Positions 1-64,000 of a DNA stretch of 64,000 nt are shown here, in pieces. Source of the DNA: Bigelowiella natans CCMP2755 (lineage: Eukaryota; Protista; Cercozoa); assembly GCA_000320545.1 (NCBI GenBank), contig ADNK01000257.1, positions 39,918 to 103,917 of the forward strand. Reading direction: 5' to 3'. A model generated the notes under the pieces. That model ran no database searches. It was not told the origin of the DNA and worked only from the letters and a program-made list of their open reading frames with translations. How positions within the stretch are numbered: position 1 is the stretch's first letter; the number at the start of each line of letters is the position of its first letter. The translations under genes were made by a program, and so were the position numbers.

Positions 1-882
1 ATGGCGACGACGGCATGTAATGATAATAAATGTGAGAATGATAAAAATTTAATGATTATTCACATGTGAAACTAAACGCAATGCAAGGCAAGGAGATAGA
101 CTGACCTTTGCACGTAGTGTTTGATGCAAGCTTCGTGTGTGTGATCACATCGTAAACATTGTAGCTGGTCATTGGTAGACGCGCATAGATTGCGCTGTGC
201 TGAACAATCCATGACCAGTGAAAATTTCGAAAAATCTTATGTCAGTTACTAGCTAGCTAGGTTAGCCGCTAGCTAGCTAGATTTTACAGGGAAATTGGCG
301 TGCCGTGTGGACCTGCACGCTTTCTCTGGCTCAAACAATGCACGTCCCTAAATGCAACAAGCCGCGCCTTTAGCTAGGACATCTCTTGATATATTGATGA
401 ACAAGGCAAAGCAGTGTAAATTCAGCTTGTCGTTGACGCATTCTAGCATAGGATACATCCATCTTATCATGTTGTAGCTACCGCTGTAGTTTGTGCCATG
501 CCCAAGCTAGCAAGGAATGTTCAGAACCAATATGTATGCACGTGTGCAGTACGTAGATGTACGCGCAATTACGAGAACCCGGTCTTGGCTGAAATAACTA
601 AAGAAATATTTTCTGTTCTTATATCGAGCTAGTTATTTAATCGTAGCTAAAGCATGCATTATACATAGCTTTTGGTAGTCTCTTTGGTTAGATGTTACAC
701 ATGATTCCTCCTGCTAGCTACAGACACCTATGAACATATTCGCGTCTGGATCTGTACAAATGTTCAGCTGTACACCCTGTTCTCTATAACGTTCACATTA
801 TTTATGTGTAAGTTTACACACGAAAGTGTTTTCTGTCATTTCCAAAATTGAAGATTTCCCAGATCGAATGAATTCCTAAATA

Positions 883-2157
883 CTACCAATGATTTTCGTT
901 CCAGTTCTTATCCTGTTCTACATTCCACCGTGTTCCAATAGTACCATATTCCAGCCCTCCCATTCTTGCAACTGTTTCGAGACTCAGATCATGTATAGTC
1001 ACCGAACCATCTGCGTGTTCATTGACGAGGCTGTCCTGTAAATGTGTTATGAGAATCTTCCCAATTACAACGGTAGAACTGCCGTATTTTGTTGAATCCC
1101 CAACTGGGATGAGATTCAGCAGCTTGCATTCTAACTGAATCGGCGATTCCATTATTCGTGGCGCAGCGACTTGATCCGAGGGCATTGGTGTAAGCTTGGC
1201 CACACTAAACTCATCAATCTCAGGATCAAACTCTTTTGAAGTTTCATACATTTGTGCGAAAGCACCAGTAGTCACGTGGTTGACGACAAATTCTCTCGTG
1301 CAGATTATATTCCTTAGTGTATCCTTCCACTGCCCAGGGCCACAATAGTAAGAGTAAACGAGTGAAGGATAATGTGAAGGAAGAATGGTCGCGTACTATC
1401 TCATACATCTCTCACACATTCTCTCTCTCTCTCTCTGCCTTCTTTGTGTATGTATTAGGAGTGTTAATGATGATGCACATCAAATTCACAAGATATTAGG
1501 TCACAAATAGCAATCTTCAACATTTTCACGCGAATTTCCACTCTCAAACACAGACACACACACACACACACACACATACACACACGAGCCTACGTATGCA
1601 CAGTGCACAACATTATACTCACCCGTCCAGACTTTTTGGTGGTAAGGGATAGGGCAAGTGTTGGGGGATCTGAAGTCACCGGCCTTCATTGTTACAAGAG
1701 TGGATAAATAATAAATGGAATTAAACTTGGATCTTCAGAGAAAAGGCCACTAACAACACCACCTACATGAAGAAGCTTAAGGGAGCGACATTGTTTATCC
1801 CGTCCTCATCAACAGTACTGATCCACGCGATCGGACGTGGTGTTATTGCACTGCATAATATCCTAAACAATAATGATATCATTCAAATAATACATACGGG
1901 ATGAGTGTGTACAAGCTACAGTTTAGATCATTTGTGAAACTCTTTGATTTATGTCCGAGACGAGCCGATTTTGTAGACCTGTATCGTGTTCGGAGGTCAA
2001 GCGCGTCGAAATTATAGCTTCGAAATTTAGATTCGCCGGCATCATGACAAATTCCGTCTTTGAACGTCGTCTTTGGTGCATCAATTCTCCGATTGCATGT
2101 GGAGAGGAGGGCCAAGGAACGGTGGAAGGTCCGGGGAGGAGGGACTCTTCGGAGCAT
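883..2157 (-). CDS. Flavin reductase-like (FMN-binding split barrel, DIM6/NTAB family) protein, 4 exons (~2157-1979, 1862-1769, 1682-1623, 1329-883), possible mitochondrial transit peptide
   Basis: Manual splicing at GT/AG sites gives YRILCSAITPRPIAWISTVDEDGINNVAPLSFF..SDPPTLALS..KDTLRNIICTREFVVNH..APRIMESPIQLECKL..VARMGGLEY, the hallmark motifs of the family. N-terminus MLRRVPPPRTFHRSLALLS is Arg/Ser-rich. Confidence 0.88.
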
Positions 2158-2698
2158 CTTTCGTTGGCAAAAAAATACTTTTTCGACATAGAATTCGCTG
2201 ACGCAGAACGGATTTTTAGGGGATTTTATCCTCGGTGTATGAGTACTTGAAGCTTCATTGGTAGTAGTGGGCAGCAGCAGTTCTGGCATCTACTATTTGG
2301 AGATTCCTTCGAGTCTCTCCTCCAGGAGAAAGGTGCACTTCGTAGCTTTTGTTCCGGAAAAGCGCGCGAAAGGGTGATGTCCAAAATCCTCGAGATCGAG
2401 TACCGGTAGATCTACGCGATGAATGATCATAAATTGATTATTGTTTATGTCTCTATGTAAAAATGTCCTTGAATCTACCACGGGGTGAAGGCCCATCTAC
2501 CGTACAGGCTCTAATTCGAAAGAGGGGAAGGGGACGCTGGTCCTGGCTGGCAAGAACAGGCCTGTCTCAGGTACATGGGAGCCTTCAGATCCCCATGGGT
2601 TCCTGTTTGCTCAGCTAATAGTGATCATGCGCGAACGATTGCAAGTCCAATGGCTCTAGTTGTGAAATGATACACGTAGTCATAATTCTTCTTCCAGG

Positions 2699-4335
2699 AT
2701 GAATCCTTCTCTAAGCCAAAGCATTGGCATCGTTGAAGCCACTGATGAAGGTGGTCGTAGCCCTTCTAAGGAAAATGAGAAAGAAGTCCCCAATGTGCCC
2801 AACTTCACCAAAGACGTTGATAAGAAGGAAAATGTCGACACTTCGGCATCCATCGATGATATTGTGAGTCAAATCACCAAACTCTCGATCAAAAAGTCCG
2901 ACACAGAAGAAGATTCCAAAGGTCATAAAACTTCTGGAGAGGGTTAACTATTTGATTTAGTGTTTCTCATATGCAACAGTGAAAACGGCTTTTACATGGG
3001 ATAGTCGGTGCCTGAAACACGAGGCGAACCGTGACCATCTAGAGAAACCGGAAAGAGTGCGTAAATAAGCTATCGTATTCACTATTATTTCTCTCACATT
3101 TTACATATTGCCTAGGTAGTGGAGATTTTAAATGAAATAAAGCACCAGGGCCTTTTCTCGAAGTTACAGATGGTGGAGGGGCGTCTGGCAAGTAAGGAGG
3201 AGTTGTGTAGAGAGGAGGGTGGATATGGTCCTCACACGAAAGACCATGTCAAAACAGTTGATGATTCCGTACACCTCACCTTCAAGCCTAGAGTAAAAAG
3301 CGAGGACGATCCGGAAGACTCCAAACTGTATCCTCCTTGTCACTACATAGATTCCGACACATACGTAAATGAATACTCCAACATTGCTGCGAGGACAGCT
3401 GTTGGTTGTGTGCTGAACGTAACAAAATCTGTTCTAGAAGGGAGCGCTACAAATGGGTTTGCAGCCATACGCCCCCCTGGCCATCATGCCGGGTTCCACA
3501 ACTTCAGTGGATTCTGCCTTTACAATAATGTTGCTGCAGCTGCAAAATATGCGAAGGAAAAATTTCCTGAGATCTGCAAGAAGATTCTGATACTTGATTG
3601 GGATGTTCACCACGGAGATGGAACTCAACAGATATTTTATGAAGATCCCAGTGTGCTATTTATTTCTATCCATCGATTCACGAAAGATTTTTTCCCCTGC
3701 ACAGGACGAGCGAGCGAAGTTGGTAAGGGTCGTGGAAAGGGCTATAACATCAATATACCGTTAGAACAGGCTGGGCTTGGAAATCAGCATTATGCTGCAG
3801 TTTTCAAGCACATCGTTATTCCAGTGGCCCAAAGATTTTCGCCCGACCTCATCCTCATTAGTGCAGGGTTCGATAAACTATTTATTTTCTCATTTCTTTA
3901 ATTAACTGAAACTCTCTTTAGATTCGACTGCGTCGTAGGTGACCCTGTTGGAGGAATGAATGTACCAAATAAAAAATACAATGATTATAAGCTTCTTTCC
4001 TAATTATGATACTTTTCAATGGCTAGGTCACTCCTGAGGGTTTGAAAGCACTTACTGAAATGCTAATGGCCCCGGAAATACAGAAAGATGGCCGAATTGT
4101 AATGGTCTTAGAAGGGGGCTACAATACTAAGATGGTCGCTAAAGCTGCGACTCGTTGTCTAGAGGCTCTGATGGGACACCACGGACCTCAACTGGATCCC
4201 ATAAGTATTGATCGAGAAAATACAACGGATGGCAAATTTTCGACTACAATACAGAATTGTCTCCGAGTTCACTCCCGATATTGGCCTTTGAAGTATGAAA
4301 TTCGAAGATCTTCGAGGAGACCCAAAAAGGCTTAG
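2699..4335 (+). CDS. Class II histone deacetylase (Hda1/Clr3/HDAC6-like), about 5 exons
   Basis: Motifs HLEKPERV, RPPGHHA, GFCLYNNVA, DWDVHHGDGTQ, SAGFD, GDPVGG and LEGGY present across exons ~2699-2942, 2981-3061, 3117-3870, 3921-3960, 4027-4335. Confidence 0.93.
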
Positions 4336-5178
4336 GATGAAGATGTAATATATAGGTTTGCCGCCTGTGCTCACAGTGCATATCCTAGTATCCGATAATT
4401 TTTACTGCCTTGTACTCTATACTGCTTTCATACATTCTAGTTTCGAGACATAAGAAATAGTGAAAGTATAGTAAATTGTGCGAGAGGTTCGAGAGTGAGG
4501 CATGAATCAGATCAAAAAGAGTAAAGGCTTGAAAATTGTGTGAAGAGAACAGCAGGCGCAATGCTCCTTTGAGCGATGTCTCGTACTTTACACGCTGACG
4601 AATATGTACGTAGATTGTTCATAAAATTGAAGTAGATGGACACCAACAAGAAGCCTCACTGTTGGTCGTTTATATGTCGCGCACAAGCGATTTATCACAT
4701 TACGTCAAAGCCTTGCACAGCTATTATATGCGGTGTATGTGATATCTATGTGATCACAGCTCAAGCTTTTTAAGAGCGCACCTACCTACATGCATATGTA
4801 CGATGTACACGACAGGTAAAGCACCAAAGCAGCTGCCTAGTATGCATGTTGCACGCATTATACGCATGTATGTACATAGGCGCTACGACATAAAAATCAT
4901 GCACACATGTAGTAAAAAGCACTGCTAGACTATCGTAGCCACAACGTGTGCAGCCACAAATGTTATTATTATACTTAATCGCATCCGCTTCGTTATCATC
5001 ACACAGCAGCATCGTGGCATCTAGGCATGAGAACATGATCATTATTATACTTGTTCATTGGTTTCGCACCATATCACCTTTGTTGAATAGGTACCGAGAC
5101 TACTTACTTGACCACGAGCGAACAACATGCAGAACTAGCAAATGAACATCATCAGGCTACACATTCGTATAGCATGAA

Positions 5179-5504
5179 TGTAGCGCGTACCACTACGCGG
5201 GCACAAGTCACGTGCGACAACAAAGGGGTTGTCGCGGATATAGAATATAGATAACGTAGATATTAATACAGCATAGGCACGTGGGTTCCGGCGGGACTCA
5301 TGGCAGCACACCGGAAGTGTGCTGCCCCACGTGCGGCGGCATTCGCGAAAGCTTCGCGAATGATTACGCAGTGCACGATTTAATAAAAATATAATCTTTA
5401 ATAAAAATAAACACAACTCTTCAAAAGGAAGCAAACGTGCCTTTCCCCCCCCCTGCCTACTTGTGCACGTAGCGCCTCGGCCTGTGAACACCTTACGCGC
5501 AACA
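5179..5504 (+). repeat. 5' LTR (326 bp)
   Basis: TGTAGCGCGTA...TACGCGCAACA (11-bp terminal inverted repeat, 1 mismatch); no differences seen versus 10569-10894. Confidence 0.97.
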
Positions 5505-5509
5505 ACCTT

Positions 5510-5526
5510 TGGCTTCCACACACGGG
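5510..5526 (+). other. Candidate primer-binding site TGGCTTCCACACACGGG
   Basis: TGG start 5 nt after the 5' LTR; the reverse complement ends in ...GGAAG-CCA like a tRNA 3' end. Cognate tRNA not identified. Confidence 0.5.
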
Positions 5527-5543
5527 AAACGATTTGACTAACA

Positions 5544-8500
5544 ATGTCACAGCAGCTAGAAGAACAGCAGGACTTTGGCTCGCAGGCCGTGCAAGGGCAC
5601 GAGCAGAAACAGGAAAGGAAGGGCGATACGGACGCTAAGGAAGGAGGAGGAACACCTCCACAGGCACCGCCGGGACCAGCACCCGGGATTAAGAAAGCAG
5701 ATGCAGCAGCAGAGGCACTGGAGAACTTCTACGAGGCGGACGACGAGGACGTGGCCGCCGAAAGCAAGAAGGTCGTAATGGCATTACGAGCCTTGCGACC
5801 CAGGGCGAGCAACTACGCCAAACTGAAAGTATCGATAGAATACAAGTATCAGACACATGATGTTTGGGCAGCTATCATGCAGGACATCATGGATTACGAA
5901 GCAGACTTACCTCCAGAGTGGGCAGCTTTGTTTAGGAACGACGGGGGTCTGGGCGCCTCGCGGGGGACGACCCAGAGCACCGTCAAGCAGCAGCAGCCGG
6001 TACAGCGGAACACCCAGTTCATGTCTGTTAAAACAGCACCGGTTATGATAACGAAATACAACGGGAAAAGAGGTGAGGCAAGGAGGTGGTGGAAGAACGC
6101 TAGGAGTATACTCTGCGACTTTACCCCTAACCCCACCGAAAACGACAAGCTCAAATGGCTAGCTATAATAAAGCAAGCCATGGACCTTTACGAGACAGGC
6201 AGGACCCGGATCAGGCAGCTAGAGAAAATACACACTACAGTTAGTGGGCTACGAGACGTTGAGGCGATAATGAAGGCTTTTGTAAATGAACAGGATGCTA
6301 ACTCCCTACCCCAGGCTATTAGAAAATACAGAGCAATGATGCAGCATGAGAGAGAACCTGTTAGAGACTTTGCCACGCGCTTCCAGGATATGATCGACGA
6401 ACTACATGATTTTAATTACAACACAGGTGATGATCAGGCAAGGTTTGAAGAGTTCAAGTTAAAGATAAAGGAATCCACTTACGTTACGGAGAAAGGCTAC
6501 ACCACGATGGAGGCAGCAGTGCAGGCTATATCCCTACGCGAGCAGGAGCAGGACCGCAAGTTTACCAGCCCTAAGGTACCTGGCATAGGAAACATTAACG
6601 CTATTAAGCCGCAGCGAGACTGGTACAAGGACAGGGAAGGTAACCGACGTTGCGGATACTGCTCACGTAAAGGGAAACACACCGCTAAAGACTGCAGAGA
6701 CAGGAAAGAAGGACGACCCAGGATGACGATCAGGCAGCTCAACGAACACTACGAGAAGTTAAAGAGAAAGAAAGGCAGAGGACAAGGATATAACAACAGC
6801 AAATGGCAAGGCAGCAACAACGGGAAGAACAATAAATATAAGAACAAAAAGCAGAACAGTATCAATGCTATACAGCAGCAGATAAACGGAATATTAGATC
6901 ACCTTAAGCAGGCGCCGACGAAGACAGCAGTACCAGCAACGCAGGACCAAGACAAGCCCATGACCCTAGACGACATAAAGAACTTAGGAGTATGCAACAT
7001 TAATGACGAAGACGCTAACAGGACTATCAAAGTTGCTATGACCAAGGTTAAAGTTAAAGACAGCTACGGAGACTACAAGAAACTACCTGCCCTTTGGGAT
7101 AGTGGCAGCATGCCGAAGTCCTTCATAAGCCTAAGCACAGTAAGAAGGTTAGGACTATTGGATCAAGTGACTAAGAAAGAACGTAAATATGCTCAAGCAG
7201 ACGGAAGCTCTTCCATGAAGACCGTCGGTGAGCTAATGCTAAAGCTACAGATACCTGGCAGCGACGCGGAGACCCAAATCAAGACCCGAGTAGCCATGAC
7301 TTTATCCATGGAACTACTCCTCGGACAGGATGCCCTAGAAAAATTAGGGGGGATCATATCATTCTACAATCACAAGATATACTTTGCTAAGTTGCCAAAG
7401 AAGTCAGGCAGGACCATCAGCCAGAACATGATACGGCTTGACGAGTGGACCTCTGAGTCAAGCGTTAATGCGTTAGAGTTTATGGACCTAGCGGACAACA
7501 AGCTACCTACACCTACCGAGCTACGGAAGAAGAACCCCGGCAAGACCATCCGACAGATAACGGAGCTACTGGACAAGACCCCCCCAGCTGATGATTGGGA
7601 TATCGACAAAGGCAAAAAGTACATTAATAAAATATTAAACGAGAAGTACTCTGACATCACCAAGCCGACGACGAAGCCCTCCAGCAAGCTTACCCCAGTA
7701 AAGATCGAGCTAAAGAAGGGATACGAAGAGTGCATCATCAATGACCCAGAACATAGGCGACCGGAAGCGGACTGGGAAAAGATAGAGTGGCAGATCAATG
7801 AATGGGCAAAGGAAGGGAAGATAGAGCCAAGCAACTCACCATGGAACGTGAGACATGTGCTAGCTAAGAAACCTACTTACCCTTTCTTCCGCCTGGCGCA
7901 CAACTTCATCCGCCACAACCGAGTAATAAAGAGGATCCAGACACCTACACCAAGGATAGATGACGTTATTGAACACGTCATAGGATACAAATACTACTCT
8001 TCCCTAGATAAAAATGAATCATACATGCAGACACCCATCCACAAAACCTCCCGCCCCATTACCGCGTTCTCCAGCAGGCACAGGAAGTGGCACTTCGTCG
8101 TATTCCCTTACGGCCTAAGCATATCAGGGGATGCGTTCAGTAGTCAGAACTACAGGGCATACACACATGATGGGATGGCGTCTGTGTTGTGGGTGTTTGT
8201 GTTTGTGTATGTGGATGATGACATAATATGTACCAACACAGTCGTCGCTCAGATCTTCCTCCTGGAAAATATATTTATTAGGTTTGCACACTTCGGTTTT
8301 ACTATTAGACTGCAGAAGTGTACATTCCTAGCTACAAGAATCAAGTGGTGTGGATATTACCTGGAGCAAGGCCGCATCACCCCAAACCCCGAGAAAGTAG
8401 CAGCACTACAGCAAGCCCCTAAACCTAAGAATGCAAAGGAGTTAAAGTCATTCTTGCAGACTGCAGCTTGGATACTACGTAGGTTCTCCCCTACCTACGC

Positions 8501-10517
8501 TAGGACTGCAGCTGCTTTTACTACTGCTTACCGGAAGGAGAACTCTGTAGGCCTCAGCTTCGCTAAGGTGTGGGCCAAGGCTGGCCTTGATGCCCACTTC
8601 GATAACCTAATAAAGTTATGCAGCAACACCCTATTGAATGCTAAGCTAGACACTACTAGACCAGCTACCCTATGGACAGACTGGTCTAAGCTAGGTATGG
8701 CTGCTGTACTTACCCAAGACCAGCAGATCATACGGGTGTGGGGCAGGGCCTGCACAGCAGCTGAGGCCAAGTACAGCCCTACAAAAGGAGAGTATAAAGC
8801 CATGACTGAGGCGCAGAGGAAACTAAGATACTACCTGCTGTCGGTGCCCAGCTTCACCTTAATGACTGACCACAAGCCCCTCCTAGGCATCGACCGCAAG
8901 CTCGAAGCGCCTAACGATGAGTATGCAGCTATGAGGGCGGACACGGAAGAGTTTAGGGACAAGAGGACAGTGGTCTACGCACCAGGAGACAAGCAGCTTG
9001 CTGACTATTTCAGCAGGCTGTTCGAAAAGAAAGTCCCTACCCAGGTCACCCCTATGGTTAACGCGATTACCTTCGAGGACGGCGACTTCCTGCCTGAGCC
9101 AGAGGAGCTCCAGCACCTTCAAGAACACCTGGATAAATACAAACACAAGCATGAGGTACTTAGTGATAGGATATATGTATACACTAATAATGTTAGGCGT
9201 ACCTACGTGCCACGGCGGACCAGGGGAGCCCTTCTCTTTACCGCCCATGGACCTGCACACGTAGGAGAAAACCATATCACTGCTCTACTCTACCATTACT
9301 ACTGGCCCTACAAGCTAAAAGAGATAAGGACATACCTGCGTGGCTGCAGGTGCTCCAGCTTGAAGGCGGCAGGCGTCGCCACCAAGGAGTCCAGCAAGAG
9401 CCGTGCATCTAAGAAAATCAAAGCAAGGAACTTCTTAGATATCGTGCAAATTGATGTTTATAAGTACGATGGCTATCACTACCTTACCTTCGTTGATGTG
9501 GCCACTGGAAAGTGCTGGGTTAAAAAGATTATCAAGGTCAACGTTGCTAAGAAGAACAAAGGCTTATATAAGCAGAGGCTTACTAACTGCTACCGTACCT
9601 GGGAGTCTGAGCTCCAGGCTATCCCTGATGAAGTTAGCATAAACAAGATACCAAAGAAGTTACATGTGGATAATGAGACCTCTCTTCTACAGCTACCACA
9701 CCCTAATATTGATGCCTCACCTGTATACTATGCCCAGTCCAACTCCAAGGTAGAGCGACTCCACCGCACCTTGGCCAACCTAAGCAGGATAAATAGCACC
9801 ACACCAGACAAGATACAAGGGTTAGTAAACGACACCTTCACGTCTGGGGGAGGTATCAAGGATAAGGAGAGGGAAGAAGGCGACGACAACGACGACGATA
9901 CCGAGAGCGAAGACGAGAAGGTCCCGTACGATGGCCGAGTTCTAAAGGAAGGACAGTATGTTAGGGCCAAGGTAAATCTGAGATCGAGAAATAAACAAGA
10001 CCCCTTCTGGGGTGGCGTTGCAAAGGTTACCGAGAGGAAGGGGAGGAAGCAGTACTACATCTATGATGGGAACAGGGTCACCTTGCGCCACATCAGTCAC
10101 CTAAAGAATTATGATATCGGTGAGAAGCTCCTAGAGGATGTTAAAGTAAACCCTACTGTGTGGGAGCGAGCAATGCCTTGTTTAGGACCCCGACCTAAGT
10201 TCGATGTGGAATATGGAAACAATAAGGTCAGGGTGAACGACGATTGGCGCATGAAGATTGTCTATCTAGGCTACCCTGGATTACGAAATATGGAGAGGGT
10301 AGCTATGAAAATAAAGGACGGAAAATATCAGCTACTCTACCTAGCTGTTCCCGACTTACCCTTTGAGCACTGGTATAAGGTCCTGGGGGACCTTGATGCA
10401 GAGGGCTGGTATGGACACGAACCTAAGGACGAAGGTGAGTTCTGGGTAAGCGACAAAGGAGATAAGGTTAGAGAGGAATCTATTACCTGGTGGTTGGTGA
10501 AGTTCCGAAAGCGATGA
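5544..10517 (+). CDS. Gag-Pol polyprotein (1657 aa): Gag with Zn knuckle, aspartic protease, RT, RNase H, integrase, extra C-terminal domain
   Basis: CGYCSRKGKHTAKDC knuckle; LWDSGS protease; FPYGLS..YVDD RT; LWTDWS..YSPTKGE..TDHKPL RNase H; H..H..C.C, QIDV, HVDNE, SNSKVERLHRTL integrase; no frameshift or stop. Confidence 0.96.
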   Translation: MSQQLEEQQDFGSQAVQGHEQKQERKGDTDAKEGGGTPPQAPPGPAPGIKKADAAAEALENFYEADDEDVAAESKKVVMALRALRPRASNYAKLKVSIEYKYQTHDVWAAIMQDIMDYEADLPPEWAALFRNDGGLGASRGTTQSTVKQQQPVQRNTQFMSVKTAPVMITKYNGKRGEARRWWKNARSILCDFTPNPTENDKLKWLAIIKQAMDLYETGRTRIRQLEKIHTTVSGLRDVEAIMKAFVNEQDANSLPQAIRKYRAMMQHEREPVRDFATRFQDMIDELHDFNYNTGDDQARFEEFKLKIKESTYVTEKGYTTMEAAVQAISLREQEQDRKFTSPKVPGIGNINAIKPQRDWYKDREGNRRCGYCSRKGKHTAKDCRDRKEGRPRMTIRQLNEHYEKLKRKKGRGQGYNNSKWQGSNNGKNNKYKNKKQNSINAIQQQINGILDHLKQAPTKTAVPATQDQDKPMTLDDIKNLGVCNINDEDANRTIKVAMTKVKVKDSYGDYKKLPALWDSGSMPKSFISLSTVRRLGLLDQVTKKERKYAQADGSSSMKTVGELMLKLQIPGSDAETQIKTRVAMTLSMELLLGQDALEKLGGIISFYNHKIYFAKLPKKSGRTISQNMIRLDEWTSESSVNALEFMDLADNKLPTPTELRKKNPGKTIRQITELLDKTPPADDWDIDKGKKYINKILNEKYSDITKPTTKPSSKLTPVKIELKKGYEECIINDPEHRRPEADWEKIEWQINEWAKEGKIEPSNSPWNVRHVLAKKPTYPFFRLAHNFIRHNRVIKRIQTPTPRIDDVIEHVIGYKYYSSLDKNESYMQTPIHKTSRPITAFSSRHRKWHFVVFPYGLSISGDAFSSQNYRAYTHDGMASVLWVFVFVYVDDDIICTNTVVAQIFLLENIFIRFAHFGFTIRLQKCTFLATRIKWCGYYLEQGRITPNPEKVAALQQAPKPKNAKELKSFLQTAAWILRRFSPTYARTAAAFTTAYRKENSVGLSFAKVWAKAGLDAHFDNLIKLCSNTLLNAKLDTTRPATLWTDWSKLGMAAVLTQDQQIIRVWGRACTAAEAKYSPTKGEYKAMTEAQRKLRYYLLSVPSFTLMTDHKPLLGIDRKLEAPNDEYAAMRADTEEFRDKRTVVYAPGDKQLADYFSRLFEKKVPTQVTPMVNAITFEDGDFLPEPEELQHLQEHLDKYKHKHEVLSDRIYVYTNNVRRTYVPRRTRGALLFTAHGPAHVGENHITALLYHYYWPYKLKEIRTYLRGCRCSSLKAAGVATKESSKSRASKKIKARNFLDIVQIDVYKYDGYHYLTFVDVATGKCWVKKIIKVNVAKKNKGLYKQRLTNCYRTWESELQAIPDEVSINKIPKKLHVDNETSLLQLPHPNIDASPVYYAQSNSKVERLHRTLANLSRINSTTPDKIQGLVNDTFTSGGGIKDKEREEGDDNDDDTESEDEKVPYDGRVLKEGQYVRAKVNLRSRNKQDPFWGGVAKVTERKGRKQYYIYDGNRVTLRHISHLKNYDIGEKLLEDVKVNPTVWERAMPCLGPRPKFDVEYGNNKVRVNDDWRMKIVYLGYPGLRNMERVAMKIKDGKYQLLYLAVPDLPFEHWYKVLGDLDAEGWYGHEPKDEGEFWVSDKGDKVREESITWWLVKFRKR

Positions 10518-10525
10518 AGGTCTAA

Positions 10526-10568
10526 GGGAATAAGGAAGGAAGGAAGGAGCAACGTGACTTGGGGGAGG
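10526..10568 (+). other. Polypurine tract
   Basis: GGGAATAAGGAAGGAAGGAAGGAG...GGGGGAGG directly upstream of the 3' LTR. Confidence 0.8.
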
Positions 10569-10894
10569 TGTAGCGCGTACCACTACGCGGGCACAAGTCA
10601 CGTGCGACAACAAAGGGGTTGTCGCGGATATAGAATATAGATAACGTAGATATTAATACAGCATAGGCACGTGGGTTCCGGCGGGACTCATGGCAGCACA
10701 CCGGAAGTGTGCTGCCCCACGTGCGGCGGCATTCGCGAAAGCTTCGCGAATGATTACGCAGTGCACGATTTAATAAAAATATAATCTTTAATAAAAATAA
10801 ACACAACTCTTCAAAAGGAAGCAAACGTGCCTTTCCCCCCCCCTGCCTACTTGTGCACGTAGCGCCTCGGCCTGTGAACACCTTACGCGCAACA
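10569..10894 (+). repeat. 3' LTR (326 bp)
   Basis: Direct repeat of 5179-5504; the shared part of antisense ORFs 5135-5521 and 10522-10956 translates identically. Confidence 0.97.
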
Positions 10895-11063
10895 TGAAGG
10901 CAAACATCATCGGTCGGTGAATTGGGCTCTACGCACAAGCTAGCGCACAGGAGCATGTGTATTTTACCCTCATGGGCTTTGAGAAGACAGTGCTAACGTG
11001 GGATTCCGGCATGCGTGAAAATGTGACGGCGGGCAACGTAGTTGGCCGCGGTGGGACGGCAAT

Positions 11064-11398
11064 AGATGGTTTTCGCAAAAGTTTTTACAACAACTATTGG
11101 AGTAACGGAATTGCCAACTTGTAGAAATTTGTAAACTCATACGCTTTCGCAAGTTTCGACAAGTTTTTCCAATATAATTTCGGGGAAGGTGGTTTATTTT
11201 TCGGTGACAGATTTGAACTGCCTTCTCTCGAGGGAACGCCTGATGGGAAGGAAAAGGCGGCGGCAGATGGTGATGTTGGCAGTGGTTGCGGTGGCGGTGG
11301 CCAACAAGAGACAGCGACTAGACCCTATTCCCATTCCTGCTCTGCGCATCGAATCAGATCTCGAACGCAAAGGATGGAACGATGACCATTTGGTTCGG
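11064..11398 (+). repeat. Left inverted repeat (335 bp)
   Basis: AGATGGTTTTCGCAAAAG...CCATTTGGTTCGG is the reverse complement of 13280-13632, apart from a few substitutions and an 18-nt indel. Confidence 0.93.
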
Positions 11399-11780
11399 TG
11401 GTGTCGCTTCACAAGGAGTGAGATGCTCCGCATTGCACGAGCATGTCGCATTGGTCAGTGGAACTGGACCTCATCACGTGATGAACACTCGTGGCTCGAG
11501 GGCATGGTCCTCTTTTTACGTCGTCTTGCATGCCCTTGTGAGTGGGACGAACTTGTTGAGACTTTCGGTAGAAGTCCTGGATCCACATCCCGGATTTTCA
11601 AAGACGTGCTCCTTCGCATGTTTCCATCGTGTGAGGACCAGATGTGCTTGCACAGAGATCATTTGATGAACAATCTGGAACGTTTTGCAGACGCAACCCG
11701 CCGCAAAGGTGGTGAATTCTCTCAGAGAGACACCGTTGGACACATCGACGGCACAATCAGAAAGTGTTGCAGACCGACAA
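11243..11780 (+). pseudogene. Truncated, mutated Harbinger (DDE_Tnp_4-like) transposase
   Basis: CRFTRSEM..LFLRRLACPCEWDELVETFGRSPGSTSRIF..RKGG..VGHIDGTIRKCCRP matches the N-terminal half of the family. The second D and E are not found, and the frame degenerates into low-complexity sequence after ~11780. Confidence 0.8.
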
Positions 11781-12883
11781 TTACAATTGGTGCACATGCG
11801 CATGTGTGGCATGGCGCGCGCAGTGTGTCGCACGCAGCGTGTGCCTCAACCGACGTGCACGTGCGCAGTGCATGTGCACATGCGCATGCGATGCATGCAA
11901 TCACAAGCTGGCGCGCGCCACGCGATGCCGTTGCAATGCACGTCGTCGCATCGCAATTCTCATGCACAACAATTGCAGCTAGAGCCAGAATTGCAGATTC
12001 AATTGGGGCCAGAATTGTGGCCAGAATTGTGGCCAGAATCATCGCTAGAATCATGGCCGTGATTGTTGAAACATCCCACATTGCCATGTGCATGCACGGC
12101 AATCTAGCAATGCAGCCGATGCAATGGACACAGTGACAGCATGCTCAACGTGTGCATGCATGCACATGCACATGCAAAAGGTTGCTCACAAGAACAAGGA
12201 AGGTCGCCCGAGTGGATGCAGTCTTGGCATCGGCATGGTGACAGCATGCACAGTGCGCACATGACACATGACATTGCATGTCCATGATGAGGAGGATCAT
12301 GAGGACAAAAACATGTGCAGAAACAAGCAAGCCAAGGCAATTGAGGAATCCAAGGAGTCCAACTTGCACGTTGTCTGCAATTGATTCGGGTTCAGTCCAC
12401 ATCACTCTCGGTTCATCATCAATCCTAGCTTCACGATGCTTTCCATCATCGTCTTCATTGCAGTGAGCATGTTTTGCTGCATGTCGAGCTGTTGGGGTTG
12501 GGGTGACATGCACAACAAAGAAATGTCAAATCCAGAAATGAAAATAGAAGACACAGAAAAATGGGACATTCATAAAAAAGAAACATCATGTGGAATTCAT
12601 AATATTTTCATAATTTTATTGGAATCGAATTGCTATTCTATAACTTTTCCATACTATGAATGTAAATCTAGATCATCTACGAATACAAACAAAATCAAAT
12701 ATCATTCTGAAAATTTGAGGATTGCATTGTTATCTACAAAAAATATGAATATGAATAAACATGAAATTATTTGTATAGCATATGTCATTCCAACTATTAG
12801 TTTATTACATAATCATTTTCATAACAAAAAAATAAATATACAACATTTAATGACAAAACAATAAAAAAATTTAACACAGATGA

Positions 12884-13435
12884 TCAAAGCATGTTAGAAG
12901 TTTTAGAAGATATATTTGAGTGCACTCTGTCTGTAGTCCATGCATGCACAAGGTCAGGGTGAGGGGGGTTGACCTGCAACTTGGCTTCATGCTCCCTGCG
13001 TTCCCGATCACGCACCGCATCAGCTGCAGCCTTTTTTTCCTCAAGCTTTGCCTTTTCATTGAATTCCCATCGTCTGTAATCATATTCTGCAGTCTTGTCA
13101 GTGAGAGAGAGCAACACTCTCTCTAGGAATCCCCGTTGTTTCTCTTGTTCTTCACGCTGGAATTCTCGTTCCGATGTGCGATTTTCCCGTTCGAACTCAG
13201 CTTCGTTTTTCATTGCATCTGCTATGGCACTGAGTCCTGCACCGAGCGAGCTCCTGCCCCCCCTGCCAATGGAAACCCTCCGAACCAAATGGTCATCGTT
13301 CCATCCTTTGCGTTCGAGATCTGATTCGATGCGCAGAGCAGGAATGGGAATAGGGTCTAGTCGCTGTCTCTTGTTGGCCACCGCCACCGCAGCCACTGCC
13401 ATCATCAGCATCTGCCGCCGCCTTTTCCTTCCCAT
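12884..13435 (-). CDS. Chimeric ORF: transposase N-terminus (from the inverted repeat) fused to a charged coiled-coil, probably the tail of the Harbinger accessory protein
   Basis: First ~52 aa nearly identical to the transposase start, then E/R/K-rich helix (AIADAMKNEAEFERENRTSEREFQREEQEKQR). Confidence 0.5.
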   Translation of the reverse strand: MGRKRRRQMLMMAVAAVAVANKRQRLDPIPIPALRIESDLERKGWNDDHLVRRVSIGRGGRSSLGAGLSAIADAMKNEAEFERENRTSEREFQREEQEKQRGFLERVLLSLTDKTAEYDYRRWEFNEKAKLEEKKAAADAVRDRERREHEAKLQVNPPHPDLVHAWTTDRVHSNISSKTSNML

Positions 13436-13632
13436 CAGGCGTGTGGTCACCCCCCAATCTTCCCGGGGGAGAAGGCAGTTCAAATCTGTCACCGAAAAAT
13501 AAACCACCTTCCCCGAAATTATGTTGGAAAAACTTGTCGAAACTTGCGAAAGCGTATGAGTTTACAAATTTCTACAAGTTGGCAATTCCGTTACTCCAAT
13601 AGTTGTTGTAAAAACTTTTGCGAAAACCGTCT
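13280..13632 (-). repeat. Right inverted repeat (353 bp)
   Basis: CCGAACCAAATGG...GCGAAAACCGTCT; see left copy. Confidence 0.93.
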
Positions 13633-14190
13633 AATGTTCTTCATGTCACTATCTCAGCCGTTGGTAAAACCGTAGGAATACACGTGTGTGTTTGAATGTA
13701 ACCTTAGTACACGTGCCAATGCGTAGTTGCACACTTTGCTCCTTGTAACAGATAACAAGCCCGTTTTTCAGGCGTCGGAATCCTTTAGAGTTTGTCGAAT
13801 TCCTTTTGGATTTCCAATAATTCCTCGTTGTCGCAGGTAGAAAATGGGACCAGTGTTGGACACTAGGAGAGTTTTTTTGCTGGAAACGTTCAGTTGTGCA
13901 GAGCTAAGGTAGAAACCGCTGATCTTAGCTTTGGCTCGATGTACTTGATAGGTTTTGTTGTCGCAGGCTAAAATACCCCCCATTACTAAACTTGAACGAA
14001 GATCATGTTCTATTCTGTGTTCTGGATTACCGCGCAGCAATGGGTGCTCACATATACGCCCTGGTTGATACAGAAGCCGAGGAGAAAAGAGGAAGAGGCC
14101 TTGGCACACAATTGTGTGATTCGTACAAATCCCAAACAACTCTTTCTATATTGTATTCGATATTTTGGGTGGTTTCCATCTTTGTGAAAA

Positions 14191-15526
14191 ATGTCCGCAG
14201 CAAATCCTGTGGAACTCTCAGACAGGAAGCTTCCTGACAGGTCACGGACTGGAGACCGTCAATCCTGGCACTTGGAAGATAACGCTAGGGTAGAGCCTGT
14301 TGTAGCCGGACTTACTATCACAAAAACATCCATCAATGGCGTGAACGAGCTGCTCAATCGACCATCTGTGAGTAAAATATCTGGCAGCAACACTCCGGTC
14401 CCAAGCTCCCCACAGCCATTCGTGAATAAAGGACGCTCTATCGAAACCGTGTACAGAAGGGACTCGTGCGACACAAGCAAACAACAAAGCATTTTCAGCC
14501 TCCTTGGAAGAGGGTTAAGTCGTATAAATAGCTTCAAGTTGTCAAATCGAAAGTGGAAGTACATCGCCATTTGCTCTGTACTTGTTTCCGTCCTTGCTAT
14601 CCTCGTGGCGACTTATGTCGTTTCGACTGATACTACTTCGGAAGTGGGTTACGACAACTCAGAAACAGACGCAAATGAAAACAATCCGCTACAAGCGTCG
14701 CTAGTGAAGGTTAAGCTCTCATTCTCAAATATTGTGGAAATCTGTTCATATTCTTGTTTTCGGACCAGAATGCCAAGCTCACATACACGTTTCCATCCGC
14801 CACTTACGAGGACCTTGACGATGCTGAAAAGGTCTGCAAATTCGATTAAACTAACTTCTTAAAAAGTAAACATATAGGTACAAAAGCGTTGCAACATGTT
14901 CCCACTTTGAGTGCAAACCTTTCGAATATATATATTTTCCAGACCCAGATAAGCTTAAAAATGAGAGACCTCGTAAGTTTTTAACCGTTTCGCTTTGACC
15001 TTTGATTTCTAGCAAACGATAAGGAGGACATCGTAATGAGGTGTTATGAACATTAAATAAGGTGAAAAAGGATACAGGCCTATCTGAAGACAATATTATC
15101 TCTCTTTCCATAATATCTGGATCTGTTATTGTGGAGGTAAATGTTCAATCTTAATTAAGAAACTGTCAAAATTTCTTGCTTATTTCTACTTTCATGCAGA
15201 TTCTATTGAAGGAGATCCCCGGAAGGACATCTCTTGAGGAGTAAGAACGAATGTCGAATCTGCGTTGCAATTATAACATAATAGTGAAATTTTAACAGGG
15301 CCGTTGTAGCGCTTTGGAACTCATTCGAACAAGAACCACCATCAATTTCCGTTGGGGGTCAGGAAGTATCTGCTGAAGGAGGTGAGAAATGGTTGTTCAC
15401 ACGAAGATAGTATATATGCTGAAGGAGGTGGGAAATGGTTCACACGAAGATAGAGTATATAAGATTTCAATTATTCTCATGTTGGTATTACTACAGCAAT
15501 ATTTTTAAATTATATGTGTATATATA

Positions 15527-15582
<56 letters not shown>

Positions 15583-15585
15583 GTA

Positions 15586-15631
<46 letters not shown>

Positions 15632-18600
15632 TGCGTGTGTGTGTGTGTGTGTGTGTTTGATTAGATTTAGTTTAAAAAATATCACCCGAACATTAGCTAC
15701 TCATTAAATTGGCACCTGCACTCATTGGTAAAATCTCTGCGCCCTGTTGTGCATCTAAATGCCATAGGTTTGGGAGTTGATTTTCTTGGACCTACTGCCT
15801 CTCCAACGGTAACTCCGCCCAGCCACTCTCCCACAGGACCACCGACGTTTTACCCATCGCCTTATCCAACTCACGACCCCACGAAAGAGCCAACGCCATA
15901 TCCGACAATGGCAGTTCCTACGACGGCCTCTCCTAGTAATTCTGGAGCGACTTTGTCACCCACCAGCTCTCCGATCATAGTCACAGATGGCCCGACTATG
16001 CGTCCTACACACTATCCTACTCCGTATAGAACACCGTATCCTTCAGAGTCTCCGGTCAATGCACCAACGCCCGATCCCACCTGGTTTCCTACCGTCTATC
16101 CTTCCCCAGATCCAACAGCATACCCGTCTGCCTCACCGACTCCCCCCCCCTCAGATTTCCCAACAAAGAGCCCTACCGAGTACCCATCGGCCGCGCCAAC
16201 ACACAACGTTGTTTTGCTTAATGCTGATGATAAGGCGCTGCAACAAAATGACACAAACGTTTTCAGAGACTCTTCCTCATCCTCCTCCTCCTCCTCCTCC
16301 TCCTCCTCCTCCTTTTCTCACTCTTCTCCTGTATACTTGCAATCTTGCCGCCGCGACACCTGGGAGAGCATGCCCAGCTGGGCAAGAATTCCGAAATATA
16401 AGACCGACAAGAGTTTGAACACAACTTCGCTTATTCAAAATATGAATGGCTATAGAGCTCAGATCCCAAGAATGGGTATTATTTGGACGTACAACAAACA
16501 GGTGGATTGTCCCTACAAAGAGAGTGGCTTGAAGGTGCATCGAATTTCATTTTGCTGTCATGAGAGTGGAACCTCAACGTCTTTTGATTCTCAGAATTGG
16601 CACAATAGGAAAACATGGGGGGGGGAACTCCCAGCAAGAAACGAGGATGTGACGATCCCAAGAAAAACAAAGGTTATATTGAAGGTTCCCTTGTTCATAT
16701 ATATGTTGATATTGTTAAGTATTCACTTCGGAACTCGTATTTGCCAACATGATATAGATACAGATTCTCAGTGCTTCCAGTTGTCAAAGCCTTGCTGATA
16801 CTCTGGATATATTACTATTCATTTCCTCTACAGGTTCTAATCAGCTCTTGCTCTTTATTGGATAGCTATGGGAAGATTATCATCCCAGAGGATTCTGAGC
16901 TCATATTCAGTGACGCGCCAATCAATTTGCGAACAAAAGGCATTGATGTACATGGAAAGCTGAGAATCGGTGGAGAGAATTGTCGCATTCGGAACAAGAT
17001 AACCATCACCCTGTACGGGTCTCGCTCCGGTAGAGACGAAAAGGGCATTATTGCTTTCAACGGATCAACACTAGACATGCATGGGATGATGTATCAGCCT
17101 AGCTGGGCGGCTCTGGCAAAGACCGCAAACAAAGGCCAAAAGGTTGTGTGGCTTCAACGCTGCGTTGGATGGAAGAAGGGCACCGAAGTCGTACTTACTA
17201 CCACCGAGTTTAAAGACTTCCGAGGCCACAACTTCAACGAGAAGGCTGTGATTGCAAAGAACCAATGCAAGGGCGAAAGGGTGAATGGAAAGCTGCTCAA
17301 ATTCGGAAGGATCGTTTTGAAAACTAAACTCAAATACGGACACTACGCGGCGAAGGACGAGTATCAAGCTGAAATGGCCGTTCTCTCCAGGCAGATTCTG
17401 ATCCAAGGGGACTCCGAGGACTCCCTACCCACTGACACAGAAAAGCCTGTTTGTAACAAGGGCGATTTCGGACAGCGAATGCACAACGAGTTTCCGTGTA
17501 AATCAACACACCTTACAGGTTACGGTGGACATGTGCGGGTCGAAGGTAACGCTGTCGGGCGCATTTCTTCAGTTGAATTCTTCCGTATGGGACAGACCAA
17601 TATCAAGGCGAAGTACCCGCTACACTTCCATAGGATGAGAGACGCTGGAAGGTCGTCGTATGCAACGGATAATGCAATTCACCAGTCGTTCTACCGCTGC
17701 ATAGTCATCCACGGAACCAACTATCTCACGGTGTCGCGCAATGTAGCATTCGATGCCATCGGGCAGTGTTTCTACATGGAGGGCGGTAATGAGGAGTACA
17801 ACACTATCTCCTACAATCTCGCCGCGCATATCCATCCAATTGGCCTTCCTCCGATGTTCAACAAGCAGGAGTTTGAGGACGTGTTTGAGACGAGCTCCCT
17901 GAGGCAACCTGCCGATATATCCGCCTCTCCCTTCTACATCACAAACCTGCAAAACGAGATCGTTGGCAATTCTGCGGTGGGAGGCTGGTCCTCCTATGCC
18001 GTTCCAACGCTCCCAAACGTGATTGGGCAAGATCGTGTGAGAGACAAGAATGTCAAGCCGTACAAGCGAGCCACCTTATTGTTTGACGGGAATATGGGCC
18101 GATCTAGCGGATATTGGAGTAAGTTAGGAGGCTGTATGTATATCGGTGGGTTCCTAGAGGAGAGGGAGAGTGACAGGAAGCTAGTGTACAATGGAGGGAG
18201 GAATATGATACCGAAGAGCATCAATGGAGGGAAGCGCGCTTCTCGTGATCCTGAGGACGAGAACGGTAAAAATATCTTCAACTACTACTCCAATATAAAA
18301 CTCGCACTATGCAGTGTTGGGGCTACTGATTGGAATTTGCGTGGTCATTGGAGCAACATCGATATCTACGATCAGTTGGATCGATCCTTCAACGTATTTG
18401 GCGAGGTGAGCTTTACTTCTACATCCGTAACGTGCCGCACCCAAAATGGTAATAGCCTCCAGAACGTGTCGGCACAGGGACTGACAAACTTTGAGAAGCG
18501 GTGGGGCTCCAAGGACTACATGGCCTTTCGCATGTACGACACTAACCAGAAACATCTTATCGACGATATGCAAATCAGGAATTGCAACCCCAAAAGCAAT

Positions 18601-19713
18601 CCAATCAAAAAGAAAAAAGCTCGCATCTGGGCAATTCCGCTCGGTTCCAGCATCCAGCAGTTCCAAACCATCATTACGAACATCACCTACGTGGATCCGG
18701 TTTGGCCAAATGCCCTCGTTGCGTGGACAGTTGCTAAAAAGTCTCGGTTCGGCATCTACTTCCTCAATTTTCTCGATGCCGATGGCTCAGCGACACTCCG
18801 CGGAAGTCCAACGATAGTAGGCCCCACAGGCCAGGTAGAGCCGAATAAACTGGGGGTTGTGAACAAAGACCCGAACCTGTGGTGGAAAACAACGCGGAGC
18901 AATACGAAGGGCTGCGACTGGAGACCCAACTACTACCTGCCTGTTTATCTGTGCGATATGAACGACCACTTCATTGCTTCAGTCGAGCTCTTTGTCGGAA
19001 AGAAGAACCTGCACGCAGAATCAATGTGGGATGATCATATTGGCTACGCTGCGCATTGGGGGGACAATGACCTCCTAAAGGATGGAGTTCCACTAAGTGG
19101 CGATCCGCAGATTGTCGGGCCTTTCGAGCACACCCAAGAGGGAGGGTGGTTCGTGCAGTACAACGGGGGAGCGCCGAAGGTACTGGAGATTATGAACATC
19201 CAAGTTCCGCATGATAAGACCCTAATGCTGGCGATTTCCTATCCTAAAAGCACCACATTCACAGTGATTGGATGCAGGGGCAGAAACAATAAATGTGAGG
19301 AGAATACGCGGACTACTGGGAAGAAGAAGAAGTTGACACGGGTCGGCAGCATCGCTAAAGTAAGAAAAGGACGAGGGTGCAACTACTACTTCGACAGCGA
19401 AACAGGGTATCTTTACATTCGGCTCGTGGCAGTGAATCAACGAACAGTAAATGCGCTGTGGGATAAGATGTCAGGAGAAGATTTCAATTACCATTATGAC
19501 AAGAACACGGGGGAGTATGGGCCGGAAAAGACGACAACCTTCAATGTAAATGGAGGGAAATATGGCATTCCTCACAGAAGTGGTATGAACTACTTTATAT
19601 CAATTCAAGCAAGCTGCTCTTCAAAGGATGGAAACTTCTGCAGCGCTGATCCTATGACGAGAATCCCACCAAAGATGGCGTGCGGAGAGGCCAAGACAAT
19701 CTCCGGTTGTTAA
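14191..19713 (+). CDS. Type II membrane G8-domain / parallel beta-helix protein (TMEM2/CEMIP/fibrocystin-like), multi-exon
   Basis: TM helix YIAICSVLVSVLAILVATYVV, P/T/S-rich stalk (15790-16200), G8 (IIIPEDSELIF..IDVHGKLRIG..ITITLYG), GGHV..EFFRMGQ..KYPLHFH..IHGTN..FYMEGGNE beta-helix motifs in the long 3' exon. Confidence 0.88.
15519..15655 (+). repeat. Compound intronic microsatellite (TA)n-(GA)n-(GT)n, representative of dozens in the window
   Basis: Visible; similar tracts at 24446-24495, 26905-26980, 29717-29810, 34190-34270, 42060-42145, 56765-56850, 63568-63638. Confidence 0.95.
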
Positions 19714-20745
19714 ACCGATTCTAGACACCTCTGATAAATATTTGTTTGAATTCTCATCAAATTGGTGACAGATAAGCTCCAAAATTGGCAAATATATATA
19801 AAGCATTTGACATTCTAACCTACGATAGTTTTGTTGCTGTGGAACATAGTTTCTTCGACGGAGTGACAGTTGAGCCACATGTTCATATTTTTTCAAATAT
19901 CTAAAACACATGTAGTGCGTTATTTCTATTAATAATACAATCCTAATGTGGCCAATATATGAAGAGTAACCATACCTAACCCCATTTCATAATAAATAGT
20001 AATAATGGCTTGGAATTATTACGAATTACTCTTTTGAACAATATGTGCGCTGTGTTCACATATGCACACACTAGCCACCCTTCATGCCGATACGCAGCGC
20101 TTTAATGGCTTAGCACGCAGTCATAACAAAAGTAGCATTGTGTGGTGCAGTGCATCCATGGCGTGAAATCAACAAGCACGTTCATATGCTCCAGCTGCAT
20201 GCATGTTACACATATAAACATGGAAACAATATGCAAGTGTGACCACATGCAAATATAGATCAAAGCTCTTCAGTATATTATAAATAGATAAACTGGTATA
20301 CGATACATGCAACATCGATGTGTGTGTGTGTGTGTGTGTGCGCGGTGTTGCGTGTAGTTTCAGCATTTGGTACAGCAAGCGTGGACGCGTGGCTCTGGAG
20401 GTCCGTATTTACTAGATATAGCCCCAGCAGTTTTACAACGAATTTTGGTTTGGTGCTTTACCATACTGATAATAACAAGATGTCGTATCGTACGACCTCC
20501 TACCCATGTCGTATGATGCGCTGCAGCTCCTCCTTTGTTACGACTGCATATACCCTCTTTTAACACATTACTATTCACAATAACATACTATATACAATTT
20601 TAGAAATTCGTTGCAGAATAAGCTCAATGGCCAAGCTGTTGTTCAGTCAATCGTATCTGCTATACCGCGTGGCTTTTATCACCCAAAACTACCTATCATG
20701 TTTGATAAGAAGTTGCTGGTTCATTCAGTAGAAGTTGTAGTAGTA

Positions 20746-20871
20746 TCAGTAGCTGACGGAGTTGAGATAGTGAAGTCGCACCTGGATTACGAGTAGCAAT
20801 AAGGCATGATGATGCATGAGAGCATGCTCCTTTTCTCTCAAATCTTTATGCAAATACTATGTGCGTGTGTT

Positions 20872-20910
<39 letters not shown>

Positions 20911-20981
20911 TAAAAAAACAATTACCCGCACGCAATCGTCATCATCCTCTTCAACAGGACTCACTAGTATGATGATGGCAT

Positions 20982-21015
<34 letters not shown>

Positions 21016-21773
21016 ACATAAGGATTGTATCCCGACAAAAAAGTAGAACAAAAGGCAAGGTATATACCCGCACCAAGAAATATGAAATGATAAGATGTCA
21101 TATTTGGCAGCTGCAGCAGCAGCACCTTGGATATCGATGCAGGATATTGAAGTATTTAACAGAGCGAAGGAGCAGTTGGCCTAAGTGTGTTATAGTGCGT
21201 GAGTGTGTGAGCGAGTGTGTTCAATGTAGTAGCACACAATAAGAGGACTATTAGTATTGATGGTTATGGTTGGCATCAAAAAAGGGAGATCAATAGCACC
21301 TGCGTCAGAGATCGGATTAAAGCAGAGAGAAAGCTTCCATGCGAAATCACCGCTATCGTTGTGTCTTCTTCTATCTGACCAGCCATGTAAAACAGCCTTT
21401 TTTTGCTTGAAATGGCACGCTCAATCTGGTGAGAATATCCGGGATAAAAAGACAAATCAAGGCTTTAGTCACTTCTTTTCAGAATCTTCATCATCTTCTT
21501 CTTATATACTCATTGATGTGTCAGTTGGTATTGCCGTGTTCTGTTGTCCATCACTGCTATCTCACGAAGAAGAGATACGACGACATCATAACTCATCAAG
21601 TGATAACAATAATCAACACGCACGTGCTCACTGACAAAGAAGCACTACTACCATCTGATCGTAGGTCTCCACGCCTCCCCTCCACCATCCATTGGTGCTC
21701 ACACCAGACTTCTCAGCGACGTTATAACCAGAGAATTCCACCAATATCTGGTCTCGGGTCAGCCCGCGCTGAG

Positions 21774-21807
<34 letters not shown>

Positions 21808-22473
21808 TATTTATAAGTTTTCGGAGCAACATTCCTACTTTGTGCGCCCTGCCGACATCGATCGAAAACCCACAAAAAACGCTGCACAGATCCCCATTGA
21901 ATGGGCGCGCACCACTGATTTCTGTTAGCACGCAATAATCGCAGCTGCTACTGCTGCGTCCAAATACGTGTAGAGCGTAGTATCCGAAGAGCAGTTGATA
22001 CTACGCTATACAGCGTATGGAGGGCCTCCTTCTTCTTCTTCTTCTTCTTCTTCTTCTTCTTCTTCTTTTTGGTTGGTTAGTAGCTGCTGCAGACAGTTAT
22101 CATTCGGCTAAAGAAAGAGGTGGTGATGAGCTACGTACCAGAACGCCCTTGTTCATATGAAACACGCCGCCAGTCTCATGGATGCTTGGCCACACCTAGC
22201 AGTTGAGTACTGTTTGGTGGAATGATCTCAACGATGATGCTGTCCGCAATCATGGTATAGTATCTAGCACCTACTACTGCTACCTCAGTTGGGATCTTCA
22301 TTCGTCTATGAATAGGAGAGGCAGTTTGCAGAGCCCTATCAGAGGATGATAATGATAGTGTGAGGCCATATTTGCGTGTTGTAGGCGCTGTCGTCACTTC
22401 TTCAGACATCATTGTATTTTGTGCAGCTATCGACAGTAGTTCAAATGGGGAAGGGAGCACACCGAGCCATAAC

Positions 22474-22511
<38 letters not shown>

Positions 22512-23094
22512 TCACCGGTACATGGCTGAGGTGTACACACGCTTGATCCCGGTCTTTCTACCCGCGAAATCATACAATTGGGGGTTTTGCCTGTTGTCAT
22601 TGGGATCGAAGGGAAAGTAAAGGAGGAGGCCGCTACTGTATATCGCATTATCTACTACTGTAAACTGTGTGATGTGAAGTGCAAGTTCTAGTAAAGACAT
22701 TTGTACTACTTACTCCAGGCGTGTAGCAAGATCTTCGGCTTGGATCCAGCCCTCCTCTGCATACATTACACCATTATCTCAGTACAGCGACGACTCAAAG
22801 AAGCAGGATCTTCGGAACATTTGACATTTCCAGGGCATTGCACGATTCTTAGGCGAAGCATGCTCTCGAGTTGTTTACCTGTGAGAGGGGGGTCAGGGTA
22901 CCGATCATAGTCCCAGAAATCCTGTCTGTCCGAGCTGCAGAGCTACAATAATAACGATGATCATCGGGCAGTAAAGATATCACCAAAAAGAGTGAGGTCA
23001 TCAATAACGCTTTATTCGCATGCTCACATGACCATTCTGTCTGAGTCCACTAAACATTAGCACCATGAGAGATTCAGTGCGCTACAACACGCTC

Positions 23095-23128
<34 letters not shown>

Positions 23129-23591
23129 CGATGAGGTAATCTACCTCTCGATACAGCCTATTGTTCTCTGATTCTGCATGCCTGATAAACAGTACTCGCA
23201 ATATTCCACCGTCTTTCTCTCCCTTCATGCCCGAGTGTTTATATCCACGTCTTCCACCCTCAACAGTTCTTTGGGAAGAGAGCATTCTAGTCTTCCCAAG
23301 AAGGGGGGCCCGAGTGCTTTTAAGGTGATGCTGGCAACTTACCTTCGCTTGTTGGTATAAGAACCGGTGCTCTGTAGATGTACCTGAATGACGGGAGAAA
23401 TACATAAGATATAGACAGGTGTCATATGTATCGCATGGATCTTTTCTCTTACCTAGTCTACATGAGGCAGTGAGACCTCTCGTCGTTCGTCTCAAAGATT
23501 GCCGCTCCCCGCTTGCCCTGCCCCGCAAAAGGGAGGCACTGCACTTCAACGTTCGCGTTGTTTTTGCGGACAAACAACTTAGCTTCATCAA
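20746..23591 (-). CDS. Histidine phosphatase superfamily (phosphoglycerate-mutase-like) protein, multi-exon; ends approximate
   Basis: Exonic motifs in order: LFIRHAESENN (~23180), DPPLT..WIQAEDLA, IYSS, RALQTASPI, IAVISHGSFLSAL (~21345), LNTSISCIDI, LHYLNSV. Confidence 0.8.
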
Positions 23592-24328
23592 CTATGTCTA
23601 TACAATGTAGTTATAGGAGGATATATTAGACGAGAACTCCTCTGATAGGGATCCAACTCGCCACCACAAATCATCACGTAGCACTCGACGGCTAGATTTC
23701 AGACGGTAGAAAGGCGACCTAGCCCGCCAATTGGAATGGCCATTCAGCAAATATTCTCGGGTATAAAACCAATGGTGAAAGCATAGGTGTTACCTTTCGC
23801 TTCGAACTAGTTTGGTCTGAGTATAGGTGGTGTGGGGCGCCTACGTGGCGACACCATTCGGAATGTTAGAGCAGCAGCAGCGCCTAATTATTGGAATTTT
23901 TATTTTTATTTTTACAAAAACGCAGGGGATTTTATGCTATCTCATCCATATTTGCTACGGTTGGGCTTGATCTAGATATTTTTAAAAGTCACATCCTTGG
24001 ATGATATTCCATTTACGATAAAGTAGGCATAAAATGTTGACACATAAAAACGCATGATATTTAATCTCTACGACATGGAATATAGTCGATCGAAAACAAT
24101 TTGAGTTACATCGTCGGAGAAACTTCCGAGAAAATGCCTCGTGCAGTGGTCGAGAGCAGGAGTTGAATTGTGACGACGATGGCGGACAACAGTCAGGTGC
24201 TCCGCTGCGAGAACTGGCGAGATTAAAAAACACTCAAGTCACGATGTGAATACAGTAGCAATTTTTTTAATGGTGAATGCCTCCTGCCGTTTTTCCATGA
24301 AAGGCAAAGGATGTAGAGAAGCGGAAAG

Positions 24329-24441
24329 ATGGTGCAGAGAGCGACGCAACAATCAGTATCGGCACCAAGGTATACACGTTCTACAACTGATTTCTCGTTA
24401 ATTAACGATCATATCTCAATTACACACACATACACAGACAC

Positions 24442-24495
<54 letters not shown>

Positions 24496-25266
24496 TAAAT
24501 ATGTAAACATGTGTGTAAATTTACATTTTAAACAATATCCCATTGTCAAGGTCCTTGCTTTTTACAAGCATGAGAAGATCTACTACCCAGCTGTCGTGCG
24601 TACCCTTGTTGGAGAAAAGGAAGCAGAGGTGGTTACTTTTTGTACCTGTCGCCACGCCAATAAGCAAAGGGATATGCGTAGCATGGTTGTATTGCCTGTG
24701 TGCGTGTATATGTTCTCATGCCTCTCACCCTTAACTTACTTGCTTGCTTTACAGGTACAGTATCTCGGATATCCGGGCACTGTACAACTTCACACAGACT
24801 CTCTTGTTCCGATCGAAAAGTAGTTCATCATAATCTGCAGTTCCTATGTTTTTTGTTTTTTTTTTAAATCGTTTATTCTTCACTTAAGCAATGGCCACAC
24901 CTAGATGTGCTGAATTCGCAAAGGATGAATACAAACGATTCGGTTCATTATCAGTGGGGAGCAAGGTAGGTGTTACGGTTCTCTTGGAGTGTCCGCTTCT
25001 TCGACAAGTTAGATTGCTGTCAGGTGTATGCAAGGTATGCGGAGGAGGAACAGCTGTGGTACCATGCCAGGATTACAGGTATTCCTACAATTTCTCTCTT
25101 GTCAGCCGAAAATGAGCAAGCTGTTCCTTTAACTTCTCCTCCTCCTCCTCCTCCTCCTCCTCCCTATGATGCAGCAACGAATGCAGGTAGCTACAACGTC
25201 AGGTTCAGTGGTTTTGATCATGATGGAACCGACCACAAGTGCAAACAAACTGAGGTATTAGTAGTA

Positions 25267-25303
<37 letters not shown>

Positions 25304-25339
25304 GTTCATTTAACTTTCCCCTTTACAACATGCTCTCTT

Positions 25340-25389
<50 letters not shown>

Positions 25390-26930
25390 GCTCGCTTGCT
25401 TTTTCTCTCTCAGTAAATCCTACCGTTGATTCCCCAATTTGCTTACTACAGGCATTCTCGGAACGATTTCTTAAGCGAATAATGCGAAAAGGCATTACTA
25501 GAATTACGATTATAGCAATAATAAAAATACGATGAAACAAAATCAGGTCACGCATTCCTAGCTCTCTCGCATACTCCTCACCTTTCTTCTGTTCTTGGGG
25601 CCATGCTGCAGGTAGTGCAAGAGGAGGGGGGAAGAAAGGAGACTCGAAGGGCAAGGATAAAGCGGGTACAATACCACGAAGACCTATTCCTAATCTCCCC
25701 GAGAAGTCGGATCCTAAATTCACTCTAGAGCAGGTCATAACAGCAGCAGCACCGCCAACAACAACAACAACAACAACAAGAGCAAGAAGACGAGGAGTTA
25801 AGGAAATAGAAAGAATGTGTACTGCCTGGACGCATTTCGTGGCATTCTATTTGTTCTTATCTTCCTCCTCTCCCGCCCCTCCCCCGCCGCCGTCTACTTC
25901 CCCTTTCTCTAATGCTCTCGCTCACAGATTTTAAGCTCCAAGAAAGAGGGGTCTGCAAACTTTTATTTATCGATATCCGAAGATACTAAGGTTCTCTGTA
26001 GCAGTAGCAGTAGCAGCACTTTTCTGCTTTGTATTGATTCGTTTTTATCACAGTTTAACAATACTACCGAGAGGGGTGATGATGCACCTGTGTGTGCTGC
26101 TACTATTCACCCTTGCATACTACACGTTCCAGTTATCTCGCGACCACTAATATCATCGTCTCATCGTCATCGTCGTCTTCGTCTTCAGGTGTGTGATATG
26201 ATGAGTCCGATATTAGCGCTCTACCAATGCGGAGTACCAGCACGATACGGCGGCGAGGGCGGGTGAGACTTGTGGTGGTGGTAGTGGTGGTGCTGGTGAT
26301 GATGATCATCCGAAAAAACAGCAGCATAAATAGTTGAGGTAGGAGTAAGTAAATAGATAGAAAATCGATAATATCGGTTACAAGCGAGTCAGTTGTTGTA
26401 AAAGCGAAACAGAGACCAGAAGAATTACAATATCCACACGCTCTAATCTACATGCAAAGCAGTCTTGTCCTATCAACTATATGTCAGTGATAGCAGCGTT
26501 ATCATTCTCATCGTGTTGTCGTCGTTCGCAAACAGATATCCCAGCGGCGAGATTGCAGCAATCCTGCGCGCAACAACGGACGATGTTGACCTTCAAATTC
26601 CTGATAAAATTAAGACTGCAATAGCTGCGTGCTTTGCGAAAGATGAATCATCACCTAACGGTCCTTTGAATTACCAACATCAACTTTAAATTGGCCTTTA
26701 TTTGATAATAGCAGTTAAATCCTTCAGCTTTTACACAAAACACGTCCGTTGTCTTCAGAGTTTGCGTTCGAGTACATCTGGTGTGCTAGCCAGATCTCTG
26801 ACATTCTCAAGCCAAAAGACGGTTGCCGTGCCTCTCTCCCTCTCTTCTTCCCTCTTATCCGGCTCTGCGTATGCAAGTGCTTGTGTGCGCTTATATCAAG
26901 AAACATATATATATATATATATATATATAT

Positions 26931-26983
<53 letters not shown>

Positions 26984-27186
26984 TGCTGGTGTGTGCATCG
27001 TTACCGTAGATTCTTAGTAATATTAGATTTCGCGCAGTTGCCTATTTCATTCTGTTCTCATCCCCATTATCATCCTCATCATCGTCATCTTTCCCCTCTC
27101 CTCTCTCAAAGGCGGTTCAGTAAACTTGGTACATCACGCATGGGTGTACAAGGACATTCAACCAGGGCAGCGAAGGTACCAACCTG

Positions 27187-27228
<42 letters not shown>

Positions 27229-28587
27229 GTTTTCTTAGCCTATCATCAAGCAAACAAAAGAGGCCATTCCTATTTTATACTTGGATAATATATACACAAT
27301 AGAGGGGAGGAGGGAGGGAGAGGGAGGAGGCTGTAATCAACACTCGTGGCGTTGTAACACACCACCTACTCCTCCCCCTCCTCCACCTGTTACTATTACT
27401 CTTATCAGGCAGTGCCAGATGCCGATGGGGGTATTCAACATGGGCGACGAAAACAAATGGGCGGGGAGGCTGGAAGTTAAAAATCCGGTGCTGCTGCTGC
27501 TACTGCTACTGCTATATAATATACACCGCTCATTGCTGCGACATCATTAATAACGATGGAATTCACGTTTTTGCTGCACTCTTATTGATAGGCTTCTAAG
27601 GGCGGGAGAGACGCCAGCCATGATAAATGTACGCCCCAGAGGGTGTCTGTTCATGCAGCTAAGCGTAATAAGTAAGTGCGAATGTGTAAGGAGAAGGAGG
27701 AGGAGGAGGAGGAGGAGGAGGAGGAGGAAAGCTAGGCAACAATAGTTTCAGCACGGGAACGATGCTTTATTTCTCTTGCGACTTCCATCTTGCATGCCAT
27801 CTCATTCCGACAACGACGTTGAAAGCAGCCGATATTACATATACATTTCTGATTGTCAATTTGTATTATAATGCTCGCAGGTGGGTCATGTGCTGCAGCC
27901 CTAACAATGCGAAGATATACTTCGATCTTAAGAACCCGTTGATTGCTTTCTGGTGCGTGAATTGCCATTGGTTTTGTTATCCTCGTACCGTCGAAGAATA
28001 ATGGCATAATTCAGTTGAAAATACTGCGATTTTAGTCCTTTTGGTGTCTTCCTGAGGGATTGAAGCTTTTCCTTCTTTTTATTTGATTTTATATTGCCTA
28101 ACTTATTGGATCAATGCGTGATTATTTTGGCTAAAATATTCAGGTCAGCAGCAATAGACAGAGATGCCGAAAAGCCTAGGATTCTCGTACAATTTAACTG
28201 GTAGCAAAGATACGTCTCTCACGCTTATATAAATGCTGCTGCTTGTAGTACGTATATATATGCAATCAAGTAACAACCGGCCTCTTTCTCACTGCTTTCG
28301 TCGTATGTTGTCAGGATGTTCACGCAGAGAATTACAGCATCAACTTACTCTCTTCTACAGAAAGCATCCACTTTAAAAGAACTGCTCGATGGAATGGTCA
28401 TAACTCCTTTCTCATGATTCTCTATCCTACGCTGTCTTTGAGTTTGTTTTTGGTGTCATAGTCATTCCTCCTCATACTGAAAAAATGATAACAACTTCAG
28501 AAATCCCAAAAAGCCGACATTGAGAAGGAAATCGGAGGCAGCGCACCTATAGATGAGCTTCTCAACACCTTTTCGTACAAAAGTTAG
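24329..28587 (+). CDS. Tandem Tudor-domain protein, multi-exon; 3' extent uncertain
   Basis: VLAFYKHEKIYYPAVV..VQYLGY (Tudor 1) and VYARYAEEEQLWYHARITG..YNVRFSGF (Tudor 2); further plausible exons continue to a TAG at 28585-28587. Confidence 0.62.
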
Positions 28588-28679
28588 TTACTTAAAATGA
28601 AGACTGCAAGCTTTGTGAGATGTATGAGCTGCCAGTGGAGAGCAATGTGCGATATGATGCATCGATTACGAGGGTTTCA

Positions 28680-29713
28680 TTTGCATTGATTAATAACAAC
28701 ACGTCGATCTTGCACAGCACGCACATGTGATGCGATGTTCACACACGTACAAGCTACACGTAATGGCGTGGCATGAAAATGAAATCAATGGCCTGGCGCA
28801 GCCTGCGGGGCCATGAGGCATCGCAATGTACATGCTAGCATGACAAGCATGCTTGTCATCATCGCTCAGCGCTACTTAGGACTTAAACTTGACTTGCGTC
28901 AGACTTGTTCATCTTGGTGTCGCACAATGATTTCATCATCGATTGCACGTTTGGTTGCAAAGCATTGTGTTCATCTGTAGCCATGCAAATTGAGTGTTGT
29001 TGTTAAAGGCTGTGTTGATCATGCATGAGCATTCAGCGAAGACAGTCATCAGAGCTGTCTGGCGATGCGCACAATGCCAACTGTGCAGGTCAATCAGTTG
29101 TGTTTAACCATTGCAACAGCGATCACGCATGTGCACGTTCTTCTCTGCGTGTTCTTTCTTTTTCGTCACTGAACGATGAAATGATGTTCATCACTTTCTG
29201 AAATGTTCGCACGCATCTAGTAGCTTGCATTGCTGAGAAAGCACTTTCAAAATTCTTTCGCGGGTCAGTGCCACATCAGGATGATTGTTCGTCATGCCGT
29301 GCACCGTTAGCCATGTGTTCAGGGCCTTTTGAATTCTTCGAGAGCCTCACAGGTACTTGCCCATTCTCTAGCACACTGCCCTCATGTGGCAGCAGGCAGC
29401 AGCCACATCAGGATGGGGTCGAAAGAAAATGCATGTGTTGCATTTACATGATGAGAAAACGTTGGCATTGCTGCTTCTGCTCACTGATGCACACCATTGT
29501 TGTTGCATTCCTCCTCACTTTCCCACTGTCGGGATGGACGTTGCGGAACAAGTGGAATGTCCAAGTGGAATGGTCGACGTCACATTGTGAGAATTAGGAT
29601 GAAGACAGCAGAGAGCAGAGGAATGATGCAACTCCCAAGATCCGTCACCTTCAAGCGATCCACCATCCTTTGCATCGCATCGGTTTGCAGTGTGCAAAAG
29701 AGAGAGATGGAGA

Positions 29714-29757
<44 letters not shown>

Positions 29758-32700
29758 TAGCTCGCTCGCTCGCTCGCTCTTTCCTCCCTCCCTTCCTCCC
29801 TTTCTCTGCAATTCCGTCGAGTGCCAAATCAACAATGCACCAAAGACATCCAACAAATCAGTGATGTCGAAGCCACCAGACGACAAGTTGCTCCGACGGT
29901 TCATCGAGACGCACAATCTCATCACGAGCACACGCGATTGCTGGGTGGTGCTAGAGCACTGTGCAAGGCAGTAGCTTGGCTTTTCGCATTTTGATTTCTT
30001 CGCGGCAAAAAGGTGCTTCGATTGCAGTGGTGATCTAGATTTTCATTGGGTTGGTTGCAGCGCACATTGCTTGCTAGCCAGGTAGCATGGCACACGATGA
30101 TGTGAACATTTCTAGATTGCCACACAACGACGAGTCATTCGCATGAAATGAAACGAGATCCAGACAGTTCGACTTCAAAAGGACGTCGACAAATGCGGTT
30201 TTGATGCCTGGCATCCTTCATGTCAAACACACCGATTTCAGCAACAATTAGAAGCATCACTGTAACGTCGTGCTTCCCTCTTTTCCATTGAAGACCGCCA
30301 TTTCATTCTCATATCTGATTTGGTCCATGTTAGCTTTCTCAATGTATGGTTGTCTCTCTTTTTCAGACAAACTCTTCCAAGCCTGGCCCACCAGCTTGAC
30401 AATTTCCGTATGCGCTCTGTGCGAATAGCACCTTCGAAAGTGAGAGATTTTGTGCTCGAAAAAGAAGATGTAACTATTCCTCGACTTTTTGGGCCTGAGA
30501 GCCTGGAGGGACTTCCTTTTACGTTTCCTCCTTTGCCTTCTTCTTTCCTTCTTCGCAACTTTGAAAAATTGCTCCTTGCTCTCCTTTGTTGCAAGATCCC
30601 ACTTTTTTTTTGTGAGTATGTCAATGCCAGGCTCGAAGATGTTCGGGTGGTTGGATCTGATCACTGGTCGATATTTTTGGAAGAAGTAATGTAGAGCGCA
30701 GTCTTCAAGGCTCTTGTCCTTGAAACAAGGTGTTTTGCTCTTCCTTTTGATGAATCGCGTTTTCACTTTAGCAGTGATAATTTCTGATGCTTTTTTTTTA
30801 GACAGCCCAACAACTTCCGTCTCGCCTAAATTTCGAAGGTAGCGCAACTGCTTCAATGTTGCATACTCATACTCTCCTGACTCCTTTGAATGTATTGCTG
30901 TCCTACCATTACGTAATTTCATTTGAAAGCTTCTACTGGTGTCATAATGCCTCTTTCGAATTTCTTTAACTCTCTCAGCCTTTGCATTGAGACGGGCCTG
31001 CGCCTTTTTCACACTGCCAAACTTGGTTGAAGCAACTCGTTCTAAGTTGGTTCGCAAGAATATCTTTGCAGGATGAAAGCCTGGATTTTTCGGATTAGGT
31101 ACACGGCAAAATATTTCATCCTTTAAGTCATGTGGGCACAACCCCAGCTGGAACCACGCTGCTTGTTGCGACAGGAACTTTTCTCGTCCCTTCTGTGAAA
31201 AAATGCAACCATGGCAGACTCCATCTCCATGAATCCAATGCAAAGCGTGAGGCTTGTGGCACAAGTTGCATAGGTCCAAGTTTGGATTCCGCTTCAAGAG
31301 CCACAAATTAGCCTTGACAAATTGCAATTCTCATCAGTACGAACATGTGCAAGAATTTAACAATGGGACCGTTTTGTGGACGTAGATCAGCCTGCATTTT
31401 GTTCTGTGATATTGCACAAATTCTCTTTCGAGGACGACATTAGTAAATTGATCCGCAACATAAGAAAACTGTGAAAAGTTATAGATTGCTTTGTCTTTCA
31501 CAAAATCGTCTACAATTTTCTTGAAATCAAACCGCCCTGCATGATGAACATGTCCATCTGCTTTGGTTGGAATGCACAGACCGGTTAGTGGGCACTTTGG
31601 AGCTTCATTGAGAGACCTAAACCCATCTAAAACTTCATCTCGAAAAGCAAATATGTCATCCAGCGTAGCCTGCCTTGCGGCTCTACGAAACTCCATGGGC
31701 ACCTTCATGGACTCTGAAATTTTCTTTGTTGGAGGTTCAGACGACTCAAGTGGATAATGATTTTTTGGATCACATTCTTCATGATGCCATCTAATCGCTA
31801 CGAAGTTCGCTTTCATTTTCCCATGAAATTTCGAACGTCTTTTGATTCCAACCCTCATGTGTCCTTTCTCAATGACTTCATCACAAGATCCACAGATGCT
31901 GCGATTAGATCGTGCCTTTTCGATCATCCTGCAGAAGCCAGCATGCTTCGGGAGTTTGATCGAATCGAAATGCTTTGTGGACATGCCTTTTGGTCTCAAT
32001 TGTGTCCTTTGGAATGTGAAAAACCCGTTTCATCTCACAGATCTTCTTCTCACCAGGAGATCATGACTCGGTCGACGTTCGTGACCAGTGAGACTCGAAA
32101 GACCCCAACTCGTCAGTTCATTTCACTCCAAGAAGAAGCAATTGATGTCCAAAGTCTGAGATGCCACGCATTTGAAAATGGTCTGTGGTGTCATGACCCT
32201 GTCATGGTGGTCATGGCGGTGGTCATGGCTTGCCACGAACGTTTGCCAAACCTCGAACAATCATCACAGTGCGACTCAGAAAATGTGACCAGCTTGGTGC
32301 ATTTGGCCTCCGTTTGCTGTGAAGTTCCCACGGCGTCCTCTTGTTCGTGCTGTTGCCTTCAAACGGTTGTTTGCTGTGTGCTTGCGCGTGCAGTTTTTGC
32401 ATCAATGCGAAGTTCAGTGTTCAATGTTCAGTGTTCAATGCTTTCCCAAGTGTTGTTGAAACACCTTTTCTTCTTCTTTCTTTCTGTTTTTGCCGAAGAG
32501 CGCGTGACTCAAGTGGGTGAACTGGCCTGGTTGTTCTCAGACTTCGGTTTCGTTCTGCACTCATGAAACCGAAGAACATCGGGCCAGAATTTGCAATCTG
32601 CCATGATGGACATGCAACACACTGTGCATGCAAGACATGCAACACACTGTGTGTGCAATGCACATTGTGCATTGCTGTGTCTGTCATTGCCTTCGAGGCA

Positions 32701-33660
32701 CTGCGTTTCGAACACTGCAAATGTCAGTTAGAACCTGGACACATTCCAACTGTGCCAACAATTGACAGACAATTCACCTGGCCTCAACTCGTCATCCCTG
32801 GCTTCCTTGGATGCAGGGTGTTGGCCAGTTGTGTCAGCACTCACCACCAACAGGGTGCTGACAAGTCCTTGCAATGATTGTTGTTGAGGCTCTGCTGCGT
32901 GCATGTGCCTGTCTCCCATGTGGTTCTGGCGCATGCAGATTTGATCAATGCTTTGTTCATTGTTCATTGTTCATTGTTCATTGCTCAGCTCACAACACGA
33001 TGAATCACGGTGTCACGCTCGCAAAGTCCAACTGCACCCTCCACACTGCTAGACTGCTGCGGCAATGCACTCCGCTTAACCCACCACTGGTGTCATGAGT
33101 CGAATTGAGCAAGTGTTTCGTGAATTGAACGTGAATTCTGTTTCCTCCTCCATTCACTCCACTCGGTCTGCAGCGGTGGCAATTTGCCTTCCCTTTGGTG
33201 AGTCAAACCGGATGATGGTCAGCTCAACTGTTCAGTGGCAAGTTTCTTTTTTCCTGCTGAGTCCGCGACACGTCTGGTTTGTGCGAGTGTGTGTGGCTTG
33301 GCTGTGCGCGCAGAGCAGCGCAGCAGCAACGAGTCATCGATCGCACAATGATCACATTCACGTTTGTGCAAGCATGCGTTTTTGCGTCGCAGCATGGCTC
33401 GTGTTCTGCTTTGCTCGTGCTGTGCACGAATGGCTCAAACGTGCACGTGCACGCGCTGCCACTGTGAACGTGTGGTGACCTGGTGATTCACAATTGGGTG
33501 TGATCCATGATCCAAACGATGATCACAATCAACAACCACTCCTCTGTCCGAAACACACAAGAAACAATGCGAGTGCACAGACAAGATGGAGATGTGATCG
33601 CATCTGTCGGCAGCAGCACCCGCTCCCTCTCGATGACAACTTCTGGAACTGAACTTTCCT
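28680..33660. other. TpA-depleted island between two convergent gene ends, containing decayed sequence and one intact-looking gene
   Basis: TpA strongly depleted at 28740-30240 and almost absent at 31908-33662; normal TpA within most of the 30257-31750 coding region. Confidence 0.85.
30257..31984 (-). CDS. Two-exon (31984-31370, 31312-30257; ~556 aa) protein: PARP-type Zn finger + DCL/HNH-like domain + XPA-like Zn finger/XPA_C-like region + HMG box
   Basis: The two listed ORFs are in frame and joined by a 57-nt GT..TACTGAT..AG intron, giving RLIYVHKT|ANLWLL. Motifs: IEKARSNRSICGSC..IEKGHMRVG..WHHEEC; CPLTG..HVHH..F..YH; C-x2-C-x14-C-x2-C then NPKNPGFHPAKIFL..FGS; RPKKSRNSYIFF..GQAWKSLSEKERQPY. 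Confidence 0.75.
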
Positions 33661-33661
33661 G

Positions 33662-34186
33662 CTATCCTCCTCTCTCGACATTTGATCCTCCTCCCATTTT
33701 GTCGATAGATCTAGATTCATCATTGTCATTATCACCCCTGCCATGGTCTTCATCATCAGAGTCATCATCCTTTTCGCCAATATCCACATATTGAGAGGCG
33801 CCCCTCAAGAACGATTCCAGATCTTCTGGCTCATCATCCTCTTTTAGCTTCAATGCTGCAATGGCTTCCTCAGTGATTTCTTTCAGATTTGCCGATGGTG
33901 CTGCATCTTGGATCAGCTTGTGCTGGAGAGAAAGCTCTTCTTTGAACCGGATATTTTCCTACAAACGTGGTCAAAGTAGCATTTAGATTTTGATAAACTG
34001 TTGTTGAGGGGGGGAGAGGGAGAAGGGGAGGTTAAGAAATAAATCTATGATCTGTAATCAGGATGGTAGTTAGGGACAACAGACAGAAGATAGCCATTGA
34101 AATATTCCCGCAAGCTTCTTTGCTCTTTCTTCCAGGTCCAATTCCCCGACGACTTCGGGTAATAGGGATCGATAGAGCTGTCGAAT

Positions 34187-34252
<66 letters not shown>

Positions 34253-36262
34253 GTGTGTGTGTGTGTGTACATATAAATAATTAATGAATACATTATAGTC
34301 CCATGCGAACATTGTTTTGTGCTACTACCTTCACGATGCAAACTGGACACAGCTGCACAGCATTCTCAAAGCAATTTGGCCCTTAACGATCAATATACTT
34401 TATTATATTTGTATTTGAACGACAGTGATCCTTCAAGTCGTCATGCAGGATCCCCCCTTCCCCCCCCTCTCTTACGTTAGTCGTAATCATACCCCGCTGC
34501 TCGATGGTGTCCTCAATTGGAGGGTAAAATTGATCGAGCACGTCGTTCTTTTCCCAGTCCTTACTCCGCTTGGGAGGGTAGTATATTTTATATTTATCCA
34601 TCCATTCCTGCAATGAAGAAAAGCGAAACAAAATTGGCGACGACCGATGAATTTGTCGAAGAGCGTCGTGTTGGGCCCGATTAATGTTGGGTAATGTTGA
34701 TGTTTGTAGATACCGCAAACCTTTTCTCTTCTTTGGTCTAATCCCCCCCCCCTCATTCTATTATGCTCGGTTGCTTACTACCTCATGCTCCTGCTGGGTG
34801 AGGAGAGGGTCCTTATCTTCAATCGGATCGGGAATGTTCAGCACACACGGCGTGTACCATGAGCATGGAATCTATAGCGTCGTTGTAGTAGTGGTAGTAG
34901 TAGTAGTAGTAGTAGTAGTAGCAGCAGCAGCAGGAGGAGGAGGAGGAAGAGGAGGAGGGGGGGGGGGGACAAAATATATGTATGCAGAATTAGCAATTGC
35001 CTCTTTTACACTTACGTTGGTACAATCTGGCAGTAGTTGTGATAATGATAACAACTGCTAACCCACATTGTGGTAGATTCGACCCTCACCCCTACTACCC
35101 CTGCCCCCCCCCACCCGTGACGAATAGATAGATGAATGGATGGATGGGTGCTGTGTCGCAGCACCTGGACTCCGAGAAGGTCTAACACGGATCGCACGGT
35201 TGCGCAGAGAACCTCTCTAATGTCCTCTAGGCGGTCTGCTAAACCCATTATCACCTAAGGAGATATGTAGTCAATGTTGGACATTGACAACAAAGACATG
35301 TAAAAACTCGGCTCTTTCCCACTCACGTACTGCATTCACCACATATCTCTGTATTATTCAGCCATAAAACACATGTACCCATTTGAAGTGGACAAATCAT
35401 AACAAAAACAAGCTGCCTATATTTATGTAACATTTATGTTTAGACATAGAGAGAGAAAGGTAGGGGGGGGGGGGGGGGGGGAGGGAGAGAGTACAATAGG
35501 TTTAATTATCTAAAGTACAGCATAATATTGATACCACAGGAAGCTTCCTGGAAAAGGAGCGCACCGATCGATTGCGGCAATTCCTATTCTCATACCTAGA
35601 TAATCATTTCAAGAGAGCACATTCAGCCTAAATTTCACCATCACCACCAGCTATCACCATCAGATCCATTTGACCATCATCATCACCGCCATCATCATCA
35701 TCATCATCATCATCGTTATTGCTAATTATTTCTATTCTTCATCGGTTGCAGTAATCTCCGAGTTGGGAACACGATAAGCGGCGGTCTCATAGTTGTTTTA
35801 CACATAAATGATGGATACAAAACAACTGGAAACTTGTTCTCCGCGGCATCATAACATCAATGACAACAGCAATTACAACACGGTAATCATCATGATATGT
35901 GAGGTCTTGCTTTGTTTGTTCAACTATGATTCTTTGTACAAGGCATAAGGTGTGAGAGCGAGCATCCCAAACGCGTCCTGAAGGATCAAGGAGGACGAGA
36001 GGAGGAGGAGGAGGAGGAGGAGCATTGCAATACGCACAATCATGTGACATCAGCAAACATTAAATGCATGTAAAGATACTAGGTAACATGAGTCAGCTCT
36101 CTTCATCAAGTGATAATACTGACATCACAACGCTATCGGGCGCTACACCTCCCCCTCTTCTTCCCCTCTCACCTCTGGCAGCTCGGATTTTAGAAGGGGT
36201 AATAGTTCCGGAGAATACTTTTCTTTGTATCCAGGAAATGATAGATGATATCCTAACAGATT

Positions 36263-36298
<36 letters not shown>

Positions 36299-36921
36299 CA
36301 CGCAGGCAATAGGAGGAGCAGATCATAAACCGAGAGTAGTAGTAGTAGTAGTAGGAGGAGGAGGAGGAGGAGGAGGAGGAGGCGGAAAAGGAGGAGTAGT
36401 AGCATTTATAGATAAGAGAGAATCATCACAGAATGAAAGAAGGGGGGCGACGACATTCAGCTTTCCACAACAAAAAAAGAACTACTACTACTATTTACGC
36501 TATAAGGAAAAATAACCGGTATACCACCCACTTACTTGTAGTAATGTTTTTTATAACAGTAGCATTTAGAGGCTCAAGGATCTGATTGTTAAAGGAGAAG
36601 AGCTGAAGAAAATTGCATTGTGGAGAATAGGACACGGCCAGCTAACAATATCGATCTTGTTGTCATGGGGTTATTAGCATGTGTATACCCTGCACTCAAT
36701 TTGGAAGAAACTTTCGATGAACACTTTCAGGAATTTTACTTGCATTTGAGATATCTGAGTAGTAGAGAACATTTCTCTTAGGCATTTATAAGCATCATAA
36801 CTGTTGGTCTCTCCTTCTATCTGACCAATCGATTCAGTAACCTTGATTTGTTCCACGTTTTCCTCAACTTCGAATGGTTTCAGGTAAAGGATCTTCTCAC
36901 CATGGAAAGAAAATGGTCAGG

Positions 36922-36961
<40 letters not shown>

Positions 36962-38086
36962 GCGCGCGCGCACGCACGCACGCACATTGTATAAACAATC
37001 AACATGTAGGATATAAGTGGAGAAGTCGTAATTACTCTACTACCCCTACACAACTACTACAGGTTGTTACCTTATGACTTTTGTCAGGCTTGAGCGCAAC
37101 CTCCTCAAACTCCTTCAATGTCTGCAGGCCCGACCGATTTTCTAAGTGAGAAAACAGCGCTCAACGGGTAAACAGGGGAACTTCTTCGTGTTCATCCACA
37201 ATTGAATATTTTCAGAATATTGTAAAAATTATTAAAGATTTTGCTCACACACATGATCAATAAAGAAACATAATTTTATTCATAATTCCTTTACATTCTC
37301 ATTTTTTGAACTAGGTTGCTATTACTTGGCGGCAGGTCCATTTTTGTGGAGTATAGAGAGTCAATGGCCTCTTGAGTGGCATTAAAGCGGGATCTTGATG
37401 TCCGAATAGTTTTCCTTACATATAAGAGAGAGCAATGAGACAAAGGTCAGTGGTTGAAGGGGATTCATCATTTCCTACAACAATCTGTCCTCAGACCATA
37501 GATTGTTGCCAACCAGCGTAGTATCCCCGACGGCCTTTGCAAAAACTTCCTCGAACTGAGAGCGTTTTGGCAGAGGTGATTGCGTTCCTGCACTTCGTAA
37601 GCTTGGGAAATTTCCTGATTCAAAGCCACATGACTTGAATCCCACACCGCACACAAACAAGCAACTACACAGCTAGCATGCCCACGCTCTTCTCCAGTTC
37701 CACCACACATTACCCGTATTATGCGACAGAAGTGACATGACGACTAGCATTGCAGCCACAACTGCAATGTGTGAGGCACCATTCCTCCTCTTCGCCGCCC
37801 CCATTCTCCGATACAGGCCGCGCCCAAGGCCAGACATAGCGTTGACCGATGGGCTCTTTCCGAGCCCAGCCGTCCGATTTATTCTCTTCCTAAAATCACG
37901 AAAAATTCATGTCGCAGCTATAATTTGCCCGGATACAACTGCCTTTATTCAGCCAGGGGAGATCGGCATTCGCGTCCTTACGACGAACATTAGGAGATGA
38001 CGCAGGCTCGAAATCGCATCGTTTTCTTTCTCTCGGCTTAAGTCGACCGGGGCTTCTCGGAAGCAAAAAACAGGTCGTAATTTCAT
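33662..38086 (-). CDS. Multi-exon gene of unknown function; start uncertain
   Basis: Splice-bounded open segments such as EWMDKYKIYYPPKRSKDWEKNDVLDQFYPPIEDTIEQ, LYRSLLPEVVGELDLEERAKKLAGIFQWL, and an acidic last exon ending at TAG 33662. No family recognised. Confidence 0.55.
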
Positions 38087-38403
38087 CGATGTATTTAGGT
38101 TAAAAACGAAGCATCGAAACGAAGCAGAATCGAAGCGATTAGCGTTTAGATTTCCAATAGATTTTAGGTGTTCTCTGGATGTCGCAGGGTTAAAAAGGGA
38201 CCATTTCCAAACGAATTGACTTCAAACAGAGTACGTCTTCTGGCTGCCGACGACATCTTCAAAACCCAGAAGTCGGTACGTGGAGCTCAGTGCGGGGGGG
38301 ATAGACTCGTCATTCGATCGGATGAATACGTGCGAGACCAAAACACACACAAGCGGCGAGAGGGAGTATGTTTCCATTTCATGATAAGATGCCTTTTAGG
38401 GTG

Positions 38404-39925
38404 ATGAAGAAAGAAGAACCTCCTCGTTCACGGTCCCCTCGAATCCCTCCACAGATACCAAAGGAAAGTTTTTCTTCATCAAGCCCTTCTCTAGCACAAG
38501 ATTCAGCACAACAGCTGAATAAACGACATCAAGGGAAAGTATGTGTGAGTCCGTATAATCGATTTATGAAGAATACTCAGATCGAGTTCATTTTTTCGTA
38601 GAAGATTCTCTCACCAAAATGCATATTTGGTATAATATTACGTAGGAGCTGTCGAAACATGAAGTAAAATCTATCGAACAACTAAGCTCCAAAGATGTGG
38701 CATCTTCCAACGAAGCAGGTTTGGATGCCGATGCTGCGACACCGGCAACGACTTTCACATCACCGAAAGGATTTCGTGGCTTTGATGTTGGGAATACTAC
38801 CAAATCACTATCGCCACACTCAAGCACTGCAAAAGAGATACCCTCAAGTTCTAGCTCTAAGAAAGACCTGGTGCTATGTCTATTCTCCAGTGTGGTCGCA
38901 TGGTATCAGCCTGAGGAAAAGAAAGCTGTTCCTTTCGATTTCATGAAAGAGCTCAGAGGTAATGGAACATTTACCATTCCAATGTTGCCAACTGACGATG
39001 TGCCCATATCCCGAACAGACAAAGTGCTACTCTTGATTTTCTTCCAATCAACCTGCAGAGGGTAAGCCTTTCCACCCTATGCCTATTTTAGCTGGGCTGT
39101 GTTTTGCTAATTGGAATGCTATGAAAATAGATGTCATGTGTACATCAAACACGCTATCAAACCTATGTACGAAACTCTTGGCAAAAACGACAAGATTCGT
39201 TTTCTCGCCATCCAAACTACGTTTGAAAGGTACTGTCCTGTTTTTGTGAAAGGATAATATCACACATACCAGCTTTCTGTTGACGCGTTATCACAGTTGC
39301 AAAACACACGCTCAGGTTTGAAGAGAACACCCCTGAGAGCGCTCAGGACTTCCAATCTACTTACAAGCTTCAATTCCCAGTAAGCTCTAGTGATGCAGGC
39401 TATTAAAGACATAGAAGCTGATGGTACGATTTATTTCCAATGACTCCTCTCACATCAGGTTGGTCATGATGGACCTGTTGATATCTCCGAGCTTCCTGAG
39501 GCAGTTCAAGAGAAGTATACTTCCCACTCTTTCTACCATTTCATCATATCTTGGCGTGTATTCTTTGGTACAGGTTCCTGGAGTCGGTCAAGGCAAGTAG
39601 CGCTGACAGCTCGAATCTTCCTTCCTCCCTTGTTATGAAGCTAGGAGCAGAAGGTACGAATCTAGATCATCGCTTCAACAATTCGACATGAAAATTGAAC
39701 ATTTTGGAAATGAGTCTTCTTTTATGGTACCAAGGCACACCCTGGAGCATTCTCATAGCCCCGCAACAAAATGGAATGATGAAGGTTCTGTTTAATAGCT
39801 TCAGATTCGATGAAAGGGTCAGACACATTTCCTCCCATCCTAATTAATTAATCTCCTGCTACTTTTCATCTTCTTAGGTCTTCATTTTATATTTACGATA
39901 CTGCAGGTTCAATTGTTGCTAACTG
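38404..39925 (+). CDS. Thioredoxin-fold redoxin (TlpA/AhpC-TSA-like) with CRGC site, multi-exon
   Basis: Splicing at 39061/39131 gives LLIFFQSTCRGCHVY..FLAIQTTFEGFEENT..LQFPVGHD..GTPWSILI. Confidence 0.72.
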
Positions 39926-40693
39926 AGAAGCTTCTTGCATGATCATGTGTGTTAATCACATGGCGTTATTATTGTATACAACAATTAAAAATAAGTACTC
40001 GCAAATAATGCAAAGGTGCGCATAATGCGATTTGCTCTATTTTCCCGCCAGTCCTTGTCTGTACGTCTAGACGCCGCTGCGGCATTATTATTGGCAAGAT
40101 AGACAATACGGATGATTGTACATCTATGTTGAGAAAACTGTTGATCAAGAAAAAATATTGCAAGATACCCCACATGTACGTACACATCCAAGCAAATAGC
40201 TTCACACACAGTGCTTATCTGTTCCGCTTAATTGCATGCTACATATACACGGATGACCATCGAAAAAAATTGAACATTTCATTACATCCGCCTTGTACAT
40301 ACACAGATGTAGCACATAAGAGCAGCAGCTCATAGTGTGCGACGACATCTCTAATAATATGTGTTACACACGACATGCATGGTTCAGCCCTTCTCTAGCT
40401 TCTCTGCACGTGACAATGCTTATCTAGTTATTGACACTATATCTAGATTATCTAGACTACAGCCACTGTTCATTCATGCACATTGCGCGCGAAATCGAAA
40501 TGCTGCTTGCACTGTAAGATATGCATTTGTATAATTTATTACACAGCTATAGATGCTACATTTGAACGTCATCCATGACTACTGATCACAAAGGGCTGTA
40601 GCTTGAAGACGCCCGAAATTTACCGGATCAAACACAGAGCCATGTTACAAAAGCTGATCGATTCTAGGGACAACTAATAGCTGTGAACGGCTT

Positions 40694-42064
40694 CTATACT
40701 GCTGGAGGGGGCATCGAAGGTGGAGGTGGAGGGCCGTCAGGAGCTGTGCCCTCTGCCTTTTTCTTCTCGGCATCTTCCCTATACTTCTTCTCAGCTTCCT
40801 CGATTCGCCTCTCACGTTCCTCGATTTCTTCAAGAGAGAGAATCTTGATTCCCCCAGGCTCAGGGCCTGGCTGTGATATACCCGTTGGTAGAATGTCCGG
40901 CTGTTTCTCAATTTTCTCCGGAATACGTCCGTCCTTGAAGAGAATGTTATCCCCCGATCTAGCCCGCCATGGAGCAGACCCTGCATCATCATCACCATCA
41001 TCACAATTCATCATCATCATCATCATCACCAATAGCAGCAGCAGAGGAAGCACGTTGAATTCATGATGATGATGCTGTATGATGATTGATAATGATAGTG
41101 GTGGTTGGTGGTAGTGGCTCTGCATGTTATATACAAAGGACTGGAAACAAAGAAAACCACCAGCATAGATACCACACTGCTATCATTTCTGCTGCCATTA
41201 CCACCACTAAAATAGTCATTCGCTCACACCCCCACCGCAACAACAACAACAACAACTACTACTACTACTACTACTACCAATCTTAGAGTTCTTGTTTAGC
41301 TTCCTCATGTTCCATTTGAGGAGTGGAATCTGTGTCTCATCTTTGAGCTGCCACTTCATCGGCTTGACAACCTTGACCTCCTCCGCAGGGATGGTACCCC
41401 CCCCGAGCTTTGCCAGCGTCTCTTGCAGCTTTGGGAGCTTCCAGTGCTTGCCGAAAGCCATCTCTACAGGATCTCCAAGCTTACCAAGGTCTGGGTACCA
41501 TTGATACACGTTCAGGAGCAATGTGTTACTTGTCGTCACCTCAGGAACTGCTGTACGCTGCACAACGATGGCCTCAAAGTCCTGCAACCCTGGCTTATTC
41601 TTCTTCAGTGTTTTGTCATCGACGAATAAGATGCCGAGTTTTTCCCCCTTGAGCTCCCTCACACGCATGTACTGGGCGGAGGGAGGACCGCCAGCATCGG
41701 GCTTCCAGATTTTACCGATTTCTTGCTTTACTTGCAGCATGCTCATGCCACCTTGCAGCTTGATGTCGGAGAGGAATGCAAATCGCTCCAACGCCTTTGC
41801 CTCTAGCTTCCTCTCTTTTGCATCTTTGCCATCACCACCACCATCCTTCTTCTTCTTCTCATTCTTCGTTCTCTCTCCTAGATCTCCATGTAGCTTAAGG
41901 ATGTACTCGCCGGACTTTAGAGGTGCTCTGGGAAGAAAGGGGAGGGAAAGGGGTGAGAGGGGTAAGGCTGAGTCACTGTAGCTATCCATAGGGATTCAAC
42001 GCCCAACAACGGCAACCAATAATCTCATGATGACTGTGAGACTTCCCCCCCCCCCCTTCCTCTC

Positions 42065-42121
<57 letters not shown>

Positions 42122-42738
42122 AACACACACACACACACACACAAACAAATACTGCATACCCCATATCAAGCCAGATCGCACACGGCGGAGCAAAGTTGTA
42201 GAGATTGAGCGTTTTCTTAGTCTCTTTCAGCTCTGGGCCATACCTGACCATTGGAGGGTTAGAGCGAATGCAAGAAGCTGTGGTGACGACATTACTCACA
42301 TCTACTACTACTACTACTACTACTCCTCTCAAACAACTAACGATGATCTATTAAGATGATGATGATGATGATGATGATGATGATAATGGGCCTCTTCCTC
42401 CTCCTCCTCCTCCTCCTCCTCCTCCTCCTCCTCCTCAACTACGGCTACCTCATCTTCCTTATCTTAAACGCCTCCTTATCGAGGCCTAGCTGTTTTGCAA
42501 GGGCTTCACGAAATTCCCCAAGGGTCTTTCTTGTATCGAATTCGATGTTGTGCGTTTGATACTCATGGGGAGCGTGTGCCCCAAGCATTGCCGTACCCTC
42601 CCCTGCCGTTGCCACTGGCGGCGGCGGCAAGCCTCCTGCTCCGGGAGGGGGGGGGACTAAGCCCCCGGGTCCTCCAGCAAGGGGTGGAGGCGGTACTGCT
42701 GCTGCTGCTAAAGAAAACAGGTATTATCATGTGCGTGG

Positions 42739-42799
<61 letters not shown>

Positions 42800-44470
42800 A
42801 TGAGTATATATGGATATGATGAGATGTATATGAGGATGATAATGACTACTAAGTAATAAATGATGGACCTCCTGGCGTTGATGCCCCACCTCCCTGCTCC
42901 AACTTCTTTTTGGGTGGTTTCTTGTCGTTGTCCCTCGGATCATTGAACGCCACAACGAGGATGTACTTATCCCTTTCAAACTTCTCAAGCAGAGCAGGCT
43001 TGGCACAGTCCGTGTGCGTGGTCCCCTCATCACACACCTCCGCAAATACTTGCGAGCCGTCACGAATCTTAAGGAACTCGAGCCCCACCGTGTCTTCGAT
43101 GATCTTCGGGCCTGTGATGGGGTCTTGGCACATAAGCACGATTCTTGAGGACTTCATCTTCCATAGCTTCGCAACGTTGTTACGCAGCTGTGAGCCACGC
43201 GCCCCCTTTTCATCGACTTCCACGAAGGAAGGGCCAGTGATCTTATCGGTCTTTTTGTCGTACGTCATCAGCGCCAGCTGCATCTGGTCAGGGATGTACT
43301 CCTAGTGGTAGGTAGGTAAGGAAGAAAGGTAGGAAGGAGGATGAAAATGATATCACCATTAAAATCACCAAAATCATCATGTAGTACACACACAATGCTA
43401 GCCAGCAAAGAAACAAAGAAGACGACTGGGCTTGCATCCATTATTGTGAAACACGGCAGTAAGACTACCAGCAGCTACTACTATTACTATTATTACTACT
43501 ACTTACTACTACTTCTCCACTACCTCGAATTCTTCTCCGTCTTTCTTAACCTCCAGGAATAGAGCTTGGTGCTTCTTCACCTCCGCCTTCTCCAAAGTGA
43601 AGCTCATGGGCTGGATTGGCCTCGTGCCCCTCTTTTTTAGCCCATCGTATTCTCGCAGCCTGATGTTGCTCAGCTTGACGTCTTGTAGCATCCTCTTCAT
43701 ATCTTCGTCCTTGTTGAGTTCCAGATGTTGGCTGATGGCGTTTTTGACAGCGGCCTCCACCGTCTTGCTTTTGTGCATGGAAATGCGCACGTAGTCACCC
43801 CCAAAGAACACGTTCGCCTCAATCATCTCCTGCTGCCGTTTCCATTCCTTGAACTTCTCGTGCCATTTTGCATTCTCCTGAAGGGGGGTTGGGGGGGGGG
43901 GAGAGTAGTGGAGGGGGGAGAGCGAAGATGGTGATGATAATAATCACGACGTGGATAGATAGAAAACAGATGGGTTACGATTGGAGATGGCAGCTATATC
44001 AAGCTTCGTTTTGCATTTAGTGGGCTTCAATTGATGAGGTGATGATGATGATGATGATGCGAATTATCTCATTAGCAGCACTGCCTGCTCTATTTCCTTC
44101 CGGAGTGCCTCTTCAATCTCTTCGCCCCCCTCATTTTCCTTTGAGTATGAGTAGGGAATTGAATAATGTGGTGACAGGAGGAGGAGGAGGAGGACGGGGT
44201 TAGAATCGTCAAAACCACAAACAAGAACAACTGCGGCTTCACAAAACAGCTGCTGCCACTACTTTACAAATAAAAATCATGGGCGATTCGGTATAAAAAG
44301 AACATTCTTTCACTCTTCTTACTCTTCTCTTTTTTCTTGTTGTTGTTATTATGTTTTATTACTGAGCTCGAAAGCTTTTCCACCGCATATTTGAGCCTGT
44401 AGTATATATAGCATCATCTGAGCAAGTTGGTGGTGCCTTCTAGTGCCATTGCCATAATTTGCATCGTGGT

Positions 44471-44507
<37 letters not shown>

Positions 44508-45100
44508 GTCATATTCGTCAATCCCTCCCCACTGTTGCCATCAAATCTATCATAATGTACTTGGAGAGATGGCCTGGTTTTAAGCCGCACTTAGCACTTA
44601 GAGACTTCCAAAACTCATCATCAGCAGCAGCATCATCCCCACCATCCTTCTTTGTCTTTTTCAGTATATCCATCGTGACCCCAGCCTTAGAGAATGCTGC
44701 TTCAAACTCACCTGTGGTTGGGTGCGTGGGTGGCGGCAAATAGCACAACCGTTGTTATAGTTATCGCTCTCTCCCTCTCTCTCACTCTCTTTCTCTCTCT
44801 CGGGATAACATTGGCATTATTGCACATGAAGGTGTTTGTATTTAGAGGAATAGGGAGGGGAGGAGAGAGAAGACGCCGCAATTCATGATAGTCAACGACG
44901 ATGTGCCAGAAATGTTTGTTTTATGCGACAATACTACTACACGTGCACTCACCTAGCTTGTGCTCCTCCAGGAAAGCTTTCAGATCAGAAGATCCCTGAT
45001 ATCATGTGGAGGAGGGAGGGAGGGAGGGGTGGTCCCCAGATGAACGAACAACAATAGGACGACTTATTTGATGATTGTTCCAAATATTTACTATAAACTG

Positions 45101-45136
<36 letters not shown>

Positions 45137-45150
45137 CTACAATCATCATC

Positions 45151-45187
<37 letters not shown>

Positions 45188-45604
45188 CCACCACACCTTA
45201 TCATTATCGATCTGGTCTCCCCCCTTATCACGGCGCTGGTACATTACCATATAGGCATTTGCAGATGGGTGTGCAAAGGGCCGTCTAAATACCATCATCG
45301 ATAATACGAATATTACTACATCACCAGCGTTCTCGAATGCGGCGATGAAGTCAACGACACACACAAGCAACACTCATCATCACCATCATCGTCATCATCA
45401 TCCTCAAGAGAGTTGTTGATCTGGAAGTTGTATTCTCTCTTTGTGGATTGAATACTCTGATTAAGTCTACTGCTTACTTGTATTTCTTGCGCTCCCCCGA
45501 TTTCTTCTCGGCATCCTTGCCCTTCGCCAACTAAGTTGGATGTTTAAAGTCACACACGCACACTACATGTCGACTATCTACAAAGCCAGCATCAGTGTGG
45601 AAAT

Positions 45605-45642
<38 letters not shown>

Positions 45643-46114
45643 CATGCTCATTATCATCATCATCATCATCGTCGTCAGCAGCAGCAGCGCACCTCCTCTT
45701 TCTTGGTCGTCTTCGTCGTCTTTGCGGTAGAGAGAGGAGGAGCTGGGAGTTTTGCGCCAGGTGGGGGTGGGAGAGAAATGCCTGTTCCTGGTGGAGGGGG
45801 GATGGCACTCTCTCCTCCTTCCTCGGTGTCTGCAGTGTTGTTGGTGGTGGTAGCAGCCGCCATGGCTTTACGGGTTTCTTCCTCGTGCGCCTTTCGTTTG
45901 GCCTGTGATGAGAAGGATCACCGATCGATGGGTAGGGAGAAGGGGGGAGGAAAGAACGAATAATCATGAAGTTACAACCAATTCAAGGAGAGACATCATG
46001 CGCATCATCATCATCATCATCATCATCGTATTATTCTCTTCATCATCGTCACCACTTCCTACTGTCTATTGCTGTATTATCGTCATCAGGAGGACTGCAT
46101 ATAGTAACTACTAC

Positions 46115-46152
<38 letters not shown>

Positions 46153-46364
46153 ACAGAGCAGCTAGCATAGCTACTACTAATAATCATGATGATGATAATG
46201 ATGATGATGATTAAATGACGATGTGAACACCTCTTCTGCTTTTTCTCTCGCCTCCGCCACATCAGGATGTTCTGTGTGGATAAGTATGGTCGTCATCAGC
46301 GATCTTGACGATACAGCATGCCCCCCCCCTTGTGTTCATATTCCTACTACTTCTTCTGCTACTG

Positions 46365-46398
<34 letters not shown>

Positions 46399-46735
46399 AC
46401 TATGGATTGCTTAAACTGCCGCTAATTCCTCTGCTACTACTTGAACAGGTGGTGCAAATGGCAATAACAATAATACCCATCATCTTCTTAACGTCTGCAT
46501 CGGAGATAGCGCTCACGTGAGAATCATCGAAGCAGTACCTAGAAGAAACATAAGAAGAGAAAGAAGAGGAGGAGGGGTTCATCGTTGAAGATAGAGTAGG
46601 ATGTAAAGGGAAGGATGATGATGATATGAATCACCATATACAATTATCATCATCATCATTATCATCATCATCATCATCATCATCATCTATACCATCATCA
46701 CCACCATCGCCTCGTCAGCACAAACACACACACAC

Positions 46736-46774
<39 letters not shown>

Positions 46775-48872
46775 ATTTTCCGTCTTTGGAGTTCTTGATG
46801 TATGCAAAGTAATGGCCGCCCGTCGCTGATCCTCTGCACACGACGAAAATACATAGCAAACGACGAAGAACAAACAGTAAGAAAAGATGATAATGATAAC
46901 GATGATGATGATGATGACGATGACGATGAGGATTATGTGTGTCTGCTTTTGGTTGTAACGACATATGCAGATCTTAGGATAGTGAGTGGATAGAACTCGT
47001 GAAGACATGGGCAATGGCAATGCATTGCTGATTTGCTTTACGAACATCTTTGTCTGCTTCTTCTACTACTGTGACAACTACTACTCATTAACAAGAAGAA
47101 TACAAGAGGTAGTAGTGGTGCGACCACCTGTGGATAAGTAGAGCGTAGAGATCATAGCTAAACGAAGCTTCTTCCTGTATAGGAGGAAGGTTTAAAGATT
47201 ATCATCATCATCATCATCATCATTAATCGCTGTGATCGTCTCTCGTCATTATTATCATCGTCCTTATCATGAATTACCCCTTTGTCTGCTGTTGGTGCTG
47301 CTGCTGCTGCTTTTGGATTTCCGACATATTTTGAGAGATCCAGCTGAAAGATGGATATTATCGACAACTTACATGTGTGGTTTCTCTTTGTGCTTTTACA
47401 TATCATCATTATCATCATCATCATCATCATCATCATCCTCACTATCATCACCATCACCATCTTCATAAGAGGAGGGATGTGGAGGTGACTCTTACCGTCG
47501 GTGGAAAGTATACTTTGTCGTGCAGCTTTACCCGCCTTTATTTAATTTAGTAATTATCAGTATTCACTGTGAAACTGTATTATCTTCATCGGGAGAACTA
47601 TTTATTTATTCGAATATACATCTTCTCTTCGTGGATTGAGTACACAAACTTCCCCCTTGCTCATCATCATCGTCATCGTCATCATCATCATTGCAATGCA
47701 CCATCATCAATCAATTAACCACCTCATAAAACGGTAATCGATGTCGAATCGCTTGAGTGTACACGCAAGGATCTTCGGAAGTCTGCAGCAGCATCGATAA
47801 GCGGAGCACATGTGTACACATACATGTGCAGTACAGACAACAACGCCTCACAACACACACCTCTCATGAGATTTGATTTTTTTTTTCCGAAAAGGAAGAA
47901 AAAGGCACATGCATGGTGGACATTTTGGCCACAAGAAAGGATGGTAAGTTTTATAGATATAATGATAACAATGGAGATGAAAGATGGTAGAGGAAAGGAT
48001 AAGAAGACTAATGCCAATGATTGCGTTGGACAGTCATTAGGGAAGTGAGACGACGAATGAACGAACAGCAGCCACGATTAAGATCAGAGAAAAGAAGAAG
48101 ATGGTGTGACCACAACAGCAGCATCATCGCACACATAAAAGTAGGTAGAGGCTCTTACTTCTTGAATCGAAGGCCTTTGTGAGCTGTCTTTTTATCACCT
48201 ATCACCGCATTCATGATACTAGGAGGTGAGAATGATGATGATGAGGGGGAGCATAGGTGATGATGACAACGATGGCAGCAGGCACTATGGAAGGAAGACT
48301 CATCAGGAAATGAATTAATCATTTTCCTTTCTTGGCTCCCTTCTTTGTGCTCGCGAACTTGACAAATGCTGCTGCTTTTGTTTATTTTCATCGTCAACAA
48401 GAACAATCGGAAAAGTATGACTGATTTCCTCTCCATCTACCTCTTCCCCCCCCCCCCCCAACACTATGAAAGAATAGAACCACCGTTTTCATCCCGGATG
48501 CCGTTGTCACCCTCGAAAATCTGCCAAAGACCATTGGCATGCATTCAATGCTTTAATAATATCACAGAGAAATAGATGGTCTCACTATTATCGACATATG
48601 CACTAACGGTGACGAATTAGCTAATTTTCATCCAAATTCAGCCATTAAGCGACCGTGGGCTTGAGGTATTTAGTAAAGCAATCTTGGATGGTCTTGCAGT
48701 CTAAAATAACAATAACAATAATGATAATAATAATGATAAATGATGATAAATGATAGTAACAAGTATCATTATTATCCTCGTCGCCATACATAATTCTTGC
48801 TTCGAACGCTTTTAAAACTCCAAAGTAAAACGTGGAAAGTAGCAAGCCACACACACACACACACAACACACA

Positions 48873-48924
<52 letters not shown>

Positions 48925-48946
48925 AGGAACAGCGTAAGTGTAATGG

Positions 48947-48980
<34 letters not shown>

Positions 48981-51176
48981 AGCAGAAACAGCTGACAGAT
49001 ATGAACATGCCAATGCTTGACAAGCAATAGTAGTAGTATAGGCGTAATATTGATGGGTTGATGAGTGGAAATAAGACATCTATGTTGAACAGCAATACTC
49101 CTCCCGTATTATGATAAGCCTTTCTCATTGTTTTGATAGAATCTCGTCTTCTCTTCGAATGATGCGAGAGCCATGATCATGCCTACTACTACTACTGCTG
49201 CTGCTACTACTACTACTACTACTGTGGATATAGCACCACCGCTATCACCTTTTAGGTCTAGAAATACACCCTTGAATGGGACCTATGTTTGTTGATCTCG
49301 TAAGAGTGTTGTGATGAGGAGGGGGGGGGGGGGGATGAGGGGCAAGAACATCTCGCCATGCAGCAATAAAGGCAACAACGATAACACACTTATACACATT
49401 ATATCTACTAGGAGAAACACCAAGTGCCATTGCAGCCAAACATCGCGACCGCCAACAATACCATGCTCAACCTCATCATCATTATCATCATCATCAGCAG
49501 CAGCATAATCTTTTCCTTCTTCTTCTTGGAGGATATTTGTTCGGTAGTACCACTTGAAAACGTTCTTTCTCCGTCTCTGGAAAGTAAACGTAGTCCTCGT
49601 GCTCCCCATACCTGATGATGATGATGATGATGATGGATAAGGCATAATACATGCACATAGAAATGATAGTAATAACAGCAGCAAGAGGAAGGGGGTAAAG
49701 AGAAAAACAGCGAATGGTGAAGCATTATCATCATCAAGAATCGAATGACGAATAACACAAAAAAACAGCTGGATAGTCTCACCAGTCTTCTAAAATATGC
49801 TTTTCCAGCACGGATCCCTGGAATTTGGAGGGAAGGGAGGGAGGAGGGGGGATGTTCGGTCTTATTGGTGCAATAGCATTGCAAGAAGGCAGGAAGAGGA
49901 CACACGGCATGTATGCGTTTATTATGTTTTCATCGTTTTTTATCTTGCATAAGTGACTGTTTGTGGAAAGGAAGTAGCCGCAGCAGAAGCAGTGGAAACA
50001 GCAACAGTTGACTCACACTCCACCTTGCATCGACTCTCCATGGCGGAGAACATAACATTGAACATTTCCTGAACGTCTTGCTGGACAAAAGCCTCTCTGA
50101 GTGGACGACACACATAGACAAAACACACTCAGGATTAACGATTTAGTTGTTTTGGAGTGTTAATTCGACCGTAGACGTATACTACTATTACTTTACTATT
50201 CCTGTTACTACTTCTAATACCTGCCAGTCCAACCGAACGATCTCGTCAAGCCTCCCGTTGTAATCATTCCTTTGAACGCAAATACAGAAAGTCAGCACAA
50301 CAAACCAACTTGCCACCATTGTAGTATACGCCGACGACCGACACTCAATTTGCATCCTTACTACCTGCATCGCTTAAGGAGAGACGTGCGAACAGATTCT
50401 GAAGTTGCTTCGCAATCGACAGGTGTTCCTTTTTTGTCGGTGATTGGAGGTGTGAATAATATGAAGTAAAAGTTGGCTACTACCAAAAGGATGGATGACC
50501 CCTCTAACGACATGAGCCGCCGGTGGGTATCCAGAACGAGTAAGCAAATCGAAGAGACACATACGCTCATATTACTTTCTGGCTCGGGTCAAATCTCCAC
50601 TTGAATATTGTTTCTCGGAAATCCGGAGTCATATAACTGGCAAATATCAACGAAATTGAGGAGGGAATAGCTCGCCGATTCAAACTTTGGGCAGTCGTCG
50701 TTGTCATCTACTTTGTTGCTATCTAAATCACTTTAGTCTCTCACTACAACTAGTTCTCTACTCAATAAAAATACAGAGTTTGTATGAAGCTGTTTAGATA
50801 GCACGTGGCTCCTTGATTTCTCAGACCAACAAACCTGAATAATAAAGTAAAGATGATCTGATGGTATGCTGGCTTTGCTGTTATGACGGAGGACTTTCTA
50901 CGTACCCTGTCTTCGACTTCTCCATGAACATCCCTGAGAAGTAACCATTTGCCAGCTTTTTGTCTGCTTTCACGACCGTGCTGGATTTCGAAAGGAGCTT
51001 GGCTCCGGCTCCATTTGACGACGTGCTTTGCGACTGATGAGAGAAATGACCCATGAGCAAATACAGTAACTAAAAACAACATTTGCATGCTTAGAATCTC
51101 TTAATGTCAGACAGACGTTGGCATCGACATAGGCCTTTCGTCCTTTTAAAGCATTCAACAACACAGCGGGGTCCAT
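40694..51176 (-). CDS. Ubiquitin-specific protease (peptidase C19, USP7/USP40/USP47-like) with C-terminal Ubl-like regions; many exons
   Basis: Cys box FVGLRNQGATCYLNSFIQTLYF (~50765-50830), QQDVQEMF (~50060), LPKILACTLKRFDIDY (~47730-47785), His box GSATGGHYFAYIK (~46790), WYCFDDSHVS; long C-terminal region to the stop at 40694. Confidence 0.92.
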
Positions 51177-51640
51177 TTGAATGAAATATCTACGAGAAAG
51201 ATCACAATGCGTTTCTTACCTGCGACAACATGTATAAACCTCTTCCCCGAGTCGCAGTCCTAAAAACCAGATTTATTTCATGACATCCAATTCGAAGAAA
51301 AATCCGTAGTCTTCACGTTTGGGTCTATTTAATCCGGTTGTTTTCCGGTCAAATAAGGCCATTTTTTGCCTGAGACATAACTACAAGTCTGAGCATCAGT
51401 GATCCAGCGACGACGGTCCAGCCACTGTCCTCCCCCAAAAAGTGTTTCGGCCACGTCACAATCATTCGCGCCTTACGTCTGATAGTAGCTGGAGCTGCTG
51501 GAGCTCAGGTCGCTTTCGCGACGATAGGCATTGCTCGAGGCTTTGCAAAGAGCGAAAACAAGCGAGAGAAGCCGCAGAGCATAGCCCGTACGACTGTCAA
51601 TGAGAAAGAATTCCATCCCGCTGTTCGCACGGTTCTCGAG

Positions 51641-52160
51641 ATGTATGGTGGAAAAGGTGTTCCGATCCGTCAATCATGTATGAGAAAGGACGTAGTCTTC
51701 GAAGATCCTGCTGCCAAGGTACCAATGCTCAAACACTGTTCAGACATTTTTGTGTGCTGTGTTGTACAACGACGGCACACGCATCACCCACCTATTCCTT
51801 GCATGAAAAACGGTGTTTATTTAAAAAAAGGTTGTGGGTGAACCTGAAGTACGAGAGGCATTCAGAGCCCTTTGTGTTATGAAGCCAAAGACTTTGGCCT
51901 TTGAGATCGTTGAGGAGCGAGAAACTAGTGACTCTACAATTTTTGAAATAGATCTCTGGCAACGGTACAATCTTGGTTCCTACCTTCCCTTCGAAGTGTA
52001 CTCAAGACTTAGCGTTGAAGCAAGTCGATCAGATTCAGCTATTTGTCGGATAGAGGAGCGCTGGCAGAACGGAAGTCTACTTCACGTTCCTCCGTTTGGA
52101 GTAGTTAGGAGGATAAATGGCATCGCAAGCTACAATCTGACGAGCATTATAATCGCATAG
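51641..52160 (+). CDS. NTF2/SnoaL-like protein (2 exons seen; may start further upstream)
   Basis: MYGG..KDVVFEDPAAK | GEPEVREAFRAL..ICRIEERWQNG matches the DVVFxDP..G and I..HEE.W pattern of SnoaL-like folds. Confidence 0.5.
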
Positions 52161-53145
52161 GTAGTCACAGAATGTATGTGTTGAGAAATTATTGCTTGCA
52201 TGTGTGTATACACATATGCATTGTGAGAGTCATATTTATTTGTCAACGGTCATCTTTATCAACGGTTGATAATAAAGTGTGTGACGCCTATAGCAGACGT
52301 AGTTGCATGATGTCCATTGTAGCTCATGCCATTCGAAGTGTATAGCATCACGTGGTAGTGATGTAACGGCCGCGTATAGACTAAACTAAGCATCAAGTAG
52401 CACTTGTAGCATACAAAAATTCAGTAAATCTGGTGGACAGCATACACGTCTAGAAATACGTAGCATGTAAATTGCATGTGAGATGTAATGAAGTGATTAA
52501 ATATTTTGAATAGTCATCCTAATGTAATCGTGCAAAGCAGCGGCTACGGTGCTCATTTTTTGTCTATTTGTCTCTACTATTATGTGCTTCATGCATTTAA
52601 AAGCGTCCATGTATGTTCTGTGGTCGATGTGATAGCTATATATGTCGCGCATCGCAATACGCGTACGCGCAGCTGGCCACGAATAATATTCATTGTCTCT
52701 ACTGTGCAACGAAGTTACGCTGATAATCGCACAATAGCGAAATTAACTTGAAACGAGATTCTTCAAAAGTCGCCTAGTAATAATACTCTGTCTTAATTGC
52801 GAGTGTTCAAGCAGACGTGCCCATGCGTATGCGCGTTTGCCAAGCCATACTTTATAGTGCTGCCGAAATCACTGATAGCATCTTTTATTACACTGCTATG
52901 CGACACGCATGCAGTATGTAGCCACATATACATATGTCGAGATGTATATGCGGATGGACCCGCTGTTGGGAAAGCAGGCTGACAGCTAGTGTGTCACTTC
53001 ACATATTTTACAGTCTATCCAGTAAATATCATATATATTATTTACGATCGTGTACAACTATCATTGTCTATGTTTATCGACTAGAAGCTGGAAAATTTAT
53101 CTAGCATGCAGAGCAAGCGCCTGTGACGCCTTGTTAGATAGATCA

Positions 53146-53847
53146 TCATTGAACGCTGCTAACCTGTTCGTAGATGGAGTTCGTCCACTTTCCTGGTTGG
53201 AGGACAGTGTAGAATGCCAACCTCGAATACGTTACGTTCTCGTAGTAAGTACGTTCAGGATCATGGAGGAAATATTCCGTTCGTGTTCCCAGAGCACCTT
53301 TCACTGTGGTACATCCAGAAACCATTAGGGCATGGCCCCCTCCCTTTTCCCACATGATTATGGGCATCACAGGGCGTCCAGACATGAGAGTTTGCTGCAG
53401 CTGAGTCTCCGTGATCAATCCGTCGACCTTAAAGGTGCGACTAATATACTCATTTGCAACCTTTCCAATTGTCTTGACGTCCTCCCCATCAGCGCCACAT
53501 CCCCTGTGCTTGTTGTACGGGCAACACTGTGTGTGCAGATCCGTCGACACGACGTCACATTCGACGCTTTCACAAGTCGCGTTCGCGCCAGTTACTCCGT
53601 AGTAAAACGCCATCTCGGAAATACCTGTAGCCCAGCACCAGTCCATCCCCTGCTGCTTGCACGCGGGCATCTTTGGGCGGAGGTCGATCGAACAGTTGGC
53701 CGGCAGCTGCGTAAGATTGCGATGCTCGTCGAACACTCTCTCAAAGTTCTTGAGATATCGGGCAGCTTCATCTTTGGAGAACCTGACGCCAGGGCCGACA
53801 GCGAGTGCCAGAGCGGGTAAGAAGGTGGTGAGCAATATGTTCACCAT
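53146..53847 (-). CDS. Intronless secreted papain-fold cysteine protease (AvrRpt2/C39-like), 233 aa
   Basis: Signal peptide MVNILLTTFLPALALA; QQGMDWCWA (Cys), GGGHALMVSG (His), LHDP (Asp). Confidence 0.8.
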   Translation of the reverse strand: MVNILLTTFLPALALAVGPGVRFSKDEAARYLKNFERVFDEHRNLTQLPANCSIDLRPKMPACKQQGMDWCWATGISEMAFYYGVTGANATCESVECDVVSTDLHTQCCPYNKHRGCGADGEDVKTIGKVANEYISRTFKVDGLITETQLQQTLMSGRPVMPIIMWEKGGGHALMVSGCTTVKGALGTRTEYFLHDPERTYYENVTYSRLAFYTVLQPGKWTNSIYEQVSSVQ

Positions 53848-54687
53848 TTCAGATGAGTCCACCAGAAGATGATGGTGCTCTGCAACAGTCGCGACTAAGA
53901 CAGATCTCGAACCATCGTTGTTTAGAATTACATACCATTTGTAAACAAAGATGATGTATTTTTGTTGTCGCAACATCTAAAATATGTTGCCTTTTGTTGT
54001 CGCAGTGTTCACAATTGCCTCGTATTTTTGCTTTCAGAAGAGTGCACCGGCTATGTACATTGATAATTTGATGCAGCGGCAGATGCATGCTTGAAATTCA
54101 CCATCAAGGCACGCACGCGCATGCTTCACGAATGCAACGTTTAGTCCCGAAAAACCACCGCCAGCTGTAGTTCCATGCTAGAATGTGGAGTCATCATGCA
54201 GCACGTGGCACCGAATGTCGAAAGCTGTGTCACTTGATCGGTTTGCAAAAACATGCAAAGATTTGCAACTACTGCATGTCATTAGCGTCATTGGCGAAGT
54301 TTTGCATCTGTATTTCTGTGGAAGGCATAATTGGCGATTAACACATGTGACCAAACGTGCGTTGCAGATTGTCTGATTGTGCTTACTCAGAAATCACAAC
54401 AACGTACGCACTTGTGTCTCCTACATGTGTGCGATGTTATCTGGACGCTAGCTGATGTAGCTGCGACTAATCATCACGGCAGCAATGTACAGCGTGCGAT
54501 ACTCGGCATGATGAGATTTTATTAAAAATGAAATACGCATTTTCCGGCGTCGTCACATTTGTTTATATTTTCCCGGGGTAGAGCATGAAGCAGATTTCTG
54601 CTTTGTGAGATCTTACACTCTTGTGGAGAATATATTCTTTTATACTTCAAATACCTATGGACAGCTCGCAACGCTTGCTGATGAGAT

Positions 54688-56760
54688 CTACTTGATTGTG
54701 TACTTCTCATAGGTCTTATTTGGGTCGTACTGAGATGGTATAATTAATAATTATAAGAAGGGCATAAGAACAAATGCAGTGTGCGTCTTTTTAATACAAC
54801 GTTTTCTAATGTTGTTCACTACCACTTCCCAACGATTGACAGGGAATATATGCTTGTTCCTCTCGTAGTATGCACGTGTGATAATCTTTCCCGCATGCGA
54901 CTGCACATATCAGCGAAAAGCACGTAATAGTGAGTAAGAAGATCGATTTACCCCATATGAGACGTATTCAAGGAGAAAGTCACATTCTGACTAATATACT
55001 CTTTATCGTCATATTATAGTACCTCATCTTTCTCAACTCGAGTATCTTGAACCAACCTACATTGATGTAGTGGCGGTCCCAATCAACACGTGTGCGTTTA
55101 AGAATAATCATCGTAAAACACTTTCACATAATAATCATGTCCGAAAAGAGTATTTGAGCAGCTCCACACACCTTACGTCATCGTGGACATCGAAATGGAA
55201 CAGGGGGCCACTTTTACCACGTGCTTTCGTCACAATAAGATCGTAGAACGTATGTGTCTGTTTCAACACCGCCACACCACCAATAGATACAATGAATATC
55301 ATTACAATGTTGGTTTTGCCAAAATAAATACATGGAATAATAAATGCTAAGGCTTTTGACATTACCACTACTACTTCAATTACTACTACTGTTACTAGTG
55401 CTAGTACATTACATGTGGGATGATAACGTCTTCCTTGACGTAGATAAGGTTTTCTGGTGATACACCCCTTAATTCATGGAATTCATCCGACCTAATGATG
55501 ATGACGGCAACACACACAACATCATAAAGACACGCAAATCAAAGAGAGAATAGACGTATATTCTTAAATAGGGGGCCCAATAAGACATGGATATTAGAAA
55601 TAGGTACAGATCTCGCCGGCATTTCTCGAGGAATTTGACAATAGTAAGTCCCTTCGGAACAATAGTTTTCCGTCTATGTCCTGTGCCATCCCAGTAACTA
55701 TAGACGACTTCAATCTCCTCCTCTGATGAATGCAAGTTACGAATGATGATGATGGTGGTTTTGGTACTGCCTTAATCTTCCCCTCCCTCCCCTTCACACA
55801 AGTATATCATTATATATGTGTGTGTAGGTAGGATGTTTATGATTAATATGCGTTTGTAGGTGTTAATTACGTGGTGGTGTGAGTGAAAAGTGTGTGATGA
55901 TAAGGTTTTAAGAAAGGAAAAATAATATTCCCACTTTTCATGACTTCTTGTTTCTCTTTCCATTCCTGTTTTAACTGTTCACGAAGGCGCTTCTCTTCAT
56001 CTTCTCTCTCCCTACAACGAACAAAGATTACGGATGAAAAGAAAATGTCTTCAAATGCCGGTAGGGAGGCAATAACTTACTTATCAGGCAAGAAGGAAGT
56101 GTCAACAAATGGACATTTGACAGATTTCTTTGTCTTTTGCTTCTTCTGTGTCGAAGCTGATATGTGAGTTATCAAGGAGAAGTTTTTAGATTCCTGATTC
56201 ATTTCACATGTAATAAATCCAGCTTACATTCCTCTTGTTCTTCATCCCCGCCATCACCATCTTCATCTATTGAGAATGAGAGCGAAGATAGGGCTTTCTG
56301 ACGTTCCTTCTTCCGTTTCTTTTTTATTTTCTTTTTCGCTCTTTCTCTAAAAAACAATCAAAGTTTATATTTCTGTGCATCATCCCAGTTATTCTGTCAG
56401 AAAATCCACCGTATTCGCTGCTCATTCGCAATGGCTCTCTCCGCAAGCTGCCGCGCCTTTTTGAAGTCTTTGGCGCTAACAAGCCCAACTGTACTCTTCT
56501 TAAACCGGTCCTCCACCGCATTAGTACGTGTCTTGAACATTTTGTCTGATGGGGAAAGATGCTAGTCATTTCTCATTCATACTGAGGCAGTGAGAAGGTT
56601 ATGGCTACCCATGCTTTGGAGCCCCCCTGCATTTTCATCCCTGATCGATTTCTGCAATCGTTCGAATTCTGCCTTTTGTGCCTCTCGCTGGCGTGCGAGT
56701 TTTGATGCACGGTTTCCATCTCCTACTGTTCCTGAGAAAGCAAAACAAGTTAGTTTCTTC

Positions 56761-56851
<91 letters not shown>

Positions 56852-56884
56852 AACGAACATACTAGTACCTTTATAGTGTGCCAT
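54688..56884 (-). CDS. FAM50A: FAM50/XAP5 (XCT) nuclear protein, multi-exon
   Basis: MAHYKG|[94 protein letters not shown]. Confidence 0.95.
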
Positions 56885-57252
56885 TCTTGTCTGTTCAAGT
56901 TTCGGTGATTTTTGTAGCGGGGGGAGATACGATGATTTTGGAGGTAGGAACGCTTTGCTGACCTTTAGACCCACTGACCAAGGAAAAAGTGCGCGGATGA
57001 CGACAAAAATAGCGTAAATCCAACCAGATAAGATATTATTTTATGTCGCACATAAGAAAAGGATGGTTATCTAATCTTTCTTTACACGATGCCTGACCTT
57101 CAAGCAGGTTTATGTGAGTCTGGATCGTGAGTCCGACACGTGTCGAATGGAATCCCATCCGGAACAATGCCCGACACCTCTTCACGCTGCTTGATAACAA
57201 TCAGAAGAGAAGCTGTCGTAATGTAATAGCCACTACATTTTGAGGAGGAATA

Positions 57253-58024
57253 ATGCAGACGGGGGACGAGACACATCCTCTGAATAATGGGTTTCACAAA
57301 CCAAGGAGGAGGAGGAGGAGGGGGAGGAGAGATTTGGGAGCCAGAGCCATCTTTCTATTGCTGGTAGTCTTATGCCTCCGGAGCACCTTAAATGGAAGCA
57401 GCCGCCCTAAAAATGTTGCCCAAAGTTCGTCTTTTCCCAACTTGGCGCTCCTGGATGAACCTGACGGTGGACAAGGAGACGCAGACGAGTGATTCCTTTT
57501 ACTACTAACCGAGAGGAGAGGGAAGTCCTTCTCTTTGATGAATTCACTCATTTATATTTTGGCATGTTGTGATATTCGTAAAGGGCTAACACGATCATCG
57601 TGAAGCGTCATGGAAAACTCATACGAGTTCCAAAGCGAGGAAACCATCAAAGTTCGTTGTATATTTCTGGTGCGGTGATATTGCCAGCTACTCAGCCACT
57701 CTCTCCTGCTCTCTTTATTCCTTATTTTCAGAAGCATATGACCCAATGAAACAATGGAACAACGTTGGGATACAATTTCCTGGGTGAGAACACGTACCGC
57801 GTGAATAATCCAACCCCTGATGCAGCAGTATCTTTAGGCCACCGAAAGCGGGACAGGAACGGGAGAAAGAGCAGGAATTGTTGACCCCGGCTGAAATGGC
57901 TGAGAAAATGGCTGAAAAAAGGCGCAAAGCTCGACTGGCAGAAGAAAGGAAGATGAGGGAAGAAGACCCGTTGGGAACATCCGAGTGGTTTTATAATGAC
58001 CAGCATGGAAATCGAAAGAAGTAG
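57253..58024 (+). CDS. Small multi-exon protein of unknown function, possible N-terminal signal/targeting peptide
   Basis: Hydrophobic ARAIFLLLVVLCL near the N-terminus; last exon ..LTPAEMAEKMAEKRRKARLAEERKMREEDPLGTSEWFYNDQHGNRKK*. Confidence 0.45.
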
Positions 58025-58429
58025 GATTGTAGCACCTCTTCTTTCAAAAAACCGTAGCATTGAGTAGAACAGCCGATACTATCGTTGCACCAGAATTATA
58101 TCGAGCAAATATTACAAGCTCATATTCATTCTTGCATAGGTGCCTCCTGAAGGAACTACCAGATCGCTTGAAAGCTAACAGCGTGAACTTTGACACGTAA
58201 CTACAACTAGTTTAGCACGAAACATCAGTTGCTATAACAGGTCTCTGACGCTCTTGTTGTTTGCCGTGTTTCAGATATGTCTACACACATTCTGCAGTTT
58301 TTAAGAAACTTAGTAATTGGGTTAGAATAAGGTAGTGCCACACAGCAGTCGATGTGTTCTCATTGCCTGTTTAGCACGAGGCTACTCCTTACACGACGAA
58401 AAACTAGTGCGAACGTAAGAGATAGACAG

Positions 58430-59796
58430 GAATGTGTTATGTATGGTGGAATGTTACAGAGAGTTTCCAGAGCTGCAAGAATACCTCGAGGCAAAGATAT
58501 TTGGTAAGAAAGGGGTTTGAGGAGGGGAACTTCGCTAGAGTTGCTAGAACATATTTAGCATGAATGTGAGGGGGGGGTGTTGTATTGTCGCTCTCCAATT
58601 ACTTTTCTATGAGCTTTCCGATGAAACTTTGCAGTCATTTTGCCGCAACGTAGCGAAGATACACTGTAACATTCCACTTTGGATCGTTTAGTCTCCTTTT
58701 TCATAATATTGACTACTGCACCACACCAGTTGTTCCGTCAATCCTCTTCCTTCTTACTCCTTTTATGTCATCATCACTACCGTCATCCTCATCCTCATCA
58801 TCATCATCATCACCATCATCGATGATCGATGATCGGAGGTGAATAGCATCTGAAATTAGATACGTGCACAGGACAAGATCTGAACCGCTTGGAAGCTTTG
58901 GCGGGGTTGTCGCCAATGAAGAAGAACGATACCAAGAAAACTTTAGGTATCCTTATTATTACTTCTAATACTACTACTAATGATAATAACAATAATAACA
59001 ATAATTGCGCTGGTAATCGTGATTCGAGATATTGTGACGATGGTGAGGGACATCATTGATGTTTTTCTTTGAAATCCAACACACACATACACATACACAT
59101 ACACACACCCTACAATTTTTTAGAGGAGGAAGTAGCAGACGTGATGGGTAAGATCTCTGAGGACCAGTACCACATGTACGCTCTCAACTCTGCTGGTTGG
59201 TGCGCAATGTGCTGCGTTCGTCGTCTCCCCCCGCCCTCATCCTCGTCGTACTCATCTGCAAATTTGTGATAATGGAGGTTTGGATGGGGACGAGGAGGAC
59301 AAAAGAATGATCATGATGATGGTGTTGATGACGATGATTGTGATGACTATTTTCGTGTCTGATGTTTGAAAATGCTGCAGAATAGCAAGCCAGAAACAAT
59401 TAGTAATATGATTACAGGTGTGTCCGCTGTCATGATCGATATGAAAGCATTCAACAAGACCATGAGGGAGGTTCGTTATAGTACGTGATTAGGAATCACC
59501 ACACTTAGTGCATGCATTCACTGGAACCTATGTTGGCAGCCAGCAGCACATCTACCTCTCTTCCTCTCGTTGTGTGTGTGTGTGTGTATTGTGCTGTGAG
59601 CAATTGTCGCTTATTCATTTTAGTTGAAAGAGATAATGGCAGACCCAGTACCTGCGACAATGATTGAGCAGAAAAAGGTCGCCAACTAAGCAAAAGCAGA
59701 TCACTACGACGCCAATGACAGATAGACGTTTTGCAGCTACTCCTGTTGTTGTTGTTGCTGCTGCTGCTGCTGGGTATTGATTTGATCCATCGTGCA

Positions 59797-59832
<36 letters not shown>

Positions 59833-61110
59833 CTTTGTCCGTGTTCGGCTAGATCGTACTCGAAAGCATGAAGGTGTTGTCCAATTGCACTGGGTGTATT
59901 ACGAAGACGATGACAGACCTAGCCACCTACATGATCGGTAGGTAGCAGAGAAAAGAAGTCGTCGTACTACCACCTTTGTCGTTTAACCATTGCTAATTCT
60001 GTAATCCTGCCTTACTAGAAGTGCAGAAGAGTGTTGTTTTTGTTTCTGTTGTGATATCAAGAGAAGAGAGATACCATGAATCATCTACCGCGACAACTGC
60101 CGCCATATAGAATCTCCTTCCTGTACCCCCCTTCCTGTTTTTCTTCTCAAATATAGAAAAAGACGTTGATTATGTGAACGAGACGTTCGTCAGCGAGCGA
60201 CGGGAGCACATTGATCAACTTTCAAGAAATTGTCAGATACAGATGAAGAGGACATACAACACGATGAGAGCATATGGTCATAATGCATCTTCATCTTGGA
60301 TGATGACACAATTTTGATGATAAAATCAAATCTGCACTAATTTCAAGTGATGATATGCTAACCGATATGAATACTTATACTTGCAGCTTTCAAAGAGAAT
60401 CACATCGATATTGCGGACTCTCCTTCGATACATGCGAAGGTTGCTGTTATTATCTAAACCACCGGTTAATACTCTCTTCCTACTCGTGCATGGAAAATGC
60501 GCTTCCTAAATCTTCTGTGCTTCTTTTATTCCCTCTCGCTATCCACTACTACCTCCACCACCACCATGGTCATGTCACCGCCATCATCATCATCATCAAC
60601 AACATCTTTATCATCATTGTTGTACCCAGAATCCCAAGAAAAAACAGTCGGAAAAAACCGATCCAGATCGCCTTATTGATAAGGACGACAAAAAGCAATT
60701 CGCGGTGTGTGTTTCCTTCTCGCTTCCACCATCGCTCCTGCCTATATGTTTTGCTGCTAGCATATTTTCTGTGCTTATTGTTGCTTCGCTCTCTACCCAT
60801 CATGCAGTCAATTTGCCTAATAATTAGGCTGAGCTTGAAGATTTGCGCCAACGGAAGAAGCAAGCACGAGGAGAGCGTAATCGAACCAGAATAGAGAAAA
60901 AAGCTCGAGCATCTGCAGAAAAGAAATTACAGCTTGAGGTGGCGCCAGCAGCAACAAGCTGAGACAAACTTATCAATTAATATTGACTTTCGTCAATGCT
61001 TTGAATTCTTAGGCATATTTGTTGAAGCTTCCAGCAATGACACTCTTGCAAGCCAGGCGTTTTCTTGCTGGAATTATGGACTATAGTTCCCGCTATTTCG
61101 AACGCCACAC
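58430..61110 (-). CDS. Probable multi-exon gene of unknown function; limits uncertain
   Basis: Splice-bounded protein-like segments AELRAYMWYWSSEILP, CHRLRNTPSAIGQHLHAFEYDLAEHGQ and NSSEVPLLKPLSYQISLPRGILAALETLCNIPPY separated by microsatellite introns. Confidence 0.35.
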
Positions 61111-61189
61111 GAAAGATACGCTAGAGAATTTCGTCAGGGTAGCTACATATGGAGGGAAGGGAGAGGGAGGGGGGGGCGCTTTATCTATA

Positions 61190-61248
61190 TCTTGACGCCG
61201 ATCTCTTCAATGCGAAAAATCTTGACGCCGATCTCTTCAATGCGAAAA
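61190..61248 (+). repeat. Exact tandem duplication, 30-bp period
   Basis: TCTTGACGCCGATCTCTTCAATGCGAAAA(A) x2 with no spacer. Confidence 0.95.
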
Positions 61249-61401
61249 TTTGTTCAGGTTGAACTCGCGGATGGGATCTCAGTAGAAAAAATGAGAGTGA
61301 TTCTTCAAGACATTGGATATCCGTACACCTATCTCTGGGGTAAGAACAAAGAGGAACTGACACAAATGTGTCACATGAATGGCATTAGCACTGAAAAATG
61401 A
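61210..61401 (+). CDS. Small ORF with SAP/HeH-like helix-extended-helix pattern
   Basis: SVEKMRVILQDIGYPYTYLWGKNKEELTQMC resembles the SAP/HeH consensus (L..L...G....G.K.EL). Confidence 0.35.
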   Translation: MRKILTPISSMRKFVQVELADGISVEKMRVILQDIGYPYTYLWGKNKEELTQMCHMNGISTEK

Positions 61402-62351
61402 TTTCAAATAAATCGATTCGATCCAATACACTGGAGTCTAACAATGGACTATATACACCAAGGCACTTTTATGTGCATTTGAGACCCTTTTGCATCAGCT
61501 GTGCATAGCTAGATAGTTGCGGTGATCGAAAGTTACTCTAGTACTGTCCGAAGTCGCACATGCACATGCCACATGCACGCGCGCACACTATGCTATGCAG
61601 GTGCGACTGCATGCATGGACACATCGCCGAGCAGCATTCATATATACATAGGCTCGGCGCCAACTAAACAAGCATGGAGCTGATGTTCATGCACAGTGAT
61701 GGCTAGATGGCCTACCAAGCTTCTACGTTGTCTGGTGTATTGTTGCTGCATGCCACCGCACGCAATTGTTGCATGGCATCCCATGATCATTGCCATTCTA
61801 GCATGGTAGTTGTGGTGCATGGGTTTGACCCCCACGCATTGAATGAATGAAACAACAAAGCCGGTGGAATGATTGTGCAGGCGCAATTGACATTCGACAC
61901 GATGCACCGACAACATGCTGCGCTGCTCGCGCGATGCATCACCTCAAGCATTCCGTGGCTAGACGCCGCATAAATGCGAGGGCTTGTGTTTGGTCAATCA
62001 TGAGACTACGAGTACAAACCAAGAGACAGGCGCCGAAAGACGACGAGCACAGTGTGGACGAGCTACACGAATCTCCAGCAGATTTAATGGAGTACAAAAA
62101 GAAGGCAAACATGGGATTTGACCATAAAACTGTGGATGCCATCGTGTCGTTGTGTGTAAATCGCCCTCGTTTTAGCCTCTTCGGATAGGCAGATAGTAAC
62201 CGACGTTCCGGAGCCCAACTGGCATACATACACACACCACCAAGACAACAAACAACACAGCAGCGGGGAGGATCTTCACAACGACTTGATAGAATCAACC
62301 ACGCTCTCTATTCGAACTGAGCGAATCTAGCCAAGGCGGAGAGGGAAAATT

Positions 62352-63564
62352 ATGGCATCACTTTCTTCCAATAATTCGTTCGCACCCCCACCACCTCCTT
62401 TGGATGGTGAGGAGGGGACTCATCCACGCACATCCTCGACAGCTTCAGCTACGCTTCCCCCTCCTGAAAGTCATGCACAAGACTTAGAACACAAGGAGAC
62501 CAGGGAGACCGCGGAGGCTAAACTAGTGGTGCTGCCTTTAATGCAACGTCAAGTCTCCTCTGAGTCCTCTGGGGCCTCTGGAATCAGAAGCTGGAGTATA
62601 ATAGACGTGTCGGACTTCGTTGCTGGGATGGGGAAAGACCAAAGATGGCTAGACTATGCACAACTTGTCGCGGAGAAAAAAATCGACGGAGGGCGGCTTG
62701 TTGCAGCTAATATGCAATTTTTGTGCGACCAGGGATTCCACAAAAACCATGCAAGTAAGGTCATGAGAGAGGTTGCCAAGCTGAAATCGTTGAAGAAGGT
62801 TCCCCGCCCATCAGAACTCAACATCGCACGGTCAAGATTTACCTCTGCATCAACGTTGGCAACGATAACGACGGCTGTACCAACACGACAAATGTCAACG
62901 ATGGTTCTGGAGGATCCTGTTATTGAAGAAGAGGAAGAAGAAGCACCAAAGGAGGTGAGTAGTATGTGATATGAATCCTTGGTATCCTCCTCCTCCTCCT
63001 CCTTCCATTACCCCGCATAATCCACCAATAATAGAAATATGTCGTCTTTCCTCTAGATGTCTGGATGGCTATGGAAGTCTGGTAGAATCAATACAGCTAT
63101 GCAGAAAAGGTGGTTTTCATTCGATGCGGACCAAAAGAAGGTGATCGATTTGAAGTAGTACTCCTCATGTGAGCTTGGCACTAAGTTGCTGCGATTTATT
63201 AGGTAAAGTATTTCAAGGACGAAAACGCTGAGAAGCCCCTGGGAGAAGTGTAATGCAGTGCTTGGAAAACATACCGTTGATGATTCTTAGTTCGAATTAA
63301 CTAAAATAGGATGTTGGACAATGCTGTTCTGTCGCTGCAGACCGAGGAGGACAAAAACGCGATTAATTTGGTAATTATTGAGTTATCATAAAGTTTATGC
63401 AAGCTCGTATGATTACATTCACACAAGTCTTTAAATGGCACTGAACACGAGAAAATTATGTGTATGTGTATGTGTGTGTGTGTGTGTGTGTGTCATAGTT
63501 GAAGAATATGTACGCGAGAACCACTATCTGCGAACATATATCAGCTGCTGAGCTTCTGCTGATG

Positions 63565-63640
<76 letters not shown>

Positions 63641-63742
63641 CAGGCTTTGCCGGGATTGTTAATGGTGAGGAACATGATCATCAAGGCTGAAAAACGGGAA
63701 GTGCTTGATGCTTGGATCACGGTTTTCAGAAGCCACACCAAT
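62352..63742 (+). CDS. SAM + PH domain protein, 3' incomplete
   Basis: SWSIIDVSDFV..YAQLVAEKKIDGGRL (SAM); MSGWLWKSGRINTAMQKRWFSF, KYFKDE and IIKAEKREVLDAWITVF (PH). Confidence 0.82.
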
Positions 63743-63827
63743 GTAACTTACTTTATTCGATATCAAAACTCAACATAATGACGTTAATATAAATAATTAC
63801 AAGAGACCACAATAGGTGGGAACAAAT

Positions 63828-63968
63828 CTCTCACTCTTCCTCTCCCCTCTTCCTCTCCCCTCTTCCTCTCCCACTCTTCCTCTCCCCTCTTCCTCTCCCC
63901 TCTTCCTCTCCCCTCTTCCTCTCCCCTCTTCCTCTCCCCTCTTCCTCTCCCCTCTTCCTCTCCCCTCT
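63828..63968 (+). repeat. 13-bp minisatellite (TCTCCCCTCTTCC)n, about 10-11 copies, intronic
   Basis: Directly visible; followed by a poly-G run at the window end. Confidence 0.95.
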
Positions 63969-64000
63969 AGACCGTAACGGGGGGGGGGGGGGGAGGGGGG

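Follow-up and report, generated by a model that had tools for sequence, protein, structure and literature searches.

A PIF/Harbinger Transposase Remnant in Bigelowiella natans that Has Very Probably Passed through TpA-Targeted Hypermutation

Introduction

What has emptied a kilobase of nuclear DNA of the dinucleotide TpA, and what did its abundant TpG and CpA read before? This question is raised by positions 11401–12540 of a 64-kb stretch of DNA from Bigelowiella natans, which was analyzed here at its full length and is called the window in the following. An initial annotation made from the letters alone had taken this segment for the interior of a Harbinger transposon, in which TpA was the ancestral state and had been turned into TpG or CpA.

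In mutation-accumulation lines of B. natans, hypermutation of TpA to TpG or CpA has been observed de novo (Mettrop et al., 2026, preprint, bioRxiv 10.64898/2026.01.13.699255): Of 302 nuclear substitutions, 231 fell into inserts of NCLDV and virophage origin (211 and 20, respectively), and 230 of these 231 were A→G or T→C exchanges, almost all of them at TpA. The rate within the inserts amounts to about 1e-7 per site per generation, roughly a thousand times the background, with intron and intergenic sites mutating as fast as exon sites (Table S1 of the preprint). The hypermutated viral region is single-copy genomic DNA that is transcriptionally silent and includes intergenic DNA; as the responsible enzyme, a DNA adenine deaminase of the ADAT2/TadA type has been proposed. 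The preprint further lists 124 clusters of TpA-poor, CpA+TpG-rich windows, 324 TpA-depleted genes enriched in DDE endonuclease and reverse-transcriptase domains, and, in its Table S8, 470 genes that rank both among the lowest 5% for TpA and among the highest 5% for CpA+TpG, including gene 67790, which overlaps our segment.

In the literature searched, we found no other paper on TpA hypermutation in B. natans beyond this preprint, from which both the process and the membership of gene 67790 are already known. The process was measured there in the NCLDV and virophage inserts, whereas the link to transposon-like genes is statistical only and gene 67790 is unannotated; moreover, its main text mentions neither a CTAG/TAG neighbor effect nor the conversion of microsatellites, nor does it describe the element with gene 67790 as a mosaic. 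What is new here is the identification of this gene as the remnant of a Harbinger transposase within a rearranged unit that is flanked by a 3-bp duplication.

Results and Discussion

Identity of the Coding Fragment

The product of the open reading frame at 11189–12136 (P0001) is 100% identical to jgi|Bigna1|67790 (fgenesh1_pg.4_#_284) on scaffold 4, a gene of the B. natans nuclear genome whose origin is mobile, that is, transposase-derived. A phmmer search of 1.84 billion representatives with the translation of 11300–11785 returned 272 matches, the nearest relative being a transcript-derived protein of the chlorarachniophyte Amorphochlora amoebiformis with 47–52% identity. Four full-length relatives (P0009, P0012, P0039, and P0043) carry the domain DDE_Tnp_4 (PF13359) directly past the aligned part, so that our fragment corresponds to the N-terminal half of a PIF/Harbinger transposase; E-values against PF13359-bearing relatives reach down to 2e-43 and 5e-11, and one cluster of relatives bears the name DDE Tnp4 domain protein in its source. 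Homology ends at about 11776–11866, just past the first catalytic aspartate (GHIDGT...CCRP), and P0001 has no Pfam match, so that the DDE_Tnp_4 catalytic domain is missing from it. Judged by these sequence relationships, gene 67790 is a fragment of a PIF/Harbinger family member and not an intact copy: The Harbinger label of the initial annotation was right about the family, but the copy holds the N-terminal part only.

The other searches returned little. A Pfam scan of the open reading frames within 11685–12864 gave no match, and 11801–12488 has no similarity to any protein or Pfam family. A second open reading frame with a Myb/SANT-like domain was not found. Homologue searches with the proteins P0001 and P0007 (see below) returned only the two local gene models, tblastn with the relatives detected no second transposase copy in the window, and an exact scan of metagenome contigs with the terminal 24 nt gave no match.

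Architecture of the Unit

The fragment is part of a unit (11064–13632) that is bounded by inverted arms of 333 bp and carries AAT on either flank (Table 1). The inverted termini and the homologous N-terminal region are shared with PIF/Harbinger elements (PF13359), as may be the 3-bp target duplication. The remnant differs from them in several respects: It stops at the first catalytic aspartate, the Myb/SANT partner is absent among its detected reading frames, and the duplicated AAT has the right length but an atypical sequence, the usual one being TWA; a match of this length at a chosen border arises by chance in about 1 of 64 cases. In addition, the arms are unusually long, containing the 5′ UTR as well as the first coding part, because the 5′ end has been duplicated in inverse orientation. 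Both arms share the protein start MGRKRRRQM..., from which the left one leads into the transposase and the right one into an unrelated, coiled-coil-like sequence. We also considered the right arm as a diverged copy of the transposase and rejected this, as the DNA past the arms aligns at random level and the protein match ends at the arm.

Table 1. Coordinates of the features of the remnant within the window.
Feature	Positions	Strand	Evidence or remark
Putative 3-bp target-site duplication AAT, left copy	11061–11063		directly outside the inverted-repeat unit
Left inverted arm	11064–11398	+	97–98% complementary to 13277–13632, one 18-nt indel
Transposase N-terminal half, Bigna1 gene model 67790	11249–11830	+	272 phmmer matches; 100% identity to jgi|Bigna1|67790
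TGC (Cys), mostly-Tyr column	11531–11533	+	alignment with 148 relatives
CAC (His) before catalytic Asp, mostly-Phe column	11741–11743	+	alignment, 138 relatives
TpA-free low-complexity interior, without recognizable coding homology	11801–12488		TA o/e 0.10, TG 1.94, CA 2.15
GT-AG intron of right-arm gene	12489–12973	-	mapping of P0007 and junction of transcript contig L001
Right-arm gene, Bigna1 67791 / MMETSP transcript, expressed, spliced	12402–13435	-	transcript-derived protein and contig L001
Right inverted arm	13277–13632	-	complementary to the left arm
Putative target-site duplication AAT, right copy	13633–13635		directly outside the inverted-repeat unit

The gene that starts in the right arm (P0151) is Bigna1 67791. 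The transcript-derived protein P0007 maps to 13435–12974 and 12488–12405, and a transcript contig (L001) has the same intron junction; the product (P0007/P0151) belongs to no Pfam family. Positions 1–1026 of L001 (JGI sample 3300017184) correspond to 10862–11398, 13276–12974, and 12488–12306 of the window: The contig begins within the 3′ LTR of the neighboring retrotransposon, runs through the left flank and the left arm, and continues into the exons of the right-arm gene. This path is probably an assembly switch via the 97% identical arms; the contig still shows that transcription passes from the LTR into the remnant and that the right-arm gene is spliced.

The LTR in question belongs to an intact Ty3/gypsy retrotransposon (5179–10894) to the left of the remnant, with a polyprotein reading frame of 1657 amino acids, two LTRs of 326 bp with 100% identity, and TGAA at either side. 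With a TA o/e (observed over expected) of 1.13 it is unaffected by the conversion of TpA, although it lies only 170 bp from the void; either the conversion was confined to particular places or episodes, or the retrotransposon arrived afterwards.

TpA Depletion and Its Borders

The segment 11401–12540 contains exactly 7 TpA (at 11517, 11569, 11782, 11980, 12046, 12105, and 12426), as the initial annotation had counted. Given the base composition of the segment and a TpA ratio of 0.78 for the window as a whole, 52.7 would be expected (Poisson P(≤7) = 3e-15), and the median of all 1140-nt stretches of the window is 68; values of 7 or fewer occur at two places only, here and at 31.6–32.6 kb. The o/e ratios are 0.10 for TA, 1.97 for CA, 1.76 for TG (about 1.87 for TG and CA together), and 0.82 for CG (61 CpG), and the segment thus passes both cut-offs of the preprint, namely Rho(TpA) ≤ 0.43 with Rho(CpA+TpG) ≥ 1.52 (Mettrop et al., 2026). 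Host open reading frames in the same window have a TA o/e of 0.69–0.73. TG and CA are about equally frequent in all parts of the element, from which it follows that both strands were hit; a TG-versus-CA asymmetry as a sign of transcription coupling was seen in none of these parts. Further voids lie at 28900–30250 and 31900–33700, the latter with 823 nt (31906–32729) devoid of any TpA; the TpA that survive in these two voids are mostly in CTAG or have a G next to them on the 3′ side.

Within the arms, the depletion is graded. The outer ~130 bp of the left arm (to 11195) have a TA o/e of 0.60 (8 TA), which is about the level of host genes, and the inner ~200 bp one of 0.18 (2 TA); in neither arm are the outer 130 bp depleted. 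Selection for intact termini in a still-transposing unit is a possible reason why TpA was kept there. The two arms have identical converted sequence with no TG-versus-CA discordance, based on about 6 converted sites (roughly P 0.02), and one of the differences between them is TA (11173) versus CA. Because the converted sequence is identical, the conversion probably preceded the inverted duplication, unless the arms were homogenized afterwards; with about 6 sites, this argument is a weak one.

On the right, TA returns as abruptly as had been noted (at about 12541): The first one stands at 12545, and 41 are found up to 12934. This TA-rich block is the core of the spliced intron of the right-arm gene, the margins of which are TA-free, and the adjoining exons are TpA-poor as well (TA o/e of exon 1, 0.25). 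The core has a GC content of 0.24, far below the 0.41 of B. natans introns (Mettrop et al., 2026); terminal repeats or a target duplication were not seen in it. Despite its 41 TpA, TG and CA reach an o/e of about 1.56 in the core. The core may have been inserted later or be converted in part. A depletion restricted to mature mRNA, with introns and promoters spared, was considered and not adopted: It is unlikely because the intron margins are TA-free, because L001 also covers the TA-normal outer arm, and because the published rates of exon, intron, and intergenic sites are equal.

Direction of Change

That TpA is the ancestral state is supported chiefly by the mutation-accumulation data: For B. 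natans, the direction is settled by TpA mutations seen de novo, and with gene 67790 listed in Table S8 it very probably holds at this locus, too (Mettrop et al., 2026). In the available portion of Table S2, no mutation appears on scaffold 4 at this locus, where 15 TpA are left and the target is nearly exhausted.

The protein adds to this in a limited way. We aligned the fragment with its relatives and counted residues per column, from 148 sequences at 11531 and from 138 at 11741. In the column of the cysteine codon TGC, which lies in frame within ORF 11189–12136 and gives the motif RLACP, 84 of the 148 relatives have Tyr, 36 Phe, and 5 Cys, and Amorphochlora has Tyr as well (RLSYP): Here a Tyr ancestor is well founded, and the change TAC→TGC claimed beforehand is a clean case. 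The second example put forward, GHIDGT with the histidine codon CAC, is likewise present and in frame, but a Tyr ancestor is weak at this place, as the column is made up of 125 Phe, 6 Tyr, and no His among 138 relatives, with Phe in Amorphochlora; since Phe→His takes two steps, it is not a clean TA case. Other positions behave like the first: A His at 11486 stands where Amorphochlora has Tyr, three Met (ATG) and two Thr (ACA) occupy columns in which Ile ranks first or second in frequency, and one Glu, its codon preceded by a T, faces Lys or Arg in relatives. Each of these Met, Thr, and Glu replacements is a single step from TA to TG or CA. The fragment contains no Tyr at all, where 4.15 would be expected from the column profile (P ~0.009), a condition shared by 3 of 138 relatives.

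We also attempted to polarize the changes by reversion toward the family profile. With TG/CA set back to TA, the fit becomes better at 13 of 57 non-synonymous sites, compared with 11 of 110 for other G→A and C→T reversions; with TG/CA set back to CG, it becomes better at 15 of 54, compared with 9 of 90 controls, in most cases because an Arg is regained. As the two rates are alike, the approach does not separate TA from CG ancestry and was abandoned for this purpose. Among the 49 single-step amino-acid differences from Amorphochlora, at 47–52% identity, 5–6 are of the TA type. Read at the level of the sequence, the protein evidence agrees with a TA ancestor and by itself gives no direction, because the reversion to CG fits as often as that to TA; the evidence for TA ancestry that the initial annotation drew from the letters is thinner than claimed.

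The low-complexity interior (11801–12488) contributes a second type of evidence through its alternating tracts and a 12-nt tandem. The two perfect pyrimidine-purine alternations without TA that had been pointed out are real and each one base longer than given (11868–11890 instead of 11869–11890, and 12148–12176 instead of 12149–12176), and a third one lies at 11790–11808. In all three, TG and CA follow each other at random, with 3, 5, and 9 switches between them. Such mixed tracts with 3–9 switches occur in voids only. Away from the voids, each long tract repeats one dinucleotide throughout, as (TA)n, (CA)n, or (TG)n; tracts of (TA)n are frequent and those of (CG)n nearly absent. The mixtures are as expected from independent hits on either strand of (TA)n. 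However, CG accounts for 8 of the 42 in-phase dinucleotides of these tracts, and no single step under a strict TpA rule leads to CG. Events of the type TG→CG, as they occur in Table S2, could account for these CG. Among the 211 NCLDV mutations listed there, T→C exchanges outside TpA are found three times at ATG and once at ATT. Outside the voids, short tracts of TG, CA, and few TA with 3 switches each (47806–47830 and 52197–52221) look like partly converted (TA)n. The tandem comprises 3.2 copies at 12001–12039 with 96% matches (TRF) and extends with a 24-nt period over 12001–12058; its units read AATTGTGGCCAG (twice), AATCATCGCTAG, and AATCATGGCCGT, which bears out the TG/CA variants as well as the CTAG/CCAG variants reported for it.

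Context of the Surviving TpA

Across the four voids of the window, 15 of 38 surviving TpA lie in CTAG, compared with 135 of 3597 elsewhere (OR 16.7, p 6e-12), and in the element itself 7 of 15 do. To relate this to the published process, we tallied by hand the base 3′ of the mutated A, with strands folded, for the 211 NCLDV mutations of Table S2 (Mettrop et al., 2026): A occurs 67 times, C 52 times, G 20 times, and T 67 times. G thus makes up 20 of 206 (9.7%), compared with 21% of all TAN (p 2e-5), the denominator being taken from this window and not from the viral region. In the same table, TAG (3) and CTA (17) are unequal, although they represent the same context on opposite strands. The survival of CTAG matches the specificity of the present-day mutator, because CTAG presents T-A-G on both strands. 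We therefore lean toward a mutator with a 3′-neighbor rule, by which an A before G is avoided and the palindrome CTAG, protected on both strands, becomes the typical survivor of a void.

Alternative Explanations

TpG and CpA also arise by decay of methylated CpG; in that case, the alternating tracts would go back to (CG)n, and the shortage of TA would be a coincidence. The caution of the initial annotation that the TG/CA pair alone could stem from CG is justified, as a CG ancestor would equally give rise to the mixed tracts and to a repeat position that varies between TG and CA, and the Arg-restoring reversions described above point the same way. Yet CpG is not depleted at the locus, the whole TG/CA excess would require an ancestral CpG o/e of about 2, and no decay of CpG can remove TpA down to an o/e of 0.10. 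The scarcity of (CG)n next to frequent (TA)n in the window and the fact that the hypermutation measured in B. natans targets TpA (Mettrop et al., 2026) render this explanation highly improbable, with ordinary CpG decay possibly adding a minor share of TG and CA. An origin without any mutator is slightly less remote but still improbable: The DNA may have been TpA-poor from the outset, as foreign DNA, or selected against UpA in its transcripts. Avoidance of UpA is common to mRNAs in general, the depleted stretches match, for the most part, the transcribed exons of both gene models next to a TA-rich intron core, and Tyr-free relatives exist. Nevertheless, the host reading frames of the window are nowhere near a TA o/e of 0.1, the most depleted part (11801–12488) has no coding similarity, and the intron margins are as TA-free as the exons. 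Moreover, conserved Tyr and Ile codons are replaced by exactly their TG/CA derivatives, the CTAG survivors mirror the TAG deficit measured in Table S2, and the equal published rates of intron, intergenic, and exon sites (Table S1) speak against an origin without a mutator, too.

The least probable of the three explanations moves the chemistry to RNA: An ADAR-like enzyme would edit A to I in double-stranded RNA, to which the inverted arms or convergent transcripts would give rise, and the edited sequence would enter the genome via cDNA. The locus has such arms and is transcribed from both sides, and ADARs prefer a U 5′ of the edited A (as stated in Mettrop et al., 2026). Harbinger elements, however, move as DNA, and the intron is kept at the locus, so that no retrocopy is present. 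On the 3′ side, ADARs favor a G next to the edited A, which is opposite to the TAG deficit found here. Finally, the viral region of the preprint is hit although it is single-copy and transcriptionally silent, and its intergenic DNA is hit too.

Proposed History of the Locus

Taking the evidence together, we consider it very likely that the locus is a remnant of a PIF/Harbinger element with its 5′ end kept twice, which has for the most part gone through the TpA-targeted hypermutation of B. natans. It resembles the viral inserts of Mettrop et al. in the species concerned, in the loss of TpA, in the gain of CpA and TpG, and in the involvement of both strands. In the proposed sequence of events, the A of TpA would be changed to G on either strand, so that TA subsequently reads TG or CA, and this conversion would have continued to a near-total loss of TpA, the pattern being taken from this locus and the process from the preprint. 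The enzyme would be an adenine deaminase of the ADAT2/TadA type, as proposed there. Most survivors stand in CTAG, which offers T-A-G on both strands, and T-A-G is also the context with the fewest hits among the de novo mutations of the preprint. Conversion probably came first and the inverted duplication after it. Today the 5′ end is present twice in the form of 333-bp inverted arms, together with the N-terminal half of the transposase and the flanking 3-bp duplication. The TA-rich intron core and the intact LTR retrotransposon are probably later additions or lie outside the targeted domain.

Comparison with Known Mutators of Mobile DNA

Fungal RIP likewise introduces transitions at a specific dinucleotide, ruins mobile DNA, and leaves a strong skew with sharp borders. 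The chemistry differs: In RIP, C is replaced by T, mostly within CpA, which creates TpA and lowers GC, whereas the process in B. natans destroys TpA and raises GC; the signature of RIP, an excess of TpA, is absent at our locus, where the skew is opposite (TA o/e 0.10, CA 1.97). RIP moreover requires duplicated sequence and a sexual cycle, whereas in B. natans a viral insert present as a single copy is hit, and this in clonal cultures. With the APOBECs and ADARs of animals, the B. natans process would have in common that a deaminase-type defense acts on mobile or viral nucleic acid, and ADARs share the preference for a 5′ U or T. APOBECs, however, deaminate C and ADARs act on RNA, with a 3′ preference that differs from the disfavored G found here, whereas the substrate in our case appears to be the genomic DNA of a DNA transposon.

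Conclusion

The TpA-directed A→G hypermutation of B. natans is genome-defense-like, with a chemistry opposite to that of fungal RIP. To this known process, the locus adds an annotated example rather than a discovery, the gene being already on the list of the preprint: It places a DNA transposon of a named superfamily among the targets and displays the saturated end state, in which Tyr codons are gone, (TA)n has become mixed TG/CA tracts, and CTAG is what survives. The neighbor-context fingerprint is offered for comparison with the complete mutation table and for a check on candidate deaminases, for which, if it holds true, a comparison of TTAA or ATAT with CTAG would make a simple substrate test. 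The CTAG fingerprint would then tie the old TpA voids of transposons to the enzyme that is active in B. natans today.

Follow-up and report, generated by a model that had tools for sequence, protein, structure and literature searches.

A TpA-depleted, TpG- and CpA-enriched island around an expressed gene of Bigelowiella natans and its probable origin in TpA-specific hypermutation

The locus and its genes

The TA-poor locus described here lies in a 64-kb stretch of Bigelowiella natans DNA, referred to below as the window, and takes in a gene for a zf-PARP and HMG-box protein, the end of a neighbouring gene and the DNA between them (Table 1). The zf-PARP/HMG gene is interrupted by a 57-nt intron with GT..AG borders (31313–31369), and relatives of it were found in Bigelowiella only. 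The neighbour is a host gene whose 16 exons span 37864–33662; its upstream exons and introns have a normal TA content.

Table 1. Features of the TA-depleted locus and of a second island in the window
Feature	Positions	Strand	Remarks
Second island	11000..12500	.	same TA-poor signature; inside a 342-bp inverted duplication
Whole TA-depleted, CA+TG-enriched island	28500..34000	.	5.5 kb; the void is its core
Partly converted 3' flank	28700..30076	.	22–23 TA left, none in ATA/TAT context
zf-PARP/HMG 3'UTR	30077..30256	-	transcripts end at 30119 and 30077; 3 TA
zf-PARP + HMG-box protein CDS	30257..31984	-	556 aa; expressed; one intron
TpA void	31908..33662	.	1755 bp with 3 TA; covers the intergenic spacer, the UTR ends of two genes on the minus strand and 77 nt at the start of a CDS
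zf-PARP/HMG 5'UTR	31985..32262	-	transcript starts at 32262 (L001) and 32255 (L003); 0 TA
Void core	32263..33596	.	presumed promoter and intergenic DNA; without transcript evidence
Tandem repeat (TTGTTCA)x5	32953..32987	+	inside the void
Neighbour gene, minimal 3'UTR	33597..33661	-	transcript contig L004 ends at 33597
Last exon of 16-exon host gene	33662..33958	-	TAG stop 33664–33662; TA O/E about 0.4

Transcript assemblies from other strains (MMETSP/JGI) match the window at 99.7–100% identity over 30077–32262 and 33597–33958. The edges of the void, at least, are therefore not an assembly artefact, a possibility which the sequence-only reading of this DNA had itself raised. The sequence of the centre, 32263–33596, comes from the reference assembly alone; independent DNA or RNA was sought by scanning metagenome peptides and 30-mers and by two exact-ORF look-ups, none of which gave a match. 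This central stretch matches nothing in Pfam or Rfam and is not repeated elsewhere in the window.

Six ORFs in the void and its flanks gave no Pfam match, and coding or viral remnants were rejected on this ground; ORFs are long in the void because TAA and TAG are absent there. A viral origin of the embedded zf-PARP/HMG gene was likewise set aside, as it has no relative in IMG/VR and the only PDB matches to its protein are the PARP1 zinc finger and HMG boxes. Neither viral nor transposon homology was seen at the locus, and the gene, tested against a foreign origin, proved to be expressed and spliced and to have an orthologue in B. longifila. The locus may yet have an ancient foreign origin. Terminal inverted or direct repeats bounding the 28.5–34 kb island were not found, and transposon borders were rejected. 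Non-coding RNA in the void was also rejected: all Rfam matches lie outside it, a spurious set falling on a palindrome of the form (CA)n(TA)n(TG)n at 34.2 kb and the only other being a weak match to a snoRNA (E 0.046) within the last exon of the neighbouring gene. A tRNA search found none.

Loss of TpA and gain of TpG and CpA

The sole TA dinucleotides in 31908–33662 are those at 32729 (TTAG), 33050 (CTAG) and 33077 (TTAA), exactly the three that the sequence-only reading had counted. The base composition of the void (A 378, T 501, C 452, G 424) predicts 108, or 84–91 when scaled by the TA observed/expected ratio (O/E) usual in the window, 0.78–0.84; the earlier estimate of about 100 falls within this range of 84–108. 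The Poisson probability of three or fewer TAs is 3e-32, and the lowest count in 2000 mononucleotide shuffles of the void was 83. The three longest gaps between TAs in the 64-kb window (823, 586 and 321 bp) are all at the void, against a mean gap of 17 bp, while no other dinucleotide has a gap >336 bp anywhere in the window.

The abundance of TG and CA and the retention of CpG, both claimed earlier, were borne out by O/E values of 0.03 for TA, 1.73 for TG, 1.76 for CA and 0.73 for CG, the last against a background of 0.80. The TA deficit of 88 is of the same order as the combined TG and CA excess of 129 (72 and 57, respectively), with CG changed by -7. A loss of CpG matching the gain in TG and CA, as methyl-CpG decay should leave, was not found, there being 80 CG in the void for 87 expected at the background rho. 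The void holds 210 TG and 171 CA, a two-strand symmetry compatible with adenine deamination on either strand; at a palindromic TA, the changes A->G and T->C look alike. Segment by segment, TG and CA stay close to each other, so there is no sign of an effect of the transcribed strand. The tandem repeat begins at 32953 as first described, but runs to five copies and 32987 rather than four and 32980.

The void was said to end at the TAG stop of the neighbouring gene. Transcript L004 confirms this stop (CTA at 33662–33664 on the plus strand), but a milder depletion (O/E about 0.4) continues through the last exon to about 33960. On the other side, the milder depletion takes in the zf-PARP/HMG gene and the DNA 3' of it, as far as about 28.5 kb. 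The right edge of the island is sharp, near 33960–34000, and the left edge gradual, from 28.5 to 29.0 kb. About 85 TAs are left in the island as a whole. Coding sequence, intron, UTRs and untranscribed spacer are all included. Within the gene, TA O/E is 0.35–0.45 in all codon phases of the CDS, and synonymous and intronic TAs persist at about 0.45. Overall, the gene body has lost only about half of its TAs.

The TAs that survive are not a random sample. TAs in ATA or TAT context have an O/E <0.35 across 28500..34000, and among surviving non-coding TAs they number 0 of 25–26, compared with 54% in the background; CTAG is 8-fold enriched among the survivors. This pattern fits the scarcity of TAG and CTA among the de novo hits listed for B. 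natans mutation-accumulation lines, 20 of 206 by our own tally (Mettrop et al. 2026, bioRxiv 10.64898/2026.01.13.699255).

The window holds a second island with the same signature and with scrambled TG/CA tracts, for example at 12149–12176. A young Ty3/gypsy element at 5.2–10.9 kb is untouched. The arms of the inverted duplication there (11060–11401 and 13277–13636) were considered for polarising changes and proved uninformative, with about 7 differences, one of them TA<->CA. A 'Harbinger' identity for an ORF at 11.2–12.1 kb could not be confirmed, as it had no Pfam match even at E <= 10.

Direction of change

Three lines of evidence support the direction TA->TG/CA at the locus: polarised strain SNPs, scrambled tracts and unchanged CpG. 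Among three strains, three of the eight SNPs are TA<->TG/CA, giving, in this small sample, an odds ratio of 10.9 (p 0.007). Comparison with the outgroup B. longifila shows TA->CA at 31898 and TAA->TGA at 30258 to be derived, so the two polarised SNPs, again a small sample, both lead away from TA; the third, ATA->ATG at 30893, is the minority allele. The derived alleles segregating among strains include a non-synonymous one. Alternating pyrimidine-purine tracts outside the islands are pure (TA)n, (CA)n or (TG)n microsatellites, whereas those inside are scrambled mosaics of TG and CA (32 CA, 31 TG, 1 TA).

The comparison with B. longifila gives the process some depth in time. A cluster of orthologues at 65% identity contains a named B. 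longifila protein, and the coding sequences of the two species are 77% identical. The B. longifila orthologue has a TA O/E of 0.36, a similar profile along the transcript and a single TA in the first 250 nt, unalignable 5'UTR included. The first 118 nt of L002, part of this 5'UTR, cannot be aligned between the species by blastn, yet they are TA-free. Only 52% of TAs are common to both species, the lowest value among the dinucleotides examined. The sequence-only reading took TA-free orthologues to speak against a mutational process. The orthologue is indeed as TA-poor; since neither species has a TA in the unalignable UTR and no dinucleotide examined is less conserved than TA, this is read as an old and persistent process rather than as a refutation.

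Relation to known hypermutation systems

The feature is real, and the phenomenon has already been described. Mettrop et al. (2026, bioRxiv 10.64898/2026.01.13.699255) report TpA-targeted hypermutation of integrated viral DNA in B. natans, and the idea of a TpA->TpG/CpA process is therefore not new. The sequence-only reading had proposed just such a regional process acting on both strands, which is supported here and has been shown in mutation-accumulation lines of the species; it knew of no characterised pathway and could not consult the literature. In two hypermutable regions of those lines 230 of 231 mutations were A->G/T->C and nearly all of them lay at TpA; they arose at about 1000 times the background rate. 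The background spectrum is AT-biased. The de novo hits examined fall on scaffolds 10 and 146. That rate belongs to the mutation-accumulation regions; the locus described here is known from its sequence footprint and from strain SNPs.

[quoted passage not shown] 2026). The void gives qualifying 1-kb windows at every offset tested (32001–33000 has a TA O/E of 0.02, and 250-bp windows have a CA+TG of 1.5–2.1). At most two are consecutive at any of 20 offsets, however, so the locus would fall outside the 124 published clusters, its signature being the same. [quoted passage not shown] Unlike them, it has no viral or transposon homology and surrounds an expressed, intron-containing gene with a B. 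longifila orthologue; it is also shorter than the cluster rule demands and far more saturated, with an O/E of 0.03 against 0.45 in the NCLDV region of the preprint. What it adds to that work is the absence of foreign homology, the TA-poor orthologue, the half-depleted gene body, the context rule and the sub-threshold length.

Repeat-induced point mutation (RIP) of ascomycete fungi is likewise a regional, dinucleotide-specific transition hypermutation with a strong compositional footprint. RIP, which is thought to disarm invading DNA, creates TpA, since it changes C to T chiefly at CpA, and it requires duplicated sequence, a premeiotic stage and DNA cytosine methyltransferase-like enzymes. At the B. 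natans locus the change is in the opposite direction, TpA being lost and not gained, and the DNA occurs once in the window, where no second or less-mutated copy was found even with a purine/pyrimidine-reduced alphabet. To our knowledge no sexual stage is implicated in TpA hypermutation in B. natans. APOBEC/AID enzymes also hypermutate DNA in clusters and in a specific context, as a means of defence, but they convert C to U (C->T), so that neither the base nor the direction agrees.

Adenosine deaminases were compared as well. Deamination of A to I reads as A->G, and the natural tRNA substrate of ADAT2/ADAT3 (Tad2/Tad3) is A34 after the invariant U33; fungal mRNA editing and ADARs likewise prefer a 5' U. 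The 5' U preference of ADAT2/ADAT3, TadA and ADAR hyperediting thus agrees with the TpA rule seen here, but these enzymes act on RNA, and their action on nuclear DNA is hypothetical. The same 5'-U argument for ADAT-like deaminases is made in the preprint, which puts forward a putative enzyme, Bn78255 (Mettrop et al. 2026); it is not encoded in this window.

Interpretation

The void is probably the footprint of repeated TpA-specific hypermutation, with adenine deamination as the most likely route and non-coding DNA hit the strongest. The A of a 5'-TA-3' step would be changed to G on either strand, so that each TA becomes TG or CA; the likeliest route would be deamination of DNA adenine to hypoxanthine, which pairs as G. 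The locus would have been acted on repeatedly, before the split of B. natans and B. longifila and again since the strains of B. natans diverged, and most strongly in the non-coding DNA flanking the expressed zf-PARP/HMG gene. TAs in ATA/TAT context would go first and CTAG last. The half loss in the gene body may be due partly to purifying selection and partly to a lower rate there, because a uniform island rate fails to explain a synonymous and intronic O/E of about 0.45. The 5.5-kb domain may be marked by its chromatin state, by small RNA or by a foreign origin in the past.

It is unlikely that selection against TA is responsible instead, in which case a TA-free spacer and UTRs would be needed for some function, such as escape from UA-cleaving RNases, from transposons that insert at TA or from the presence of TATA-like sites, and the changes would come from ordinary mutation. 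Such selection would account for an orthologue that has as few TAs, distributed alike along its transcript, and for a depletion that peaks in the non-coding flanks and is milder at synonymous sites. It fits poorly with the specific replacement of the missing TAs by TG and CA, and with a depletion that covers transcribed and untranscribed DNA, an intron, coding sequence and part of the neighbour's last exon. Nor does it explain a second island with the same signature in unrelated DNA or the derived TA->TG/CA alleles, one of them non-synonymous, that segregate among strains, and a TpA-specific mutational process has been demonstrated by experiment in B. natans (Mettrop et al. 2026).

A single ancient burst, in which DNA that was possibly once foreign was hypermutated before the Bigelowiella split and the void has merely been inherited, appears similarly improbable. 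The orthologue does share the depletion, and a gene with one intron, beside a neighbour with 15, and with relatives in Bigelowiella only is what a late acquisition might look like. However, the coding sequences have diverged to 77% identity and the unalignable start of L002 is still TA-free; because the background spectrum is AT-biased (Mettrop et al. 2026), many TAs should have been rebuilt by TG/CA->TA over this time. Two or three derived TA->TG/CA changes, moreover, separate present-day strains. Methyl-CpG decay, which yields TG and CA, or an error of assembly or base calling, for which the single source of the void centre leaves room, is largely refuted as the cause and very improbable, since CpG shows no deficit, its decay does not remove TA, and RNA-derived contigs of other strains reproduce the TA-free sequence at both void edges.

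A further step may tentatively be suggested, although we hold it to be somewhat less than an even chance: that TpA hypermutation in Bigelowiella is not confined to recognisably foreign DNA, and that this locus is a native intergenic domain, surrounding a conserved, expressed gene for a chromatin protein, on which it has persisted, TA-free since before the species split, with a wider preference of ATA/TAT over CTAG and with the gene body spared at a sub-kilobase scale.

The rewriting of TpA to TpG or CpA in chosen regions is a rare kind of programmed mutagenesis in a eukaryote. The locus provides a compact, saturated, single-copy example beside an expressed host gene, complete with an orthologue comparison and a context rule, and it bears on whether the target need be foreign, on the age and persistence of targeting and on the wider sequence preference of the enzyme. 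Should the persistent targeting of native DNA be true, guidance would come from a heritable chromatin or RNA signal and not from sequence origin.

Extent of TpA depletion

Exactly three TA dinucleotides occur between 31908 and 33662, at 32729, 33050 and 33077, the same three positions named in the sequence-only reading. Its estimate of roughly 100 expected is borne out by values of 108 from local base composition and 84–91 when scaled by the window's usual TA observed/expected ratio (O/E). The Poisson probability of three or fewer is ~3e-32, and 2000 shuffles of this void never gave a TA count below 83. The three longest TA-free gaps of the 64 kb (823, 586 and 321 bp) all lie inside it, and no other dinucleotide in the window has gaps comparable to those of TA. 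The void is a real, striking feature.

Abundant TG and CA with plentiful CpG had also been claimed, and O/E values agree (TA 0.03, TG 1.73, CA 1.76, CG 0.73). A deficit of 88 TA is accompanied by gains of 72 TG and 57 CA and by unchanged CpG (-7); since CpG is not depleted, the TG/CA excess does not come from CpG decay. A (TTGTTCA) repeat is present as reported, though in five copies at 32953–32987 rather than four at 32953–32980.

Genes at the locus

The void is the extreme portion of a 5.5-kb TA-depleted island, ~28.5–34.0 kb, and comprises parts of two genes and the sequence between them (see table). In each segment of the island TG roughly matches CA, giving no sign of transcription-strand bias.

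Features of the window and component parts of the void
Feature	Coordinates	Strand	Evidence and remarks
Ty3/gypsy-type retrotransposon, intact, young	5179–10868		gag-pol ORF and LTRs; 18 kb away
Inverted duplication	11060–13636		arms 11060–11401 and 13277–13636, 97–98% identical besides 18-nt indel
zf-PARP/HMG gene, 556-aa product	31984–30257	minus	zinc finger and HMG box matches, transcripts
Upstream neighbour, typical 16-exon host gene	exons 37864–33662	minus, as zf-PARP/HMG gene	transcript L004
Void: CDS of zf-PARP/HMG gene			77 nt
Void: 5'UTR of zf-PARP/HMG gene			278 nt
Void: no transcript evidence			~1.33 kb
Void: 3'UTR of neighbour gene			at least 65 nt

The zf-PARP/HMG protein has a PARP1-like DNA-break-sensing (PARP-type) zinc finger at residues 21–79 and a C-terminal HMG box; ~400 residues are unassigned. 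Its gene has a single 57-nt GT..AG intron. Two transcript assemblies, L001 and L003 (JGI copies of MMETSP data), extend from 32262 to 30119 and from 32255 to 30077 and are at least 99.7% identical to the window, the spliced-out intron set aside. In a search of 5.8 billion proteins, relatives were confined to Bigelowiella and fell into two clusters: a 90% cluster, which includes a 221-aa EukProt member identical to part of the gene, and a sister cluster at 65% identity from Bigelowiella longifila. The neighbour matches L004 at 97–100% per exon (the L004 contig ends at 33597), and its TAG stop, CTA at 33662–33664, is where the void had been said to end.

TA O/E is 0.3–0.5 in most 250-bp windows of the zf-PARP/HMG gene body (range 0.20–0.67), 0.06–0.46 in the island's 3' flank (28.7–30.1 kb) and ~0.4 in the neighbour's last exon. 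The right border is sharp, with an (AT)17 microsatellite at 34219–34252.

Just beyond the island, in the neighbour's last intron, lies a compound palindromic microsatellite, (CA)n(TA)n(TG)n, at 34186–34275, and arrays of like structure, (TA)n(TG)n, are found at 26933–26982. They may simply be compound repeats of the usual kind, or else (TA)n tracts whose ends were eroded by the TA-to-CA/TG process proposed for the void. Matches to miRNA families in Rfam at 34186–34275 are spurious and arise from the palindromic microsatellite.

Direction and recurrence of the process

Of 302 nuclear point mutations found in B. natans RCC623 (15 mutation-accumulation lines), 231 fell in two inserts, one of 186 kb from an NCLDV and one of 25 kb from a virophage, where the mutation rate was ~1000 times background (bioRxiv 10.64898/2026.01.13.699255). 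Insert mutations were almost all A to G or T to C and essentially all at TpA, yielding TpG or, on the other strand, CpA; genome-wide, 124 clusters of TpA-depleted, CpA+TpG-enriched 1-kb windows were described, and ADAT2-like DNA adenine deamination was proposed as a defence against foreign DNA (bioRxiv 10.64898/2026.01.13.699255). The phenomenon is therefore already described in this species. The region-targeted conversion proposed from sequence is supported, the same inference having been shown experimentally there. Our literature search on TpA hypermutation found no paper beyond this preprint.

At the locus, comparison of the reference with transcripts of two other strains gave eight SNPs in 2.1 kb, three of them on TA bases (odds ratio 10.9, p 0.007). 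Polarised against B. longifila, two run away from TA, as the earlier reading predicted: at 31898 (TA to CA) the reference allele is derived, and at 30258 the stop codon TAA has become TGA, where B. longifila has TAG. At 30893, ATG replaces ATA as a minority allele (Ile to Met) in the strain behind L001. Outside islands, pyrimidine-purine alternations of at least six units repeat a single step, as (TA)n, (CA)n or (TG)n; those inside mix TG with CA (CGTGTGCATGCATGCACATGCACATGCA, for example), totalling 32 CA, 31 TG and 1 TA units, the pattern that random (TA)n conversion would give. The process runs from TA to TG/CA and is regional and recurrent.

The B. longifila orthologue (L002) has a CDS 77% identical to that of B. 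natans, and its first 118 nt give no blastn alignment to the window. It is equally TA-poor (O/E 0.36 overall, one TA in the first 250 nt). TA-poor orthologues had been held to count against conversion; the poverty was found, but the refutation is not accepted, since unalignably diverged sequence is still TA-free in both species; on this reading TA is being continually removed in both lineages. Only 27 of 52–56 TAs are common to the two, 60–70% of unshared TAs stand opposite TG or CA, and TA is the least conserved dinucleotide among those examined. Selection against TA is a formal rival explanation of the shared poverty. A one-off ancient burst is disfavoured because the AT-biased background mutation spectrum of B. 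natans (bioRxiv 10.64898/2026.01.13.699255) would have partly erased the depletion.

Sequence context and chemistry

Of the 25–26 TAs left in the island's non-coding sequence, none is preceded by A or followed by T, a class (ATA/TAT) forming 54% of background TAs (p = 4e-8 for the 3' flank alone). CTAG (8-fold), TTAA (3.4-fold) and GTAC (2.5-fold) are over-represented among survivors. The ATA/TAT bias recurs in a second island at 11.0–12.5 kb (1 of 9 TAs), in the zf-PARP/HMG gene body (O/E 0.28 versus 0.48) and in B. longifila (p 5e-4), and just two islands of the window, 11.0–12.5 and 28.5–34.0 kb, stand out by a class O/E below 0.35. What is preferred may be A at position -2 or T at +1. In a hand tally of 206 TpA hits on scaffold 10 in the preprint's Table S2, which lists no -2 base, the base 3' of the edited A was T in 67, A in 67, C in 52 and G in 20; among these hits G is disfavoured, which fits the survival of CTAG.

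DNA adenine deamination, the preprint's proposed chemistry, would convert A through hypoxanthine to G. The natural substrate context of ADAT/TadA enzymes is U33-A34, consistent with such deamination at TpA. Because TA is its own complement, T to C via a modified thymine is an alternative chemistry, and we agree with the earlier reading that the two are indistinguishable here.

Targeting

Nothing at the locus looks foreign, unlike the preprint's foreign-DNA targets: the void's ORFs have no Pfam match, and the zf-PARP/HMG gene, which is expressed and spliced, has no relative in IMG/VR but is conserved in the genus. Its having one intron only, and a distribution limited to that genus, could hint at late acquisition. 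The preprint's rule takes at least three qualifying 1-kb windows in a row; this locus never exceeds two, and so would not count among the 124 clusters. It thus differs from the inserts in its host-gene setting and in falling below this rule, whereas the TA-to-TG/CA signature is the same. TA O/E in the gene by codon phase is 0.35 (1–2), 0.42 (2–3) and 0.45 (3–1), against 0.75 in a control gene. Depletion of synonymous TAs and of the intron falls far short of that in the flanks; the rate must therefore differ over distances of less than a kilobase.

The Ty3/gypsy element, with a 1657-aa gag-pol ORF (5544–10517; protease, RT, RNase H and integrase zinc-finger matches) and 300-nt, 100% identical LTRs (5179–5478 and 10569–10868), is untouched (TA O/E 1.0–1.3); either transposon status is insufficient for targeting or the process needs time. 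A depleted island begins ~200 bp past its 3' LTR. Both arms of the inverted duplication start the same ORF (MVYFSVTDLNCLL...); its interior is TA-depleted with scrambled TG/CA tracts at 11.25–12.5 kb and AT-rich with nearly normal TA at 12.5–13.0 kb. The Harbinger label given to it is not confirmed, no Pfam match being found.

Two further ORFs were noted. An intron-free 980-aa CEMIP/G8 beta-helix ORF (16771–19713) has its best named match in B. natans, an identity that the genes beside the void establish more securely; the closest relatives of this ORF, gene model Bigna1/126502 and JGI transcript L005 (60–61% identity), are probably paralogues within the species. A 276-aa minus-strand ORF (53146–53976) weakly matches Peptidase_C70 (E 1.8e-4, 21.9 bits, cut-off 19), an AvrRpt2-like papain-fold cysteine protease.

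The void is quite probably a product of the hypermutation process described in the preprint. To that description the locus adds a host-gene setting, depletion common to the sister species, sparing of a gene body and an extended context rule.
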